From the NCBI GenBank assembly GCA_963663035.1, contig OY760074.1, positions 1,280,001-1,344,000 of the forward strand: DNA of 64,000 nt, in the 5' to 3' direction. The DNA comes from Acidobacteriota bacterium. Lineage in GTDB: Bacteria; Acidobacteriota; UBA6911; RPQK01; JADFOI01. The position numbers were made by a program, and so were the translations under genes. Shown here piece after piece: positions 1 through 64,000 of the stretch; positions within the stretch are counted from its first letter, which is position 1, and every line of letters begins with the position of its first letter. The notes beneath the pieces were generated by a model, which was given only the letters and a program-made list of their open reading frames with translations, had not been told where the DNA came from and did no database searches.

Positions 1-608
1 CTGATTTTTGGTTGAGAGGGTGGCAGGTTGGTCAGAGAAAGGTCCCCCTCCAAGTTTGGGGTCCAAAGGGTACAGCGGAGATGATGGAGCATCTCAACAG
101 CGCATATAAGGTTGATATTCGGCTCCGTCTCGATTCAGGTAGCCGCTCACCTGAAGGTGCGGTCATCATTGCTCAAGATATTATCGAAGGCCAGGTGTAT
201 GAGCAAAATGGAGTGAAGGTGACGGCTTTCGAGGTCAACCACGGTTACGTCAAACCGGCATTTGGTTACCGGATTGATTATGGGGGACACTCTGTTGTTC
301 TCTCGGGAGACACCCTTCCGTCGGAAAATCTAGTGCGATTTTCTGAAGGAGTGGATCTGTTGGTTCACGAGGTCAGGATGGGGGACACGCCGACTCGTAT
401 TCACACAACACCGGAACAAGCGGGTGAAATTTTCACACGTGTGAAACCGAAATTGGCGGTTTATTCGCATACCTCCACACCTTTGGCAGATAATAGGGAC
501 CTCATCGCTTCTACCCGAAAGACTTATGATGGTCCTTTAGAAGTCGGAGAAGACCTAATGACCATTGAAGTCGGGGAGAAGATTCGGGTGAGTCGTTTTA
601 AGCCATGA
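1..608 (+). CDS. MBL-fold metallo-hydrolase, RNase Z/AtsA-ElaC family (5'-truncated)
   Basis: Vx[24 protein letters not shown] and YSH motifs; frame appears open from the window start. Confidence 0.8.
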
Positions 609-2992
609 TCGGCCAAACCATCTCTCACTACAAGATCACAGAGAAGCTCGGCGGCGGCGGCATGGGTGTCGTCTACAAGGCGGAGGACACCCGCCTGGGC
701 CGCAATGTGGCCCTCAAGTTCCTGCCTGAGAAGTTTGCCCAGAATCAACAGGCCCTGGATCGTTTTCAGCGAGAGGCCAGAGCAGCATCGGCACTCAATC
801 ATCCCAACATCTGCACCATCCACGACATTGGCGATCACGAGGGCCAGCCCTTTATCGTGATGGAGTTCCTGGAAGGTCAAACGCTGAAGCACCGTATCCA
901 GGGCAGCTCCATGCAAACGGATGAACTGCTCGATCTGGGGATTCAAATTGCCGACGCTTTAGATGCGGCTCACTCCAAGGGGATTGTCCACAGGGACATC
1001 AAACCTGGCAACCTCTTCATCACCCAGCGAGGCGATGCCAAGGTGCTGGACTTTGGTCTGGCCAAACTGACCCAGGAGCAGACCGAAGTGGACTCCAGGA
1101 TGCCCACGGCGCAGGTGTCGGAGGAGGCTCTCACCAGTCCTGGTACGGCATTGGGGACGGTGGCTTATATGTCGCCTGAGCAGGCCAGGGGTGAGGAGCT
1201 GGACGCTCGGACGGATCTGTTCTCGTTGGGGGTGGTGCTGTACGAGATGGCGACTGGGAGCTTGCCCTTTCAGGGGAGCACCACTGCTGTGATCTTCAAT
1301 GAGATCCTGTCCAAGGCTCCTACTTCACCAGTGAGACTGAATCCAGATTTGCCTGACAAGCTGGAAGACATCATCAACAAGTCTCTGGAGAAGGATACGG
1401 AGGTTCGTTGCCAATCGGCGAAGGATCTGGTGGCAGACCTCAAGCGGCAGAAGAGAGATACATCAGGTGAGTCAGTCGCCGCTGGAGCAGCACCCGCAGC
1501 GACCCCCGCTAAGCGGAATTACCTTTGGCCTGCAATAGTCGGTGGGCCAGGCGTTATTGTTGTGTTGCTGGCCTTGTTCTGGCCGTTCGGTGCTGCTCCT
1601 CCAGTAGAAGCAATCGACTCGATAGCTGTCCTGCCTTTTGACAATCGGAGTGGTGATCCTGAGTTGGATTACATCAGCGATGGAATCGCCGACGGTATTA
1701 TCAACAGACTGTCCCAGTTGCCTAGTTTAAATAAGGTCATCGCCAGTGCGTCGTTGAGGGGTTACAAGGGAATAGAAGTAGACCCACAGACGGTCACCCA
1801 GGAGGTCGATGTTCGCGCCGTAGTGATGGGGAGCATGGTGCAGCTTGGAGACAACATCCGAGTCAATGTTCAGCTGATTGACGGAGAAAACAACAGTGCT
1901 GTCTGGGGTGATAGCTACACCCGACCACGGTCAGCCCTCTATGAACTTGAAGAAACCCTCAGTGAGGAAATTGCCGATGCTCTCGGTATTCAGTTGACGG
2001 GCGAGGAGGGAGAGCGATTGACGAGACGCTATACAGAAGATAGCGCGGCACATGAAGCGTATCTCAAGGGACAGGCTGAATATACGAAATACACTGGCGA
2101 TGGTTTCCTCAGAGCGATCTCATATTTTGAAAGGGCGATCGAAGAGGATCCAGACTACGCTCCAGCATATGCAATTTTGGGCAGAGCGTACTACACAGCG
2201 GCTCGCGGTTTTGGAGTGATTTCGTATCAAGAGGCAATGCCAAAGGCTGAGGCCGCGGCGGAAAAAGCGGTGGAGTTAGACAATACACTTGGGTTGGCTC
2301 ACGCTGTGCTGGGAGATGTCCAACGCTCGTTCCATTGGGACTTGGTCGAAGCCGAAAAGGAATACCAGTTAGCAATTCAACTCGATCCAAACGATGCCCG
2401 TGCATATGAAGGAAATGCTTCCTTAATGGCGATACTGCGACGCTATGATGAATCGATCGCCTTAGCCAGAAGAGCCCAACAAGTCGATCCCCAGTCTGCC
2501 AGCCCGAGATACACAATGGGTCGACTGCTCGTGGTTGCGCGTCGATATGAAGAAGCTGAGCAACAACTTATGGCGACTCTGGACATCGCTCCAAATAACC
2601 AACTAGCCTATGGTGTGCTTGCCCACATGTATGAACTGACAGGTCAATACGAAAAGGCTGCATCAGCTCATCAGAAGGGATGGGTTTTAGGAGGAGCTAC
2701 TGAGGAAGAGGTAGCAGGACTCTCAAATGCGTGGACAACTTCAGGCTTTGAAGGATACTGGCAATGGAAGTTGGATTACTTAACGAACAGAGACGGGAAT
2801 CCTGAGCTAATTGACTTTGCGACAGCTTACACCAACCTTGGTGATATTGACCAAGCATTGGAAATATTGGAGAAAGCCTATCAAGAACGTGACGGCTCAA
2901 TGATCTATCTCAACGCCTTCCCCCGCTGGGACCCCCTCCGCGACGACCCTCGTTTCACTGACCTGCTGCTGCGGATGAACCTGGAGCCCTAG
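605..2992 (+). CDS. Hanks-type Ser/Thr kinase with TM segment, TolB-like domain and TPR repeats
   Basis: [29 protein letters not shown]; SIAVLPF TolB-like motif; C-terminal [10 protein letters not shown]. Confidence 0.92.
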
Positions 2993-3060
2993 CCTCCACT
3001 TGCTTCCCCTCCCTGCTTGGCGATAGAATTGATCAATCATCCCGACTCCGGGAGGTCATC

Positions 3061-3885
3061 ATGAGGGAAATACAACGGTACGTCAGTTTCATCTTCGTTC
3101 TACTGGGGTCCTTTTCCTGGGGACTTGCGGGAACGGAAGAGGAGATTCAACGTCTCCAGAGCGATGTTCTCCAGCTCCAAAATCAGATTCGACTGCTTCA
3201 AAAAAGCCTTGATGACCACAGCTCTATCCTGAGGTCCCTGCTGGAGCAGGTCAATGATCAGATTGCTACCGCCAACGTCCATATGGAATCCCTGACCGAA
3301 GTCACTCAAGCTCAAAAGGTTGATCAGGAAGACTCTTTTGCCAAAGTCCGACAAGAAATCCAGGGCTTGAGTATCAAATGGGATGATACCAATACGCGCA
3401 TCGCTGCTGTGCAGCAGAAGCTCCAAGCCAGCCAGCTTCAAATCCAGTCATTACGGCAGGTCCCTTCGGTTGGGACTGCCATCGAGCCTGACCAGGTCTA
3501 CAGTTCGGTATACAACGATTTTCTTATGGGGAACTACGAGTTGGCGATTGCCGGTTTTCGGGATTTTCTCGTCAACTTCCCCGAGGGCGAGTATTCAGAC
3601 AACGCCTCTTATTACCTGGGGGTTTGTTACCACGAGATGGGGAGCTTCGAACAAGCCATTGAAGCCTTTGACCAGGTGATCAATCTCTATCCCACGGCCG
3701 ACAAAACTCCTCCCGCCTACTACAAGAAGGTTGCTGCTCAGGAGCAACTTCAGCAAAATTTAGAGGCGATTGAGACTCGAATCAAGCTGGTCACGATTTT
3801 TCCCGAATCCCAGGAGGCAATCTTAGCCCGTCATGAGCTGGAAGAACGTGGGATCGATGCCTCTGAGCTGGAAACGGGACGGTGA
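3061..3885 (+). CDS. cpoB: Tol-Pal-associated coiled-coil/TPR protein CpoB (YbgF)
   Basis: Signal peptide, coiled coil, TPRs (GNYELAIAGF..F...FP, DNASYYLG); GGAGG RBS. Confidence 0.75.
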   Translation: MREIQRYVSFIFVLLGSFSWGLAGTEEEIQRLQSDVLQLQNQIRLLQKSLDDHSSILRSLLEQVNDQIATANVHMESLTEVTQAQKVDQEDSFAKVRQEIQGLSIKWDDTNTRIAAVQQKLQASQLQIQSLRQVPSVGTAIEPDQVYSSVYNDFLMGNYELAIAGFRDFLVNFPEGEYSDNASYYLGVCYHEMGSFEQAIEAFDQVINLYPTADKTPPAYYKKVAAQEQLQQNLEAIETRIKLVTIFPESQEAILARHELEERGIDASELETGR

Positions 3886-3892
3886 CAGAGAG

Positions 3893-4342
3893 CTAAAAAG
3901 GAATATCGTCCTCGGTCATTCCCACATCCATTTTCTCCCCTTCTGCTTTCTTTCCGGGTGCCGGTGTCCCGCCCTCTGCCATTTCAATGGAGTCCTCAGG
4001 GCTGTGACCATTGGTGCCGCGAGGGCTCATCATGCGCATGTCAGAAGCGATGATCTCGGTGGTGCGGCGTTTGTTGCCGTCGCGATCATCCCACTCACGA
4101 GTCTGGATACGCCCTTCGATAAAGACCAGTTGGCCTTTGGTGAGGTACTCATTGGAGATTTCGGCCAGCTTGCTCCAGGTGACAATCTTGTGCCACTCCG
4201 TCCTCTCCTGTCGCTCTCCATTCTGATTGTTCCACCGTTCATTGGTGGCCACGGAAAAGTTGGTCACAGGAGTTCCCGACGAGGTGTATCTCATCTCAGG
4301 ATCCTGTCCCAGGTGTCCTACTAATATCACCCGATTTACCAT
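3893..4342 (-). CDS. ssb: Single-stranded DNA-binding protein
   Basis: [21 protein letters not shown]-terminal DDIPF. Confidence 0.97.
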
Positions 4343-4423
4343 GATTACTTACCTCCCATTTAAGTTTCTCTTACTATAACGTCGGCCTCTGAAAGAATGC
4401 GAAGAATTCGGCGGCGCAGGTTC

Positions 4424-4447
4424 TTCGGCACCTGAGGTGCCTCCCAC
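4424..4447 (-). repeat. REP-like palindrome GTGGGAGGCACCTCAGGTGCCGAA
   Basis: Same 24-mer at 8951-8974 and 9042-9065, partial at 50275-50293; internal palindrome GGCACCT-N-AGGTGCC. Confidence 0.8.
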
Positions 4448-4452
4448 CCTCA

Positions 4453-7008
4453 CTACCTCCTGAGAGTGGCGTAATAAAGGCTGTTGAAGAGAAACTTATA
4501 GGTTCCTCGCGTTTGAGCTCGAAACTGGGTTCGAAAACCGATCAAGATCAACCTTCCCTTCTCCAGCCTAAACTCGGCCAAGGCCGTTTTGTCCGCCAGA
4601 TGTTCTTCACCGTTGATCCAGCCGCTCAAGAGTAAATCTTCAGAGCTGTACTGGACTACCGGCAGTCCTCGGGACAAGAGAAAGGCAGGAGAGGAATCGA
4701 ACATGACCGCCGCTTCTTCCATCATCCCATAACCAATCGGATGACGGTTATTCACCTTTACACGTAAGAGAGAGCCGGGAGCGAAAAATTCCCGCGAGCT
4801 CACCCCTTCAGTGGGATCGGAGGCCCCCAGTTGCCATTTTAGAAGCGGTAATCGGGTGGCTTCTCCCAGAAACAGAAGAGTGCCCCCGGATGCGGCAAAT
4901 TGCTTCAAACGGGCCACTCCCACCGCCCCCAGGCCACCCCGATATTGCTCCGGGTAGGGGTAGGCTAAGCCCTGCTCTATCTGCCCCGGATCTTGATGGG
5001 GAATGACGATGACATCGAAATTGGATAGATCACCTTCTCGAATCTCTTGGTCGAAAAGACTGTGATAAGGAAATTCGTAACGCTCCAGGATCCAGCGCGT
5101 CCACCCTTCATCCATCGCACCATGGAAGCTTTGGTAGAGGCCGATCCTGGGCTGGTGAATTTGTTGCCAGGCTAATACCGGCCGTTTCTTCACGCGCCGA
5201 ACCTTAACGGGCAGGCCCTCCAGCAGTTCTTGAAATTGTGTTGCATTTTCTTCGAATCTGACCATGAGCGTTCCCACAGGGAAGCCTTCTCCCTCGGCTC
5301 GGAAGCCGTTCGGTGCCCAGGATACCGAATGACCGTTTTTCAGGAGACGGTTCACCAGACGGGCAAAGGCGTTGTTGGTGTGGGAAAACAACCAGTAGAC
5401 ACCTTCTCCCTGGATTTGACCCGCAGGAATCTTTATCTCATCCATTTCCTGGAGGGGTGCCTGGAAAGGCTCCTGGACCTGATAGGTCTCAACTCCCAGC
5501 TGAATTCCCAGCGTCTGTGCAGTGACATCAAAAGGGCGCCTGAGTGGCTCACCCGGATTCTGCCGTAAATCTGGATAATGCTGGATTTCCAGTAGTGTCT
5601 TGGCAAAGGCCCCATAGGGCTGCTGCAGCAAAATCACGTAACTTCCAGCCGGAAATTCTCGGCGATCCTGGCTGCCAAGGGGAGCCGAGACAAGTCGGGA
5701 TGAGCTGACCTGGAAGGGTTCCTCCGCTCGTTGGATCTCCACTTCTCCCAAGTCCAATACATGAAGGAGGTCATGCAGAGCCTGGGGATCGCGCTGATCA
5801 GGAGGCACGACAAACGCATAGGGCGCACTTCTCTGGATGGCTTGAACTCCCACCTGGTAAAAATTTTGCAGCCAGGACTTCCGATGGCGAGCTCCATGAA
5901 GCAGTGCGGCCCTCAAAGCCACCTTCTGGTAGTCGACAATATTGCGAAGCCGCCAGAGCCCGCCCGGCCAGGGAACGGGAAAGTTCCAGCTGGGTCGGTG
6001 GGCATTGTAGTTTCTGCCAGAGCGAAGCTCTTCCCTTCTCACAATGGTGGGTGTTGCCAGACGGGCACTGGCCGTCTCAAGAAGGATTCGGACGCCAGCG
6101 TGATAGTGTTGATAAGCGCGAGCCGGAGTATAGGCGTCATACATGGCCTGGGTCACGATCCCTTCCTTACCTGCGCCGATTAAGGCCGAAAACAGATTTC
6201 CTCCAAGTGCCACGATCTCGGCCCGTAAGATCGGATCGACATTGGGATCGATGGGATCGATGAAGGGAGGCACAAACATGCGCGGGCCGTAACGACCCAT
6301 CTCATGCACATCGACGACGATTTGCGGATGCCAGACATTGTGAATCTTCTCAATGGCTAAACGTGTTTCCTTCTGTGTGAACATGTACCAGTCTCGGTTG
6401 TTGTCGTGTCCCACATAGGTGTTGTAAAGCTGGGGTGGAGGGGAGCCTTCCGCAGGCGTTCCCAATGTCTGTTTGTACCAGTGATTCACAATGTTCACGC
6501 CATCGGGATTCAAGGAGGGCACCAGGAGGAAAATGACGTTCTGGAGGATCTCCTGAGTGTCAGGATCCTCTCCTCGAGCCAGATCATAAGCCATTTCCAT
6601 GGACATTTGAGCCGAAGCCACTTCGGTGGAGTGAATGGCGCAGGTGGCCAGCACGATGGTCTTGCCCCGCTCAATCAGGTCCTGGGGGTTGGCAGTCAGT
6701 TTGCGGGGATCAGCCAAGAACTCCTGGGTCTCTTGAAAAGCTGCCAGATTGGCCAGTGTGGCAGGATCGGAGATCACCACCAGAAGGAAAGGGTTCTCCT
6801 GGGTCGTCTGCCCCAGTTCCACCACCATTACCCTGTCACTGTTCTGGTCCAGTGCCTTAAAATACCCTTCAATCTCTTGCCAGTCGGCCAGCTTGCGATC
6901 CGCTCCCACCTGAAACCCCAGAAACGCTTCGGGCGATGGGATGTCTTCTCCCCACACCGGGAGAACCAGACTGATGAAAATCAGGGCCAAAAGAGTGCTG
7001 TCTCTCAT
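4453..7008 (-). CDS. Secreted M14 zinc carboxypeptidase-family protein with C-terminal GATase-like domain
   Basis: Signal peptide; IHSTE, NPDG, DNNRD, DVHEMG motifs. Confidence 0.85.
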   Translation of the reverse strand: MRDSTLLALIFISLVLPVWGEDIPSPEAFLGFQVGADRKLADWQEIEGYFKALDQNSDRVMVVELGQTTQENPFLLVVISDPATLANLAAFQETQEFLADPRKLTANPQDLIERGKTIVLATCAIHSTEVASAQMSMEMAYDLARGEDPDTQEILQNVIFLLVPSLNPDGVNIVNHWYKQTLGTPAEGSPPPQLYNTYVGHDNNRDWYMFTQKETRLAIEKIHNVWHPQIVVDVHEMGRYGPRMFVPPFIDPIDPNVDPILRAEIVALGGNLFSALIGAGKEGIVTQAMYDAYTPARAYQHYHAGVRILLETASARLATPTIVRREELRSGRNYNAHRPSWNFPVPWPGGLWRLRNIVDYQKVALRAALLHGARHRKSWLQNFYQVGVQAIQRSAPYAFVVPPDQRDPQALHDLLHVLDLGEVEIQRAEEPFQVSSSRLVSAPLGSQDRREFPAGSYVILLQQPYGAFAKTLLEIQHYPDLRQNPGEPLRRPFDVTAQTLGIQLGVETYQVQEPFQAPLQEMDEIKIPAGQIQGEGVYWLFSHTNNAFARLVNRLLKNGHSVSWAPNGFRAEGEGFPVGTLMVRFEENATQFQELLEGLPVKVRRVKKRPVLAWQQIHQPRIGLYQSFHGAMDEGWTRWILERYEFPYHSLFDQEIREGDLSNFDVIVIPHQDPGQIEQGLAYPYPEQYRGGLGAVGVARLKQFAASGGTLLFLGEATRLPLLKWQLGASDPTEGVSSREFFAPGSLLRVKVNNRHPIGYGMMEEAAVMFDSSPAFLLSRGLPVVQYSSEDLLLSGWINGEEHLADKTALAEFRLEKGRLILIGFRTQFRAQTRGTYKFLFNSLYYATLRR

Positions 7009-8183
7009 TGCTTTTCCGTCGGCTCTTGGATTACCTGATAGAGCATAACACTACCCAAGAGAGTCAGGAGAGCCGCCCACCGGGTCACTCCCCTGTATCC
7101 CATCTGTGAGTATAGATATCCCGCCACCAAGACGGCAACGGAAATCCCCAGCTGTGAAAAAGTATTCCTCAAGGCTAGAAAGGAACCTCTCTGTTCCCTA
7201 TCGACCAGCTCGGTCTGCAGGGCTTGAAGGGCCGTCTGGCGGAAAGCGATGCAGAGACTGATGAGAAAAAAGAGCCCGATCAAGGGGCTCCCCCACTCCA
7301 GCCGATCCAACGCCAGCAGGGGGACAACAAGCAGGGTGTTGGCCACAAGAAATACTCTTCTTTTGGTGAAACGGTCGCTGATCCAACCTGAGACCGGGCT
7401 CCCCACGGCTGCCGCTACACCGGCCGTCACAAATAACCAGGAAATCTGAACCGGTCGAAGTCCAAAGCTCTGATCCAGGTAGTCGGAAATGAATGTCAGA
7501 AAGGCTAGAGTCGCACCCGAGATACAAAAAGAAACAGCCACTGCCGCTAGAGTCTCGCGCTGCAGAAGCAACCGAGGATACATGCCGAAATAAAACCGCA
7601 TGGAGCGGGGCGAAGAGAGGGTCTCTCGAGGAAGGAAGATAAGAGAACAGATGAGTAAGACAAATGCCAGTAAAGAAGAACCTAAAAAGATCGTTCTCCA
7701 GTTCCAGACCTGGGCCACCCATGCCGCCAGTGGCACCCCCAGGATCAGAGCCGCGAAGTAAGAACTCAGAACCACTCCCATGACGCGTCCACGGCGCTCA
7801 TAGGGAAAAAGATCTCCCACCAGACTGGCCGTGCAAGTGGCCAGCAGTCCGGCCATCAAACCGGTGCCCACCCTGAGCCAAAATAGCTGAGAGTATCCTT
7901 GAGATAAATAGGTTAAAACTGCTACTAAAGAAAAGAAAAATAGTCCTATTCGAAGAAAGATCAACCGACCAAAACGGTCTGATAGAGGACCCAGGCTAAG
8001 ACTGCACAGGGCGGCCGCCAGAGCGTAGCCGCTAAAGAGCCATCCCAGAGTTCTCATGGAAACATCCAACTCACGGCCCAGAATGGGCAAGAGGGGCATC
8101 AGCAGTTGATTGTCGACCGTGGCCAGAAACAAGACCCCGAAGAGAATGGCAATGATCACTCTCGAACCTCTAACTGTAGCCAT
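7005..8183 (-). CDS. MFS transporter
   Basis: About 12 hydrophobic segments; GPLSDRFGR and GWISDRFTKR motif A. Confidence 0.9.
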   Translation of the reverse strand: MATVRGSRVIIAILFGVLFLATVDNQLLMPLLPILGRELDVSMRTLGWLFSGYALAAALCSLSLGPLSDRFGRLIFLRIGLFFFSLVAVLTYLSQGYSQLFWLRVGTGLMAGLLATCTASLVGDLFPYERRGRVMGVVLSSYFAALILGVPLAAWVAQVWNWRTIFLGSSLLAFVLLICSLIFLPRETLSSPRSMRFYFGMYPRLLLQRETLAAVAVSFCISGATLAFLTFISDYLDQSFGLRPVQISWLFVTAGVAAAVGSPVSGWISDRFTKRRVFLVANTLLVVPLLALDRLEWGSPLIGLFFLISLCIAFRQTALQALQTELVDREQRGSFLALRNTFSQLGISVAVLVAGYLYSQMGYRGVTRWAALLTLLGSVMLYQVIQEPTEKQ

Positions 8184-8189
8184 GAGTTC

Positions 8190-8264
8190 CCAGGTTTCAG
8201 CTTTAAAAACTTACCTCTGACTTCTGGATTATTTCTTTCTCCTGACTCCTGCCTCCTGACTCCT
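8190..8264 (-). repeat. Dispersed heptamer-based repeat, homologous to 14381-14453
   Basis: Minus strand reads AGGAGTCAGGAGGCAGGAGTCAGGAG...AATCCAGA...AAAGCTGAAACCTGG; the same blocks occur on + at 14381-14453. Confidence 0.6.
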
Positions 8265-8991
8265 ATCTTTTCGCATCAGAAGGGCGAACGTAATTGGCCT
8301 TCAGCTGCTGGGCGGACAGGGTCTTTTCCTGTAAAAAGCGCCGATAGGCAAGTTGGCACAGTGCTTCCAGCAGATGGTTGTCGGTCTGGAGCACTTGAGA
8401 ACCTGGATAGGCCTCCAGAATTATTTTCTTGTAGAGTTGGGCGCCATCCCCCACAAAGAGACAATCCCTTGCCGGGGCGTCTTTCAGCCACAGGGCGGGA
8501 GCCATGACTTGCTCCCTCTCTTCCAGCTCAATACGGGATTCTTGGATTCTGTATATGGCCCCGTAAATTTCGTGGCGACGGGCATCGATCATGGGCGCCA
8601 CTCGGGGGTGGAGCCGACCGAAACGGTAGGCCAGTGATTCGAGAGTAGAAACGCCTACAGCGGGTTTGTTCAGTCCCTGACAAAAGCCCTTGACCGTGGC
8701 CAGGCCCACACGCACGCCGGTAAAGGACCCCGGGCCGGTGGCAACGGCAAAGCAGTCCATCTCCTCTAGCTTCAGCCTGTGCTGCTCGAGCAGGAAATCC
8801 ACCAGGTAAAGGATTTTCTCTGCGTATTCAAGCGGTGTCTTGACCATCACCGAAGCGATCACCTCGCCGTTTCGGCTCAGGGCCGCGCCTCCACTGTTGG
8901 TTGCGGTATCGATGGCCAGGATGTGGATGGGGGCAGTCGAGGTCTCGTGCGTGGGAGGCACCTCAGGTGCCGAATTCTTGCTTTCTTGCAT
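8263..8991 (-). CDS. tsaB: tRNA t6A biosynthesis protein TsaB (start uncertain: 8991 or 9015)
   Basis: ILAIDTAT, GPGSFTGVRVG, IDARRHEIY, ANYVR. Confidence 0.92.
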   Translation of the reverse strand: MQESKNSAPEVPPTHETSTAPIHILAIDTATNSGGAALSRNGEVIASVMVKTPLEYAEKILYLVDFLLEQHRLKLEEMDCFAVATGPGSFTGVRVGLATVKGFCQGLNKPAVGVSTLESLAYRFGRLHPRVAPMIDARRHEIYGAIYRIQESRIELEEREQVMAPALWLKDAPARDCLFVGDGAQLYKKIILEAYPGSQVLQTDNHLLEALCQLAYRRFLQEKTLSAQQLKANYVRPSDAKR

Positions 8992-9065
8992 TCGTGAAAG
9001 GACCCATGCTAGCACGACATGAGGAAATCATGGGCCACGGATTCGGCACCTGAGGTGCCTCCCAC
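8951..9065. repeat. Inverted REP pair (REPIN-like)
   Basis: 8951-8974 is the exact reverse complement of 9042-9065. Confidence 0.8.
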
Positions 9066-9241
9066 CGTACACTGAGATGCCTCCCACCGTACACTGAGGT
9101 GTCTCCCACCGTACACTGAGGTGCCTCCCACCGTATACTGAGATGCCTCCCACCGTACACTGAGGTGCCTCCCACCGTACACTGAGGTGCCTCCCACTGT
9201 ACACTGAGGTGTCTCCCACCGTACACTGAGATGCCTCCCAC
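9051..9241. repeat. 22-bp tandem repeat, 8 full units plus 1 partial (TGAGGTGCCTCCCACCGTACAC)
   Basis: Units start at 9051, 9073, 9095, 9117, 9139, 9161, 9183, 9205 and 9227; single-base variants; no spacers. Confidence 0.95.
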
Positions 9242-9331
9242 TCACTACAGCACGACCATACAGAAAAATTCATACCCGCTTGTTAAAGTAGCAGAAAGCC
9301 AAGAGAGGCAGCGGGAGGGGCATTAGCAACG

Positions 9332-11824
9332 ATGAAAAACCTGAGTCCCATGATGCTCCAGTATCATGATATCAAGCTGAAACATCCCGGCATGCTGTTG
9401 TTTTTCCGCCTGGGCGATTTCTACGAGATGTTCTACGAAGATGCCGTCCTGGCCAGCCGCGAGTTGGAGATTACCCTCACCTCCCGCCATCGTGACCGGG
9501 CTGGCGAGGAGATTCCCATGTGCGGGATTCCCTATCATGCCCTCAACGGCTATCTGGCCCGGTTGATCAAGAAGGGGCACAAGGTGGCGATCTGTGAGCA
9601 GGCGGAAGACCCTCGTCTGGTAAAAGGGCTTGTTCGTCGCGAAGTCACCAGGATCGTGACACCCGGTACGGTCATTGAAGAGGGCGTCCTGGACTCGAGA
9701 GAGAACAATTTCATTGCCGGCCTTTTTGAGACAGAAGAGCGGGTGGGAGCTTCTTTTCTGGATCTTTCCACCGGAGAGTTCCTGCTCACCGAGTTTTCAG
9801 GAACCCAAGCCTGGCAGGAGATGCAGCAGGAACTCCTGCACTTCCGCCCCCGTGAGCTGATTCTGGCAGAGGCCGATCAAGAGAGAGTCGCAAGCCAGGT
9901 TCCTGCCCACCTGCAGCCCAGCGTGCTCAACACCGCTCAGTCCGACTGGACCTTCAATCTGGATTACTGCAGGCGAATCCTGCTGGAGCATTTCCATGTC
10001 TCCACTCTGGAAGGCTTTGGGCTCAACGGGCAAAAGGCCGCGATTTCTGCAGCGGGAGCCCTGCTTCACTATGTCAAGCATACCCAAAAGTCCCCACTGA
10101 CTCATATTACCCATCTGAGTCTTAGTGAACCCGTTGGTGTCCTGAAGCTGGACGACTCTACGGTGGAGAATCTCGAGCTGGTGAAGGGCTTTGACGGGAA
10201 CAAGCGATGGACTCTCCTGGCCATTCTGGACCTGACGAAAACGGCTATGGGAGCGCGTCTGCTTCGCTCCTGGATGCTGCGCCCAGGGCTGGACCTGACC
10301 CAGATCAACGAGCGCCTGGATGCCGTTCAGGAACTCTCTGAATCGGTGGTGGGAATGGATCGCCTGGGCAAGGTCCTACACAGTATTCATGATTTAGAGC
10401 GACTCCTGGGCCGAGTTACCATGGAGACGGCCAATGCCCGAGACCTGCTGGCTGTCAAGGAGTCTCTCGAGCAGCTTCCTGCGCTCTCTCAACTGCTTGA
10501 GGGCTACGGCAGTGGCTTGTTGTGTCCTGATCTGGATCTTCTTGAGGATCAGGTGCAATTGCTGGAACAAGCCATCGCCCAGGATCCTCCGGTGAGCTTG
10601 AATGAAGGAGGGATCATTCGAGCGGGTTTTCATTCAGAGTTGGATGAACTCCGCGAGATCACTCGTTCGGGGAAATCTTTCATTGCTCGTCTGGAAGCTC
10701 AGGAGCGTGAAAGGACTGCTATTCCTTCCCTCAAGGTGAAATACAACAGGGTCTTCGGCTATTTTATCGAGGTCACCAAGGCCCATCTGAATTCCGTACC
10801 CCAAGACTACATCCGCAAACAAACACTGGTTGGATCCGAGCGCTATATCACCCCGGAACTCAAAGAGTACGAGGAGAAGGTCCTCACGGCCCAAGAAAAG
10901 ATTGACGAGCTTGAGAAACGTCTGTTCGTAGAACTCCGCCAGCAGGTGGGTCAACAAGCCCCACGTATTCAACAGACGGCTCAGACTATTGCACGAGTCG
11001 ACTGCTTGTTGTCTCTGGCACAGGCAGCCAAGAAATATCGATACGTTCGGCCCCAGCTGGATGAGAGCCAGGATCTGGCTATTGAAGGGGGACGTCATCC
11101 GGTGGTTGAGCTGAAAAACAGCGAACCGTTTGTCCCCAACGATCTCTCTTGCCAGGCGACTCAGGATCAGCTCTTGATTCTCACCGGGCCCAATATGGGC
11201 GGAAAATCGACCTACCTTCGGCAAAATGCACTCATCGTGATCATGGCTCAGATGGGGTCCTTTGTTCCGGCTGATGCGGCTCGAGTCGGCCTGGTAGACC
11301 GGATTTTCACTCGTGTGGGTGCCAGCGACAATCTGGCCCAGGGGCGGTCCACCTTTATGGTGGAAATGATCGAGACGGCCAATATCCTCAATTCTGCCAC
11401 CAGGCGGAGTCTAATTCTGCTGGATGAGGTCGGGCGCGGGACGGCGACTTTTGACGGGTTGTCTATTGCCTGGTCGGTAGCAGAGTATCTGCTCACCCAG
11501 GAAGCTCGAAGGGCAAGAACAGTATTCGCGACCCATTATCACGAGTTGACCAAATTGGAGGTCCTTTACGAAGGTGCCAAGAACTATTGCGTCACCGTCC
11601 AGGAATCCGATCAGAAGATCGTTTTCTTTCACCGCGTGGTTCCAGGCGTGGCCAACAAGAGTTATGGAATCGAGGTGGCTCGCCTGGCCGGTTTGCCCCA
11701 GGGAGTCATTGGTCGAGCTCGAGAGATCCTTTCCCGCCTGGAGCGCAAGGAACTCAAGCTTTTGGGCCACTCACGTACCGTCGCTGCTGCCGTAACAGAC
11801 GAGCTGCAGCATAAACTGTTTTGA
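9332..11824 (+). CDS. mutS: DNA mismatch repair protein MutS
   Basis: GDFYEMF, TGPNMGGKSTYLRQ, STFMVEM, DEVGRGT, FATHYHEL. Confidence 0.98.
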   Translation: MKNLSPMMLQYHDIKLKHPGMLLFFRLGDFYEMFYEDAVLASRELEITLTSRHRDRAGEEIPMCGIPYHALNGYLARLIKKGHKVAICEQAEDPRLVKGLVRREVTRIVTPGTVIEEGVLDSRENNFIAGLFETEERVGASFLDLSTGEFLLTEFSGTQAWQEMQQELLHFRPRELILAEADQERVASQVPAHLQPSVLNTAQSDWTFNLDYCRRILLEHFHVSTLEGFGLNGQKAAISAAGALLHYVKHTQKSPLTHITHLSLSEPVGVLKLDDSTVENLELVKGFDGNKRWTLLAILDLTKTAMGARLLRSWMLRPGLDLTQINERLDAVQELSESVVGMDRLGKVLHSIHDLERLLGRVTMETANARDLLAVKESLEQLPALSQLLEGYGSGLLCPDLDLLEDQVQLLEQAIAQDPPVSLNEGGIIRAGFHSELDELREITRSGKSFIARLEAQERERTAIPSLKVKYNRVFGYFIEVTKAHLNSVPQDYIRKQTLVGSERYITPELKEYEEKVLTAQEKIDELEKRLFVELRQQVGQQAPRIQQTAQTIARVDCLLSLAQAAKKYRYVRPQLDESQDLAIEGGRHPVVELKNSEPFVPNDLSCQATQDQLLILTGPNMGGKSTYLRQNALIVIMAQMGSFVPADAARVGLVDRIFTRVGASDNLAQGRSTFMVEMIETANILNSATRRSLILLDEVGRGTATFDGLSIAWSVAEYLLTQEARRARTVFATHYHELTKLEVLYEGAKNYCVTVQESDQKIVFFHRVVPGVANKSYGIEVARLAGLPQGVIGRAREILSRLERKELKLLGHSRTVAAAVTDELQHKLF

Positions 11825-13446
11825 GCTTTCTTCGTCGCTACTGGCTTTTGCTGCTTCTGGCGCTTCCTTTCTTTGTGGCTCTGGACGACTCGTCGCTCTG
11901 GGACAGCAATGAAGCCTTCTACGCCCAAACTCCGCGTGAGATGATCGAGCGGGGCGACTGGTCAGTTCCCTACTTCAACGGAAGACCCCGCCTGACCAAA
12001 CCTCCCCTTTCCTATTGGGTGGTGGGCCTTTTTTACCAAATCTTCTCGCCTTCGGTCTTCTGGGAGCGTTTTCCGCTGGCCCTGCTGGCCTATGGATCGG
12101 TTCTGGCTGTCTTTGTCAGCGGTAAGGGTCTCTATGACGAAGAGGTTGCTCTGTGGGCTGCTGGTATCTTTGCCACAACCTTCCGCTTTCTGATTCTGGG
12201 CCGCCGGCTGATGATTGACATCCTCCTGCTGTTTTGCCTGCTGTGGGCCATCACCTGTTTTCTTTCCTGGATGCGGTCGCACAAAAAGAGTCAGTTCATT
12301 CTGGCCAGCTTCTTGTTTGGCCTGGGGTTTTTAGCCAAAGGGCCCGTTGCCTTCCTTCCCCTCATCTTCCTGGGGTTCTATCTGTGGATCCGTGGTGAGA
12401 TTCATCAACTGCGTAAGGCTCCCTGGTTAAGCGGAGGGCTGATCTGCCTCTTCCTGTGCTCCTTCTGGTTCGTGCTTGTGAGCCTCGAGATGGGTTGGGA
12501 ACCCGTGCTGGACTTCATCTTCCGGGAAAATATCGATCGCTTCCTGTCTCTGAACCTGGGTCCACAGCGCGGGCCCTTTTATTATGTGGGGGTTTTTCTG
12601 GGCGATTTCTTCCCCTGGTCATTGCTTTTTCCGGCAGCAGTGACCTGGACCCTGCTCAATATGAACAAGAGCGCAGATGAAGGAGAAAACCGCCACTGGA
12701 TACTGCTGAGCCTTTGGATAGGAACCTATTTTCTCTTCTTCTCCTTTTCTCACAACAAGCAGGAATACTATATTTTGCCTCTCTATCCGGCAGCAGCGCT
12801 GTGGGTGGCCACTTACCTGAAGCGCGCTCGTCCCTCCACCCTCCTGACAGGAGGCGTGGGAGGCCTGATGATGGTCTTCATTCTGCTGCTTTTCTTGATC
12901 GGACAGGTCTTGTTTGAGGAGGCCGGACTGTGGATCCCCCTTCTTCTGATTCCTCTTGTGGTGTGGGGTCTTGTGGACCGCCGCTACAACCTCATGATAG
13001 CCGCATTGTCCCTGTTTTACTTTGCTTCTTTTGCGCTCTACTTGAGACCGTTGGAACAGTACAGACCTGTTTATCACTTCGCTCAGAGGATCCGGGAAAG
13101 CACCACTCAGGATGAGAGGACCTTAGACTTTCAAGCCGGGTACTACAAATTTTCGGCGCCGAGCCTGGCCTTTTATCTCGAGCAGCCCATTTTTGAGGTG
13201 TTCGATCCTCAAGCCGCTGTCGATCTTCTGGAGTCGGAAGTTGCAGTCTATATGATTGTCAGACCTGAGGATTATTCGGAACTGGTAGAGGCGACTGACC
13301 GTCCCCTGAAAATTGTAGAAGTGCGGCCAAACCTATATACTACGCCGCGTACTCTGATCGAAGGATTCCGCCGTGGCCAACTTGACAACCTCCGAGAAAG
13401 CTGGACACCTCCCATCTATCTCATCACAAACCGAAGAAGCGACTGA
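11821..13446 (+). CDS. ArnT/PMT-family (GT-C) membrane glycosyltransferase
   Basis: WDSNEAFYAQTPREM, KPPL, LAKGP, NKQEYYILP; many TM helices; TTGA overlap with mutS. Confidence 0.85.
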   Translation: MSFLRRYWLLLLLALPFFVALDDSSLWDSNEAFYAQTPREMIERGDWSVPYFNGRPRLTKPPLSYWVVGLFYQIFSPSVFWERFPLALLAYGSVLAVFVSGKGLYDEEVALWAAGIFATTFRFLILGRRLMIDILLLFCLLWAITCFLSWMRSHKKSQFILASFLFGLGFLAKGPVAFLPLIFLGFYLWIRGEIHQLRKAPWLSGGLICLFLCSFWFVLVSLEMGWEPVLDFIFRENIDRFLSLNLGPQRGPFYYVGVFLGDFFPWSLLFPAAVTWTLLNMNKSADEGENRHWILLSLWIGTYFLFFSFSHNKQEYYILPLYPAAALWVATYLKRARPSTLLTGGVGGLMMVFILLLFLIGQVLFEEAGLWIPLLLIPLVVWGLVDRRYNLMIAALSLFYFASFALYLRPLEQYRPVYHFAQRIRESTTQDERTLDFQAGYYKFSAPSLAFYLEQPIFEVFDPQAAVDLLESEVAVYMIVRPEDYSELVEATDRPLKIVEVRPNLYTTPRTLIEGFRRGQLDNLRESWTPPIYLITNRRSD

Positions 13447-14416
13447 GGCTGCACTGGAGCTCTCAATCATCATTCCGGTTTTCAATGAAGCCCAGACTCT
13501 TCAGCCGCTCTATGATCAACTCAAGTCAAGCCTTCAACCCTGGGAATCCAGCTGCGAAATCCTCTTCATCGATGATGGAAGTACCGATGGGAGCACCCAG
13601 GAGCTCCGGCGCCTGGCTGGATTGGACCCGAAGGTGCGGGTCCTGGAGTTCGTCCGCAACTTCGGACAAACCGCTGCCATTGCCGCCGGATTCGACCACG
13701 CCCGAGGGCAGATCATTATTCCTCTGGACGCGGATCTTCAAAATGACCCTCAGGATATTCCCCTTATTATGGAAAAGCTTGAGGAAGGTTACGATGTGGT
13801 CAACTGCTGGAGACAAGATCGGAAAGACCCCTGGCTGACCCGGATCTTTCCCTCTCGCCTGGCCAATCGATTGATCAGCTGGATTGGTGGCGTCCCTCTA
13901 CATGATTACGGCTGTACCTTGAAGGGCTATCGGCGGGATACGGTGAGGCACATTCGCCTCTACGGTGAGATGCATCGATTCATTCCCATCTTTGCCACCT
14001 GGGCTGGAGCCCGGGTGGCGGAAATCCCGGTCCGCCATCATCCTCGTCGTTTCGGACAGTCCAAGTACGGACTGCTCCGCACCGTGAAGGTACTCCTGGA
14101 CTTGATCACGGTGAAGTTTCTGGGAAGTTTCTCCACCAAACCCATGTATCTTTTCGGGGGTCTCGGTCTGCTCTCTTTTTTGGGAGGGGCAGTACTGAGT
14201 GGTGTGACCCTCTACCAGAAACTCTTTGAGGCTGTGAAGGCCCATCGCAATCCCCTGCTCTTGCTCTCCATCTTCCTCTTTACCGCTGGGCTCCAATTCA
14301 TCCTTTTTGGACTGGTGGCTGAGCTCATCGTGCGCACCTACCATGAATCACAGGATAAACCGACTTATCTTCTGAGGGGAAGGAGTCAGGAGGTAGGAGG
14401 CAGGAGGCAGGAGTAA
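13373..14416 (+). CDS. GT2 polyprenol-phosphate glycosyltransferase (ArnC/GtrB-like); start uncertain
   Basis: IPVFNE, DDGSTD, RNFGQ, DADLQNDP, two C-terminal TM helices. Confidence 0.88.
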   Translation: MANLTTSEKAGHLPSISSQTEEATEAALELSIIIPVFNEAQTLQPLYDQLKSSLQPWESSCEILFIDDGSTDGSTQELRRLAGLDPKVRVLEFVRNFGQTAAIAAGFDHARGQIIIPLDADLQNDPQDIPLIMEKLEEGYDVVNCWRQDRKDPWLTRIFPSRLANRLISWIGGVPLHDYGCTLKGYRRDTVRHIRLYGEMHRFIPIFATWAGARVAEIPVRHHPRRFGQSKYGLLRTVKVLLDLITVKFLGSFSTKPMYLFGGLGLLSFLGGAVLSGVTLYQKLFEAVKAHRNPLLLLSIFLFTAGLQFILFGLVAELIVRTYHESQDKPTYLLRGRSQEVGGRRQE

Positions 14417-14453
14417 GAGAGAATCCAGAGTCTTTCTGAAAGTTGAAACCTGG
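14381..14453 (+). repeat. Heptamer-based repeat overlapping the GT2 3' end
   Basis: AGGAGTCAGGAGGTAGGAGGCAGGAGGCAGGAG; homologous to 8190-8264. Confidence 0.6.
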
Positions 14454-14458
14454 TATGC

Positions 14459-16159
14459 CTAGCGATTCTGCCAGGGTTTTCTTTCGAAGTAGCTTTTGGT
14501 GAGCCTCACCACCACTCCAGACAGGAGAATCAAGGCGATGAGATTGGGAAAGGTGACCATTCCCAGCGCCACGTCTCCCAGGGTCCAAACGGTGGAGAGG
14601 GCAAAAAGAGCGCCCACAAAGTGCATGATCACAAAGACGATTTTATAGGGCAAAATCGCCTTGGGCCCGAACAGATAGTTGGCACACCGGTCCCCGTAGT
14701 AACTCCAGGAGATAGCCGTGGAGATGGCAAAGAGAAGCACGCTCAGCACGACGATGTAACCTCCCCAGGAGCCCAGCGGCGAGAGTCCCCGCTGAAAGGC
14801 CAGGGCCGTTAGGGGAGCTCCGTTTTCAACGGCCGGGCCGTATAAGCTCTGGTAGCGACTCCCATCATCTGCAACGGCAACCTGCTCAGAGGGCCGGATC
14901 TCTCCGCTAAAGAGCCGCTCCTGTTCCTGATCAACAAAGAACTCGTCGACCCTGACGTCATGCCAGGCAAAGCCGGCTTCCGCTGTTACCCTCAGGGGAC
15001 GGCCGGCCTCCACCCGAATGGTCTCGGGGATGGTGTCTCCCTCTGACTCGGCAAGATAGCTGATATCCCCTGAGGCCAAGGGAAACTCGGTTGACACCGT
15101 TTCCGTCCACACTCCGGTGATGAGGATAACCAGTCCGGTCATTGAACAAATGACAAGGGTGTCAATGAAGGGCCCCAGCAAGGCCACCACCCCTTCTGCA
15201 ACCGGTTCATCGGTTTTGGCCGCCGCATGGGCGATGGGGGCTGAACCCTGTCCGGCTTCATTGGAAAAAAGACCCCGCCGCACCCCCCACATCATGGTGA
15301 GGACGAACAGGCCCACTCCCGTGCCCGCCACACCGGCCGTAGGATGAAAGGCCTCTCTAAAGATCAAAGCAAAAGTGGGAATCACTTGATCGTAATTGAA
15401 GCTCAAAATGATGAGGGCACTGAGAACATAAATGACCGCCATGAGTGGTGCCAGTACGCTGGTCACCGTCCCGATGCGGGTGATTCCACCCACAATGACC
15501 AGAAAGACAAGGGTGGCTGCCGCTAGTCCCGTCATCCAGGAGGGAATGCCGAATTCAGTTGAGAGAACGTCCGCCATGGTGTTGGCCTGAATCCCGTTGC
15601 CGGTGAAAAAAGAGGTCACAATCATGGCGCCCGCAAAAAAGACGGCCATGGCTTTCCAGCGGGGGCCCAGTCCCTTCTCAATGTAGTACATGGGACCGCC
15701 GGAAGCGGTTCCAAAGCGGCCTCGACCCGTTGAATCCAGGGCTTCGACGACCCGGTAGTGCATGGCCAGAGTCACTTCCGCGAATTTGGTCACCATCCCC
15801 AGGACCGCCGTCATCCACATCCAGAACAGAGCCCCGGGACCGCCGAAATGAATGGCCAGTGCCACGCCTGCGATGTTGCCAATTCCAACGGTGGCGGACA
15901 GGGCAGTGCTCAAAGCCTGAAAGTGAGGCACATCTCCCGGGCTACTGGGATCGTCGTATTTGCCGGAGGTGAGTGCAAAGCCGTGGCCCAAACGGCGGAA
16001 CTGTATAAAGGCCAGACGAATCGTTAAAAAGAAGCCGGTTCCCAGAAGAGCGATGACGATGATGGGAATCGATCCCCCGCCAATTGTGGGCCCAAAACTC
16101 CAGGTGTAGTATTCCAGGAAGCTGACGATCTGCTGAAAGAACTCCATGGGCGAGGGCAT
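14459..16159 (-). CDS. Alanine/glycine:cation symporter (AGCS family)
   Basis: ATVGIGNIAGVA, GGPGALFWMW, GGPMYY, RGLFSNEAGQGS. Confidence 0.93.
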   Translation of the reverse strand: MPSPMEFFQQIVSFLEYYTWSFGPTIGGGSIPIIVIALLGTGFFLTIRLAFIQFRRLGHGFALTSGKYDDPSSPGDVPHFQALSTALSATVGIGNIAGVALAIHFGGPGALFWMWMTAVLGMVTKFAEVTLAMHYRVVEALDSTGRGRFGTASGGPMYYIEKGLGPRWKAMAVFFAGAMIVTSFFTGNGIQANTMADVLSTEFGIPSWMTGLAAATLVFLVIVGGITRIGTVTSVLAPLMAVIYVLSALIILSFNYDQVIPTFALIFREAFHPTAGVAGTGVGLFVLTMMWGVRRGLFSNEAGQGSAPIAHAAAKTDEPVAEGVVALLGPFIDTLVICSMTGLVILITGVWTETVSTEFPLASGDISYLAESEGDTIPETIRVEAGRPLRVTAEAGFAWHDVRVDEFFVDQEQERLFSGEIRPSEQVAVADDGSRYQSLYGPAVENGAPLTALAFQRGLSPLGSWGGYIVVLSVLLFAISTAISWSYYGDRCANYLFGPKAILPYKIVFVIMHFVGALFALSTVWTLGDVALGMVTFPNLIALILLSGVVVRLTKSYFERKPWQNR

Positions 16160-16223
16160 TATAACCTGACGAGCACACGGTCACTAGCCCGGATTACGCA
16201 TAGGTTCTTGCGGCAAGGGGAAG

Positions 16224-17576
16224 TCAGGCTGCTTTTTGGAGGGAGGCCTCGGCGCTGAGCCGCCTGTGTTCTCGCACAATTGCCACCACGATGGCGAGCC
16301 AGAGCAGTGTGAAGAGCACGTTGGCGATTGCGTAGCTTTGGATGCCGAAGGCCAGTTGTACACCCACAAACACGACCCCGGCCTGCAACATATCCCCGAC
16401 CCGCCAGAAAAAGGTGTCGATAGCTGCTTTGGCCTTGTACTTGGCCTCCCGGCTGGTCAGCAAAAAGAGGGCGTGCCGGGCGGTGTTATTGATGGAGTAA
16501 TCGGTGCTGTTCTCGAGCATTTTCACCATCCGGATGACGCCCAGGATGGGTGTCGCGATCATCAGGCCGTAGCTGCCCAGTGCCAGGCAGGGCAATATGA
16601 AGAGCGCCCCCCGGACCCCGATGTACTTGAAGATTCGGGAGACCAGGAACAACTGGAATAAGAAGCCCAGCAAATTGACCCAACCATAGAAGTCGCCAAA
16701 GAATTGCCCGATTATCACCTGCTGCTCGGCGATGTCGGCGGTTTGCTGTCCAACTGAAGCGAGCACCACCTTATCCAGAATGAACCCGCCCGTGGTGTTC
16801 ACGACATTGAGGAGCAAGACCGAAATCGCGATCAGAAGCAAATATCGCTCCGAAAAAACGAGCTTGAATCCACCCTCTTTTCCCAACGGTTTCTCAGCAG
16901 TCGCGGCTTTTTCCGGTGTGGCCCTTTCCCGCTCGCGGCGGTGAATTGCTTGGCTGATCACAATACTGGTACCAATACCGGCTGCGGCCACCAGCATAAG
17001 CGAGTAGGGTGCTGTGGCCGGGTCAAATTGACCGAACAGCCAGCTAGCCATCTTCGCCCCCAGCCAGGCGCCTAGCGCGGCTCCGACTCCCACAATAGGA
17101 AACAGCCGCTTGCCCTGTTCCTCTGTAAAGAGATCGTTAGCGAAGGCCCAAATTTGCGCCATCACCAGGAGACTAAAGATGCTGACCCAGATAAAAAAGG
17201 CCGCCCCAACCTGAACTCCGGCCAAACCCAGGAAGTAGAAGATTCCGAGATGAGAGATGAAAAACAGTGTGACCCAGGTGATGAGCCGAATCCGGTTGAC
17301 CCGAGCCGCAAAGCCGCCATAAGCCGGCACCAGGACAAGTAAGATCACCGCCGTCCCAGCGTAGAGGTAAGCTTTGACTTCCGCTCCACCTTCGGTCAGG
17401 ATCAAGGCATCCCGCACGGGCTTAAGAATGTAATAGGAGGCCAGCACCACAAAGACATTCAGCGCGAGAAGCACGACCGTGAGCCCTTCACCCGCTTTCA
17501 CCTGGGTGAAGATCGAAAGGGCACGGTCCAGAAGCCCTTTCCTGCCCTCCGTAATCGGAATTGGTGACGATTCCAT
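16224..17576 (-). CDS. NTT/TLC-family nucleotide (ATP/ADP) transporter, stand-alone
   Basis: YYILKPVRDAL, W.FANDLF..EQGKRLF, DYSINNTAR, KYKAKAAIDTFFWRVGD; start moved to MESSP because the longer ORF begins inside a MITE. Confidence 0.85.
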   Translation of the reverse strand: MESSPIPITEGRKGLLDRALSIFTQVKAGEGLTVVLLALNVFVVLASYYILKPVRDALILTEGGAEVKAYLYAGTAVILLVLVPAYGGFAARVNRIRLITWVTLFFISHLGIFYFLGLAGVQVGAAFFIWVSIFSLLVMAQIWAFANDLFTEEQGKRLFPIVGVGAALGAWLGAKMASWLFGQFDPATAPYSLMLVAAAGIGTSIVISQAIHRRERERATPEKAATAEKPLGKEGGFKLVFSERYLLLIAISVLLLNVVNTTGGFILDKVVLASVGQQTADIAEQQVIIGQFFGDFYGWVNLLGFLFQLFLVSRIFKYIGVRGALFILPCLALGSYGLMIATPILGVIRMVKMLENSTDYSINNTARHALFLLTSREAKYKAKAAIDTFFWRVGDMLQAGVVFVGVQLAFGIQSYAIANVLFTLLWLAIVVAIVREHRRLSAEASLQKAA

Positions 17577-17621
17577 ATTTCCGGGAATTATAACCCGACA
17601 GCCACACAATCGCCAGCCTAC

Positions 17622-17831
17622 GCCAGGACTACGCATAAGTTTTCTACTGCAGTGCCGCAATCATCCACGCTGACTGCGTTGTGCGACCCGCAAGCGGGTA
17701 CCCCTTGGGCTCCTCGGCGTACTACATGAGTACGCCTGCGGGGCCCGACCCGCAAGCGGGTACCCCTTGCACGCCTGGTCATCGCGGCGCCTGCGGCACT
17801 TCGTCACGAGAACCTATGCCATAGTACCGGC
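17622..17831 (+). mobile_element. MITE-like repeat, subfamily A, with internal core duplication
   Basis: Near-identical to 24613-24763; core GACCCGCAAGCGGGTACCCCTT at 17685-17706 and 17747-17768. Confidence 0.75.
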
Positions 17832-17862
17832 CTGTTGACGGCGGCTTCTCCTGTCGGAAATA

Positions 17863-18720
17863 ATGGGGTCCGCTATGGATATTTTCCAAGAGATCGTCCG
17901 GCTGCGCAGTGAAGGCCGCAAAGCCGTCCTGGCCACCGTTGTCCGCTGGCTGGGGAGTACACCGCGCCGCGACAACGCCAAAATGCTTATCCTGGAGGAC
18001 GGCTCGACCATGGGTTCCGTGGGGGGAGGCTCAACGGAGGCAGCGGTGCTGGAGGAAGCTCAAGTTGTTCTGGAGACTGAGCAAGCGTCGCTCAAGAAGT
18101 TCGAGCTCACTCAGCGGGAAGCGGCACAGGATGGACTCATCTGCGGAGGCACCTTGGAAGTCTTCGTAGAACCGATCCTGCCCGATCCCAAGGTGATCCT
18201 CATGGGCGCTGGGCACCTGGGACAGGCCATAGCAAAGGCAGCCCACCGGGTGGGTTTTGCGGTGGCCGTGGTCGATGACCGCGCCTCCTTTGCCAATTCC
18301 GAGCGTTTTCCACAAGCTCAAGAGACGATTGTCGCCCCCTTAGAGGAGAGCCTGGACTCAGTCACTGTCACCAAAAACAGCTTTATCCTCATCGTGACGC
18401 GTGGCCACGGCCACGACCAGGTGGCTCTGGAAGCGGCTGTACAGACACCGGCACGCTATGTGGGCATGGTGGGAAGCCGGCGCAAGATTGGAATCATCGT
18501 CAAAAACCTGCTGGACAAAGGCATTCCTGCGGAGGCTTTTTTTCACCTCTATGCCCCCATCGGATTGGAAATAGGCTCGGAAACACCCCAGGAGATTGCC
18601 GTCAGCGTGGTGGCAGAGCTGATCGCCATTCGCAAGGGGGTCCACCAGCGGAGCAAGAAACAACTCTTTGCCATGAAGCTCATCGAAGAAGCCCGCGCCA
18701 AAGCTCAAGAAGTGGGCTAA
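17863..18720 (+). CDS. XdhC/CoxI-family molybdoenzyme accessory protein
   Basis: GSTPR, GSVGGG, GLICGG, GAGHLG, VDDR, TRGH, GSRRK, PIGLEIG.ETP.EIA. Confidence 0.92.
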   Translation: MGSAMDIFQEIVRLRSEGRKAVLATVVRWLGSTPRRDNAKMLILEDGSTMGSVGGGSTEAAVLEEAQVVLETEQASLKKFELTQREAAQDGLICGGTLEVFVEPILPDPKVILMGAGHLGQAIAKAAHRVGFAVAVVDDRASFANSERFPQAQETIVAPLEESLDSVTVTKNSFILIVTRGHGHDQVALEAAVQTPARYVGMVGSRRKIGIIVKNLLDKGIPAEAFFHLYAPIGLEIGSETPQEIAVSVVAELIAIRKGVHQRSKKQLFAMKLIEEARAKAQEVG

Positions 18721-18750
18721 CGCGCTTCGCCTGTCAGCTGTCAGTGGTCA

Positions 18751-18810
18751 GGGGCCCGCAAGCTAAAGCCTGCGGTTCTGACGGAGCCGTGGGCTTCAGC
18801 CCACGGGCCA
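18751..18810. repeat. Fragment of the MITE internal palindromic cassette
   Basis: GAGCCGTGGGCTTCAGCCCACGG and GCTAAAGCCTGCGG match blocks in the 35.8 and 57.3 kb copies. Confidence 0.6.
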
Positions 18811-18815
18811 GGCTC

Positions 18816-20015
18816 TCAGTTGTTAGCGTCTAGGTAAAGAGCTGTGAATTTCCCGTCCTGAATCTCCAGTGCCGAGGCCTTGCCCCCCTTGTAAAAGCTT
18901 GAGAGCATCCCGCTATCGATCAGAAAGAGTTTTTCCTCAAACCGTGCCTGGATGTGCCCGGGGAGCTGCGGCGTGTGTCCCACCACGAAATGCTTGGCAT
19001 CATAGGCTTCCAGCAGCCGTGCCAGGTGCCTTGCGCCCTCCTCTGTTGACCACTCGGCAAATCCGCGAAACCACAGGGGCCCATCCGGATGTGTGCTGAG
19101 CCAGCTGCCGAGGGTCAGAAACTCTTTCAGGATCGTGACCTGCTCTGGCTCGGGTCGGCCCTCTTTCCTTGCCCGCTCCTCTTGTCGCTCAACTTCTGCC
19201 TGGGCTGTTGAGGTGATCTCATTCAAGTCAAAGAAGGACAGAATCAGCTTTTCTTTCACCATGTACTCGGTATAGTTGTCAAACGCCTCAATCTCCGCTT
19301 GGATTCGCTGGTTGATCTCCTTCAATTTCAAGGAGGCAAGATTGGGATGGATGCCGCCATGAAGGAAAATGGTATCGGCTACCTGCACGACTGCCGGCCG
19401 CTCCCGCAGCCAACGGCCATACTTCCCTTTGGGCTCCATGGCCTTCCGGTATTCCAGAAAGCCGGGCGGGTGGGCCTGCATCCATTGCCTTTCAGACTCT
19501 GAAGTGATCTGGCTTGGCTCGTCCAGGGCCTCGGCCCGCCGTTTGAGTAGTTTCACGTAGTCCTGATAGGCCTCCTGGCGGCGTTTCTCCGACTTTTCGT
19601 CTGCGAAACTGAGATAGGTTTCTGGTGCAACATAGCGCATGTCTCCCTGGAGAATTATCATTTCATGGTTACCCAGCAAAACGATGACCTCTCCGTCACT
19701 TTTGGGCGCCTCCTTTTCCAGTGCCATCAACAGATCCATGACTTGGCGATCTTTGGGTCCACGATCAAGCATGTCCCCCGTCTGCACCAGGGTTGTATCC
19801 CCACCCGTCCAATGGTGCTGGTGGTCAATGATCTCCAATTCCTGAAGAATCGCCACCAGGGAATCGAAGTCACCATGAATGTCGCCCACGGCCAGCAGAC
19901 GGGCTGAAGCGTTTGCTCCCATGGCCGGGGGCAGCAGCAAGACAGCCGAGAGTGCGACCAGCAGGCCTAAGCCAGCGAGTTTTCCGTAAATACGATTGAA
20001 ACGCGTGCCCATCAT
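18816..20015 (-). CDS. Secreted calcineurin-like (PPP/Shewanella-like) metallophosphoesterase
   Basis: Signal peptide; GDIHG, GDMLDRG, GNHE, HGG, PLWFRG, VVGHT, IDSG. Confidence 0.88.
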   Translation of the reverse strand: MMGTRFNRIYGKLAGLGLLVALSAVLLLPPAMGANASARLLAVGDIHGDFDSLVAILQELEIIDHQHHWTGGDTTLVQTGDMLDRGPKDRQVMDLLMALEKEAPKSDGEVIVLLGNHEMIILQGDMRYVAPETYLSFADEKSEKRRQEAYQDYVKLLKRRAEALDEPSQITSESERQWMQAHPPGFLEYRKAMEPKGKYGRWLRERPAVVQVADTIFLHGGIHPNLASLKLKEINQRIQAEIEAFDNYTEYMVKEKLILSFFDLNEITSTAQAEVERQEERARKEGRPEPEQVTILKEFLTLGSWLSTHPDGPLWFRGFAEWSTEEGARHLARLLEAYDAKHFVVGHTPQLPGHIQARFEEKLFLIDSGMLSSFYKGGKASALEIQDGKFTALYLDANN

Positions 20016-20081
20016 CGATCTGCTTTCATTCTATCCCAGAAGGAGAGTTTGGAGGGAGAGTTCGGAGGGAGAGCTCGGGGC

Positions 20082-20978
20082 CTATCTCATCGTGTAGAGC
20101 ACTCCGCCTTCGCCGTTTTCGTCGATGAGTTTCTGGATGTGCTCCACCAGCAGGCGCCTTCGCTCCAGCAGGCCACTGAGTTCATAAGGGCGCACATAGT
20201 CCTCGAGTCGCTCCCGGACAAGAGCTTCATCCAGCGTCTGCAGTTTTTCCCACAGCTTCCGATCGACAAAGGTGATCAGCTCCGGATTCTGCAGCTGCTT
20301 CCAGCGCCGAAAGGTTCGACCGTGATCGACCATCCAGATCTTCCAGTCAGAGTCGATCAGAAGGTTGCCTATATTTCGGTCCTCGTTGTAGATGAGATTG
20401 TCGAAAAGATACAAGGTTTGAGTTCGCATCAGCCAACGCCATCGCTGGAGGCCCTCGCTGGGCACCTCAACATTCTCCTTTATGAGGTCCCCTTGCATCC
20501 TGGTGTTCTCAACCCAGATTTGTACCGTGCCCCTGCTGCCCTGGACCCTACGTGCCACGGCGGGGGGGACCGTGTCCATGCCCAGCAGCTTGGCCAGTTC
20601 ATAGGCCGCGCACTCGAAATCAGCGTCATCGCGGAAGAAATATTTGGTCGTGCCGTCAGCCAGTTTCTTCTCGGGGCTTTCTTCATGATTGTCACGAAAG
20701 ATGGCGTGCATCTGGACCCCATCCTTCTCCAGCAAGAGTTGGTAGAAGCTGTTGATTCCCTCTCCGATGCGTCTTCGCGAGACGACCTCGCCTGTTCGCA
20801 AGAACTCCTCGATTTCTTCATTGCTCTGAAAGGGCAGCGGTTGTAGGTCAGCATCCAGCCACACGCTCGAGCTGGCCGTCTGGGCCGGGCTGAGTGATAC
20901 TGCCGAGAGTCCAACCAGCAGCCCGATGACGCAAAGTCCCATGGAGTTTCGAGGAATAAGGTTGAAGAGTTTGGACAT
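20082..20978 (-). CDS. Secreted atypical kinase (PI3/4K-, Fam20-, HipA-like fold)
   Basis: Signal peptide; GEGIN loop, AIFR, ECAAYELAKLLG..VPPAVAR, FDNLIYNEDRNIGN, MVDHGRTF. Confidence 0.7.
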   Translation of the reverse strand: MSKLFNLIPRNSMGLCVIGLLVGLSAVSLSPAQTASSSVWLDADLQPLPFQSNEEIEEFLRTGEVVSRRRIGEGINSFYQLLLEKDGVQMHAIFRDNHEESPEKKLADGTTKYFFRDDADFECAAYELAKLLGMDTVPPAVARRVQGSRGTVQIWVENTRMQGDLIKENVEVPSEGLQRWRWLMRTQTLYLFDNLIYNEDRNIGNLLIDSDWKIWMVDHGRTFRRWKQLQNPELITFVDRKLWEKLQTLDEALVRERLEDYVRPYELSGLLERRRLLVEHIQKLIDENGEGGVLYTMR

Positions 20979-21086
20979 ATTCGCCCTCCAGATTTATTCT
21001 AATGCTACGACTTTGAGAGTTCAAAGGCAATAGAAAGTCTGCCAGATGGCCTCAGCGCTGCTCTTCCCTCGACCCTCGGTTCTTTT

Positions 21087-24000
21087 TTGGATATGATCCC
21101 GCCCAACAGGGCAACTCAAAAGGGAGGTGAAACCCTGAATCGCTTACTACGGCTTTTCTCCGTACGCTCCCAGGAAGCGCTCCCGGCACTGCTCATGGCT
21201 GTGTACTTCTTCCTGGCTATGGCCTGTGTCAGTATGGTGAAATCCCTACAGATTGCCCTCTATTTGAGCCGGGTGGGCTTTGATTGGCGGCTGCCCTCTC
21301 TGTACACAGTTCTGGTTCTACTCTCCGGTCTGATTGTTCTCCTTTACCGTTACCTGGCTCGCCAATACTCTCATTTGGGCATAGCCCTCAGCACCCTTGT
21401 CTTCTTCATCCTCAGCCTCGTATTTTTTTGGTTCCTGGTGGGAAGGGAGCAATTGTGGGTCTACCTTACCTTTTATATCTGGGGAGGCCTCTTCAGCTTA
21501 CTACTCCCCACCCTGGGTTGGGTGATTGCGCTCGATCTTTACAATACACGAGAGGCCAAACGTCTTTTTGCCCTGTTTGGAACAGGGGGGATTCTAGGCG
21601 GCGCCTGCGGCGGCTATTACATCGCCCTGGTCTCGGGGACGCTCGATGCCAGGTGGCTGTTCATACACGTCCTTGTTACCTTGTTTATTTTGCAAGGAGT
21701 ACTGCTGGCAATCTATCGCGTTAAAGGCAGCCGCTTGCTGCTCAGGCACCCAACCCCCTCCGAGACTCTTCCCTCGCCGACTACCGCCTCTGCCCTGCGC
21801 GACCTCCTGGCATCGCCCTATCTGACCTATCTGGCCGGGATTGTCCTGGTCTCTGCCTTTACCACCACCCTGATTGACTTGCAATATCAGTGGTTCTTAG
21901 AACGACGATACCCGGGTTCGGAGGAACAAATCACCTGGTTTGTGGGGACACTGCTGGGGACCATGTACGTGTTCTCAGCACTTTTTCAGTTGTTTGCCAC
22001 TCGTTCCGTCCTGCGCAATTTTGGTGTTGGTGTGGCCCTGCTGGTCCTTCCTCTGGCCCTTCTGGGCGGGTCAGCGAGTATTGTCATTCTTGCCGGCTTT
22101 GGGGCCGTCGTGACTTTCAAAGGCATCGATGGATTTCTCCGCCCTTCCATCCATCGGACCGGCCTGGAGGTGCTTTATGTACCCATCTCAAGTCCTCAAA
22201 CCGTAACCCTGAAGAGCTTCATTGATCTGGCCGTCTTCCGTTTCGGCGATGCTCTGGGAGCAGCTTTTTTTCTGGCAGCTACCAGTCTGTTTGTCACTCC
22301 GGTGGCAGCCATTCAGACCACAATTCTGCTGGCAGCTCTTGGCTGGGCCTTCCTGGCCCTCCAGCTGGGGAGGCAGTATGTGGAAAGCCTGCGCCAAAGC
22401 CTGGAGGGCAAGTCAGCCCGGCGCCTGCCGCCCTCCCTTTTGTTGGAAGGGGCCGGGGCTCAGATTGCTCTATTAGAGGCACTGGAGAGCCTCAACCCCA
22501 ACAAGGTTCACTTCGCCCTGGAACAACTCGCGGCGGTCAATCCGAGCAGTGAAGAGGGCACAACAACAGAGCTTCCCGTTCATGGGGAAGAGCTTTTGCA
22601 GTCTCAGGTGCCCAGCCTTTACCCGGTCAGTCAGGGATGGTTAGAAACAGTGGAACCCCTGGTCAATCATGTGGATTCCCGAGTGGGCGCTGCTGCTTTT
22701 CACGTGTTAGTGCGTCAGGATCCCACCAAATATTTGGAACGTCTGAAGGAGAAGCTGGAGTCCAAAGGGGTGCCTGAAACAGTGTATTTGCACTACCTGG
22801 ACCTCTATAGCGAGGACCCCGCCAGTTTTATCACGCCTTCTCAGCTGTTGCAGTGGAGCCGGGATGAGCGAGCGGACATGGTTTCTATCCTGGCTCGTTT
22901 GATGGGGAAGATCAAAAGCCCCGCTTTTCTCCCTGTCCTCAGGACGTGGATGAGCGGACTGCCCGGGGAACCGGCACGAGCCGCCATTGAAGCCATCGGG
23001 CAATATGCAGAGCCGCGCCTTCTGGACGCTCTCATCAGTCTTCTGGAACCCAACTGGAGTCGTCCGGCGGCATGTCGGGCCCTCATTCATTATGGCGATG
23101 CGGCCGTTTCACGTCTCCGAGAGCTGCTTCGATACCCGGCAGTTGGACCTTTCATTGCACGGCAAATTCCCTTCATTCTCACCCGCATCAACTCATCATC
23201 CTCACGAGCAGGACTTGTGACAGCCCTTTATTCAGCTGATCCCGCGGTCTCCTACAGTGCCCTCAAGGGTCTGAACAAAATTCGAGACTCCCAGGATCTT
23301 TCCTATACCCAGGGTTCCTTTATGCCGCTGCTGCAAATATGGGCCAAACAGTACTATGAACTGGTGAATATTGAATCTATGGTAAGCAAGAGAGAGGGAA
23401 ACGTCTGGGAACTGCTCCGTAAAACGAACGGTGAGCGAATGGACTGGACAATTGAAAAGATCTTTCGAGGCTTGGAGCTGTTCCTGCCCCGCGGAGATGC
23501 CTATTTTTCCTATCTGGGATACACCAGCAGCAAGCAGGAACTTCGGGAAAACGCCATCGAGCTGATCGATGCCAGGATCAAAGGTGAACTCAGACAGACC
23601 TTACTTCCCATCTTCAGCGGGGACAGTCGGCACGAGCTGGCCCGCACAGGACGTCGGCTGTTTCATCTTCCCTCTGATCGGGACGGAATCGCTCTGGATG
23701 CACTCTCGGACGTGGACTCCTGGCTGCGATGCTGTGTCATGGCCGCCCTGAGAGAGCAGCCCAGCCCGATCCTTGAAAAAGCTGTGCGGATGGCTTGCCA
23801 AGACGTTGATTCTGTGGTTCAAGAGACCGCCCAATGGGTCTTGACAAGCATGGCAACAGCTCCTGCGATACATGATGAGAGGAGATCTATTATGCTGACA
23901 ACAATTGAAAAAGTCCTTCTTCTGCAAGAGGTGGAGCTTTTCAGTTCCGCTTCAACAGATCACCTGGCCCAATTGGCCCAACTCTGTCAGGAAAAGCTGT

Positions 24001-24317
24001 ACAAGGCGGGCGAGAGTTTGTTTCAGAAGGGAGAGCCCCATTCAAAGTTCTTTCTTCTAGTCGAAGGTTCTGTGAGCCTGGATGACCAGGAAAATGAAGA
24101 AACAGTGGGAAAATGCGCGCTGGATTTCTGGTCCTGGGTGGGCCAGACTCCGCACGAGGTGAGCGCCAAATGTGTGGACGATTGTACTGTCTTGCTGCTC
24201 CCCTTTCAGGACCTGGTTGACCTTTTGTGCGGCGAACCGGGTCTGAGCTGGGCGATTCTCCAGTATCTCGCCAAGGCAGGTCGGGTCATGGCCCCAAACT
24301 TTCCTACCGTTGCATAA
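21087..24317 (+). CDS. NTT-family transporter fused to HEAT repeats and a C-terminal cNMP-binding domain
   Basis: N-terminal TM region with REAKRLF and KSFIDLAVFRFGDALG; helical HEAT-like middle; MLTTIEKVLLLQEVELF..LFQKGE cNMP-like domain. Confidence 0.82.
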   Translation: MDMIPPNRATQKGGETLNRLLRLFSVRSQEALPALLMAVYFFLAMACVSMVKSLQIALYLSRVGFDWRLPSLYTVLVLLSGLIVLLYRYLARQYSHLGIALSTLVFFILSLVFFWFLVGREQLWVYLTFYIWGGLFSLLLPTLGWVIALDLYNTREAKRLFALFGTGGILGGACGGYYIALVSGTLDARWLFIHVLVTLFILQGVLLAIYRVKGSRLLLRHPTPSETLPSPTTASALRDLLASPYLTYLAGIVLVSAFTTTLIDLQYQWFLERRYPGSEEQITWFVGTLLGTMYVFSALFQLFATRSVLRNFGVGVALLVLPLALLGGSASIVILAGFGAVVTFKGIDGFLRPSIHRTGLEVLYVPISSPQTVTLKSFIDLAVFRFGDALGAAFFLAATSLFVTPVAAIQTTILLAALGWAFLALQLGRQYVESLRQSLEGKSARRLPPSLLLEGAGAQIALLEALESLNPNKVHFALEQLAAVNPSSEEGTTTELPVHGEELLQSQVPSLYPVSQGWLETVEPLVNHVDSRVGAAAFHVLVRQDPTKYLERLKEKLESKGVPETVYLHYLDLYSEDPASFITPSQLLQWSRDERADMVSILARLMGKIKSPAFLPVLRTWMSGLPGEPARAAIEAIGQYAEPRLLDALISLLEPNWSRPAACRALIHYGDAAVSRLRELLRYPAVGPFIARQIPFILTRINSSSSRAGLVTALYSADPAVSYSALKGLNKIRDSQDLSYTQGSFMPLLQIWAKQYYELVNIESMVSKREGNVWELLRKTNGERMDWTIEKIFRGLELFLPRGDAYFSYLGYTSSKQELRENAIELIDARIKGELRQTLLPIFSGDSRHELARTGRRLFHLPSDRDGIALDALSDVDSWLRCCVMAALREQPSPILEKAVRMACQDVDSVVQETAQWVLTSMATAPAIHDERRSIMLTTIEKVLLLQEVELFSSASTDHLAQLAQLCQEKLYKAGESLFQKGEPHSKFFLLVEGSVSLDDQENEETVGKCALDFWSWVGQTPHEVSAKCVDDCTVLLLPFQDLVDLLCGEPGLSWAILQYLAKAGRVMAPNFPTVA

Positions 24318-24341
24318 TCCCAGCTTGTGTATAATGAACCC

Positions 24342-24545
24342 ATGCCGATCTTCGAGTACCGGTGTAGCGATTGCAAAACCAACTTTGAGAAGATTGTGTT
24401 GAGCAGCTCAGCTTCCAGCGAGTGTCCCAACTGTAACAGCACCCGAATCGAGCAACTGCTTTCAACCTTCGCGGTTGGTGGAAGATCCACCTCCACGACA
24501 TCGGTTTCTCATGAACGTGCCTGTGGCCGCGGAAGCTTCACCTGA
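24342..24545 (+). CDS. FmdB-family zinc-ribbon protein (may read through UGA to 24554)
   Basis: MPIFEYRCSDC...CPNCNS..LLSTF; TATAAT at 24330-24335 just before the ATG suggests a leaderless mRNA. Confidence 0.88.
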   Translation: MPIFEYRCSDCKTNFEKIVLSSSASSECPNCNSTRIEQLLSTFAVGGRSTSTTSVSHERACGRGSFT

Positions 24546-24583
24546 GCGGCCTAGTTCTGGCAGAGCCGGTGGCTCTGAATCTA
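24546..24583 (+). promoter_or_regulatory. Candidate bacterial SECIS hairpin
   Basis: CAGAGCC-GGT-GGCTCTG stem-loop; loop starts 22 nt after the UGA; no U tract follows. Confidence 0.5.
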
Positions 24584-24612
24584 TAGTCCGAACTCTGTTA
24601 CACTCCCACCTC

Positions 24613-24763
24613 TAGCCGGGATTATGCATAAATTTTCTACTGCAGTGCCGCAATCATCCACGCTGACTGCGTTGTGCGACCCGCAAGCGGGTACCCCTCG
24701 CACGCCTTGTCATCGCGGCGCCAGCGGCACTTCGTTACGAAAATCTATGCATAACCCCGGCTA
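24613..24763 (+). mobile_element. MITE-like repeat, subfamily A
   Basis: TIR TAGCCGGGATTATGCATA ... TATGCATAACCCCGGCTA; TA at both ends. Confidence 0.85.
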
Positions 24764-24803
24764 AGTTCCCATTTCGCGTACATGGCACAGGAGCAGAATT
24801 ATA

Positions 24804-25061
24804 ATGATGAGCAGTATTTTTTTGATCGACATCCTCGGCTGGATCGGTGCGGGAGGACTTCTGATAGCCTATGCACTTGTCTCAGCCAAAAGGGTAGAAG
24901 GCGACTCAACTGGCTACCAGCTCCTGAATACAGTAGGGAGTATCTTTCTCATGATCAACACGATCCACTACGGAGCCTACCCGTCTGCTCTCTTGAATTT
25001 GTTTTGGCTGGGGGTGGCAATCTATGCCATGAGAAAAGCAATATTTCGACGAGCAGCTTAG
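24804..25061 (+). CDS. Small membrane protein, CBU_0592-like
   Basis: GWIG..L.AY.L, YQLLN.VG, AYPS..LN..W; about 3 TM helices. Confidence 0.7.
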   Translation: MMSSIFLIDILGWIGAGGLLIAYALVSAKRVEGDSTGYQLLNTVGSIFLMINTIHYGAYPSALLNLFWLGVAIYAMRKAIFRRAA

Positions 25062-26431
25062 GGCCAGATCCCTCGCTCCAGGGTCACCCGGGCCACTCGC
25101 TCAATCGCCAGCACGTAGGCGGCTGTGCGTAGATCTACGGGTACGAGAGGTTCACCAGCCGGATCTCGTTCCTTTCGCTGGCTTTCCAGAGCGTCTAACG
25201 ATCCGTTGATCTCCCGCTGCTTTTCGAGCACCCCTTCGGTCGCCCGTGTCATCTTCACCTGCAACTTGCCATTCACCTCGTCAAGATCCCACTTTTCATT
25301 CTTGTTGTTTTGGACCCACTCGTAATAACTGACCGTGACTCCTCCTGCGTTGGCGAGTATGTCTGGAAGCACGGGCACTCCCATCTCGAACAGAATACGG
25401 TCGGCTGCTGGCGTCGTGGGACCGTTGGCTGCTTCTGCTATGAAGCGGGCCCGCATCTGAGAAGCGTTATCCTGGCGAATCTGATTCTCTAGTGCCGCCG
25501 GAATGAGGATGTCGCAGGGGAGCGTCAAGAGCTCTTCATTACTCACACCGCTGGTGTTTGGGAGATCCACGACTGAGCCTGTGCGCTTCTTGTGTTCAAG
25601 GACTGCGGCCGTATCCAGTCCCTTTGGCTGATGGATTCCACCTCGTGAGTCGCTCACTCCGATGATACAAGCACCCGCCTCCTCAAACAGTTCGGCAGCA
25701 ATGGCGCCCGCATTGCCAAACCCCTGCACCACAACGGTAGCGCCTTTGACCTTCTCCAGGCCCGGAACGACACCCTGGAGCAGGGCATGTTGAGTGGCAA
25801 ACAAGCAGCCGCGTGAGGTGGCCTCGTGACGGCCCAGAGATCCACCCAGGTCCACGGGTTTGCCAGTGACCACTCCCAGATTGTTCTGGCCCAGGTGCAT
25901 CATATGGTAGGTATCGTAGATCCAAGCCATGGTCTCGGCGTTGGTGTTGACGTCGGGAGCCAGGATGTCTTTGTGAGGTCCGATATTTTCGCCCAGCTCG
26001 ACAATGAAGCGCCGCGTGATCTTCTCCAAGTCACTGGTGGTGAGTGTTTTGGGGTCACAAACCAAGCCTCCTTTGGCACCGCCAAAGGGCAGGTCTAATA
26101 CTCCGCACTTCCAGGTCATCCAGGAGGCCAGGGCCCGCACCTCATCTGCAGTGACATCCGGGTGGTAGCGGACCCCTCCTTTGCCGGGTCCTCGACCCTG
26201 GTTGTGCACGGCTCGATATCCCACAAAGTTCTTAACTACGTGGTCTTCAGTCTCAATGGGAAACTCGACCGTGACCAGCCTATCCGACCTCTTCAGGAAC
26301 CTCCCCAGACCGGCCTCCAGCGTGGGAATGTAGCGGGCAGCCCAGTCAAACTGTTGCTGGGCGATGTTGTACGGGTTCAGATCCTCTTTGCCTTTCGGGT
26401 TTTGAGCTTCTAATCTTGCAGGTTGTATCAT
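25058..26431 (-). CDS. gdhA: Glu/Leu/Phe/Val (glutamate) dehydrogenase
   Basis: GPGKGGVRY, MTWKC, GGAKGG, APDVNT, QGFGNAG, EAANGP, NAGGVTVSYYEW; AGGAG RBS before ATG at 26431. Confidence 0.9.
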   Translation of the reverse strand: MIQPARLEAQNPKGKEDLNPYNIAQQQFDWAARYIPTLEAGLGRFLKRSDRLVTVEFPIETEDHVVKNFVGYRAVHNQGRGPGKGGVRYHPDVTADEVRALASWMTWKCGVLDLPFGGAKGGLVCDPKTLTTSDLEKITRRFIVELGENIGPHKDILAPDVNTNAETMAWIYDTYHMMHLGQNNLGVVTGKPVDLGGSLGRHEATSRGCLFATQHALLQGVVPGLEKVKGATVVVQGFGNAGAIAAELFEEAGACIIGVSDSRGGIHQPKGLDTAAVLEHKKRTGSVVDLPNTSGVSNEELLTLPCDILIPAALENQIRQDNASQMRARFIAEAANGPTTPAADRILFEMGVPVLPDILANAGGVTVSYYEWVQNNKNEKWDLDEVNGKLQVKMTRATEGVLEKQREINGSLDALESQRKERDPAGEPLVPVDLRTAAYVLAIERVARVTLERGIWP

Positions 26432-26511
26432 TTCACTCCTCTCAAACAGTCTACCAACAAACGGGAGACTGTGAGGTCTGTCTGCCCATGAGCAACCCCT
26501 TTTCTTAAAGA

Positions 26512-26528
26512 TGCACTCTTTGGGTGCA
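26512..26528. promoter_or_regulatory. NtrC-like palindrome TGCAC-N7-GTGCA upstream of gdh
   Basis: TGCACTCTTTGGGTGCA, about 80 bp upstream of the start codon. Confidence 0.4.
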
Positions 26529-26633
26529 AGATGCTCAAAGTCTTGTCCAAGGCCTGCGACTCCACAAGGATTCACAGTGTTTCCACACTTTTTGTGGAAA
26601 GTGACTCTTTTTTTGGATAACCTCGTACCAGAA

Positions 26634-26891
26634 ATGAAGGTGATTGCCGAGCAAACCCTGAAAGACACAGTTCTCCAGATGGACGACCATCACTTTGAAG
26701 ACTGTACCATCACACAATGTATTCTCGTGTTTAGTGGAGGAGACTTCAGTTGGACCAACTGTAAGTTCGTGAATTGCCAGATTCGGTTTGTTGGAGCAGC
26801 CGGGAAAACCCTCAACTTCTTGAAGCACTTCGGGATGGTGCCACAAGCTCCCAAGAGAGCGGAGACGGTTGGCTCAAGCTCGGTACATTGA
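26634..26891 (+). CDS. Small hypothetical protein (short beta-helix-like F..C.I repeats)
   Basis: FEDCTITQC, WTNCKFVNC pattern. Confidence 0.6.
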   Translation: MKVIAEQTLKDTVLQMDDHHFEDCTITQCILVFSGGDFSWTNCKFVNCQIRFVGAAGKTLNFLKHFGMVPQAPKRAETVGSSSVH

Positions 26892-26895
26892 GGGC

Positions 26896-27216
26896 CTAGG
26901 ACCCATCACATGCGTAGATCTCACCGTCCTTGATTATCTTTCCGCTGTTGTTCGTAACGGTGACTTCAAGACAACGGCCTTCTTCCAGGTGAAGCGTCAG
27001 TTGCTTTCCAACCAACAGCGCTAAACTGTAGTGATCTTCAGGTGAAAGAGTACCCGCAAACTCCGTTAAACCTGTGATCTTTTCCTCACCGTCCGTGATA
27101 ACGATCTCCTGAAAGAACTTTAAGAGGTAGGGAACATCCAGGAGCTTCTCATCTCCTTTGACCAGAGATCCCTGGCCACTGAGTTCATACAGCAATTTCC
27201 GAATTCGTCTTCCCAT
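26896..27216 (-). CDS. Hypothetical protein
   Basis: 106-aa ORF filling the intergenic space; protein-like composition. Confidence 0.55.
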   Translation of the reverse strand: MGRRIRKLLYELSGQGSLVKGDEKLLDVPYLLKFFQEIVITDGEEKITGLTEFAGTLSPEDHYSLALLVGKQLTLHLEEGRCLEVTVTNNSGKIIKDGEIYACDGS

Positions 27217-27286
27217 GAAGGGGAATTATATGCAGTTTCAGCGGAAAAACAAACTGCATTGGTAGAGGAGGAAAGTCGAAAGTTAC

Positions 27287-27488
27287 TAGCCCGCACTTCT
27301 CACACCCGCTCTGCTGCATCGGCGCAATGATCCGCCCTGCCTGTGTTGCACGACCCGCAAGCGGGTGCCCCTCGCACGCCAGTCGGAGCCGAGGGCTTTA
27401 GCCTGCGGGCCCGTGGGCTAAAGCCCTCGGCTCTGTTTTCCGGCCCTTCCGCCGCTTCGCGACGACCTAGTGTGAGAAATGCGGGCTA
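27287..27488 (+). mobile_element. MITE-like repeat, subfamily B
   Basis: TIR TAGCCCGCACTTCTCACAC ... GTGTGAGAAATGCGGGCTA; inverse-oriented homolog of 57346-57549. Confidence 0.85.
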
Positions 27489-28196
27489 ACTGTCGTGGAG
27501 GCAGCTGAGCAGGAAGAGCAGGAGTTGGTTCTGCTCTTCAGCTTCCAACTGCAGGAACTCCAGGGCAACTGCATTGAGGGATTCTCCGTCGCGTTCGACC
27601 GGTTCAGACCGAACCACCCATCCCACTGCATTCACCAGCTGTGAGGGGGGCAACCGAAGGTTCATCTCCAACCTGTCCCCTAAGGTCAAGGGAAGACTTG
27701 TCTCGAATTTCAAGCCACCCACGCTGATGTTTTGGGTCTTGGATTGAGGAACCTTTTCGCCCACGAGCTGGGCTTTAGCAGCATCAATGACCGTGAATGA
27801 GAAAGGGATCGGCACACGAACTCGAGCCGCTTTCCTGCGCTGGACGGATATCCCTTCGCGAGGTCTTGAGATCAACACTCGTTCATTAGCAGGGCCGGAG
27901 ACGGTGAGGATCTCGGAGTCAAAGTAGTAGACCGCCTCTTCCCAGTATTTGATCCGAACTCGGTCTCCTTTTCCAAAAGAGCGCTCCGAGGTGCATCTCA
28001 ACAGTTCGAGGCCGATCTGCTCTGCAGAGATCTCCGTGACCGTGGCCGCCAGTTCGGCGCTGGGTTTCAGCAGGGGGGAAACAGAGAGCTTCAACCCGAC
28101 AGTGAGGTAACGGTCAGGGCCTTCGATGGAAACCCGTGCGAAGCTCAACCCGGGATCACGTTTCGGTTTACGACTTTTTGGATTCACTATCATCAT
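27486..28196 (-). CDS. PilZ-domain c-di-GMP receptor (YcgR-like); start uncertain
   Basis: QRRKAAR (RxxxR) and NISVGG (D/NxSxxG). Confidence 0.85.
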   Translation of the reverse strand: MMIVNPKSRKPKRDPGLSFARVSIEGPDRYLTVGLKLSVSPLLKPSAELAATVTEISAEQIGLELLRCTSERSFGKGDRVRIKYWEEAVYYFDSEILTVSGPANERVLISRPREGISVQRRKAARVRVPIPFSFTVIDAAKAQLVGEKVPQSKTQNISVGGLKFETSLPLTLGDRLEMNLRLPPSQLVNAVGWVVRSEPVERDGESLNAVALEFLQLEAEEQNQLLLFLLSCLHDS

Positions 28197-28260
28197 ACTA
28201 TTCTATTGAGGGGACATATAATGACGAGGTGACCTCCATCACTGACAGCACAATCCACCC

Positions 28261-30486
28261 TCAAAACCGGTGTGTGAAGGAAAACTTCATGGCCAGGTTG
28301 CGGTCCAGCGTTTGGAAACCATCCAGTGGGTCAGACTCCTGATTCAACCAATTGTGCTGGTACACGATGAACAGGTCGTTACCAGGTGTCAGGATCCAGC
28401 GAAAACGGGACTGCCAACCGAGAAGATCTGAAACGGAGTCGTACTGGATATTGTTGGAGAGCTGAATCCAGGGATTGAATTGGGTGTCGGCAGTGACACG
28501 ATAGAGACGCGTATAAAAGCGCCCCTCGGCAAGGTTAATGCGATTCCACTCGCTGGTCAATCTCACCACCACCCCTTTACGAGGGCGAAAGGCCAGGGTG
28601 ACCGCCGCTTCTTGACGATTGCCCGAGAAAAAATCCCCGAACTCCACCCGCCAGACACTCCCTACCATCCGGCTGGGGGTCGTTGAGAGCTGCATCGAGT
28701 AGCGGTTGAAGCTGTACTCGCCTCCCGCCGGAAGTGTCACCCCGGGATGAATCTCGAAGTCGCGTAGCAGCCGCTCGAAATTCGGCTTCACGTGTACCTG
28801 AAACGAGTCCCGGGAATGGAGATCCGCCTGAAAGACCGTGAAGTTCATTTGCCGGGTCAGGAAGCGGTTGTCCATGTCCGTGCGCAGATCGAGATTAGCT
28901 CCAAAGGAGAGCCGACGGATCCAGCGATGCTGGCGCGGCCGCGGCGAAAACAGCAGTGACGGGCTGTAGCTTCTAAAGCCGGATCGTCGAGTAAAGCCAA
29001 GGGCGGGATCGTGATTCTCCTGTACTTCGTCAAAGGACATTTTGGCGTCCCAACGATCGTTTGGGTAAGCCAGGCGGAACCCATAGGCCAGGTTCTCCCC
29101 GCTCTTCAGCGGGTTTGTGTTCCAAAGGAAGAAGCCATTGAACCTGAGATTCTGCGACTGAAGAAAGCTGGAGGTGCCCAGTTCGAAATCCAGTCCCGCC
29201 GTGTGCAGATCAGTTGTCCCCGTCTCTCGCGCCGTTCGCCGAGTAAAGAGCATCCCCAGGTAGGACTGGGAGAGGAGACGTCGTTTGACACGCACCACGG
29301 TAAAATCTTCTCCGGCCACCTCCCCTTCGCGACCTGTTCGCACCTGCAGGAACCCGATGTCCTGCGCCCCGACTTGTCCGGTCAGCTTCGTACCGAAATC
29401 GATCTTTTGAGGGTTCCCGTCCTGGTCAAGGCCGATCTGACGGCTGAAGAAGGGCTGAACGGCCCCACCCCCTCCAAAGGATCTGGCCAGATAGAAATTC
29501 AGAAACGTGGAACCGTCAAGGAAAAAATCGCGCTTTTCCGGAAAGAAAAGCGAGAAGCGAGTGAGGTTCACGAGCCGCTGGTCCACTTCCGTCTGAGCAA
29601 AGTCGGTGTTGAAGGTAAAGTTGGCGCGCAGCCCGGGCGTGAGGTTATAAAAGAGGTCCATGCCGACGTCAGCATCTCCGATAAATGCAGGGTTTCCACG
29701 CCCCGGCTCATTGGAAAGCGTACCGACCAGATATGGTTTGACATCCAGTCCCAGTCCCTGGCTTACCTCGCTGATGCCGGTGAGAAGCCCGGCACTGGGC
29801 AGGTGAAACAGACCCTGGTTCCGAGCATGTCCGCTCCAGAGATTCTCCTCGTTTTTTCGCCGAATTGAACGCTGGAAATTGATGCCCCAGGCCGGCGCGT
29901 TGGGATCGAAATTGAGCGTTCGAAAGGGAAGCTCGATCTCGATTGTCCAACCGATCTCACTGCGTCGCACACGGGCGTTCCAGATACCATCCCAGGCCCT
30001 TTCATTGGAACCACCGGTACCTCTCAACGAGTCCGCCATGAGTCCAGAGGGATTCATCTCGAAGAAGTATCCCGTCCGAGCGTCTAGAAAGGTGTCGATC
30101 ACCCACATAAAGCGGTCGTCAGCCGAGAGGAACTCGTCCCGCTTCATGGTATTGCCCAGCAATTTGTCAGGTTCCGAGTCGAAACAGATCACCCCCATGT
30201 AGAGCCGCTGGCGGTCAAACACGATTCTCACTTCGGTTCGTTCCGTGGGTGTTCCGCCGTTGATGGGATCCTGCTGCAGGAAGTCGGTGGCCGGAACGGC
30301 GCGCTGCCAGATCGGCTCCTCCAGGCGTCCGTCAAGGTTGATCGATTCATCGTCGTTCATTCGCAGGGCCACTAGGGTGCGCCGTTCTGGCTGTTCGGTC
30401 CTTTCCTGGACCTGGGCGCTCACACCACTGATGGATAAAAGAAGACAGAGGACTGGAAACAATCGATGCAGGATGGTCAACCTCAC
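28261..30486 (-). CDS. CBM9-like/DUF5916 outer-membrane protein
   Basis: Signal peptide; LDGRLEEPIW, NTDFAQTEVD, FFPEKRDFFL; beta-strand C-terminus ending in F. Confidence 0.8.
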   Translation of the reverse strand: MRLTILHRLFPVLCLLLSISGVSAQVQERTEQPERRTLVALRMNDDESINLDGRLEEPIWQRAVPATDFLQQDPINGGTPTERTEVRIVFDRQRLYMGVICFDSEPDKLLGNTMKRDEFLSADDRFMWVIDTFLDARTGYFFEMNPSGLMADSLRGTGGSNERAWDGIWNARVRRSEIGWTIEIELPFRTLNFDPNAPAWGINFQRSIRRKNEENLWSGHARNQGLFHLPSAGLLTGISEVSQGLGLDVKPYLVGTLSNEPGRGNPAFIGDADVGMDLFYNLTPGLRANFTFNTDFAQTEVDQRLVNLTRFSLFFPEKRDFFLDGSTFLNFYLARSFGGGGAVQPFFSRQIGLDQDGNPQKIDFGTKLTGQVGAQDIGFLQVRTGREGEVAGEDFTVVRVKRRLLSQSYLGMLFTRRTARETGTTDLHTAGLDFELGTSSFLQSQNLRFNGFFLWNTNPLKSGENLAYGFRLAYPNDRWDAKMSFDEVQENHDPALGFTRRSGFRSYSPSLLFSPRPRQHRWIRRLSFGANLDLRTDMDNRFLTRQMNFTVFQADLHSRDSFQVHVKPNFERLLRDFEIHPGVTLPAGGEYSFNRYSMQLSTTPSRMVGSVWRVEFGDFFSGNRQEAAVTLAFRPRKGVVVRLTSEWNRINLAEGRFYTRLYRVTADTQFNPWIQLSNNIQYDSVSDLLGWQSRFRWILTPGNDLFIVYQHNWLNQESDPLDGFQTLDRNLAMKFSFTHRF

Positions 30487-30618
30487 GCTTGGAACTCCAA
30501 ATCAGTCGGGCGGAATCGGGGATTGTATCTTGCAGGCCAATGAGAGGTCGAGGACGGGAAAGAGGAAGTTTCCTATTGCCTTTGAGGACTCCAGGATCTA
30601 CTATCGGTCCTAGAAAAG

Positions 30619-31482
30619 ATGACTTTCCCAAAGAAAGCAGGCACGCGGAATCTTCCAGCCGTGATGATCCTGGTGGCCCTGTTCGCTCCAGTTCTAGCCC
30701 AGGAACAGAAACTGGAACCGGAGGAACTGGTCGCCCGGCACCTGCAAGCTATAGGCCCTCCTGAGGCTCTGTCGGCTGTCCAGAGCCGCAGTGCACAGGG
30801 AGTCGGACGAGTGGAAGTTCTCCTGGGTGGCGCCGGTTCTCTGGAGGGACCAGCCCGCTTCGTTTCAGAAGGACGCAAGGTTTTTTTGTCCATTCAATTC
30901 AATGCGCTCAACTACGCCGCTGAAGAGGTCTCCTTTGACGGTGAGGACTGCTATGTGGGAAATACTCAACCCGGACTTCGCTCTCAGCTGGGGCAATTCC
31001 TTTACCAGTACGACGACCTGGTCGAAGAAGGCCTTCTGGGCGGGGTGCTCTCCACAGCCTGGCCGCTGCTCGACCTGGAGGCCAGGAGTCCCAGGTTGGA
31101 CTATGAGGGTCTGAAGAAAGTCAATGGCCAGGAGCTTCTGGACCTCAGGTATCGCATGAGGAGAGGGGGAACAGATTTCAGGATTCACCTCTACTTCGAC
31201 CCCGAGACCTTTCGTCACATGGCCACAACTTACAGGCTCAGGGTCCCTGCCCCCATGGGCGCCACCATCAAGGAATCCGCCAGGCAGACCGACACTTACT
31301 ACACGCTCGAGGAGTGGTTCAGCGATTTTGAAACCACAGATGGTCTGGACTTGCCGACTTTCTGGACGATCCGGCTGACTCTCGAAACCCGGACCGGCAC
31401 CTTCCTCGCCAAATGGGACATGCTCTACCCAGAGATTCGCCACGATCTGTCCATTGATCCCCAGGTCTTTGTCCTTCGTTAA
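30619..31482 (+). CDS. Secreted protein, possibly LolA-like, paralog 1 of 3
   Basis: Signal peptide; KLEPEELVARHL..IG, LYFDPETF; 287 aa. Confidence 0.75.
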   Translation: MTFPKKAGTRNLPAVMILVALFAPVLAQEQKLEPEELVARHLQAIGPPEALSAVQSRSAQGVGRVEVLLGGAGSLEGPARFVSEGRKVFLSIQFNALNYAAEEVSFDGEDCYVGNTQPGLRSQLGQFLYQYDDLVEEGLLGGVLSTAWPLLDLEARSPRLDYEGLKKVNGQELLDLRYRMRRGGTDFRIHLYFDPETFRHMATTYRLRVPAPMGATIKESARQTDTYYTLEEWFSDFETTDGLDLPTFWTIRLTLETRTGTFLAKWDMLYPEIRHDLSIDPQVFVLR

Positions 31483-31498
31483 ACCGTCCATGAATAGC

Positions 31499-32362
31499 AT
31501 GATGTTTCAAAAAAGAGCCAGGCAGCTGTACTGTTCCATCGTCATTGTTCTGGTGGTCCTGCTCGCTCCCGTCCTGGCTGAGGATCCCAAATTGGAACCG
31601 GAGGAACTGGTCGCCCGGCACCTGGAGGCATTGGGCCCCCCTGAGATCCTGTCGACTGTCCAGAACCGCACCGCAGAAGGGGAGGGACGATTGGAACTTC
31701 AAGCGGGCGGAGCTGCTTCTCTTCAGGGGCCGGCCCTGTTTGTTTCAGAAGGACGCAAGATCTTGTTGTCCATCCAGTTCGGTGCGGTCAACTATCCTGC
31801 TGAGGAGGTCTCCTTTGATGGTGAAGAGTTCTATGTGAGTAACACTCAGGTCGGATTTCGTTCTCAGCTGGGGCGGTTTCTCTACCAGTATGATGACCTT
31901 GTCGAGGAGGGTCTTCTGGGCGGGGTGCTCTCCACAGCCTGGCCGCTTCTCGACCTGGAGGCCAGGAGGCCCAGGCTCGACTATGAGGGTCTGGAGAAGG
32001 TCGATGGCCAGGAGTTCCTGGATCTCAGGTATCGCATGAGGAGAGGTGCAGGAGATTTCAGAATCCACCTCTACTTCGACCCCGAGACCTTTCGTCACAT
32101 GGGCACAACCTACAAGCTCACCATCCCCGCCCCCATGGTTAGAAGCATCGAGGAGTCCGCAAGGCAACGTGACACCCGCATGACCCTAGAAGAGTGGTTC
32201 AGTGATTTTCATTCCACGGACGAGTTGGAGCTGCCGGCTCACTGGATGATCCGGCTGACCCTTGACACCGATGCCGGCCCTTTCCTCGCCACATGGGACA
32301 TGCACTACCCACAGATTACCCACGATCTGTCTATTGATCCCGAGCTCTTTGTCCTCTATTAA
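31499..32362 (+). CDS. Secreted protein, possibly LolA-like, paralog 2 of 3
   Basis: Start at MMFQKRARQ gives 287 aa, collinear with both neighbours. Confidence 0.75.
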   Translation: MMFQKRARQLYCSIVIVLVVLLAPVLAEDPKLEPEELVARHLEALGPPEILSTVQNRTAEGEGRLELQAGGAASLQGPALFVSEGRKILLSIQFGAVNYPAEEVSFDGEEFYVSNTQVGFRSQLGRFLYQYDDLVEEGLLGGVLSTAWPLLDLEARRPRLDYEGLEKVDGQEFLDLRYRMRRGAGDFRIHLYFDPETFRHMGTTYKLTIPAPMVRSIEESARQRDTRMTLEEWFSDFHSTDELELPAHWMIRLTLDTDAGPFLATWDMHYPQITHDLSIDPELFVLY

Positions 32363-32437
32363 TTCCCTTCAGCGACCAGAAGTTTCTGGTTGCCTTTGAA
32401 CCTTCAAGGAATTACCATCGGTTTAAGTGTCTAAAAC

Positions 32438-33301
32438 ATGACTTTTCAAAAGAGAGCCAGGCAGCGAAATTTTGCCGCCGTGATGATTCTGGTGGCCCTG
32501 CTTGCTTCCGTCCTGGCCCAGGAACCCAAACTGGAACCGGAGGAACTGGTCGCCCGGCACCTGGAGGCTCTCGGCCCTCCTGAGATCCTGTCGGCTCTCC
32601 AGAATCGCACCGCACAGGGAGTCGGGAAATTGAACGTTCTCATGGGAGGCTTCGGTACTCTGGAGGGGCCGGCTATCTTTGTTTCAGAAGAACGTAAGAT
32701 CTTTTTGTCCATTCAATTCGACTATACCAACTATGCCGCTGAACAGGTCTCCTTTGATGGTGATAAGGCCTATCTGGGCTATATTGACAGTGGAGTTCGT
32801 TCTGAACTCGGGGAGTTCCTCTACCGGTATGATGAAATCATCAAGGAAGGCCTTCTAGGCGGGGTACTCTCCACAGGTTGGCCCCTTCTCGACCTGGAAG
32901 GCAGGAGGCCCAGGTTGAACTACCGGGGTCTGAAAAAGGTCAATGGCCAGGAGATGTTAGATCTCAGGTATCGCATGAGGAGAGGGGGAACAGATTTCAA
33001 CATGCACCTCTACTTTGAGCCCAAGTCCTTTCGTCACCGGGCCACCACCTACCAAATCACGATCCCTGCCGGTATAGGCACTAGCATCGAGCAATCCTCA
33101 AGGCAACGGGACACCCGATTCACGCTTGAGGAGTGGTTCAGCGAATTTCGTTCCGTTGATGGGTTGGACTTGCCGACTCAGTGGACGATTGAACTGACTC
33201 TCGCAACCACGAGTGGCACCTACCTTGCCAAGTGGGAGATGAACTACTCACAGATTACCCACGATCTGTCTATTGATCCCGAGCTCTTTGTCCTCTATTA
33301 A
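32438..33301 (+). CDS. Secreted protein, possibly LolA-like, paralog 3 of 3
   Basis: 287 aa, collinear with paralogs 1 and 2. Confidence 0.75.
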   Translation: MTFQKRARQRNFAAVMILVALLASVLAQEPKLEPEELVARHLEALGPPEILSALQNRTAQGVGKLNVLMGGFGTLEGPAIFVSEERKIFLSIQFDYTNYAAEQVSFDGDKAYLGYIDSGVRSELGEFLYRYDEIIKEGLLGGVLSTGWPLLDLEGRRPRLNYRGLKKVNGQEMLDLRYRMRRGGTDFNMHLYFEPKSFRHRATTYQITIPAGIGTSIEQSSRQRDTRFTLEEWFSEFRSVDGLDLPTQWTIELTLATTSGTYLAKWEMNYSQITHDLSIDPELFVLY

Positions 33302-33392
33302 AACTCCCAAAGACCCCCACCAAGCCTGCTGATTTCTTCTCACCCTGGCGCACCCCCCCCTCTTTTCACAGGAATAGGGTATAATAGCTGAC

Positions 33393-33773
33393 ATGAAAAG
33401 GCTTATCGTATGTTCGCTATTGATGCTCTTTGGTTTGGGGACTGTTCTCTGGGCTCAGGATTTTGATTATTGGGAATGGACAGATGACCGTGATCATTTC
33501 TGGGCAGTTGCTCAAGAGCAACTCTACACCCATGTTGGGACGTTGGGCAATGACGTTTACGGAGGAGAGTCGCGACTGGTCATGAACTGGGAGTTTCCAG
33601 CGATGACGGGACAGCTGATTCTGATTGAATCTCGGGATCATCCACACCGGGAGATCCGTGAGGTTATGCACGTCCATGGAGACGACCTACTCCTGACTGA
33701 GAGGTTGGACTTCGACTATCTGGCGGGTGCCAGGCTCTATCAGCTGTCAAATAATCAGGTGCTGCCGAGGTAA
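33393..33773 (+). CDS. Secreted hypothetical protein
   Basis: Signal peptide ending LWA; TATAAT just upstream. Confidence 0.65.
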   Translation: MKRLIVCSLLMLFGLGTVLWAQDFDYWEWTDDRDHFWAVAQEQLYTHVGTLGNDVYGGESRLVMNWEFPAMTGQLILIESRDHPHREIREVMHVHGDDLLLTERLDFDYLAGARLYQLSNNQVLPR

Positions 33774-33801
33774 CTTCCAGCGGCGTTAGCCTGTCTCTCC
33801 G

Positions 33802-34545
33802 TTATTTCTCAGCCCCGGCTTGCTCGAGCACTTCTATGATCTCCAGGCGATCCATAGCCACGGCTGTCTGATAGGGAGTCCGGCCGGCCAGGTCCTTAGC
33901 GTTCACTTCCGCTCCTGCTTCCAGCAAAGCTCTCACCGTCTGGATCTGATTGACCACCACGCCTAACATCAAGGGAGTTATATCTGATTCGTTACCGATA
34001 TTGACATCCGTTCCCGCCCTGATTAAGGTTCCGATCGTTTCACTCTCCTCAACCAGCGCATTGAACAAAGCGGTTTGGCCCTTCTCGTCTTTTGCATTGA
34101 GATCAGCTCCCGCCTCAATCAGAACGTCTACGATCGGGATGTACTCCAGAAGGACCGCATGAATGAGGGGTGTGAGACCATCCCCGGTTTTCACATTAAC
34201 ATCCGCGCCTGCCTCCATCAAGGTCCTGACGGTGTCGATATGGTTTCCCCCGACTGCCCAAAACAGGGCATTCCTGCCCAACTTGTCTTGCCTGTTCACG
34301 TTCGCGCCTTCATCCAACAAGAACTCGACAGTTCTGGTCTTGCCAAACATTGACATGGCAATGAGGGCAGACCAGCCTTCCTCGTTTTGGGTGTTTACAT
34401 CCGCGCCTTCCTTCAGTAAAGCCTGGATTTTCTCACCATCTCCGTTTTCCACCGCTTCCATGAACTCGGAGTCCACATCTCGTGTGCAGGTTGTCAACGG
34501 AAGGAAAAGAGCCAGGACTATACCCAGAATGGTTTTTCGCGACAT
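33802..34545 (-). CDS. Ankyrin-repeat protein, probable lipoprotein
   Basis: Repeated GADVN...G.TPL units; LPLTTC lipobox; GAGGGAGG RBS. Confidence 0.88.
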   Translation of the reverse strand: MSRKTILGIVLALFLPLTTCTRDVDSEFMEAVENGDGEKIQALLKEGADVNTQNEEGWSALIAMSMFGKTRTVEFLLDEGANVNRQDKLGRNALFWAVGGNHIDTVRTLMEAGADVNVKTGDGLTPLIHAVLLEYIPIVDVLIEAGADLNAKDEKGQTALFNALVEESETIGTLIRAGTDVNIGNESDITPLMLGVVVNQIQTVRALLEAGAEVNAKDLAGRTPYQTAVAMDRLEIIEVLEQAGAEK

Positions 34546-34601
34546 AAGGCCTCCCTCGTCCCAAGGAACTGGAATATTACCCATCTTATACTAGGTGACC
34601 C

Positions 34602-34640
34602 TGAGAAGCGAGGTTATGAAATGAGAAGCGAGGTTATGAA
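34602..34640. repeat. 20-bp tandem duplication (TGAGAAGCGAGGTTATGAA x2)
   Basis: Read directly in the divergent intergenic region. Confidence 0.85.
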
Positions 34641-34698
34641 TTGTTGATTGACTTGCCCTCAATAATCGTGCCGATAATAGGGTCCACAGGAGGATAGC

Positions 34699-35802
34699 AT
34701 GGCAACCACAGCGGTGCATCAAAACCGACCAGTCTTTCACCAGAGGGCGTTTCACCCACTCGCGTGGGCGGTGATGGCTGGGAGCCTTTGGGTGGAGCTT
34801 TTCTGCCTGCCGACTTTTGGGCAAGAGCAGACAAAACCAGTGATCAAGCTCATTGCCACTGGCGGCACTATTGCGAATACCGCGAGCGGCCGGATCCCCT
34901 TTCAGCAGGTGATCGCAGATATTGAAAAGAACTTCCCCGAGACTCTCGAACTGCTGGACAGTGTGGAGTTCGAAGTTGTCGACCTTTTGCGCATAAGCAG
35001 TCAGGAGTTCTCTTCTGAGGATTTCCTCAACATTGTGCGCACCGTCAACAAAGTCATCGACGAGCCGGGCGTCAAGGGTGTCATTGTGATCCAGGGCACC
35101 TTCAGCACGGAGGAGACAGCCTATTTCCTGCACTTGCTGGTGAAGAGCAACAAGCCTGTCGTCATTGCCAACTCTCAACGTCTCCATGGAACGGTAAGCA
35201 ATGATGGCGACAAAAACTGGGTGGATGCCGTAGCGGTTGTGCTTTCACCTGAGGCCATCGGTAAAGGCGCAATGGTGGTTACCAACCAGACCATCAATTC
35301 AGGTCGAGAGGTACTCAAAACCAGCGTCCGTCCCGGCGCCTTTGTATCGGGAATTTATGGCGTCCTTGGAGTTGTTGAGTCAGACCGGGTGACCTTCTAC
35401 CGGGCGCCCACCCGTCGGCACACCACCACCTCCGAGTTTGACATTGAGACCATTACCACCCTCCCCAAGGTCGAAGTAATATCGGCTTACTATGACGCCG
35501 ACCCGGGGATCATCCAGGCGGCAGTCGATTTAGGTGTTGCCGGGATTGTGATCAATGGCTTTACCAACGGTGGCATTCCCTACAAAGACCAGCAGCCAGC
35601 ATTGGAGGCCTTGGCAGAAGCTGGGATGCCCATAGTTCGCACAGCACGCGGTGGAATAAACAACCGGGTATCGGTCAGCACCCAGGACAACTTTATCGAA
35701 GGAGACAACCTGGTGGCACACAAGGCGCGGATTCTTTTACAGCTGGCTCTCACGAAGACTTCTGATCTCAAAGAAATCCAACGGATATTCGACGAGTACT
35801 AG
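34699..35802 (+). CDS. Asparaginase/glutaminase-family protein with variant active site
   Basis: ATGGTIA, QGTFSTEETAYFL, SQR, DG..N, KARILLQLAL. Confidence 0.85.
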   Translation: MATTAVHQNRPVFHQRAFHPLAWAVMAGSLWVELFCLPTFGQEQTKPVIKLIATGGTIANTASGRIPFQQVIADIEKNFPETLELLDSVEFEVVDLLRISSQEFSSEDFLNIVRTVNKVIDEPGVKGVIVIQGTFSTEETAYFLHLLVKSNKPVVIANSQRLHGTVSNDGDKNWVDAVAVVLSPEAIGKGAMVVTNQTINSGREVLKTSVRPGAFVSGIYGVLGVVESDRVTFYRAPTRRHTTTSEFDIETITTLPKVEVISAYYDADPGIIQAAVDLGVAGIVINGFTNGGIPYKDQQPALEALAEAGMPIVRTARGGINNRVSVSTQDNFIEGDNLVAHKARILLQLALTKTSDLKEIQRIFDEY

Positions 35803-36003
35803 AGCCCGGAGAATGCAAAGGTTCTCGTCATGAAGCGGCGAAGGCGCCGGAAAACAGAGCCGTGGGCTTTAGCCCACGGGCCCGCAGGCTAAAGCCTTCG
35901 GCTCCGACTGGCGCGCAAGGGGTACCCGCTTGCGGGTCGTGCAACGCTGGCAGAGCGGATGATTTCGACGCTGCAGTAGAGAACTTATGCATTCTCCGGG
36001 CTA
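35803..36003 (-). mobile_element. MITE-like repeat, subfamily C
   Basis: TIR AGCCCGGAGAATGCA ... TGCATTCTCCGGGCT; shared core GGGGTACCCGCTTGCGGGTC. Confidence 0.85.
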
Positions 36004-36861
36004 AAGTGCGATAAGTGTGGTCAGCAGGTACCCGCCCTCTTTGTCGCTTTTATCCCGGGTTTGGTGAAAGACATCTTCCAGAACCTTGGAACGACAGTAG
36101 GTGGATGCGACCACTTTAAAGAGCTGATCTGCCCTGAATCCGTTCACAGGTTCCTGCAACGATCCCTCCTGAAAAGCCAGGCGCTGCCGTACCAGCTTGG
36201 TTAACTCGTTCCTGGGAGCGTTCGCATAATCTGCCCTTACGCAAACACCCCCTTTCTTGAGGAGACTTCGCAGGTTGCGCGAGATGAGGTTATCGGTGAG
36301 CAGTGAATCGCAAAGTGTCTCTGCATCATCCTCCACCGTCTCCTCCTCGGGATCTGGTTCACGTGTCTGGGCCAGGTAATCCGCTACGGCTTGATCATCC
36401 GGGTGACGGGAATCTGTCTCCTCCTCCGGGTCCGGCAGGTCAGGATCGGGAACGATGTTGGGAAAAACAAAAAGCAGCACATCGGCCTGGCTGCGAGGCA
36501 ACGAAAAATCAGGCAGCTTGCTTTCGATCAACTGTACCCGCTGCCGCCAGTCCAGTCCCATGAACTGAAGGCGTTTACCGGCCAATTCCAGCAAGAGCGA
36601 TGACCCATCGATTCCCGTGAGCCGCGAGTTGGGAAAGCGTCGATAGAGGCGGGTGAGCATATGCCCTGCTCCACAGGCATAGTCGATGATTTTCTCTGGC
36701 GGTCGCCCGAGAAATGAACCCAGGTACTGGGAAATTTTACGGTAGGCGTAACGGTGAGCGCGGTCGCTACTCTGGCTCAGCCACCATTGTCCCAAAGTTT
36801 GATTGTAGGTGCTCGGGCCGCTGTCCAGCTCGTCGTCAAAGTCGATCTTTCTATAATCCAT
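36001..36861 (-). CDS. Class I SAM-dependent methyltransferase
   Basis: IIDYACGAG motif I; GIDGS motif. Confidence 0.78.
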   Translation of the reverse strand: MDYRKIDFDDELDSGPSTYNQTLGQWWLSQSSDRAHRYAYRKISQYLGSFLGRPPEKIIDYACGAGHMLTRLYRRFPNSRLTGIDGSSLLLELAGKRLQFMGLDWRQRVQLIESKLPDFSLPRSQADVLLFVFPNIVPDPDLPDPEEETDSRHPDDQAVADYLAQTREPDPEEETVEDDAETLCDSLLTDNLISRNLRSLLKKGGVCVRADYANAPRNELTKLVRQRLAFQEGSLQEPVNGFRADQLFKVVASTYCRSKVLEDVFHQTRDKSDKEGGYLLTTLIAL

Positions 36862-36905
36862 CCATCAGCTGCGACTTAAAGCTCCAGGGGGAAGGATGAA
36901 TCCTC

Positions 36906-38687
36906 TCAGCGCCCTCCTCCCAAGTAAGGGGTCCTTGCCGGGTAGCGCAGGTAGTTCATCTCCTGCTCGGGGTCCTGGTTGGGATTGACGTAGACAAACT
37001 TTCCATTGGTCATGGTCATCAGAATCGGGATGTCCTTGATCTCTTCGGGAGGGATGGTGAGAATATCTTTCCCAAGCACTACCATGTCCGCATACTTTCC
37101 CGCTTCGATGGACCCCTTCAGGTCCTCTTCAAAGAAGGCCCAAGCTGAGGTGGAAGTGACAGCCCGAATTCCCTCCTCAAGGGTTATCCTCTCTTCTGGT
37201 CGATACACCTTTCCAGACCTGAGCACCCGGGTGACCGCTTCCTGAACGCTGAATAACGGACCGAGCGGCGCCTGATCACTACTGAGGATCACGGGGATGC
37301 CCGCATCCCGATAGGTGGCCACCGGATTGGGGCCGAAATCGGGTCTCTCCGGATTGACCTGGTACCGCTCCAAAGAATCATCGGACCTCAGAAAGTAGCC
37401 GCTGGTCTGTAGGTCAGCAGTAACTCCAAGACGTGCCATGGTATCCAGGTTGGCCTGGGTGGGCTGGCCGATATGGGTGAAGATGTGGCGAGCATCTTCT
37501 CGCGGATACAGTCGATAAGCCTCCTCCAGCGCCTCGGTGGCATTATCGAAACTCTCTGGAGTGGTGATGTGCAGATACAGCTGCCATCCTCTTCTGTGGG
37601 TTTCAATCACCACCGCTTTCACGGTTTCCTTTGCCACCACAAAAGGTTCTCCTCCGGGTACGCCCTTATCCAGGCTCATTTTGAAAGTCCCCAGTCGGAG
37701 AAAATCGTTCCTGAAGGAAGCGTCGAAGAGGAGTGTGTCCATAAGGGCAATGCAGTCCTCGGCGGAGAGGCCCCGTACGGGAATCCGTATCATCGCGTTA
37801 ATGCGGGCAGGCAGTCCTTCTTTCCGCATGGACAACCTTCGATAGGCGCGGTGAGTGGGCACATTGTTGGTGGCTGTCAAGGGGTCCGCCAGAGTAGTTA
37901 TGCCGGCGGGAGCGATGTCCATCTTGAGTGCCCGCGCAATGTTCTCCTCCACTTTGTCCACAGGCCACACGTTCAAATATTGGCCTTCCCGCAGAATGCG
38001 GTGGGCACCCTTTCCAACCACCAGCCCGCTCGGCTGCCCGTTGGGATCCAATTTGAATTCGCCGAAAAGCCCGTCCTTGTAGGGTTGGTAGACATTGCGA
38101 TCGATTCGGGCAGCCCTCAAAAACGCACTGTTGGCGACATTTGCGTAGTCGCCGGAAAAGGTGAGAATGACGGGGTTGTCAGGTGATACCGGGTCTATAT
38201 CGTGCCGGTTGGGCCAGCGCTTCTCTTCAAGCTGGTTCTCGCCAGGTCCTCGCGGAAGCCAAACCAGGTCCCCGGGAGGCGTCTTCTCCACCTTCTGACG
38301 GACAATCTCCACAATGTCCTTGATGGATCTTGCCTGGCTCATTTTTTCGATTAAAGGCTCGGGAGGATCAGCCACTCGCTGGGCCAAATGGACATGAGAA
38401 TCGTGCAGCCCCGGCAAAACCGCTTTTCCTCCCAGGTCAACCATTTCCGTTCCGGCTCCCGCTAAAGGGAGAATCTCACTGTCGGATCCCACCGCTAGAA
38501 TGCGGCCGTCTTTGATGGCAACTGCCTGTGCAATGGAAAAGTCCTCGTCCACGGTCACAATTTTCCCGTTGTGCAAGACCATGTCAGGCGCAAGAACGTC
38601 GGGGGGAGCCGAGGCACACCGGCTCAAAACAAAGGAAAAAAATAGCACAAACAGCGCACTCATCCGTCTCATTTTTCTTGACTGCAT
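36906..38687 (-). CDS. Amidohydrolase-3 (YtcJ-like) lipoprotein
   Basis: LSRC lipobox; PGLHDSHVH, SSDQAP, KGSIEAGKYADMVVL. Confidence 0.85.
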   Translation of the reverse strand: MQSRKMRRMSALFVLFFSFVLSRCASAPPDVLAPDMVLHNGKIVTVDEDFSIAQAVAIKDGRILAVGSDSEILPLAGAGTEMVDLGGKAVLPGLHDSHVHLAQRVADPPEPLIEKMSQARSIKDIVEIVRQKVEKTPPGDLVWLPRGPGENQLEEKRWPNRHDIDPVSPDNPVILTFSGDYANVANSAFLRAARIDRNVYQPYKDGLFGEFKLDPNGQPSGLVVGKGAHRILREGQYLNVWPVDKVEENIARALKMDIAPAGITTLADPLTATNNVPTHRAYRRLSMRKEGLPARINAMIRIPVRGLSAEDCIALMDTLLFDASFRNDFLRLGTFKMSLDKGVPGGEPFVVAKETVKAVVIETHRRGWQLYLHITTPESFDNATEALEEAYRLYPREDARHIFTHIGQPTQANLDTMARLGVTADLQTSGYFLRSDDSLERYQVNPERPDFGPNPVATYRDAGIPVILSSDQAPLGPLFSVQEAVTRVLRSGKVYRPEERITLEEGIRAVTSTSAWAFFEEDLKGSIEAGKYADMVVLGKDILTIPPEEIKDIPILMTMTNGKFVYVNPNQDPEQEMNYLRYPARTPYLGGGR

Positions 38688-38744
38688 GGTTCCCCTCCTT
38701 CTGAGAGATTCAGTGATGAAATGTTTCCAGCCCTCTTTGCCTGA

Positions 38745-39329
38745 TCAGCGCCGGCGTCTGTACATCCCCTTAGCCAGCTTTTCCACAGGGAAGGCGACAG
38801 ATTTTTTCTCCACAATCTCGCGGGAGTCGATTTCCCCGAAAACAGTCATTCCCTGCCGGTAAATCGGGGACCTTCCCTCGGACCCTCCGTATCGTGGATC
38901 TCGTTCACCTGGTCCTCCCGGGGACCCCACTACTATCCGGCCAATCAGGCCCGCTCCTTCGTGATGCTTGCTGTAATAATCGTAGGTCCCCTCCACATCG
39001 AAGGTCCATTGAAAGGACTCCATGGCGGCCAGCATCCCGGAATCAAAGGGTTGGGCTCCCTCAGGGATTCGCAGTTCATGGTTGTCATGGTCGGGATGAA
39101 AAGCCGTCACACTGGGGGTCCAGCGCAGCGCCGTCCATTTCACCGTCTGTCCGGGCTGGATGAACACTCCCACCGGATCGTAATACCAGAGTCCTCTCCC
39201 GTAATCGAGAACAATGTTGACCTGGACATCCGCTTCTTGAGCCCGGGCTTGATTGATCCTGCCCAGACAAAGAGCGGCTGAGGTCAGCAGGAAATTTCGT
39301 CGACTGAAGCTCTTTTGTAGTTGTTTCAT
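38745..39329 (-). CDS. Tat-exported cupredoxin-fold protein with altered Cu ligands
   Basis: SRRNFL; YDPVGVFIQPGQTVKW, FDSG, GTYDYYSKHHEGAGLIGRIVVG. Confidence 0.78.
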   Translation of the reverse strand: MKQLQKSFSRRNFLLTSAALCLGRINQARAQEADVQVNIVLDYGRGLWYYDPVGVFIQPGQTVKWTALRWTPSVTAFHPDHDNHELRIPEGAQPFDSGMLAAMESFQWTFDVEGTYDYYSKHHEGAGLIGRIVVGSPGGPGERDPRYGGSEGRSPIYRQGMTVFGEIDSREIVEKKSVAFPVEKLAKGMYRRRR

Positions 39330-39332
39330 AAC

Positions 39333-40793
39333 TTAGCGACCATCAATACTGAATGCATAAAGGTTATAGGGTGGCGAACGGGTGACGCCGCAGCTGGTGT
39401 AAAGGGTCCCATCGGAAATGGCGATTCCCCCCCGCCGCGCGGCAGGCAGTTGATAGCTCCAGCGGGGTTCTCCTGTCTCTCCATCCAAGGCTTGTACGGT
39501 ACCATCTCTGAAGCCCTGGTAAAAAAGGCCATTGGCGAAAGCAGCTGCTCCCTGACTGCTGGACGCATTGGGTGTCCACCACAGCACCTCCCCTGTGTAG
39601 GAATGCAGCGCCACGGTGGCGGATTGGGCAATTTGACGGGCCTGGGAGCTGGACCCGGAAACCATGTAGATCTTGTCGTTGCCATAGGCGGCACTATTGA
39701 GGGTGGGACCGCCGTTGGTCACGGCAGCCGTCCATAGGTGCTCTCCCGTATAGCGATCGAAGGTGTGAAATCCGGTCTTGCTGCCTGCTCCCACGCACTG
39801 GCGCACTGCTCCCGGGCGGGTTGGATGGGTGCACTCAAAGAGCATGGGGTTGCAGCTGTAATCCATATCAAAGGGATCGGCGGAGCGCAGCTGGTCAAAC
39901 CACAACAGCTCGCCAGACTCCATGTCGTTGGCGATCATGCTTTCACTAAACAGGATGGGTCCCGGCACCTGTCCATGCAAGCTGCCCGTGACGTTGTAGA
40001 CAACTCCGTATTCAGGATCGATGGCGGCGGTTGACCAGATGGAACCTCCACCTTTGGACTCGGGATCGGGGACAGTATTGAAGCGCCATCTGATGGCGCC
40101 TGTTCCTGCATCCAGACAGATGGCTTGGGCGTGACCCGCTGACGTGGAAATTCCAATAAAAACTTTCCCTCCATACACGATAGGAGCTGAATTCGCTCTT
40201 GTCCGATCCACTCCAGCCCGAGGATCTAGAGCAGTCATCCACAGCTCCTTTCCGGAAGACGCATCCAGGCAGTGAACTCTGGCCGTGCCGTCGCCAATAA
40301 AAATTCGACCGTCCCCGTAGGCGGCGCCACCACGCATCTGCCCGTGTGGGTCTACGTTAATATCCACCAGCCGTATACCAGGAGTGGCGGGCTGGATGCC
40401 CTCCCAGGCGTTGAATTTCCACTTCAGAGCGCCGGTTGCGGTATCGACAGCGTAGACATATCCATCATGAGCCCCAAAGTAGAGGCTGTCGCCGATGACA
40501 ATTGGGGTGGCCTGGTTAAAATCCTGGGCTTCCTCAAACATCCACTTCACCTTCAGACGCTCCACATTGCCAGGGCCAATGATCGTCTCGTGGATATTGG
40601 AGCGGGTGCTGCGGATATTGCAGCCCGTTAAAGGCCAGTCGCCCGGCCGGGCACCAGGGGGAAGCTCGCCACCTTGGAGCAGTGCTGAGCCGTAGGCTGT
40701 TCTTCTGTTAGCAAGAAGTCCACCTGCTGCGCCTAGAGCCAGGAGGAATTTCCGGCGGTCCAGAGCCAGCCAATCCCTTTTTCGATGCGACAT
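39333..40793 (-). CDS. Tat-exported PQQ-binding-like beta-propeller protein
   Basis: DRRKFL; repeated A.D..TG...W docking motifs; GGSIWS.AAID. Confidence 0.8.
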   Translation of the reverse strand: MSHRKRDWLALDRRKFLLALGAAGGLLANRRTAYGSALLQGGELPPGARPGDWPLTGCNIRSTRSNIHETIIGPGNVERLKVKWMFEEAQDFNQATPIVIGDSLYFGAHDGYVYAVDTATGALKWKFNAWEGIQPATPGIRLVDINVDPHGQMRGGAAYGDGRIFIGDGTARVHCLDASSGKELWMTALDPRAGVDRTRANSAPIVYGGKVFIGISTSAGHAQAICLDAGTGAIRWRFNTVPDPESKGGGSIWSTAAIDPEYGVVYNVTGSLHGQVPGPILFSESMIANDMESGELLWFDQLRSADPFDMDYSCNPMLFECTHPTRPGAVRQCVGAGSKTGFHTFDRYTGEHLWTAAVTNGGPTLNSAAYGNDKIYMVSGSSSQARQIAQSATVALHSYTGEVLWWTPNASSSQGAAAFANGLFYQGFRDGTVQALDGETGEPRWSYQLPAARRGGIAISDGTLYTSCGVTRSPPYNLYAFSIDGR

Positions 40794-40868
40794 ACTTCAG
40801 CCAAATAGAAAAAACTCTTGCAAGTTCAATACACCTGTTCCTATTTCTTGTCAAGAGAAGTGCCTCCC

Positions 40869-41786
40869 TCAGGAGAACCGGCGTACCGCTTCGCGGGCCA
40901 GAGCAGAGAGCAGATCTCCCATCAGCACCAGAGCAGCGCCCAGAAGTACCAGGAAAAACATTTCATCGTAGTGAGTGCGTGCCCGCGCATCCTGAATCCA
41001 GTAGCCCAGGGAAACAATCCCCAGCATTCCCAGCACCGTGGCCTCCCTCACACATGTCTCCCATCGGTAAAAGAAAAAGAGAAGAAAGCGAGAGAAAGTG
41101 AGAGGGAAAAGGCCCGTGACAGCGATCTGAAGGTGGGAGGCGCCCAGGCCTCTGAGAGCGGAAAGGGGGCTGGACTCGGTGTTCTCCACCACCTCGGCTC
41201 CCAATTTTCCCAGTATGCCCACGTTGTGCAGTGCCAGAGCCAGCACTGCAGGCCATGCCGTCGGTCCCAGAACAGCCAGCAGGAGAAAGACCCAAAGATA
41301 TTCCGGTATGGCTCGCGCAAAGATGAGGAATGCACGGCTGATCCACACCAACGAGGGCCACAGAAAATCCCGGACCCGGTGGGGACTCCGCAGCGAGGAG
41401 AGAAAAGGTTCCGGCGAAGTGAAGTTCCGAGCAGCAGGAAGGGAGAAGAGGGCCCCTCCAAAGCCCGCCAGCACAATGGCGGCCACAGAGATGGCCAGGG
41501 TCATGACGGTGGCTGACCAGCCCCTCTCGGCCAAAATCTCTCCAGCCCACTGAATGGCAATTCCCACATCAAAATCTCTCCCTTGAAGCGGATAGGGGAC
41601 CAGTTCGTTCAGGAACCTGCCAAGGTTTTGCAGCCGCCGCTGGGAGAGAAAATCGTCCAAATGAAAGTCTCCCACAAACCAGGAGCCGATCATCACTGCC
41701 AGGAGTAAAAGGCCGCTCCAGTGGGCAAACCTGCTGCGGGGACGCCGGCTGCGCAGGTGCCGAAGCTTCAGCTCTCGATCCGTCAT
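40869..41786 (-). CDS. PhnE/PtxC-like ABC permease
   Basis: RAIPE, GKLGAEVVEN, YRWETCVREATVLG; ATGA overlap with the upstream permease. Confidence 0.85.
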   Translation of the reverse strand: MTDRELKLRHLRSRRPRSRFAHWSGLLLLAVMIGSWFVGDFHLDDFLSQRRLQNLGRFLNELVPYPLQGRDFDVGIAIQWAGEILAERGWSATVMTLAISVAAIVLAGFGGALFSLPAARNFTSPEPFLSSLRSPHRVRDFLWPSLVWISRAFLIFARAIPEYLWVFLLLAVLGPTAWPAVLALALHNVGILGKLGAEVVENTESSPLSALRGLGASHLQIAVTGLFPLTFSRFLLFFFYRWETCVREATVLGMLGIVSLGYWIQDARARTHYDEMFFLVLLGAALVLMGDLLSALAREAVRRFS

Positions 41787-42679
41787 GCCACGAACCTCCT
41801 TCTCAGAGCGCCACTCCACCAGTCCACCAACGTCACCAGAAGAAAAAGTGTGTACAGGTAGGTCCAGACTTCACCGTAGTGGAGATTCTCAAAAGAGGCT
41901 GAAATGTAGAAGCCCAGCGTCGGGTAACCAAAAAAGCCCAGGATTGCCGAGGAGCGAAGAGCGCACTCGAAACGGTAGAAAGCATAGGCCGTCATGTCGG
42001 GCAGGGCTCGCGGGAGGAGACCAAAAAGGTAGACCTGGGCTGCGGAAGCTCCACTTCCACGCAGGGCGTGGGCAACATCCCGTGGGGCCTCATCGATCAT
42101 TTCCGAGAAAATCTTGGCCAGTGTCCCCCCAAAAGGGATGGCGATGGCAATGGCGGCGCTCAGGTGGCTGAGTCCGAAGGCGGCCAGAAAGAGAACCGCC
42201 CAAATGAGCTCATGAATGGAACGCATAAAGGCAATCAAAACCCGCGTTCCTCCATAGACAATGGGGGCTACGCTGCGGCGCAGGAAAAGCACAGCAGGAC
42301 CCTGGCCACCCGCCGGATCACCGATCCACCAGGCAGTGGAGGCCAGAAATCCCAAAATAAGTCCCCAGACCAGGGCCAGGCTCATGGCAGCTGAAGCGAA
42401 GACAACCGTGGTAGCGGCTGCTTGAAGTGCCTTCCAGAGCAGAGGCGGGGTATCCCTGGGAACAAACTCGGCCTCATAGATGATGGCCGGGCTGAGGGCC
42501 CGACCGAAGAACTGCCAGGCTATCCGCAGTCCCCCCGGAGTGGGCACCATATCGGCCGGCTTCAGCTGCAGTTCTCTGAAAGCCCAGATTCCCGCCACCA
42601 GGATTCCCAGGATAAGAATCCTGCGCATTCCCAGGCCGTTGCGTAAAAAAGCCAGACCCACGGCTTGCCTTCTCTTCAT
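41783..42679 (-). CDS. PhnE/PtxC-like ABC permease
   Basis: RSIHEL, AKIFSEMID, YRFECALRSSAILG. Confidence 0.85.
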   Translation of the reverse strand: MKRRQAVGLAFLRNGLGMRRILILGILVAGIWAFRELQLKPADMVPTPGGLRIAWQFFGRALSPAIIYEAEFVPRDTPPLLWKALQAAATTVVFASAAMSLALVWGLILGFLASTAWWIGDPAGGQGPAVLFLRRSVAPIVYGGTRVLIAFMRSIHELIWAVLFLAAFGLSHLSAAIAIAIPFGGTLAKIFSEMIDEAPRDVAHALRGSGASAAQVYLFGLLPRALPDMTAYAFYRFECALRSSAILGFFGYPTLGFYISASFENLHYGEVWTYLYTLFLLVTLVDWWSGALRRRFVA

Positions 42680-42734
42680 TTCTCTTCTCTAGAATCTGCT
42701 CCTGTATCGCAAGAAATATCTTATTTAATAGGTA

Positions 42735-43502
42735 TTAATAGCCATTTAGCTCATAAAGATCCTTAAATTCTTTTTCCTCCACCAGATGGGTGGCGCGATC
42801 GAAAACCACCCGTCCTCCTCTCAAGCCGACCAGCCGCGGAAAGAACTCCCGAGCCAGGTGCAGATTGTGCAGGCTGACGCAGAGCGTGAGTCCCTGCTCC
42901 CGTGAGATATCGGTCAAAAGCGCCACGGCGGAGCGGGCATGAGCCGGGTCCACACTGGAAACAGGCTCGTCGGCTAAAAGCCCCTCAGGCTGCTGAAACA
43001 GGGCGCGAGCGATGGCCACCCGCTGGCGCTGACCTCCTGACAGTCTATCGGTGCGCTCGTAGAGCTTCTCCGGTATCCCAACCCGTTCCAGAATCTCATG
43101 GATCTGATGAACGTAACTTCGTGGGGGTAACAAAAAGGCCCGCAAACCTCTCAGAAAGGAAAGCCTGCCCAGGCGACCCGCCAGTACGTTATGGAGAACA
43201 CGCAGGTTGGGAATGAGACTCAGATCCTGGTGGACAAAGCCAATACCCGCACGGACTTGCCTGAGTTCCTCAAAGGACAGCTGGGCCAGGTTCCGACCAT
43301 CCACCTGGACACGTCCTTCGGTGGGCCTCACCGTCCCATTGAGTAGGCTGAGCAAGGTGGTCTTCCCGGCTCCGCTCAGCCCGACAAAGCCAACCGCTTC
43401 ACCGGAGGCGATTTCCAGGTCGACCGAGTCCAAAGCCACGGTTGTTCCAAAAACCACGGAGGTCTTCTGAAGAGAAAAGCTGGCTCCCCGCTCAGAAGCC
43501 AT
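42735..43502 (-). CDS. PhnC-like ABC ATPase
   Basis: GLSGAGKTT, LSGGQRQRVAIARA, LADEPVSSVDP, NVLAGRLG. Confidence 0.9.
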   Translation of the reverse strand: MASERGASFSLQKTSVVFGTTVALDSVDLEIASGEAVGFVGLSGAGKTTLLSLLNGTVRPTEGRVQVDGRNLAQLSFEELRQVRAGIGFVHQDLSLIPNLRVLHNVLAGRLGRLSFLRGLRAFLLPPRSYVHQIHEILERVGIPEKLYERTDRLSGGQRQRVAIARALFQQPEGLLADEPVSSVDPAHARSAVALLTDISREQGLTLCVSLHNLHLAREFFPRLVGLRGGRVVFDRATHLVEEKEFKDLYELNGY

Positions 43503-43503
43503 T

Positions 43504-43541
43504 TAGCCCTGCAGTAGAGAATCTATGCATAATTAGGGCTA
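43504..43541. repeat. Collapsed MITE remnant
   Basis: TAGCCC ... GGGCTA ends around CTGCAGTAGAGAATCTATGCAT, which matches MITE subterminal sequence. Confidence 0.55.
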
Positions 43542-43573
43542 ACAGCCTAACGGATAGCCGCTTCATTTTTCCA

Positions 43574-43588
43574 ATAGGTAATACCGAT
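43574..43588. promoter_or_regulatory. LysR-type T-N11-A operator
   Basis: Near-palindrome ATAGGTAATACCGAT upstream of the ABC operon, next to a LysR gene. Confidence 0.55.
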
Positions 43589-43626
43589 GGTGAAAGGCCG
43601 AAGGTATCAGAAAAAAGGGGGCTGCT

Positions 43627-44538
43627 TCAGGCGCTGAGGTCTACTTCTTCCGGTTGGTTCTGCAAAAAGTCCAGAAAACTTTGCGCAATCGGTGAGAGAG
43701 TGAATCTCTTGTTCACCACCGCGAAAAAGTCGCGACGAAGCGGTTGGCAATTTTCGAGTTTCACTGTTTTCAGCACGCCATTGGCGAGCTCTGTCTGAAC
43801 GGCCAGAAGCGAGAGCACGGAGATCCCAAGCCCAGCCTTCACTCCCTCTTTTACCGCATTCGTGGAACTGAGGACGGCCTGAACATTAAACCGGTCCAGG
43901 CTGTGGCCAAGCTGCTCTTCGAAACTGAGACGGGTTCCAGAGCCGGCTTCTCTGGCCAAAAATGGCTCATGACGTAGATCTTCCATGGAAATCCGTTCCA
44001 CCTTCCGCCACCTGGAGCTATTGGGAACGACAAGGGCCAGCTTGTCGGAGGCAAAGTGGTGATACTCCAGTCCCAATCGCTCCAACTGAGCTCCGGAAAA
44101 GCCTAATTCAGCCCTTCCCTTAGCAACCTGATCACACACCTCTTGCGAGTCGGAGATGGTGAGCTTCACCTCCACTCTGGGGAACTGAGCGTTAAAGGCC
44201 ACCAGCACCTGTGGAAGGAGATATTCTCCCGGAATGGTACTGGCCGCCACCGTGAGTGATCCTTCCAGCCGGTTGAGGTATGCCATCAATTCCTGCAAGG
44301 CCACTTCCCGCTGTTTCAGGATCGCCTCTCCATGTCGGTAAATAATCCTGGCCGCCTGGGTGGGAACCACTTCACGAGGAAGCCGCTCGAAAAGTTTGAC
44401 TTCCAGAGCCTCTTCAAGATTCTTGATATGGCCGCTGACGGTGGGTTGCGAGATCCATAGTTTCTCACCTGCTCGTGAAAAACTTCCCTCCTCATAGACC
44501 CTACAAAAAACCTCCAGGAGTCTCAGATCCAGTCGCAT
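43627..44538 (-). CDS. LysR-family regulator (CysL/selenium-metabolism-associated-like)
   Basis: SFSRAG..L..SQPTVS HTH; ASTIPGEYLLP; REAGSGTR. Confidence 0.9.
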   Translation of the reverse strand: MRLDLRLLEVFCRVYEEGSFSRAGEKLWISQPTVSGHIKNLEEALEVKLFERLPREVVPTQAARIIYRHGEAILKQREVALQELMAYLNRLEGSLTVAASTIPGEYLLPQVLVAFNAQFPRVEVKLTISDSQEVCDQVAKGRAELGFSGAQLERLGLEYHHFASDKLALVVPNSSRWRKVERISMEDLRHEPFLAREAGSGTRLSFEEQLGHSLDRFNVQAVLSSTNAVKEGVKAGLGISVLSLLAVQTELANGVLKTVKLENCQPLRRDFFAVVNKRFTLSPIAQSFLDFLQNQPEEVDLSA

Positions 44539-44559
44539 TTCCGTTTGATTGTACGATAT

Positions 44560-44826
44560 GTGCTCACTTCAATAAATACGGCGATGTTTGTTGCAGGCGA
44601 TGCGCCTCCGAATTCAAGGCGCTCCGACGAGTCGATACGGGAGATCGGCGAGGAGGAGCAACAAAGAAGACGGGGGTGCAGCGCCGCAACCCTTTGGGCG
44701 GGGGGGTTGTGGTCGATCTCTTCGTCGCTCGTCGTCGACGATGTCCTACATCTCCTCCTTATCGCTCCTCGACTTCGCCTCACAAGCCCCCTCCGCAAAT
44801 ATCACCGTATTTATTGAAGTGAGCAC
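44560..44826. mobile_element. 267-bp non-coding element with 31-bp TIRs (second MITE family)
   Basis: GTGCTCACTTCAATAAATACGGCGATGTTTG (44560-44590) matches the reverse complement of 44796-44826 with 2 mismatches. Confidence 0.8.
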
Positions 44827-44869
44827 TAAACAGGAGGGTTATCTCGAAGACTTTATTCTTTCGCGGCCA

Positions 44870-45355
44870 TCACCACTGAGATTTTTCGAGTTCGACGCCA
44901 TCTTCAATGTACCACCGATCCAGACCGTATCGTCTGGCGATGATGATGAACAGTCTCTCGTGTCTCTCCCCTTCGGCTCGTGGGAGGGAGACCTTCAAAG
45001 TCAGCTCTTCACCTGCCTCGGGGACTTCAGCCCGTAAGAAATGAAAGCCTTGAACAGAAATCTGATCCACCTCAAACCAGGACTGGGCAAAACCCTGCTC
45101 AAAGCTGATCAGCTCCTTGGCGAGGACCGTATTGCCTTTGAGAATCTCCATCTCCAGGTTGTTGATCTGCTCAGCGGTAGTGCCGATCCCCAGGCGATAA
45201 TAGCTTCCCCGAACAAAGTCTGAAAAGCGGGCTGTCAGGCTGATCTGCTGGGGAGTGGTTCGGAGCAGAGGAGCTGACATGGAGGCCCTTTCCTGCGCCA
45301 GGAGAAAGAGGTCCAGGGTGAGGATTAAAAAGGTGGCAATGAGAGCTCGGCTCAT
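44870..45355 (-). CDS. Secreted hypothetical protein
   Basis: Signal-like N-terminus; co-oriented with the upstream gene. Confidence 0.6.
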   Translation of the reverse strand: MSRALIATFLILTLDLFLLAQERASMSAPLLRTTPQQISLTARFSDFVRGSYYRLGIGTTAEQINNLEMEILKGNTVLAKELISFEQGFAQSWFEVDQISVQGFHFLRAEVPEAGEELTLKVSLPRAEGERHERLFIIIARRYGLDRWYIEDGVELEKSQW

Positions 45356-45389
45356 TTTGAACTTCGTGACTGAAGTCTAGGCCTTGAGT

Positions 45390-45953
45390 TTACTGACTCA
45401 GAGTGGCCTGTGCAGCTCTCTCTAGGATGACCATATGTTCGCCACGGCTGACCATTCCCACGACTTCATACCCTTCTTCCATGGCCTGAGACATTTCTTT
45501 TTGCATCGTTGAAGTCTTGTTGGGAGCAAGAAGCAGGTAGTCGTAGTTTTGAGAGGCAGCGGGCACTTTCTCCAGCACTACTATGATTTCGACTCCTCCA
45601 AACATCTGATTCTTAGCGATCATGGTGCTGGGAAGTAGTCGAAAGCCTTCAGCGGCAGCTTCCTGCAGTTCTTTTTGCATCGTTGAAGTTTTGCTGGTAG
45701 CAAGAAGCATGTATTGGTAGTTATCGGGAGGGGTGGCGACCTTCTCCAAGATGACGGCCATTTCCGAACCGCTGGTAGGTGAACCAGAGACGATGCGGTA
45801 GCCAGCGGCAGATGCTTCGTCAAGTTCCTTTTGCATCGTTGAAGTCTTCTTGGTGGCGAGTAAACGATAGCGCTCTTCGAGGTCCAGCTCGGCCCCAAAG
45901 GCAAGCAAAATGAAACCTATTCCAAAGGTAAGGAAAACGACCAGTTTTTTCAT
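45390..45953 (-). CDS. Secreted protein with three internal repeats
   Basis: Three Y.LLA..KTSTMQKE(L/M)..A...G(Y/F) repeats; GGAGG RBS. Confidence 0.75.
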   Translation of the reverse strand: MKKLVVFLTFGIGFILLAFGAELDLEERYRLLATKKTSTMQKELDEASAAGYRIVSGSPTSGSEMAVILEKVATPPDNYQYMLLATSKTSTMQKELQEAAAEGFRLLPSTMIAKNQMFGGVEIIVVLEKVPAASQNYDYLLLAPNKTSTMQKEMSQAMEEGYEVVGMVSRGEHMVILERAAQATLSQ

Positions 45954-46076
45954 CTTCTACCTCCTCTGTATGGGTACTCTTCCCGACATAATACGTTTTT
46001 TGATCTGCATTGTAAACCTATTGGTTGACACGATTTTCCGCCGCCAATGTTACCGTATCGATGAAGCGAGGCTTAA

Positions 46077-47147
46077 CTAACTGGCTTCGATGGGCAGGAG
46101 TATCTCCACCCGCAATCCTAGATCTGATGCGTTGGAGGCCCTCACCGTGCCCCCGTGAAGCCGAATGATTCTTTCAGCGATGGCAAGACCCAGGCCGATT
46201 CCTCCCGACTGACGATCCCGCGCATCGCCGACACGGTAAAAGGGGCGAAACAGTTTTCCCAGAGTGGCTTCCGGCACGCCGGGACCATGATCCCTCACCA
46301 TGATCAGCGCACAGGCTCCCTTGTCCGTCTGTCGACGGCGCAGGCCGACTTCCACCTCAGTTCCCTGGGCAGTGTAACGCAAGCCATTTCGGACGATGTT
46401 TTCGATGGCACTGCGCAAGAGCTTGGTTGAGCCGGTGACGATGCAATCCTCGCTTTCGATGATCCGTACCCTCCGTTTGCTGCTGCCAGCCTCAAAGTCG
46501 GCATCGGCGGTCACTTCGCTCAGCAGGTTCGTCAGAGACACCCTTTCCTGCTGCCCGACCTCTGCATCATTGTCCAATCGAGCAAGTCCCAGCAATTGGC
46601 CAATCAGCTCGTTCATTCGCTCCGCCTCCCGTTCGATGCGGTCCAGCGAAGGTGCGGCTTCCGATCCAGCCCGCTGTCGAGCCAACTCCAGTGCCACATT
46701 GAGGCGGGCCAGCGGCGAACGTAATTCGTGGGAGATGTCACTGAGTAATCGATGCTGTGAGTTGATCAGCCATTCGATCCGCTCGGCCATGAGGTCAAAG
46801 TCCCTCCCCAGGTCAGCAAATTCGTCCCCCCTCTTTTCCAGGGCCGGTCCCACCCGTGCGCTGAGGTCACCCCCGGCCAGCTGTTGCGTTGCCTTTTGTA
46901 ACTTGCTGACGGGAGAAGTCAGGTAACGCGCCAGCCCATAGCAGACCACTCCGCCAGTTATGACGACCACCAGCAGCCTCAGAGCCAGCTCCGCGGGTTG
47001 GGCGGCCAACCTACCCATCCGACGGCCTGGACCTGGAATTTGAGGCTGGAAGCGGGTCCTCTCACCAGAGACTATCAGCAGCACACCCACCAAGGTCATC
47101 GCCAACCAAAACCACAGAAAGATCTTGAGAAAAAGGCTGGGTTTCAT
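46077..47147 (-). CDS. CpxA-like sensor histidine kinase with very short periplasmic loop
   Basis: SLFLKIFLWFW, HAMP, ISHELRSPLARL, ENIVRNG, DHGPG, GLGLAI. Confidence 0.9.
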   Translation of the reverse strand: MKPSLFLKIFLWFWLAMTLVGVLLIVSGERTRFQPQIPGPGRRMGRLAAQPAELALRLLVVVITGGVVCYGLARYLTSPVSKLQKATQQLAGGDLSARVGPALEKRGDEFADLGRDFDLMAERIEWLINSQHRLLSDISHELRSPLARLNVALELARQRAGSEAAPSLDRIEREAERMNELIGQLLGLARLDNDAEVGQQERVSLTNLLSEVTADADFEAGSSKRRVRIIESEDCIVTGSTKLLRSAIENIVRNGLRYTAQGTEVEVGLRRRQTDKGACALIMVRDHGPGVPEATLGKLFRPFYRVGDARDRQSGGIGLGLAIAERIIRLHGGTVRASNASDLGLRVEILLPIEAS

Positions 47148-47155
47148 TGCGGTAT

Positions 47156-47899
47156 TTAATCCGGGCTAGTAGCGTAAAGATATCCCACACTTCTAATCGA
47201 CTTGATGCGCTGGCTGCCATCAGGGTGAGGGCCCAGCTTTCTGCGCAGCTTGCTCACATGCATGTCGATGCTGCGATCAAAGGGAGAGAAGGTTCGCCCC
47301 AAAACACGCTCCACCAGTTCTTCCCGCTTCATGACAGTACCGGCCGTCCGCAAGAATTCCTCCAGGAGATCGAATTCAACGGTGGTCAGCTCTATCGCCT
47401 GTCCGGCGCACTGTACCCTCCTGGTGCCGGTGTCCAGCTCAATGTCCCCCAGTGAAAGGCTCTCCGGCTGGGATGAGACAAAGCCTGATACTTCCTCCTG
47501 GGTCCTTCGCAGGATGGCACGAATACGGGCTACCAGTTCGCGCGGGTTGAAGGGTTTGGGAAGGTAATCGTCGGCCCCAACTTCCAAGCCGACGATTCGA
47601 TCCACCTCCTCACCGCGAGCGGTCAACATGAGAACCGGTATCTGGGATCGGCCGCGAATGCGACGCAAAACTTCGAACCCGTTCATTCCCGGCAACATGA
47701 CGTCCAGAATGATCAGCCTGTAGTCTCCCGAAACCGCCATCTCCACAGCATCCGTGCCGTCGTTGATCGCCTTCACACGAAAACCCTCCGTCTGCAGGTA
47801 TTCGGTGACTAACTCACACAGTTCCACATCGTCGTCAATGACAAGTACGCGTTCTCCGGGCTCCCTTATATTCATGGACTTTGCTGCCATCCGCCTCAT
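47156..47899 (-). CDS. cpxR: CpxR-like OmpR-family response regulator
   Basis: IDDDVELC, LDVMLP, DDYLPKPF, FSPFDRSIDMHVSKLRRKL. Confidence 0.85.
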   Translation of the reverse strand: MRRMAAKSMNIREPGERVLVIDDDVELCELVTEYLQTEGFRVKAINDGTDAVEMAVSGDYRLIILDVMLPGMNGFEVLRRIRGRSQIPVLMLTARGEEVDRIVGLEVGADDYLPKPFNPRELVARIRAILRRTQEEVSGFVSSQPESLSLGDIELDTGTRRVQCAGQAIELTTVEFDLLEEFLRTAGTVMKREELVERVLGRTFSPFDRSIDMHVSKLRRKLGPHPDGSQRIKSIRSVGYLYATSPD

Positions 47900-47925
47900 T
47901 TTACGCCAACTGTTCCCGCCCTTGC

Positions 47926-47992
47926 GTAAAGAAGTGTCAAAGAAATGGGGTGTTCTTTACAAAGCTTTACTGAGCCATTACCAACTCTTGAC
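47926..47992. promoter_or_regulatory. CpxR-type boxes in the divergent promoter
   Basis: GTAAA-N5-GTCAA (47926-47940); TTTAC-N5-TTTAC (47956-47970); further ATTAC and TTGAC half-sites. Confidence 0.7.
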
Positions 47993-48028
47993 ACACATTT
48001 GGACCGATCCTTCGTCTTATATGCCATG

Positions 48029-48178
48029 TAGCCGGGATTATGCATAGGTTTTCGTGACGAAGTGCCGCAGGCGCCGCGATGACAAGGCGTGCGAGGGGTA
48101 CCCGCTTGCGGGTCGCACAACGCAGTCGGCGTGGATGATTGCGGCACTGCAGTAGACAATTTATGCATAATCCCGGCT
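48029..48178 (-). mobile_element. MITE-like repeat, subfamily A
   Basis: TIR AGCCGGGATTATGCATA ... TATGCATAATCCCGGCT; inverse homolog of 24613-24763. Confidence 0.85.
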
Positions 48179-48247
48179 TCTGAGCGCGTCGGGCAGTGGC
48201 GCACGATGCGGGTAAGCGCGGCAAACTAAAAAAGGAGGACTCAAGAG

Positions 48248-48724
48248 ATGAAAAAAATCACGGCAAAAGTTCTAAGCGTGATCCTGTTGGTGGCAACCGG
48301 ATTCCTGTGTGTCGGCATGGCAGCACCACAAGGCGGCGGCGGTCGCACTGGTCGTTCGGCTATCCCTCCACAGAGAGTTGTGGAGAACCTCCCGGGGATA
48401 ACGGCAGATCAGCTGGGCGAGATTGATCTACTGAGGGAAGAAGCAAAGACAACCATGGAGTTCCTTGTGGAGCAGCAACGGGAATTCCGTCAATCTCTCA
48501 GGACTCAACTGGATTTGGAAGCTCCTGACCCGTTTGAGGTTGGGGTTCTTGTCATCTCAGGGCAAGATGTGGCCAAAGAGATTCGCACCAATCAGCAGTA
48601 TTTTCGTGAAACTTTTCAAGCAGTCCTGACATCTGAACAGCTGGATGCACTCAAGGAAATGAATAACAGAATGAACTCGCGTCAACGCCCAGGTCGAAGA
48701 TCAGGCGATTCACCCAAACGGTAA
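48248..48724 (+). CDS. Spy/CpxP-like periplasmic protein
   Basis: Signal peptide; ITADQ and VLTSEQ (LTxxQ) motifs; divergent from cpxRA; AGGAGG RBS. Confidence 0.78.
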   Translation: MKKITAKVLSVILLVATGFLCVGMAAPQGGGGRTGRSAIPPQRVVENLPGITADQLGEIDLLREEAKTTMEFLVEQQREFRQSLRTQLDLEAPDPFEVGVLVISGQDVAKEIRTNQQYFRETFQAVLTSEQLDALKEMNNRMNSRQRPGRRSGDSPKR

Positions 48725-48785
48725 ATGATGGCCGGCCCAGACGCAGCCCCAAGAACTTCGAGTTGGCAAGGAGGAAAATTCAACC

Positions 48786-50195
48786 ATGAGAGAGAAAAAT
48801 CCTAATGCAAGAAGAATCTTCGCTGTAGGGCTGAGCGGCCTTCTCGTTTGGACAAACCTGTGGGTCTCCTGGGCCGCAGTGGAGACCCTTCCGCCCTTGA
48901 CCGATCTGGTCAGGGAGCCCTATCTGGTCCTTTTGGAACGGGCTCCCGACTGGAACTTCTCCAAAGAAGAACTGAAGGCGTTCAGAAAGGAGCTCGAAAA
49001 CCAGGAAAAAGCAGAAAAGAAGCAGCTCGAGCAAGCAGAGAAGGACTTGAAGCAGGAAGTCAAGGCTTTGCGGAAGCAGCTGGATGAGCTCAACAAGGGC
49101 AATTCCCGCGACAACCCGGAGATGACCCTGCAAAGGAATGAGCTTCACTGCCAGATTCTCTCACTTGAAGCGCAACAAGGCGCTAAGAAGGCAGAGCGCG
49201 AGCACGGGGTTCCCGTGGCCTTTGACAACAAATTGGCCAAACTGGACCTCATAGAGGACTGGCCCAGCCGGAGAGCTGAGATTGACCGAATTTTGGAGTC
49301 GGGAGAAGCCCGCAAGCGCCGTTTCGGCGATGTGGAGGACATCGGCATTCGAGTGCTGAGAGAGGGCCAGGAAAAAGACATCAAAGTCGGCAAAGAAGCC
49401 ATGAGAGATATGAGGTCGTCCGGATTGATGCCGCCAGAAGTGGACGATGAGGAGCTGACAGCTTACGTTAGCGAGTTGGCCAAGAACATTGCCGACCATT
49501 CGGATCTGCAGGTTCCACTGCACCTGACGGTGCTGGCCAGTGAAGAAATCAATGCTTTCGCGCTGCCAGGAGGCTACCTGTTTGTGAATACGGGCCTGAT
49601 CGAAAAGGCCGACACAGAATCGGAATTGGCTGGTGTCCTTGCCCATGAGATAGCCCATGTGACCGCACGCCATGGAGCCCGCTTGATGAAAAAGGCCAAC
49701 ATCTTCAACGTCCTCTTTCAGGCTGCCCAGGTGGCGGCTATGGTCTTCACCGGAGGTGCGGTTGGAATTGGGACGTATTATGCCCTGCAGTACGGTTTTT
49801 TTGGCCTGGGTCTGGCGCTGAATCTGAGCATGCTGGGAGTCAGCCGTGATTTTGAGCAAGAAGCCGATCAGCTAGGGGCCCAATACGGCTGGAATGCGGG
49901 CTACGATCCCAAGGGATTCATCAGCTTCTTCGATAAGATGGCCAGCGAACAGGGCTTTGTTCAATCGGCCAGTTTCTTCCGAACTCATCCACCCTTCTTT
50001 GAGCGAATTGTGAGCACGTTCAGTGAGATAGAATACCTGCCTCCACAGAGGGACGATCTCATCTATGACTCAACGGGCTTTCGTGAAGCCCAGGAGAGGA
50101 TTCGCACGGTCATGGAGGATGACTCATGGAAGACACAGGAAAGACCAACCCTGCGGAAGGGTCCTCAGTGCGATGAGGCACCTGCAACCCCTTAA
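48786..50195 (+). CDS. M48-family metalloprotease (BepA-like) with N-terminal coiled coil
   Basis: [30 protein letters not shown]. Confidence 0.88.
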
Positions 50196-50200
50196 GAAGT

Positions 50201-50228
50201 GTAGGGGCGCACGTCTGTGCGCCCCTAC
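50201..50228. repeat. Perfect GTAG-initiated palindrome (REP-like; possible terminator)
   Basis: GTAGGGGCGCAC-GTCT-GTGCGCCCCTAC directly after the M48 stop codon. Confidence 0.7.
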
Positions 50229-50426
50229 CTTTCTTCATAACAATCAATCAGCCTACGGAACCACCACCCAGAATGTGGGAGGCACCTCAGGTGTAAAGTG
50301 CCAGCACATGGTTTACAAGTTGTGCCATGACATCCTTTACACTTTTATTGGTTCCTCTCCACGCGATTCGAATCCTTTATGGGCTTCAGGAAGCTGGTGA
50401 CTCGGTCGGTCCGTAGATCAATCTGA

Positions 50427-52457
50427 TTACGGAACTACATCGAAGTCGCGGACGAGAAGATGGGTCTGGCTGTCCTGGGCACGAACTTCCACAACCAATC
50501 GATATCTTCCCAACTGCAGTTGATTGAGGGCAAGCCGGGCATTGACCTCCAGCCAGTCTTCGGGGCCGGGCACCAAGGGCTTCCAGTCACTTTCAAAGAG
50601 GCTCTCCTGGGCCCCGTCCTGTAGATTAATTCGATACTCTCCGGACGCGGATTCCCCTTCGAGTCCGACCTTCCCATGGAGATAGAGGGTCTCCATGCGC
50701 GTGAATTTCGCATTGATACGGGAAATCAACACTCGATCCCCGACCTCCAGGGGATTCTTCAGGATAGTGACGTGCTCGCCGATGCTGATCCGATAGCCTG
50801 ATTGAGAGTCCGACTCTTTCCACCCCCCGGCCAAAACCAGTGAACTCAGTGGAACCGGCCCAACAGGAGGTAACTCCAGCGGGCGAACCGCTTGCGACAT
50901 CAGGCCGGTCCGATTGTCCCTCACATAGGCGCTGAGCTGGTACTGTCCGGGGTCCAGCAGCAAAAGATTTTCGTAGACGAAACGGATCTTGGCATCTTTC
51001 TCGACTCGTCGGATCTCCACCTTGTCGCGAACTCCGGCACTGGTTCTCCCCAGCGAATCCCGAGCCAGCAGGATCACCTCCAGGTCCAGTTCCCGAGCTC
51101 CCGACAGCTGACTGAGCTGGGCGTGGTTAAAGCCCAGCAGAATCGGAACCTGGTATTGGCCCAATGAATCCGGGAAGTACTCGGCGGATATCTCCAGCGG
51201 AAAGTCCGAGACGGGCACCTCTTCCACAACCGTCTGGAGTAGTCTGAACTCCCTTTCCGCAGCGCTCAGACTTCTATAGGGCCTATCCGCGTAATAGCCA
51301 GTTCGGTATTCCAGACTGGCATAGCTGGGCTCGGTGCGAACTTCGATTCTTCGAAAGCGCCCATCGCTGGGAGGAGCGGGAGTGGAGTAGCCGATCAGAT
51401 AGTAGTGACTGGCGTCCTCGCGGGCCTGTTGGAAAATTTTTGAAAGGTCGTTGTCATCGACCAGAGCAGCTCCTCCGGTATCCGCAGCAAGGGTAATCAA
51501 CGCCTCTTGGGACTGGGTCAGGCTGACCAGCTGATTGAGGGCTGCTCTTCCATTGAAGATTCCACTGCCGCCTCCTGCTCGGTGGGCGCCTCCCCCGGGA
51601 GAGAGGGCTACCAGTCCCCTTGCGTCCACCGAGTAAATACTGATGTTGGCGCGGTTGGACAAATCAGTCGTCAAGCGCATTTCCTCCTGGTTTTCAATCC
51701 CCCGCATGGTGAGGCCGGAAGAGAAATAGAGAAGAGCCTTTCGTCCCAGAACATCGCGAAAAGCTTCCGCCACGGACTGAATGGCACTGAGCTCCCGGTT
51801 GGTCTCAAACAGTGCGAACTCGGTTTCATCGGCGATGAATTCAGAATTCGAGTCCTGCTCAGAGGCGGCTTCCTCTTCCGGAAGTGAGAGCTCGAGCTCG
51901 GGGTTCCCTTCAGTCAAACCGCCCAGGACCTGGCTCAAGAGGACCCGGTCGGATGTGAAATCGGTGAGCATCTCCAATCCATTGTTGAACACCAGCACAG
52001 CAGCTGCATCATCCTCGTTGAAGTCCTCTTCCAGAAACCGCTGGGATGCCCTTCCCATCATCTGGATGTCCTGCAATCCGGCTGAGGAGAGGTTGAAGAG
52101 CAGTATGAGGAGTCGTTTCTCAGGGGCCACGGCCTGTGGAGAATCCGCTGCCACAGGCGTGGGCGCAGACGTGGTCTCGGAAGGCACCTCAGGAGGGGTC
52201 GTTAAAGGCAGGGCGATCTCTTGAAAGTAGCTGATCTCCTGGAGCACTCCTTCTTCCCAAATGCTAAAATCCTTCGCCTCCAGACCGGTGATGGGGCGAC
52301 CCTGCGAGTCACGCACGCGGACATCGACCAGAATAAGATTGGAGGACACTCGAAAGCGCACGGGCGGCTCTTGAGCGAAGACCCCTGTGCCCAGAACCAG
52401 GAGAAAGAGCCCACCAGCGAGACAATGATAAACGAACCGCAACATCCTATCGTCCAA
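50427..52457 (-). CDS. VWA-domain protein (Acidobacteria type)
   Basis: FRVSSNLILVDVRVRD, GRKALLYFSSG, IYSVDARGL, LAADTGG, YYLIGY. Confidence 0.85.
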   Translation of the reverse strand: MDDRMLRFVYHCLAGGLFLLVLGTGVFAQEPPVRFRVSSNLILVDVRVRDSQGRPITGLEAKDFSIWEEGVLQEISYFQEIALPLTTPPEVPSETTSAPTPVAADSPQAVAPEKRLLILLFNLSSAGLQDIQMMGRASQRFLEEDFNEDDAAAVLVFNNGLEMLTDFTSDRVLLSQVLGGLTEGNPELELSLPEEEAASEQDSNSEFIADETEFALFETNRELSAIQSVAEAFRDVLGRKALLYFSSGLTMRGIENQEEMRLTTDLSNRANISIYSVDARGLVALSPGGGAHRAGGGSGIFNGRAALNQLVSLTQSQEALITLAADTGGAALVDDNDLSKIFQQAREDASHYYLIGYSTPAPPSDGRFRRIEVRTEPSYASLEYRTGYYADRPYRSLSAAEREFRLLQTVVEEVPVSDFPLEISAEYFPDSLGQYQVPILLGFNHAQLSQLSGARELDLEVILLARDSLGRTSAGVRDKVEIRRVEKDAKIRFVYENLLLLDPGQYQLSAYVRDNRTGLMSQAVRPLELPPVGPVPLSSLVLAGGWKESDSQSGYRISIGEHVTILKNPLEVGDRVLISRINAKFTRMETLYLHGKVGLEGESASGEYRINLQDGAQESLFESDWKPLVPGPEDWLEVNARLALNQLQLGRYRLVVEVRAQDSQTHLLVRDFDVVP

Positions 52458-52463
52458 AATGGT

Positions 52464-55400
52464 TTAAAACATGAAGCGAAGATTGAGCCGGATTTGACGC
52501 ATGGAACCGGCCGATGTGACTTTCCCAAAGCCAATGGAGTTCACCACCGTATTCAGCCCACGATAATTGACCTGATTGAAAAGGTTGGAGGCCTCGACCG
52601 TGATCACCAGACGTTGGCTTTCCCCCTTCAGCAGAATCGACCGAGCCAGGTTCAAGTCAACAGTCCAGGAGCCGGGACCGCTGATGGTATTGCGCCCGGC
52701 GTCCCCAAAGGTACCGGGATCCGGCAGTCGAAAGGCATCGGTGTTGAACCACTCCTGTGAGCTGCGTTGCGAGGAGGGCAGGTCCACCTCTTCACCCGTG
52801 ACGCTGGCTCGTTCGCTGGCCTGAGAACCAGTGCCACTGTTGTTGATCTGGTTTCCCAGAACACGGGCAGTAAGAGGACGTCCGCTGGTGGCCCGGATGG
52901 TGCCGGTGACAAACCAGTTGCTCAGGATGGGGCTGAGCCAGACCGAATCCCGAAACCATCGATGACGTTGACCAAAGGGAAGTTCCAGGAACCAGTTCAG
53001 TCGAACTTTATGCCTTTCATCAGAAGAAGAGAGTCCAAATTCAGAATCCAGATCATCATCGTTTTGAGCCACCGTACTCCCACTACCGGCAAGTGAAGAT
53101 GCGTTGTCCAGAGTTTTGCCCAGCTCGTACTGAGCGCTCACAGAAAATCCGCTCCGCATCCGCCTCCTTGCCAGCAGTTGAAGCCCATGAAAAGCCGAGG
53201 ATGCACCCGATGTCAGATACAGGAACTGGGCCGCATTGGCGATTCGCTGGTCTCCATCAACGACCCGATTGGGTGCTCGCAGCAGCTCCAGGCCCGTCCC
53301 ACGCGACCCGGAATAACCAACGCTCAGAAAAAAGCTGTGGGGAAGTGTTTGCTGCCAGGAAAGGTTCCAGTTCTGAACGGAGGAGAGGCGAAAACGTGGA
53401 TCGACGGCATAGGTGTTGGAGACTTCCTGGACGAGTTCATCAGAGAAAGCCTCCTGAATTTCCAGAAAATTTCGCCCTTCCACAGTTTCCTGTACAGCAA
53501 AACCAAAGGGGGGCTGCGAGATCAGTTCATTGGCCAGGGAATTGTACGACCCATCGGGATAAAAGACGCCGTAGTTGGCTCTCAATACCGCGGCCAATCC
53601 TCCCGACCTCATTCGGTAAGCCAGGGCAACGCGGGGGGCTATGTTATTGCGGTCATCCCTGATCAGGGCGCGCGGATACTCCCCGAAGAAGGTCCCGCTG
53701 CTTCCGGGAATCACCGTCTCAGCCTGGCTGAATCCCGGCCCCACATCCAGATTGGATAGACGATCGTAGCGCTCGACCCAGGGTGAGGTATATTGATATC
53801 GCAGTCCCCACTGCAGGGTGAGACTGGAGTTGACTCTCCAGTTGTCGTTGAGGAACAAACTCAAGTTCCGGCTGCGCAGATAGTGATCACTGTTGCCGTA
53901 CTGGATGCGGCTGCTGTGGGCCAACCCCAACAGAAAATCGGCAAAGTCATAGCCCGTGCCGGCCACAGGATTATCGCCGACATAGAAGCTGGTCGCCACT
54001 CCGGCAAAAGTCTGAGAACCCGTGCCTTCAGGATTGGCCAGGTTGTTCCTTCGATTCCAGCCCATATCACCGCCCATGCGAAAAGAATGAGTTCCCTTCA
54101 CCCACTGCAGGTTGTCGCTGATGGTGTTCGAATCGCGTACGGTCAATGATGAGCTCCCGTCCCTGAGAGCAGTGTAGTTCGTGAACTGGATGGTGGGTAA
54201 GCCGTAATCGATCGGCTCGGGCGAGGTGTTGTCGATCCCAAGTTCAGCGCTGACATTGCGTTGGTGAGTAAAGGGATTGAGGTTTTCGTTTCGGTTGCGG
54301 TTCCAGCGCAGCCTCAGATTGTGAAGAAAGCCGGGTGCAAACGTCTGGTTGAGGCTTAAAGAGACATTCTGACCGCGTCCACTCCGTTCACCGCTTAGGT
54401 CTGGGAAGACGTTGAAAGTGTCAGAGCGGGTTCGACTGAAGTTATAGGAACCGGTCAGGCGCATAGACTCGGATAGGGGTGAGTTGAGACGGACGTTGAG
54501 CCGCTCGCGAGTGTTGTCCAGCGACTGTTGGTTGAGAAAGTTGAGAAAAGGTTCTTCGCGGTTTGGTAGGGGAATGAATTCCAGCAGTCCCAGCGCGGCT
54601 GAGTTCATCTGTTGGAGGGGGATGGCTGCATCGAGATAAGCTGCTCCCGTGAGAGGATCGAAAACCTCAACCGGAGTCCCTGCCAATGGGCCAGACGGGT
54701 AATGGGTCTGCGAGAAATCACCCTGGCGCTCCAGCAGGGTGGGCACAGATGCGTATTGGCTCTGCAGCTGCTGGCCTCGATTGGTGTTAAAATCCACAAA
54801 AAAGGAAGAGGCCCGCCTTCTCGACGCAGAAGGATTTCCAGAGGAGCTGGGTCTGGAGAGGGGCCCTCCCACTGAGACGCCCGCCCTCCAGGAGAAGTAG
54901 TCGGGTTCAGTTGTCTCGCCCCCGTCCAGTGAGTAGGGTTGAGCATCCAGCGCCGAAGAGGACATTCCCGAGGTGAAGCTGCCCTGGAGCCGATTGGCTC
55001 GGGAACCCGCAATACGGGCACCTCGTAAACCACCTCGGCCTCCTCCCTGCCCACCCAGGAGACGGCTCATGATGGCCCCTTCCCCGCGTCCCCCCCTGGC
55101 ATCGCCCCGCACCGAGGCGCCTTCAATGAGAACCTCGGTGACTTCTTCTGCCTCGAAGCTCTCTTCCTGGCTGGAGAGGCCTTCTGGATTGATGCGGATC
55201 TCTGCAAAGGGGTCTTCCTCCACAGGAGCTTCTCTGCGTTGTGGTCTGGGCGGCCTGGATTCACCACCGGTCTCCGCGGTGAAGAATCCCGCCTCAAATG
55301 AGAGATCCCACTGGTAGTTCTGCCAGGTGGTTGAAACCTCCATCGCCACGCCCAGCCCCCCCCGGCCGCCAGGGCGACCGCCTCTTCCCAGGTTCCCGTT

Positions 55401-56051
55401 CGAGTTGCCGCCTCTCGGAGCAACGCCGCCGCGAGTCATCTTGAGACTCCGAACGCGGGGCACGGTGATCTCCTTTTCCGGATTCCAGGCCAGGTCCAGC
55501 ATCAGCTGTGCATCTGAGACGACGGCTCCCATGCCGAAGCGAAGCTCCACCCGGAGTGGCATGCCAGACTCCTCATCGACCCAGAGTCTCCCTTCTTCCA
55601 CCCGAAGGCCCGGAATGCTGGGATGAATGCGAATTTCGATGGCGTCAGTTGAATCCAGGCGGGCGGGTCCGATCACCTCCGCGTCTTCAAGAATCGTCCC
55701 CACAGCCAATAGATCCGGGCCTGGGAGCTGGGGAAGAAGGTTATCCAGGCGTCTCCTTCCCGCGCCAGCGGGCCCCGCCCCGTAATTCACCGGGACACCG
55801 TTGCGCCGCAAGCTGATGAAATCCTGTCTGAATTCCCCGGGAAGGCCCACAAAGTGACGATCCCGAGACTCCAGTTCCTGCCTTCCATTGGGAACTTCTA
55901 TCCGGGAGTGGCTCTGGACCTCCACCGAGTAGTGGCTCAAGAGTTCCTTCCTGAGCTCCAAGGCTTGGCGGGCTCGCTCCAGAACCTCAGAATCCTCGGT
56001 GGCTGGAAGGGACAGACCGAGGAACAGCACTAACAGCTGGGAATACGGCAT
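52464..56051 (-). CDS. TonB-dependent-receptor-like barrel with an atypical N-terminal domain
   Basis: VPTLLERQGDFS, DNWRV, APRVALAY, FGDAGRNTISGPG, terminal LRFMF; likely start MPYSQ. Confidence 0.8.
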   Translation of the reverse strand: MPYSQLLVLFLGLSLPATEDSEVLERARQALELRKELLSHYSVEVQSHSRIEVPNGRQELESRDRHFVGLPGEFRQDFISLRRNGVPVNYGAGPAGAGRRRLDNLLPQLPGPDLLAVGTILEDAEVIGPARLDSTDAIEIRIHPSIPGLRVEEGRLWVDEESGMPLRVELRFGMGAVVSDAQLMLDLAWNPEKEITVPRVRSLKMTRGGVAPRGGNSNGNLGRGGRPGGRGGLGVAMEVSTTWQNYQWDLSFEAGFFTAETGGESRPPRPQRREAPVEEDPFAEIRINPEGLSSQEESFEAEEVTEVLIEGASVRGDARGGRGEGAIMSRLLGGQGGGRGGLRGARIAGSRANRLQGSFTSGMSSSALDAQPYSLDGGETTEPDYFSWRAGVSVGGPLSRPSSSGNPSASRRRASSFFVDFNTNRGQQLQSQYASVPTLLERQGDFSQTHYPSGPLAGTPVEVFDPLTGAAYLDAAIPLQQMNSAALGLLEFIPLPNREEPFLNFLNQQSLDNTRERLNVRLNSPLSESMRLTGSYNFSRTRSDTFNVFPDLSGERSGRGQNVSLSLNQTFAPGFLHNLRLRWNRNRNENLNPFTHQRNVSAELGIDNTSPEPIDYGLPTIQFTNYTALRDGSSSLTVRDSNTISDNLQWVKGTHSFRMGGDMGWNRRNNLANPEGTGSQTFAGVATSFYVGDNPVAGTGYDFADFLLGLAHSSRIQYGNSDHYLRSRNLSLFLNDNWRVNSSLTLQWGLRYQYTSPWVERYDRLSNLDVGPGFSQAETVIPGSSGTFFGEYPRALIRDDRNNIAPRVALAYRMRSGGLAAVLRANYGVFYPDGSYNSLANELISQPPFGFAVQETVEGRNFLEIQEAFSDELVQEVSNTYAVDPRFRLSSVQNWNLSWQQTLPHSFFLSVGYSGSRGTGLELLRAPNRVVDGDQRIANAAQFLYLTSGASSAFHGLQLLARRRMRSGFSVSAQYELGKTLDNASSLAGSGSTVAQNDDDLDSEFGLSSSDERHKVRLNWFLELPFGQRHRWFRDSVWLSPILSNWFVTGTIRATSGRPLTARVLGNQINNSGTGSQASERASVTGEEVDLPSSQRSSQEWFNTDAFRLPDPGTFGDAGRNTISGPGSWTVDLNLARSILLKGESQRLVITVEASNLFNQVNYRGLNTVVNSIGFGKVTSAGSMRQIRLNLRFMF

Positions 56052-56186
56052 GAAACACACTTCTTTAACTGCGACAGGTGGGATTGGGTTAGCAACAGCT
56101 TCCTCCTTCAGAGAGGTTCCACGTTCGCCTTTGTTCAATGGTCATAGTACCACGGGAAGTTTGGCGTTCCTGGATTTGCTCAACGA

Positions 56187-57254
56187 TCAGCTGCTGATGT
56201 AGTAGCCCTCGCGGCAATGGACGGTCAATCCCTTTCTTGTAGTCAGCCTAATAGTTCGAAATGCTTTTTCGGAGCTTTCTCGGTTCGGGGTGTATCCGAT
56301 GCTGTATTGATGCCGAAGCTCTTCCTCAATCTTCTGGAAGATCTCTTCCAGCGACTGCTCCCCAGTCACTTCGAACATGCTGCCGCCGGTCTCGCGCGCC
56401 AAGCGCTCCAGGATTCTTTCTCCGTCAGGGAGTTGAGGCCTTCTGGGATTTCCACCCCTTCCACCGCCCGGTCCTCTCCTGCCTCCCCTCCCTCCACCTC
56501 CAGCACGACCTCCACCTCGAAATGCCATGTTCATCTCGGGATCGTAGTAGCGCACGGTGTATATGATGGAATCGTTGCGTTGGGCCGTCTCGATGGCTTG
56601 GTCCAGGTCCATGATGCTGCCGAAGTCGACTCCGTCGGAGATGACAATCATGGCTTTGCGCCCGGATTCAAACTTCAGAATCTCATCTACTGCCAGGAAG
56701 ACGGAATCGTAGAGCACCGTTCCTACTCCCGCCTGTCCTGTCCTTGTGGGGAGTTGCAGGCTCTCCAATGCGGACAGAAGTTGCATTTGCGAATTAGTCA
56801 GATTTTCCAGTAATTGGGCCTCGACGTCGAAGGACATCACAAAAGCCAGATCGCTTTCTGGGCGCAAGATGTTTTCAAGAAACTGATAGCTGGCCTGCCG
56901 TTCCTCTTCGAGGATTCGGCTCTGACTCATACTGGTGTCCACCAGTAGGCCCAACGTCAGAGGCAAGTCGGTCTCACTCGAGAAGTACTCAATTTCCTGT
57001 GGTTGACCCTCTTCCTCGAGAATAAAATCTTCTTTGGTGAGGCTGTTGACCAACCGGCCTTGCTCATCCCGCACTGTGGCCAGGATGTTCACCAAATCGA
57101 CCTCTACTTTGAAGGAGGGCCTTTCTTGAGGCCAGGCCAAAGGAAAAATCCCCAGGAGAATGGCCGACCCTACAATCTTTGACTGTATCGACAAAGTCCA
57201 GGTTTTCACTTTTGAGACTCTTTGGGTTGCACGGGAAGCCCGTGCTTTTTTCAC
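56187..57254 (-). CDS. VWA-domain protein (Acidobacteria type)
   Basis: LLVDTSMS MIDAS, GTVLYDSV, ISDGVD, LARETGG, QYSIGY. Confidence 0.88.
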   Translation of the reverse strand: MKKARASRATQRVSKVKTWTLSIQSKIVGSAILLGIFPLAWPQERPSFKVEVDLVNILATVRDEQGRLVNSLTKEDFILEEEGQPQEIEYFSSETDLPLTLGLLVDTSMSQSRILEEERQASYQFLENILRPESDLAFVMSFDVEAQLLENLTNSQMQLLSALESLQLPTRTGQAGVGTVLYDSVFLAVDEILKFESGRKAMIVISDGVDFGSIMDLDQAIETAQRNDSIIYTVRYYDPEMNMAFRGGGRAGGGGRGGRRGPGGGRGGNPRRPQLPDGERILERLARETGGSMFEVTGEQSLEEIFQKIEEELRHQYSIGYTPNRESSEKAFRTIRLTTRKGLTVHCREGYYISS

Positions 57255-57287
57255 CTCACATCTTATAGACGATGAAGATAAGTGTGG

Positions 57288-57322
57288 GTCAAGAATTGTA
57301 AACTCTTGTAAAGGTCTGTAAA
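57288..57322. promoter_or_regulatory. Four phased CpxR-type half-sites upstream of the VWA/TonB operon
   Basis: GTCAA-gaatt-GTAAA-ctctt-GTAAA-ggtct-GTAAA, exact 10-bp period. Confidence 0.72.
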
Positions 57323-57345
57323 GGGAACGGGATCTCTATTCTGGC

Positions 57346-57549
57346 TAGCCCGCATTTTTCACACCAGGTCGTCGCGAAGCGGCGGAAGGGCCGGAAAACA
57401 GAGCCGTGGGCTGTAGCCCACGGGCCCGCAGGCTAAAGCCTGCGGCTCCGACTGGCGGGCGAGGGGTACCCGCTTGCGGGTCGGGCAACGCAGTCTCAGG
57501 TCGGATCATTCCGCCGATGCAGTAGAGCGGGTGTGAGAAGTGCGGGCTA
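57346..57549 (-). mobile_element. MITE-like repeat, subfamily B
   Basis: CTAGCCCGCATTTTTCACAC ... GTGTGAGAAGTGCGGGCTAG. Confidence 0.85.
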
Positions 57550-57570
57550 GAGTGAACTGCTCCGAGATAG

Positions 57571-58563
57571 TTATTTTGAGGTTGCCAGCCACGTTTCCAA
57601 CCGTTTGAGTCCCTCTTCAACGCTGACACTGGGCTGGTAGCCCAATTCTTCACGGGCAGCGGCAATATTGAACCAATGACTGGTGGCTAGTTCTTCTGCC
57701 AAAAAGCGCGTGATGGGAGGCTCTCCCCTGAGCCTGAGAGTCCGGTAGAGGATCTCGCAAAACCAACCGGCCGCATAGGCGGAAGCAGGAGAAATGCTGC
57801 GACTGACAGTGGGGAGATGGGCAGCCTTTAAAATGCGATTGATGAAATCCCAAAGAGGAACCGGTTCCCCCTGTGAAATAAAAAACGCCTTCCCTGCGAT
57901 CGGTGAACCGGGCGACAGACGATCACCTGCCAGAAGGTGTGCCTGGGCAGCATTTTCTATATAGGTGAAGTCCACCAGCTTCCGAGTATGCCCAACTCTC
58001 CGCAGCCTGCCCTGACGTCCTCGGGCGATGATGCCAGGGACGAGGTGAGTATCCCCCGGCCCCCAGATCAGATGGGGGCGCAGGGCAACGGTTCCCAGCG
58101 TTTCACTGTTAGCAGCCAGAACCATCTTTTCGGCGGTGGCTTTGGTAGCTGGATAAGCTGCCTTGTAGTTCTCCGCATAGGGAACCCGCTCATCCACCCC
58201 TTCCAGATCGTGTCCGTCAAAAACCACACTCGGTGTGCTGGTATAAACCAGTCGCGGAATGCCAAGAGTTCGGCAGGCAGCAATGACATTCTCCGTTCCT
58301 GTGACATTGGTCCGGTAATAGGCCCTATCATCCCCCCAGATCCCTGCCTTGGCAGCGACATGGAATACAATCTGGCAATCCCGGCAAGCCTCCTGCACGG
58401 CTTCGGCGTCGGTAAGATCTCCTTGCAACACCTCCACTCCGAGCTTTTGAAGCTCAGGATAGCTTCCCCGCGAGAAGCTTCCAACAGCGTGTCCTTCCCT
58501 GAGCAGACGCTGGACGATGGCACCACCCAAGAAACCGCCGCCGCCAGTGACCAGTGCTTTCAT
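57571..58563 (-). CDS. oleD: 2-alkyl-3-oxoalkanoate reductase OleD
   Basis: TGGGGFLG, HVAAKAG.WG, YPATK, LRPHLIWGPGD; ole operon context. Confidence 0.85.
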   Translation of the reverse strand: MKALVTGGGGFLGGAIVQRLLREGHAVGSFSRGSYPELQKLGVEVLQGDLTDAEAVQEACRDCQIVFHVAAKAGIWGDDRAYYRTNVTGTENVIAACRTLGIPRLVYTSTPSVVFDGHDLEGVDERVPYAENYKAAYPATKATAEKMVLAANSETLGTVALRPHLIWGPGDTHLVPGIIARGRQGRLRRVGHTRKLVDFTYIENAAQAHLLAGDRLSPGSPIAGKAFFISQGEPVPLWDFINRILKAAHLPTVSRSISPASAYAAGWFCEILYRTLRLRGEPPITRFLAEELATSHWFNIAAAREELGYQPSVSVEEGLKRLETWLATSK

Positions 58564-60188
58564 GAGATTTTCTCAGTGGCCCACCGAGCCAGTTTTTCGC
58601 GGAAGATCTTGGCGTTGTGGCGCACATCAACCGGGAAGGAGGGGTGAAACAGCAATGTCTGGATTTCCTGGGTGTGCGGATGAGGAGCTCCCAGGTCCAG
58701 TATTTCCTGCTGGAGTTGTGGCGAGACCTTCCCCCTTTTCTGTTCTTCCTCTTCCAGTTCCACACACAGGACAGGCTTCTGCCTGGGTGGATGACCCACT
58801 CCAACCAGGGCGCTTCGATAAACCTTGGGGTGCTGATTGAAAATGCCTTCGCAGGAAACTGTAAACAGGGTTCCCTGAGGAGTGATCACCCGCTGAGACT
58901 TGCGGCCGCAGAACCAGACTTGTCCCTCCTCGTCCAGATAGCCGAGATCGCCCATGCGATGGCGGATCTCCCCATCAGGGCCCTGAATCTTGGCCAGATC
59001 ATTGGCCTCCGGCCGTCCAAAATACTCTTTCGAGACATTGGAGCCCCATACCACCAGCTCTCCGATCTCACCAGGAGACACAAGCAAGTCATCCGACCAG
59101 ATCTTGATTGGACCGTCATCGATTCCAATGAGCGACAGATGGACCCCTGGAAGGGGACCTCCAACGCACACCCCGTGACCCCGATAGGTGCTGTTCGCCT
59201 TCGACAACTCGCGGCCGGTGATTGAGCACACCGGCAAGGCCTCCGTGGCGCCGTAGGGCGTGTGGATCTCAGCACTCTCTTGCAACAGTCCGGAGAAACG
59301 GTCCAAAACCTTTGCCGCTACCGGAGCACCGGCCGATAGAACGCGCCGAAGAGAGGGCAGTTTGATGCCGTGACGCTCTCCGTAGCGGGCGACCCGGTCC
59401 AGCAAAGCCGGGGAAGCGAACATATGGGTCACGTGGTATTTTTGGATGGGAGTGATGATTTGCCGGGGATCGACTTGGGCCGGCCGGGTAAAATTCATTT
59501 CGGGAAAGACCGTGGTCATCCCCAGGGCTGGATCGAAGAGGGCAAAGAGTGGAAAAGTGGCCAGGTCGATCTCACCTGCCTCGATCTGGAAGGAATCTCG
59601 AAGAAGCGCCACCTGAGAGGCAAACATTCCATGCGTATAGACGACTCCTTTGGGAGTACCCGTGCTGCCCGAGGTAAAAACTATGGCAGCCGGATCCTCT
59701 CTCAGCGAAGGCACCGGAGCGAATCCCGGGTTGGCGCCACCCAGCTGCATCACCCGGGCAAGGGTGTATCCCCGGCAAGGCCGGAATCGCCCCACTGTAA
59801 GGCAGATTTGCACTGTCTTGCGGCCCCACCCAAAGAAGATTCGGGCCATCTGGGCCAGAGGAAGACCAATAAACGCTTCCGGCTTGGCCTCTGCCAAGCA
59901 CTTCCCCAGCTTTTGCCACCCCATGCCGGGATCGACTAAAACAAGCACCGCATTGATCTTCATGAGAGCGAAGGCCAATACCAGAAACTCGACTCCTGGA
60001 GTAACCATCATAACGGTGCGAGTACCCGGCTGAATTCCAATCTGCCGGAGGCCTTGAGCACAGCAGGTACTTCTTTCCTCCAGTTCCCCACAGGTGAGAG
60101 CGCCGCCCGGAGAGATGAGAGCCGGTTGAGAGGGTTGCTTGGCTGCCAGTTGGGAAAGATAAGCTGCAATGTTGGTAGGGCTACTCAT
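58560..60188 (-). CDS. oleC: Olefin beta-lactone synthetase OleC
   Basis: FTSGSTGTPKG, TFPLFALF, YGATEALP, PVDVRHNAKIFREKL. Confidence 0.88.
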   Translation of the reverse strand: MSSPTNIAAYLSQLAAKQPSQPALISPGGALTCGELEERSTCCAQGLRQIGIQPGTRTVMMVTPGVEFLVLAFALMKINAVLVLVDPGMGWQKLGKCLAEAKPEAFIGLPLAQMARIFFGWGRKTVQICLTVGRFRPCRGYTLARVMQLGGANPGFAPVPSLREDPAAIVFTSGSTGTPKGVVYTHGMFASQVALLRDSFQIEAGEIDLATFPLFALFDPALGMTTVFPEMNFTRPAQVDPRQIITPIQKYHVTHMFASPALLDRVARYGERHGIKLPSLRRVLSAGAPVAAKVLDRFSGLLQESAEIHTPYGATEALPVCSITGRELSKANSTYRGHGVCVGGPLPGVHLSLIGIDDGPIKIWSDDLLVSPGEIGELVVWGSNVSKEYFGRPEANDLAKIQGPDGEIRHRMGDLGYLDEEGQVWFCGRKSQRVITPQGTLFTVSCEGIFNQHPKVYRSALVGVGHPPRQKPVLCVELEEEEQKRGKVSPQLQQEILDLGAPHPHTQEIQTLLFHPSFPVDVRHNAKIFREKLARWATEKIS

Positions 60189-61078
60189 GGATGCCTCACC
60201 AGAAAGTCACGAATCAGGATTCCAACGGGCTGGGGCAATGCTTCCAGGAGATAATGACCCGCCTCTGGAAATCGATGGACCTGGGCTTTCGGAAAACGTC
60301 TGATCCACTCCCTGAGAAAATCACCGTCGAAGATGAAATCCCTTTCTCCCCAGCAGATCATCATGGGAGTCTCCTGGAACCGATAGAGATTCTCCTGGGT
60401 CTCTTGCAGCAGTGTATAGGAGGGATCAGCGGAAGTCAGGGGAATGTCCTGGACAAACCGCAGCGTAGCGATCCTGTTTTGCGGAGAGTCGTAAGGGCTC
60501 CAATAAGCACGGCGAATCTCCTTCGGCATGGGAGGCCGGCAGCCCATATAGGCGGCAATGCGCGCAAAGGCGTTGAATCTCAAGATAAGAAAAGCTGCCA
60601 CTCGAGACTTCCTGCACAGGGAAAGCGACCAGTGAAGAGCTTTTCCCGGAGGCAGTAGGAATGCCGCTGTATTGAGCACGATGAGCCGCCCAATCCTGGA
60701 TGGGTGGCGGGCAGCATAGGTCATTCCGATGGCACCGCCCCAATCGTGCATGATCAACGTGATGTTGGAGTCGATTCCGATCTGATCCAGCAGTGCCTCC
60801 AGATCAGAGACCCGCTGTTGGAGTGTATACTCATACTCCTCACTGGAGGGTTTGTCAGAAAGCCCGCAACCCATGTGATCGGGCACCACCCGGCGATAGG
60901 AGTCCCCCAGAGATCGAACCAGTTCCCGATACATGAATGACCAGCTCGGGTTTCCGTGAAGCATCACCACGGGCTGGCCCTCTCCCTCGTCCAAGTAGTG
61001 ATATCGATAGCCATTACGGTTCAAGTAATGGGATTGAAAGTTGTAGAGGTGGTTGATTTGATCCACAGAAAAGCTCAT
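60185..61078 (-). CDS. oleB: Beta-lactone decarboxylase OleB (haloalkane dehalogenase-like)
   Basis: HGNPSWSF, PDHMGCGLSDKP, HDWGG, RFVQDIP, AGHYLLE. Confidence 0.85.
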   Translation of the reverse strand: MSFSVDQINHLYNFQSHYLNRNGYRYHYLDEGEGQPVVMLHGNPSWSFMYRELVRSLGDSYRRVVPDHMGCGLSDKPSSEEYEYTLQQRVSDLEALLDQIGIDSNITLIMHDWGGAIGMTYAARHPSRIGRLIVLNTAAFLLPPGKALHWSLSLCRKSRVAAFLILRFNAFARIAAYMGCRPPMPKEIRRAYWSPYDSPQNRIATLRFVQDIPLTSADPSYTLLQETQENLYRFQETPMMICWGERDFIFDGDFLREWIRRFPKAQVHRFPEAGHYLLEALPQPVGILIRDFLVRHP

Positions 61079-61132
61079 CTGTGAGTCAGTCTTTGGGCAT
61101 AGAGGTGAGGGGGGCCACCTGGAACGAAGAGC

Positions 61133-62170
61133 TTAGTACTTAAAGGAGCCGACGACTGTACTCACACCAGCGCTTCCCATGAGCAAAAGCACCCTCATGC
61201 CTCGCACCAGCCTCCCTTCCGCCTCGGCCACGGCCATTGCCAGTGGGAGAGATGCCGCGACGGTGTTTCCAAACCGGGAGTGGGTTTCAAACACACGGCT
61301 CGGATCGAGATTCAATAGCTGCACCACTTTGGAAGTGGAGGCCACACTGACGGCATGGCCAATCACGATCTCATGCACTTTGCTGGCGATCGCCTGAGAT
61401 TCCTTAAAATGAGCCACCAGCTTTCTGACAGTAAAGGAGAGCAATTCCCCAGGAAGCGCGAAAAAGGACATGGGTTTGAGACCATCGCGGGCATTTAGGG
61501 GGGAAAAGTCTGCAGCATTGGGGAGAGGGATCTTGCACAGCCCGTGTTTGTCCCCCCAGGTCTTAAAGGAAAAAATGGAATCGTCTTCAGAACCATTGGA
61601 TTCCAAAAGGGTGGCCGTTGCGGCCTCGCCGATGGTGAAGGCCGAAAAAGCGGTTTCCATTTCCTTGATACTCTTGAACTCAAAGTTGGCGTATTCCCTG
61701 AAGCTGAATTCACAGTTCAAAATCATGACCAGCTTATAGGCCTTCTGGGCCAGGAAACTCTTGGCGATGGCCAGGCTTCGAATCCAGCTGGCACAGGCAT
61801 CCAAGACATCAAAACAGGTGGCGGATTTCAGTCCCAATTCACTTTGGAACAGGTTGGCGGTGGCCGGTTCCATCCATCCCCTGGCCACCCCGGCATAGAT
61901 GAGAAGATCCACATCCTCTGGATCGACCCCAGCCTTGTCGAGAGCTGCTTTGCCGGCTTTCACGGCGAAATCCACAGCTCTTTCTCCAATTCCCCGGTGG
62001 TAGCGGGTCACGGTTCCAGACATCTTGAAAAACTGCTTCATCCGCTCGGTGATGCGTTCCAGTTCTTCGGGAGAAAGGTGATCGCGGTTCTTTTCGATGA
62101 TCTCCTCAATCAATTTCTCGTTGGAGACCAACTTGCTGGGGAGAGCGTAGGAGATACTGAGAATTCTCAT
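61133..62170 (-). CDS. oleA: KAS III-like condensing enzyme, divergent OleA
   Basis: EPATA, FDVLDAC, GHAVS, FGNTVAASLP; first gene of the ole operon. Confidence 0.65.
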   Translation of the reverse strand: MRILSISYALPSKLVSNEKLIEEIIEKNRDHLSPEELERITERMKQFFKMSGTVTRYHRGIGERAVDFAVKAGKAALDKAGVDPEDVDLLIYAGVARGWMEPATANLFQSELGLKSATCFDVLDACASWIRSLAIAKSFLAQKAYKLVMILNCEFSFREYANFEFKSIKEMETAFSAFTIGEAATATLLESNGSEDDSIFSFKTWGDKHGLCKIPLPNAADFSPLNARDGLKPMSFFALPGELLSFTVRKLVAHFKESQAIASKVHEIVIGHAVSVASTSKVVQLLNLDPSRVFETHSRFGNTVAASLPLAMAVAEAEGRLVRGMRVLLLMGSAGVSTVVGSFKY

Positions 62171-62330
62171 TTTCTGTTTTTTGACTGTGCTTTTGCCTGG
62201 GGCATTTCCGCCACTGCAAAAGTACTCGCTCAGCTTGACCTTGTCAATAGGTCACAACTGAGACCATGCTGTATACTATCACGCCTTACTGTTAAATCAG
62301 GGGTAAAGATTTTCTCAAGGAGGAGGCAGA

Positions 62331-64000
62331 ATGAAAGACCGTTCTTTGGAACAATCCAACATCGATATCATTTCTCTCGATTTGGGAAGTTTCGTGAGCG
62401 GGGAGTTACCGGCTCAGATCATAGAGGTGGCCCGTCAAGCTCTTGACGGGAAGATCAGGGAAGGACAACTACGAGGAGGAGTCGTCTACGGATTTGGTCG
62501 AGATCTCCATATCCACGTGTCTACCTACAACGGAGACTTCCCGCCGGGTGATTCCCAGAACGGGGACCCTCTCACGGCAGTTGTCCAAACGGCCTTGGCG
62601 GCCGGCCTGGAAGCCCTGAAGGAAGCCCAGCAAATGGGCCTGGGTTCCCCTGAGGCAGAGAAAATTTCCAGCCTCCCTCCCCCAGAGCAGGCAGCAGCGC
62701 TGAACCTTCGCCGCCTGAATTACTCTTACACCGAAAGGGGTGCGGAGCCCATCTTCGTAGCCAAGGCGATCAATGGGAGCTGGGGCTTTTTTAACCGGGC
62801 CTTCTTTAACCTCTTTTTCAATCCCGACAAAGGCTCGGGACGCCGAATCGAAGGAAATGACTTTCTGGGCGTAGTTGAGTCGATCGAAGATCTGGAGAAT
62901 AACAAGCCCCAAGTGCGGACCTTCGAGTTTGGACCAGGCTATGTCAATGAAATGGTCGCTCTCATCGCCGATGCAGAGGAGTGGCGTCTGAGCCGCGTTT
63001 ATGCAGTACGGGGGAAATTCGGAGAAGGCAAGCTGTCGGATGAACCTGCTGCCGTCGTGGAGGGCAGTGTGGACCCGGTGTTCATTGGCCGATCTCAGTC
63101 CGGGCTCCCCGCTATTGGCGAATTCACACAGTCAGCGGGTGAGTTCTTCTTCGCTCCGGGTGGCGACGGCGGGCAGTACCGGGTGGGGCTCATGCCCGCT
63201 GATTTCCAAGAGGCAAGGACCATCACCTCCCTGCCCGGATCGGCGCGAGTGGTGGCCTACGCCTATCAATCCTATGACCATGGCCGCATTCCGGCGGAAG
63301 AGGATGTCGTGGATGTGTTTTCCCAAAACAGAGCGGAGACCTCCCGTGTGCAGCGGGATGCCGCAAGGTTGATCGAGCAGATGGTGAGCCATGAGAGGTT
63401 TGAACCTTACCTGAATCCCAAAGCGGCTGAGGAGTGTGCTGTCCAGGAGCTGGGCCGTCTGAAGGGTCGTTTTGAAGTCATTCCCGATGTGGACCCGCTC
63501 ATGGAAGCAGCCAACCAAAAGGCCCTCTTTACCCTGTCCGATATCAAGGCCGATAGTGGGGGCAAGGTTGGGCACACGACCCCTCCCAATCACTTCCGCG
63601 GAGTGGCTGAAGCCAGCCTGCAGGAGGCCAGAAAGCTGGGACTCATCCATGGCACCTCAGAACTCATCGAGGTTGGAGATGACGGTCACCTCCTGATGAG
63701 CCACGGGAAAGGAGCCGACAACAACGAGATCCATCTTTTCGCCTACCGCACCTTTTTCCGACAGGTCTGGGTGGCTGAGATTTTGAACTACAAGTGGTAC
63801 GGGCTGGGGCAGGACCTGGTGGGCGATGCGTCGGCCGGACGGACGACGGAAGAACTCGCCAATCTGACCGATGAGTTCATGGAGCTTCTGGAGGATACCC
63901 TGCCACCTGCGGAACTGAAGCAAATGGACCTCTTGAAAAAGGCCTACGGCGAATGGAAAAGCGGCGAGGGGCAAGGCCACAAGCCTCTTGAAGTTTTCTC
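62331..64000 (+). CDS. Tandem-domain fructose-1,6-bisphosphate aldolase/phosphatase (class V FBPase) homolog, 3'-truncated by the window
   Basis: Manual translation, open to the window end; AAGGAGGAGG RBS. Domain 1: ERGAEP, DPVFIGRSQSGLPAIGE, HERFEP. Domain 2: IKADSGGKVGH, GDDGHLLMSH, YGLGQDL. Confidence 0.8.
   Translation, partial: MKDRSLEQSNIDIISLDLGSFVSGELPAQIIEVARQALDGKIREGQLRGGVVYGFGRDLHIHVSTYNGDFPPGDSQNGDPLTAVVQTALAAGLEALKEAQQMGLGSPEAEKISSLPPPEQAAALNLRRLNYSYTERGAEPIFVAKAINGSWGFFNRAFFNLFFNPDKGSGRRIEGNDFLGVVESIEDLENNKPQVRTFEFGPGYVNEMVALIADAEEWRLSRVYAVRGKFGEGKLSDEPAAVVEGSVDPVFIGRSQSGLPAIGEFTQSAGEFFFAPGGDGGQYRVGLMPADFQEARTITSLPGSARVVAYAYQSYDHGRIPAEEDVVDVFSQNRAETSRVQRDAARLIEQMVSHERFEPYLNPKAAEECAVQELGRLKGRFEVIPDVDPLMEAANQKALFTLSDIKADSGGKVGHTTPPNHFRGVAEASLQEARKLGLIHGTSELIEVGDDGHLLMSHGKGADNNEIHLFAYRTFFRQVWVAEILNYKWYGLGQDLVGDASAGRTTEELANLTDEFMELLEDTLPPAELKQMDLLKKAYGEWKSGEGQGHKPLEVF

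Follow-up and report, generated by a model that had tools for sequence, protein, structure and literature searches.

Linkage of a Fam20-like kinase, a Shelph phosphatase and NTT-family carriers in Acidobacteriota suggests ATP-driven phosphorylation outside the cytoplasm

The window, which is the whole 64,000-nucleotide stretch analysed here, comes from an uncultured soil or sediment Acidobacteriota bacterium, and all coordinates refer to it. A cluster of four genes, encoding a kinase, a phosphatase and two NTT carriers, had been reported in an initial annotation, and the gene calls confirm its coordinates, spacing and orientation. The features of the region are:

16224-17660, minus strand: stand-alone NTT/TLC carrier P0004 (longest open reading frame 478 aa; Pfam TLC 50.1 bits)
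17863-18720, plus strand: XdhC-family maturation factor (Pfam XdhC_C, E 4.2e-41, and XdhC_CoxI)
18816-20015, minus strand: predicted exported Shelph PPP metallophosphatase P0002 (399 aa; Metallophos E 7.9e-15)
20082-20978, minus strand: predicted exported Fam20-like kinase P0001 (298 aa; Pfam matches sub-threshold, assigned by fold and family profile)
20979-21086, no strand: divergent intergenic region separating the NTT-HEAT gene from the kinase-phosphatase operon (108 bp)
21087-24317, plus strand: NTT(TLC)-HEAT-cNMP fusion carrier P0003 (1076 aa; TLC, HEAT_2 and cNMP_binding, all above cut-offs)

The kinase and phosphatase genes are separated by 66 bp, and 108 bp lie between the starts of the kinase gene and the divergent NTT-HEAT gene; from the phosphatase stop to the stand-alone carrier is about 1.15 kb, with xdhC in between on the opposite strand. 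Sigma-70-like hexamers, which are consensus matches only, occur in or near the intergenic region on both strands (minus, 21024..20996; plus, 20972..21000 and 21069..21097), and Rfam gave no match at E≤0.1 over positions 16000-25000. Three sets of metatranscriptome contigs yielded just two short contigs that match exactly (17001-17154 and 18388-18600), which are not usable as evidence of transcription, all remaining matches falling on a repeat at 17633-17819. The genome (3.59 Mb) has two kinase copies and two phosphatase-like genes. It has only two TLC-like genes, and because both of these flank the kinase-phosphatase pair, the cluster is beyond chance.

P0001 was compared with known kinases by single sequence, by family profile and by fold. 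Alone it has no match to the Pfam Fam20C model (PF06702) at E≤0.01; assignments to PI3_PI4_kinase (PF00454; E 0.0036, 17.7 bits against a cut-off of 27.1) and to HipA_2 (E 0.0098, below the Pfam cut-off) were rejected, and TIGR03843 matches at E 1.2e-17, yet under that model's cut-off. Searched against PDB, a profile of 32 family sequences finds Fam20A (2.1e-5), the Hydra Fam20 xylosylkinase (1.8e-4) and Fam20C (6e-4), with PI4KII trailing at 0.019, and it aligns the motifs E-AAY/F-L...VPP-V-R, FD-LI-N-DR and (I/L)D-x-R-F between the kinase family and Fam20. One relative, P0126, exceeds the Pfam Fam20C cut-off (29.4 versus 26.8 bits). The AF2 model of P0001 has a pLDDT of 87.3 and a pTM of 0.83, with residues 1-37 disordered; its top Foldseek ranks are all Fam20C or Fam20A (best E 1.4e-10). 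The wide VIA search places Hydra Fam20 (Z 19.7 over 239 aa, rmsd 3.7), DrFam20C1 (Z 19.6) and C. elegans Fam20 (Z 18.8) at the head, these three alignments spanning 238-241 residues, and PI4KII-alpha next at Z 18.1, within about 1.5 Z of Fam20. The comparison with Fam20C suggested in the initial annotation therefore reveals real homology, by fold (Foldseek and VIA) and by family profile, between the bacterial P0001 and the Fam20 kinases of the secretory pathway.

The presumed catalytic residues are strongly conserved: among 76 family members D200 and N205 are present in all, D218 in 75 and E122 in 73. D200, N205 and D218 align with DRHHYE and LDNG/LDNA of Fam20, and correspond to the catalytic Asp and Asn of the DRxxxN loop and the metal-binding Asp of D-x-G. 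The lysine of the Fam20 FKP motif binds ATP; the position aligned with it is Arg95 in 72 of the 76 sequences (N, T, S or H in the remaining four), so nucleotide handling may differ from that of Fam20. Profile searches recover 5,534 cluster representatives of the family at E≤1e-3, of which 940 reach E≤1e-30, pointing to a large bacterial family of putatively exported Fam20 homologues, a conclusion that stands without any ATP-export step.

P0002 is assigned by its motifs and nearest relatives to the Shewanella-like ("Shelph") PPP enzymes. Among solved structures it is closest to the Shewanella cold-active protein-tyrosine phosphatase/psychrophilic phosphatase I (E 9.5e-29 to 3.7e-28), and by sequence score other PPP clades in PDB are far behind (ApaH, 1.4e-4; Rhizobiales-like phosphatase, 2.2e-4). 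The motifs GDIHGD, GDMLDRG, GNHE, HGG, GHT and IDSG are all present, and 34 phosphatase sequences without exception share D45, H47, D81, R85, N116, H117, H219, H347 and D367. The Shelph set is described as GDxHG, GDxxDRG, GNHE, HGG and GHT plus (I/L/V)D(S/T)G in the available text of Andreeva and Kutuzov 2004 (PMC535813); P0002 shares with the Shelphs (Shewanella PDB entries 1v73, 2z72 and 2zbm) all of the PPP metal-binding motifs and the last motif, and also the insert between GNHE and HGG. It differs from Shelphs as described there in its predicted signal peptide and in its apparently obligatory pairing or fusion with a Fam20-like kinase. The best NCBIfam match at the P0002 N-terminus is to ApaH, the symmetrical Ap4A hydrolase, and is sub-threshold (E 3.9e-11). 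A complex prediction for the phosphatase (36-399) with the kinase (38-298) scored 0.00, which carries no weight either way.

Export of both enzymes, proposed in the initial annotation, is supported by prediction. Each N-terminus has a basic start, one hydrophobic segment and then a small-residue site. The predicted signal peptide of P0001 covers about residues 1-33 (hydrophobic segment 12-30, putative cleavage site SPA/QT), ahead of a kinase core at residues 40-298; that of P0002 covers about residues 1-34, with a putative site AMG/A. Such features are conserved across the families. Of 60 assessable kinases, 46 have an N-terminal hydrophobic segment, and Thr/Ser-rich signal-like segments appear in most of the remaining 14; the hydrophobic segment is also present in 20 of 21 phosphatases and in 8 of 8 phosphatase-kinase fusions.

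Both carriers exceed the Pfam TLC (PF03219) cut-off of 21 bits, P0004 with 50.1 and P0003 with 47.3, and both are far under the cut-off of 387.2 bits for TIGR00769 (NTP/NDP exchange transporter), scoring 52.6 and 43.7 respectively. P0004, which probably starts at Met29 (position 17576), has among PDB sequences at E≤1 only the Chlamydia and Arabidopsis ATP/ADP carriers as matches (4.3e-7 and 3.1e-5). Its AF2 model (pLDDT 82.1) has the NTT-type 12-helix fold and is closest in Foldseek to AtNTT1 (E 4.2e-10, TM 0.71) and C. pneumoniae NTT1 (E 8.2e-10, TM 0.73); NorA is the next family at 1.8e-6, with other MFS proteins at 1.8e-6 or worse. Identity to the solved NTTs is 17-18%, and the AELWG motif common to both of these aligns with WVSIF in P0004. 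For P0003 the true start codon is probably the ATG at position 21093. By a crude hydropathy profile the protein has about 12 membrane segments followed by a soluble tail of 650 aa, and the layout is a membrane domain at about aa 30-430, HEAT repeats at about aa 470-930 (HEAT_2, E 3e-10) and a cNMP-like domain at about aa 943-1062 (cNMP_binding, E 5.7e-8). We assign P0003 and P0004, on these profile and model matches, as divergent members of the NTT/TLC family of ATP:ADP antiporters, which we take to be TCDB 2.A.12. They resemble PamNTT1, CpNTT1 and AtNTT1, of Chlamydiae, Rickettsia and plastids, in the Pfam TLC domain (both proteins) and in best fold match (P0004); their host is free-living, unlike those of the characterised ATP/ADP translocases.

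The canonical phosphate-binding cassette for cAMP or cGMP has a conserved Glu and Arg. The best PDB matches of the P0003 cNMP-like domain are PKG/PKA CNB domains (about 2e-9), and its cassette region reads GKCALDFWSWVGQTPHEVSA, which looks non-canonical against that motif; that of the ortholog at locus L004 reads EKRALDFWSWVGQTRHEVSA, and L062 differs again. The domain is found on the carriers of close relatives only. Cyclic-nucleotide control of the module, raised in the initial annotation, is accordingly put in doubt both by this distribution and by the appearance of the cassette. NTT-HEAT-cNBD fusions have been described by Major, Embley and Williams 2017 (PMC5381601), and P0003 has exactly the three-domain architecture reported in the available part of that paper; in L062 the cNBD is a separate downstream open reading frame, as is also described there. 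The same text knows the NTT-HEAT clade from Cyanobacteria and Chlamydiae, proposes cAMP tuning of ATP uptake, with which the seemingly non-canonical cassette region of P0003 may be at odds, and in the part available gives no function for the NTT-HEAT carriers.

Conservation of the cluster was examined in 79 related loci and in 301 sampled Acidobacteriota genomes. Among the 79 loci, a phosphatase is no more than 5 kb from the kinase in 40 and an NTT-like carrier in 25, with 12 kinase copies within 150 bp of an NTT-like gene; 35 loci, including the second kinase copy of this genome, have neither at that distance. Gene order varies, with KIN->PPP, PPP->KIN and fused arrangements and with carriers divergent, downstream or convergent, and at several loci PPP->KIN->NTT-HEAT all run in one direction; the linkage extends to at least one Gemmatimonadota locus, L080. 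No other gene family occurs in more than 8 of the 79 loci. Seventy-five of the 301 genomes are kinase-positive, and 69 of these have the phosphatase and 69 a TLC gene; kinase and phosphatase occur together in 69 genomes, kinase alone in 6 and phosphatase alone in 1, counts that overstate the support since related genomes share ancestry and are not independent. Weaker TLC matches are present in five of the six kinase genomes that lack a TLC call, in two of them 3.4-3.5 kb from the phosphatase. Thirty-three genomes have a TLC gene no more than 9 kb away from the kinase or phosphatase (median gap 2.1 kb). TLC genes, including NTT-HEAT-sized frames, also occur in 22 of the 301 genomes without the kinase, and the carrier is therefore not dedicated to it.

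Natural phosphatase-kinase fusions with a single signal peptide are common. Eight fused open reading frames were found among the 79 loci, and one that was read through has both motif sets in frame and both Pfam domains; 36 of the best 150 kinase-family representatives are 594-803 aa long with the kinase at the C-terminal end, and Metallophos is at the N-terminus in 9 of 10 long representatives tested. Apparent PPP-KIN-NTT-HEAT "mega-ORFs" of 1,348-1,601 aa (L035, L039, L044 and L065) were discarded as artefacts; on translation L035 and L039 are Arg/Pro-rich and run out of frame across upstream genes.

The linkage of kinase, phosphatase and carrier is not due to chance. The co-occurrence in other genomes on which the initial annotation had made its proposal depend is found for these three families, in neighbourhood and in phyletic pattern, and kinase and phosphatase are also fused; of the four-family neighbourhood it had put forward, the stand-alone second carrier is not a conserved part. 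Pairing of the kinase with the Shelph phosphatase appears near-obligatory, and this too stands without the ATP-export step. The module would seem to be conserved in Acidobacteriota, with relatives in other phyla.

Other neighbours lie outside the module. The xdhC gene (NF045664, E 3e-89, below its cut-off) was found by tblastn in none of the 79 related loci and is an unrelated insert, and a Na/alanine symporter gene at 14459-16159 recurs in only one. Outer-membrane-like DUF5916 genes near both kinase copies were dismissed as partners: the family has 30 matches genome-wide, so their proximity to the kinases is chance.

These observations suggest ATP-driven phosphorylation outside the cytoplasm. 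The carriers would exchange adenine nucleotides over the inner membrane, passing ATP to the periplasm and returning ADP with or without Pi, as the equivalent in bacteria of the import that brings ATP into the ER/Golgi lumen; the kinase would spend this ATP on exported substrates, whether protein, glycan or lipid, and the phosphatase would either reverse the mark or process the nucleotide product. The HEAT tail, presumably cytoplasmic and here joined to the cNMP-like domain, might gate supply from the cytoplasmic side. We hold this reading, of a conserved three-part module in which carriers bring ATP to an exported kinase and phosphatase, tentatively and at somewhat below an even chance. The interpretation in the initial annotation is partly supported.

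The carriers might instead serve uptake, importing nucleotides or another organophosphate while the exported enzymes condition or sense phospho-compounds, with no ATP export. The direction of transport in characterised NTTs, which import, is in keeping with this: according to the available text of PMC1951785, PamNTT1 strongly prefers to import ATP, exchanges negligibly in reverse and is independent of membrane potential, and the direction proposed here is opposite to that preference. The similarity of the phosphatase to ApaH, in NCBIfam and in PDB, makes a nucleotide substrate conceivable, and other uptake genes adjoin the cluster, such as the Na/alanine symporter, although this is beside the kinase in that single locus of the 79. 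Uptake would, however, leave an extracytoplasmic kinase with no phosphoryl donor, and the conserved catalytic loop argues for an active phosphotransferase. The dependency is also asymmetric, nearly all kinase genomes having a carrier and 22 carrier genomes lacking the kinase, so that a supplier-client relation fits better; we consider uptake unlikely. Alternatively, the module may operate as proposed with a phosphatase that is no eraser and supplies the carrier with its counter-substrate by hydrolysing the nucleotide product, such as ADP or dinucleoside polyphosphates, much as luminal nucleoside diphosphatases serve the Golgi nucleotide-sugar transporters. That the two enzymes are obligatorily paired and often fused suits consecutive steps no less than opposing ones, and the ApaH-like similarity agrees with the former, as does the PDB title 'ADP/Pi bound AtNTT1', which indicates that NTTs handle ADP plus phosphate. 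The closest solved relative of P0002 nonetheless carries a protein-tyrosine phosphatase annotation, the available text of PMC535813 counts eukaryotic Shelphs among the protein phosphatases, and we regard product hydrolysis as quite unlikely.

Very unlikely, in our estimate, is that the genes share only regulation or ancestry, the kinase-like protein being a binder or having other chemistry and the carriers an unrelated, cytoplasm-directed role. The top sequence match, Fam20A, is a pseudokinase within the Fam20 family, Arg replaces the kinase lysine, and NTT-HEAT proteins are widespread without the kinase; against this, the linkage persists through altered gene orders and reaches the Gemmatimonadota locus, and D200, N205 and D218 are kept in 75-76 of 76 sequences.

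The Fam20 family comprises the Golgi casein kinase Fam20C, the xylosylkinase Fam20B and the pseudokinase Fam20A. Fam20 kinases and P0001 are alike in fold, in motifs, in the catalytic Asp and Asn and metal-binding Asp, and in a predicted signal peptide or non-cytosolic action. The solved Fam20 chains are 350-430 aa long, in contrast to a core of about 260 aa in P0001, and have the FKP lysine where the bacterial family has Arg; a further contrast with Fam20 is that the family of P0001 has a PPP phosphatase as its partner or fusion domain and is linked to an NTT carrier. FAM20 appears as a eukaryote- or Metazoa-specific cluster in the available part of a kinome survey (PMC9758233), and bacterial homologues are not mentioned in the Fam20 papers that were text-searched. 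In the literature searched we found neither the exported bacterial Fam20 family, nor its Shelph pairing, nor the module of Fam20-like kinase, Shelph phosphatase and NTT carrier. A broader proposal, which is possible but which we would rate as more doubtful than probable, is that many free-living bacteria run periplasmic Fam20-type phosphorylation fuelled by NTT-exported ATP, a prokaryotic parallel to the eukaryotic arrangement of secretory-pathway kinases and luminal ATP import and possibly its evolutionary origin. If so, the periplasm would not be uniformly free of ATP, and the NTT and NTT-HEAT genes that free-living bacteria carry, long unexplained, would encode ATP exporters for exported enzymes. 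The role of these carriers in free-living bacteria, left open in the available text of PMC5381601, would become testable if the reading holds. ATP-dependent enzymology in the bacterial periplasm could likewise be tested with a defined gene set, as could the origin of the animal Fam20 secretory kinases.

LpxT resembles the module in carrying out phosphoryl transfer at the periplasmic side of the inner membrane; its phosphate donor is undecaprenyl pyrophosphate, not ATP, and, unlike the module here, it has no soluble kinase or nucleotide carrier. The available text of PMC2229476 describes it as a membrane enzyme that adds phosphate to lipid A and is linked to undecaprenyl phosphate synthesis.

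The four-gene arrangement claimed in the initial annotation, a kinase and a phosphatase flanked by two NTT-type carriers, was reproduced exactly by the ORF list and domain scans:

16224-17660, minus strand: 478-aa stand-alone carrier, P0004 (Pfam TLC 50.1 bits, cut-off 21)
17863-18720, plus strand: XdhC-family protein (XdhC_C and XdhC_CoxI)
18816-20015, minus strand: 399-aa phosphatase, P0002 (Metallophos E 7.9e-15)
20082-20978, minus strand: 298-aa kinase-like protein, P0001 (only sub-threshold PI3_PI4_kinase and HipA_2 matches)
21087-24317, plus strand: 1076-aa carrier, P0003 (TLC, HEAT_2 and cNMP_binding, each above cut-off)

The kinase and phosphatase genes share an orientation with a gap of 66 bp, and the kinase gene is divergent from the NTT-HEAT gene, with 108 bp between them. 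At the N-terminus of both P0001 and P0002, a basic stretch and one hydrophobic segment precede a cleavage-type site of small residues. The window spans 1,280,001-1,344,000 of a single 3.59-Mb contig, and its genome has only two TLC genes, those flanking the kinase–phosphatase pair.

P0002 has every PPP metal-binding motif together with the bacterial-type IDSG motif, and its metal ligands are invariant across 34 sequences. The nearest solved relatives are entries for the Shewanella cold-active protein-tyrosine phosphatase (E 9.5e-29 to 3.7e-28); weaker matches, near 1e-4, are to ApaH and a Rhizobiales-like phosphatase. By these sequence features P0002 is a member of the Shewanella-like PPP (Shelph) group, as defined in the accessible part of Andreeva and Kutuzov (PMC535813). 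The Toxoplasma Shelph is placed in the parasite ER by the excerpts available. The same genome encodes a second Shelph-like metallophosphatase (G000:C1:214834-215721; L086:1123-2190), 34% identical over the N-terminal half, whose gene adjoins one for an LCAT-like lipase/acyltransferase and has no kinase gene nearby.

A structure model of P0001, built from a 32-sequence alignment of the kinase family (A1), has a pLDDT of 87.3 and a pTM of 0.83, with disorder at residues 1-37 only. The top Foldseek matches are all Fam20C or Fam20A chains (from E 1.4e-10), followed by PI4KII at about 1e-6. The initial annotation had suggested comparison with Fam20C, PI4K-II and HipA, and an aligner independent of Foldseek places the Fam20 structures best (Hydra Fam20, Z 19.7; zebrafish Fam20C1, 19.6; C. 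elegans Fam20, 18.8), then PI4KII-alpha (18.1), CtkA (14.7), CotH (11.6) and HipA (11.1). Fam20 and PI4KII are not separable by fold alone, but they are separable by sequence: the A1 profile matches Fam20A at 2.1e-5, the Hydra xylosylkinase at 1.8e-4 and Fam20C at 6e-4 and 7.9e-4, with PI4KII later at 0.019. In its alignments to Fam20 three elements correspond: E-AAY/F-L ... VPP-V-R of the alpha-C region, FD-LI-N-DR of the catalytic loop, and the metal-binding motif. The tandem-kinase relative P0126 scores above Pfam's own Fam20C threshold, and PF06702 is found on 22% of the members of a Myxococcota ESM-Atlas neighbour cluster. Across 76 sequences of the family D200 and N205 are invariant, and D218 (75/76) and E122 (73/76) nearly so; the residue aligned with the Fam20 FKP lysine is, however, an arginine (Arg95) in 72 of the 76. 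The family is large: when 1.84 billion representatives were searched with a profile, 5,534 matched at E<=1e-3, of which 940 reached E<=1e-30. Among the kinase relatives found in the genome scans, record titles point almost exclusively to Acidobacteriota MAGs. The structurally nearest Fam20, that of Hydra, is a sugar kinase, and the others are protein kinases (PMC5865150, in the portion available). P0126 itself (671 aa) has two Fam20-like kinase units in tandem, which calls to mind the pairing of Fam20A with Fam20C.

To examine gene neighborhoods, one genome per species was scanned, which yielded 363 kinase relatives; the best 79 loci were kept, and partners were sought in these by tblastn with the window proteins. 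The proposed conservation of the neighborhood is borne out, with kinase, phosphatase and NTT-type carrier recurring together within 5 kb in 21 of the 79 best loci; a phosphatase is within 5 kb of the kinase in 40, an NTT-like gene in 25, and neither partner in 35. Forty-five kinase copies are flanked by at least 5 kb of sequence on each side; of these, 17 have both partners, 10 have the phosphatase alone, one has the carrier alone, and 17 have neither. Gene orders include KIN->PPP as in the window, a co-directional PPP->KIN->NTT-HEAT, and arrangements with a second convergent kinase; this variation argues for selection on proximity. The window's other genes are not recurrent (alanine symporter 1/79, glutamate dehydrogenase 1/79), xdhC was found by tblastn in none of the 79 loci, and clustering of all 1,059 ORFs revealed no fourth gene family in more than eight of them.

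Phosphatase and kinase are also joined in single proteins. Fusions are encoded at eight of the 79 best loci, and the 719-aa example at locus L064 has a single signal peptide, both motif sets in frame and both Pfam domains. Thirty-six of the 150 best kinase-family representatives are 594-803 aa long and carry the kinase at their C-terminus, and nine of ten such proteins tested have Metallophos at the N-terminus. Another kinase homologue, P0075, has the first phosphatase motif ('VVAVGDIH') after its signal peptide and then the kinase, and by its sequence looks like the remnant of a collapsed fusion. Longer ORFs of 1,300-1,600 aa running into the carrier gene (L035, L039, L044 and L065) were rejected as false fusions, on a reading of the translated frames of L035 and L039; they arise because, in these GC-rich loci, an alternative frame runs without a stop through the phosphatase and kinase genes upstream. 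Such frames are a trap for ORF-based fusion calls.

Both carriers are above the Pfam TLC threshold and far under the NCBIfam NTP/NDP exchanger model. At E<=1 the PDB sequence matches of P0004 are Chlamydia and Arabidopsis ATP/ADP carriers only, and its model (pLDDT 82.1) fits AtNTT1 and CpNTT1 best (TM 0.71-0.73), with other MFS proteins behind. A crude hydropathy profile of P0003 shows about 12 membrane segments and then a 650-aa tail, which would be cytoplasmic given the even number of helices. Its cNMP-like domain matches the CNB domains of PKG and PKA at about 2e-9; the cassette region appears to lack the Glu/Arg signature. Among relatives this domain is fused in L004 (a closer relative), a separate ORF in L062, and partly matched in L032 and L047. 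The architecture of P0003 is the NTT-HEAT-cNBD type of Major, Embley and Williams, described in the available text as monophyletic, widespread and uncharacterised (PMC5381601).

Co-occurrence was examined in a sample of 301 Acidobacteriota genomes, which are related and whose counts are therefore not independent. The kinase is present in 75, the phosphatase (E<=1e-30) in 70 and TLC in 91, the last including an unpublished TLC-only genome (G049) that enters TLC totals only. Kinase and phosphatase occur together in 69 genomes (kinase without phosphatase in six, phosphatase without kinase in one), kinase and TLC in 69 (kinase without TLC in six, TLC without kinase in 22), and all three in 63. When five of the six genomes with kinase and without TLC were re-searched at a looser threshold, all five gave weak TLC matches, and in two closed genomes among them the match is 3.4-3.5 kb from the phosphatase. 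In at least 33 genomes the kinase or phosphatase is no more than 9 kb from a TLC gene; among the matches listed, the median gap is 2.1 kb.

The initial annotation had read the locus as an ATP-fed extracytoplasmic phosphorylation system, and of this the module stands as real, conserved and composed of enzymes predicted to be exported. The interpretation is thus supported in part; ATP export, a writer/eraser pairing and control by cyclic nucleotides are hypothetical. The description that fits best is a bacterial version of Fam20-type phosphorylation outside the cytosol, one whose carrier partner is unprecedented. Bacterial homologues go unmentioned in the two Fam20 papers searched, including the available portion of PMC5865150; a kinome survey, in its accessible text, describes the FAM20 cluster as eukaryote- or Metazoa-specific and groups some Legionella kinases with FAM20/CotH (PMC9758233). 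Literature searches on bacterial or Acidobacteria Fam20 and on periplasmic ATP, kinases or phosphorylation returned nothing on the module, though the carriers may appear in the supplementary trees of PMC5381601.

The reading we prefer, tentatively and at a little under an even chance, is that ATP from the carriers fuels the exported Fam20-like kinase, that the phosphatase acts after it, and that the carrier tail regulates supply. The carriers would deliver ATP to the periplasm and take ADP back, with or without Pi; the kinase would spend this ATP on exported substrates, the phosphatase would reverse the mark or process the nucleotide, and the tail, predicted to be cytoplasmic, would regulate the ATP supply. 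The main argument is the phyletic asymmetry: kinase genomes nearly all have phosphatase and carrier, and carriers also occur without the kinase, as a supplier–client relation predicts. Against this reading count the strong divergence of the carriers and the behavior of PamNTT1, which favors import and is insensitive to membrane potential (PMC1951785, in the part available). Also against it count the arginine-for-lysine difference, which may alter nucleotide handling by the kinase, and the many solitary kinase copies.

Such solitary paralogues are common, with up to seven or more kinase matches per genome. The second copy in the window's own genome (G000:C1:111016-111750; L003:6762-7757) is 44% identical and has no phosphatase or carrier nearby; its neighbors are two tannase/feruloyl-esterase genes, an amidohydrolase, a TPR protein and a CBM9/DUF5916 protein. 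The DUF5916 family (28261-30486 in the window) shows a strong expansion, the 3.59-Mb genome having 30 matches. Downstream of the NTT-HEAT gene lie a glutamate dehydrogenase with an N-terminal extension of about 130 aa (25058-26668) and a PilZ-domain protein (27486-28196), and two overlapping genes, one for a PMT_2-type (ArnT/protein-mannosyltransferase-like) membrane glycosyltransferase and one of GT2 type, lie 6 kb from the kinase (11821-14416). In the gap that separates the stand-alone carrier from xdhC, a hairpin-bearing repeat, CCCGCAAGCGGGTACCCCTTG, occurs at 17687-17707 and 17749-17769; it has 159 genome copies at up to 2 mismatches, versus none for a reversed control, and looks like a REP/MITE-type element. 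This region also has partial matches to metatranscriptome contigs of other organisms.
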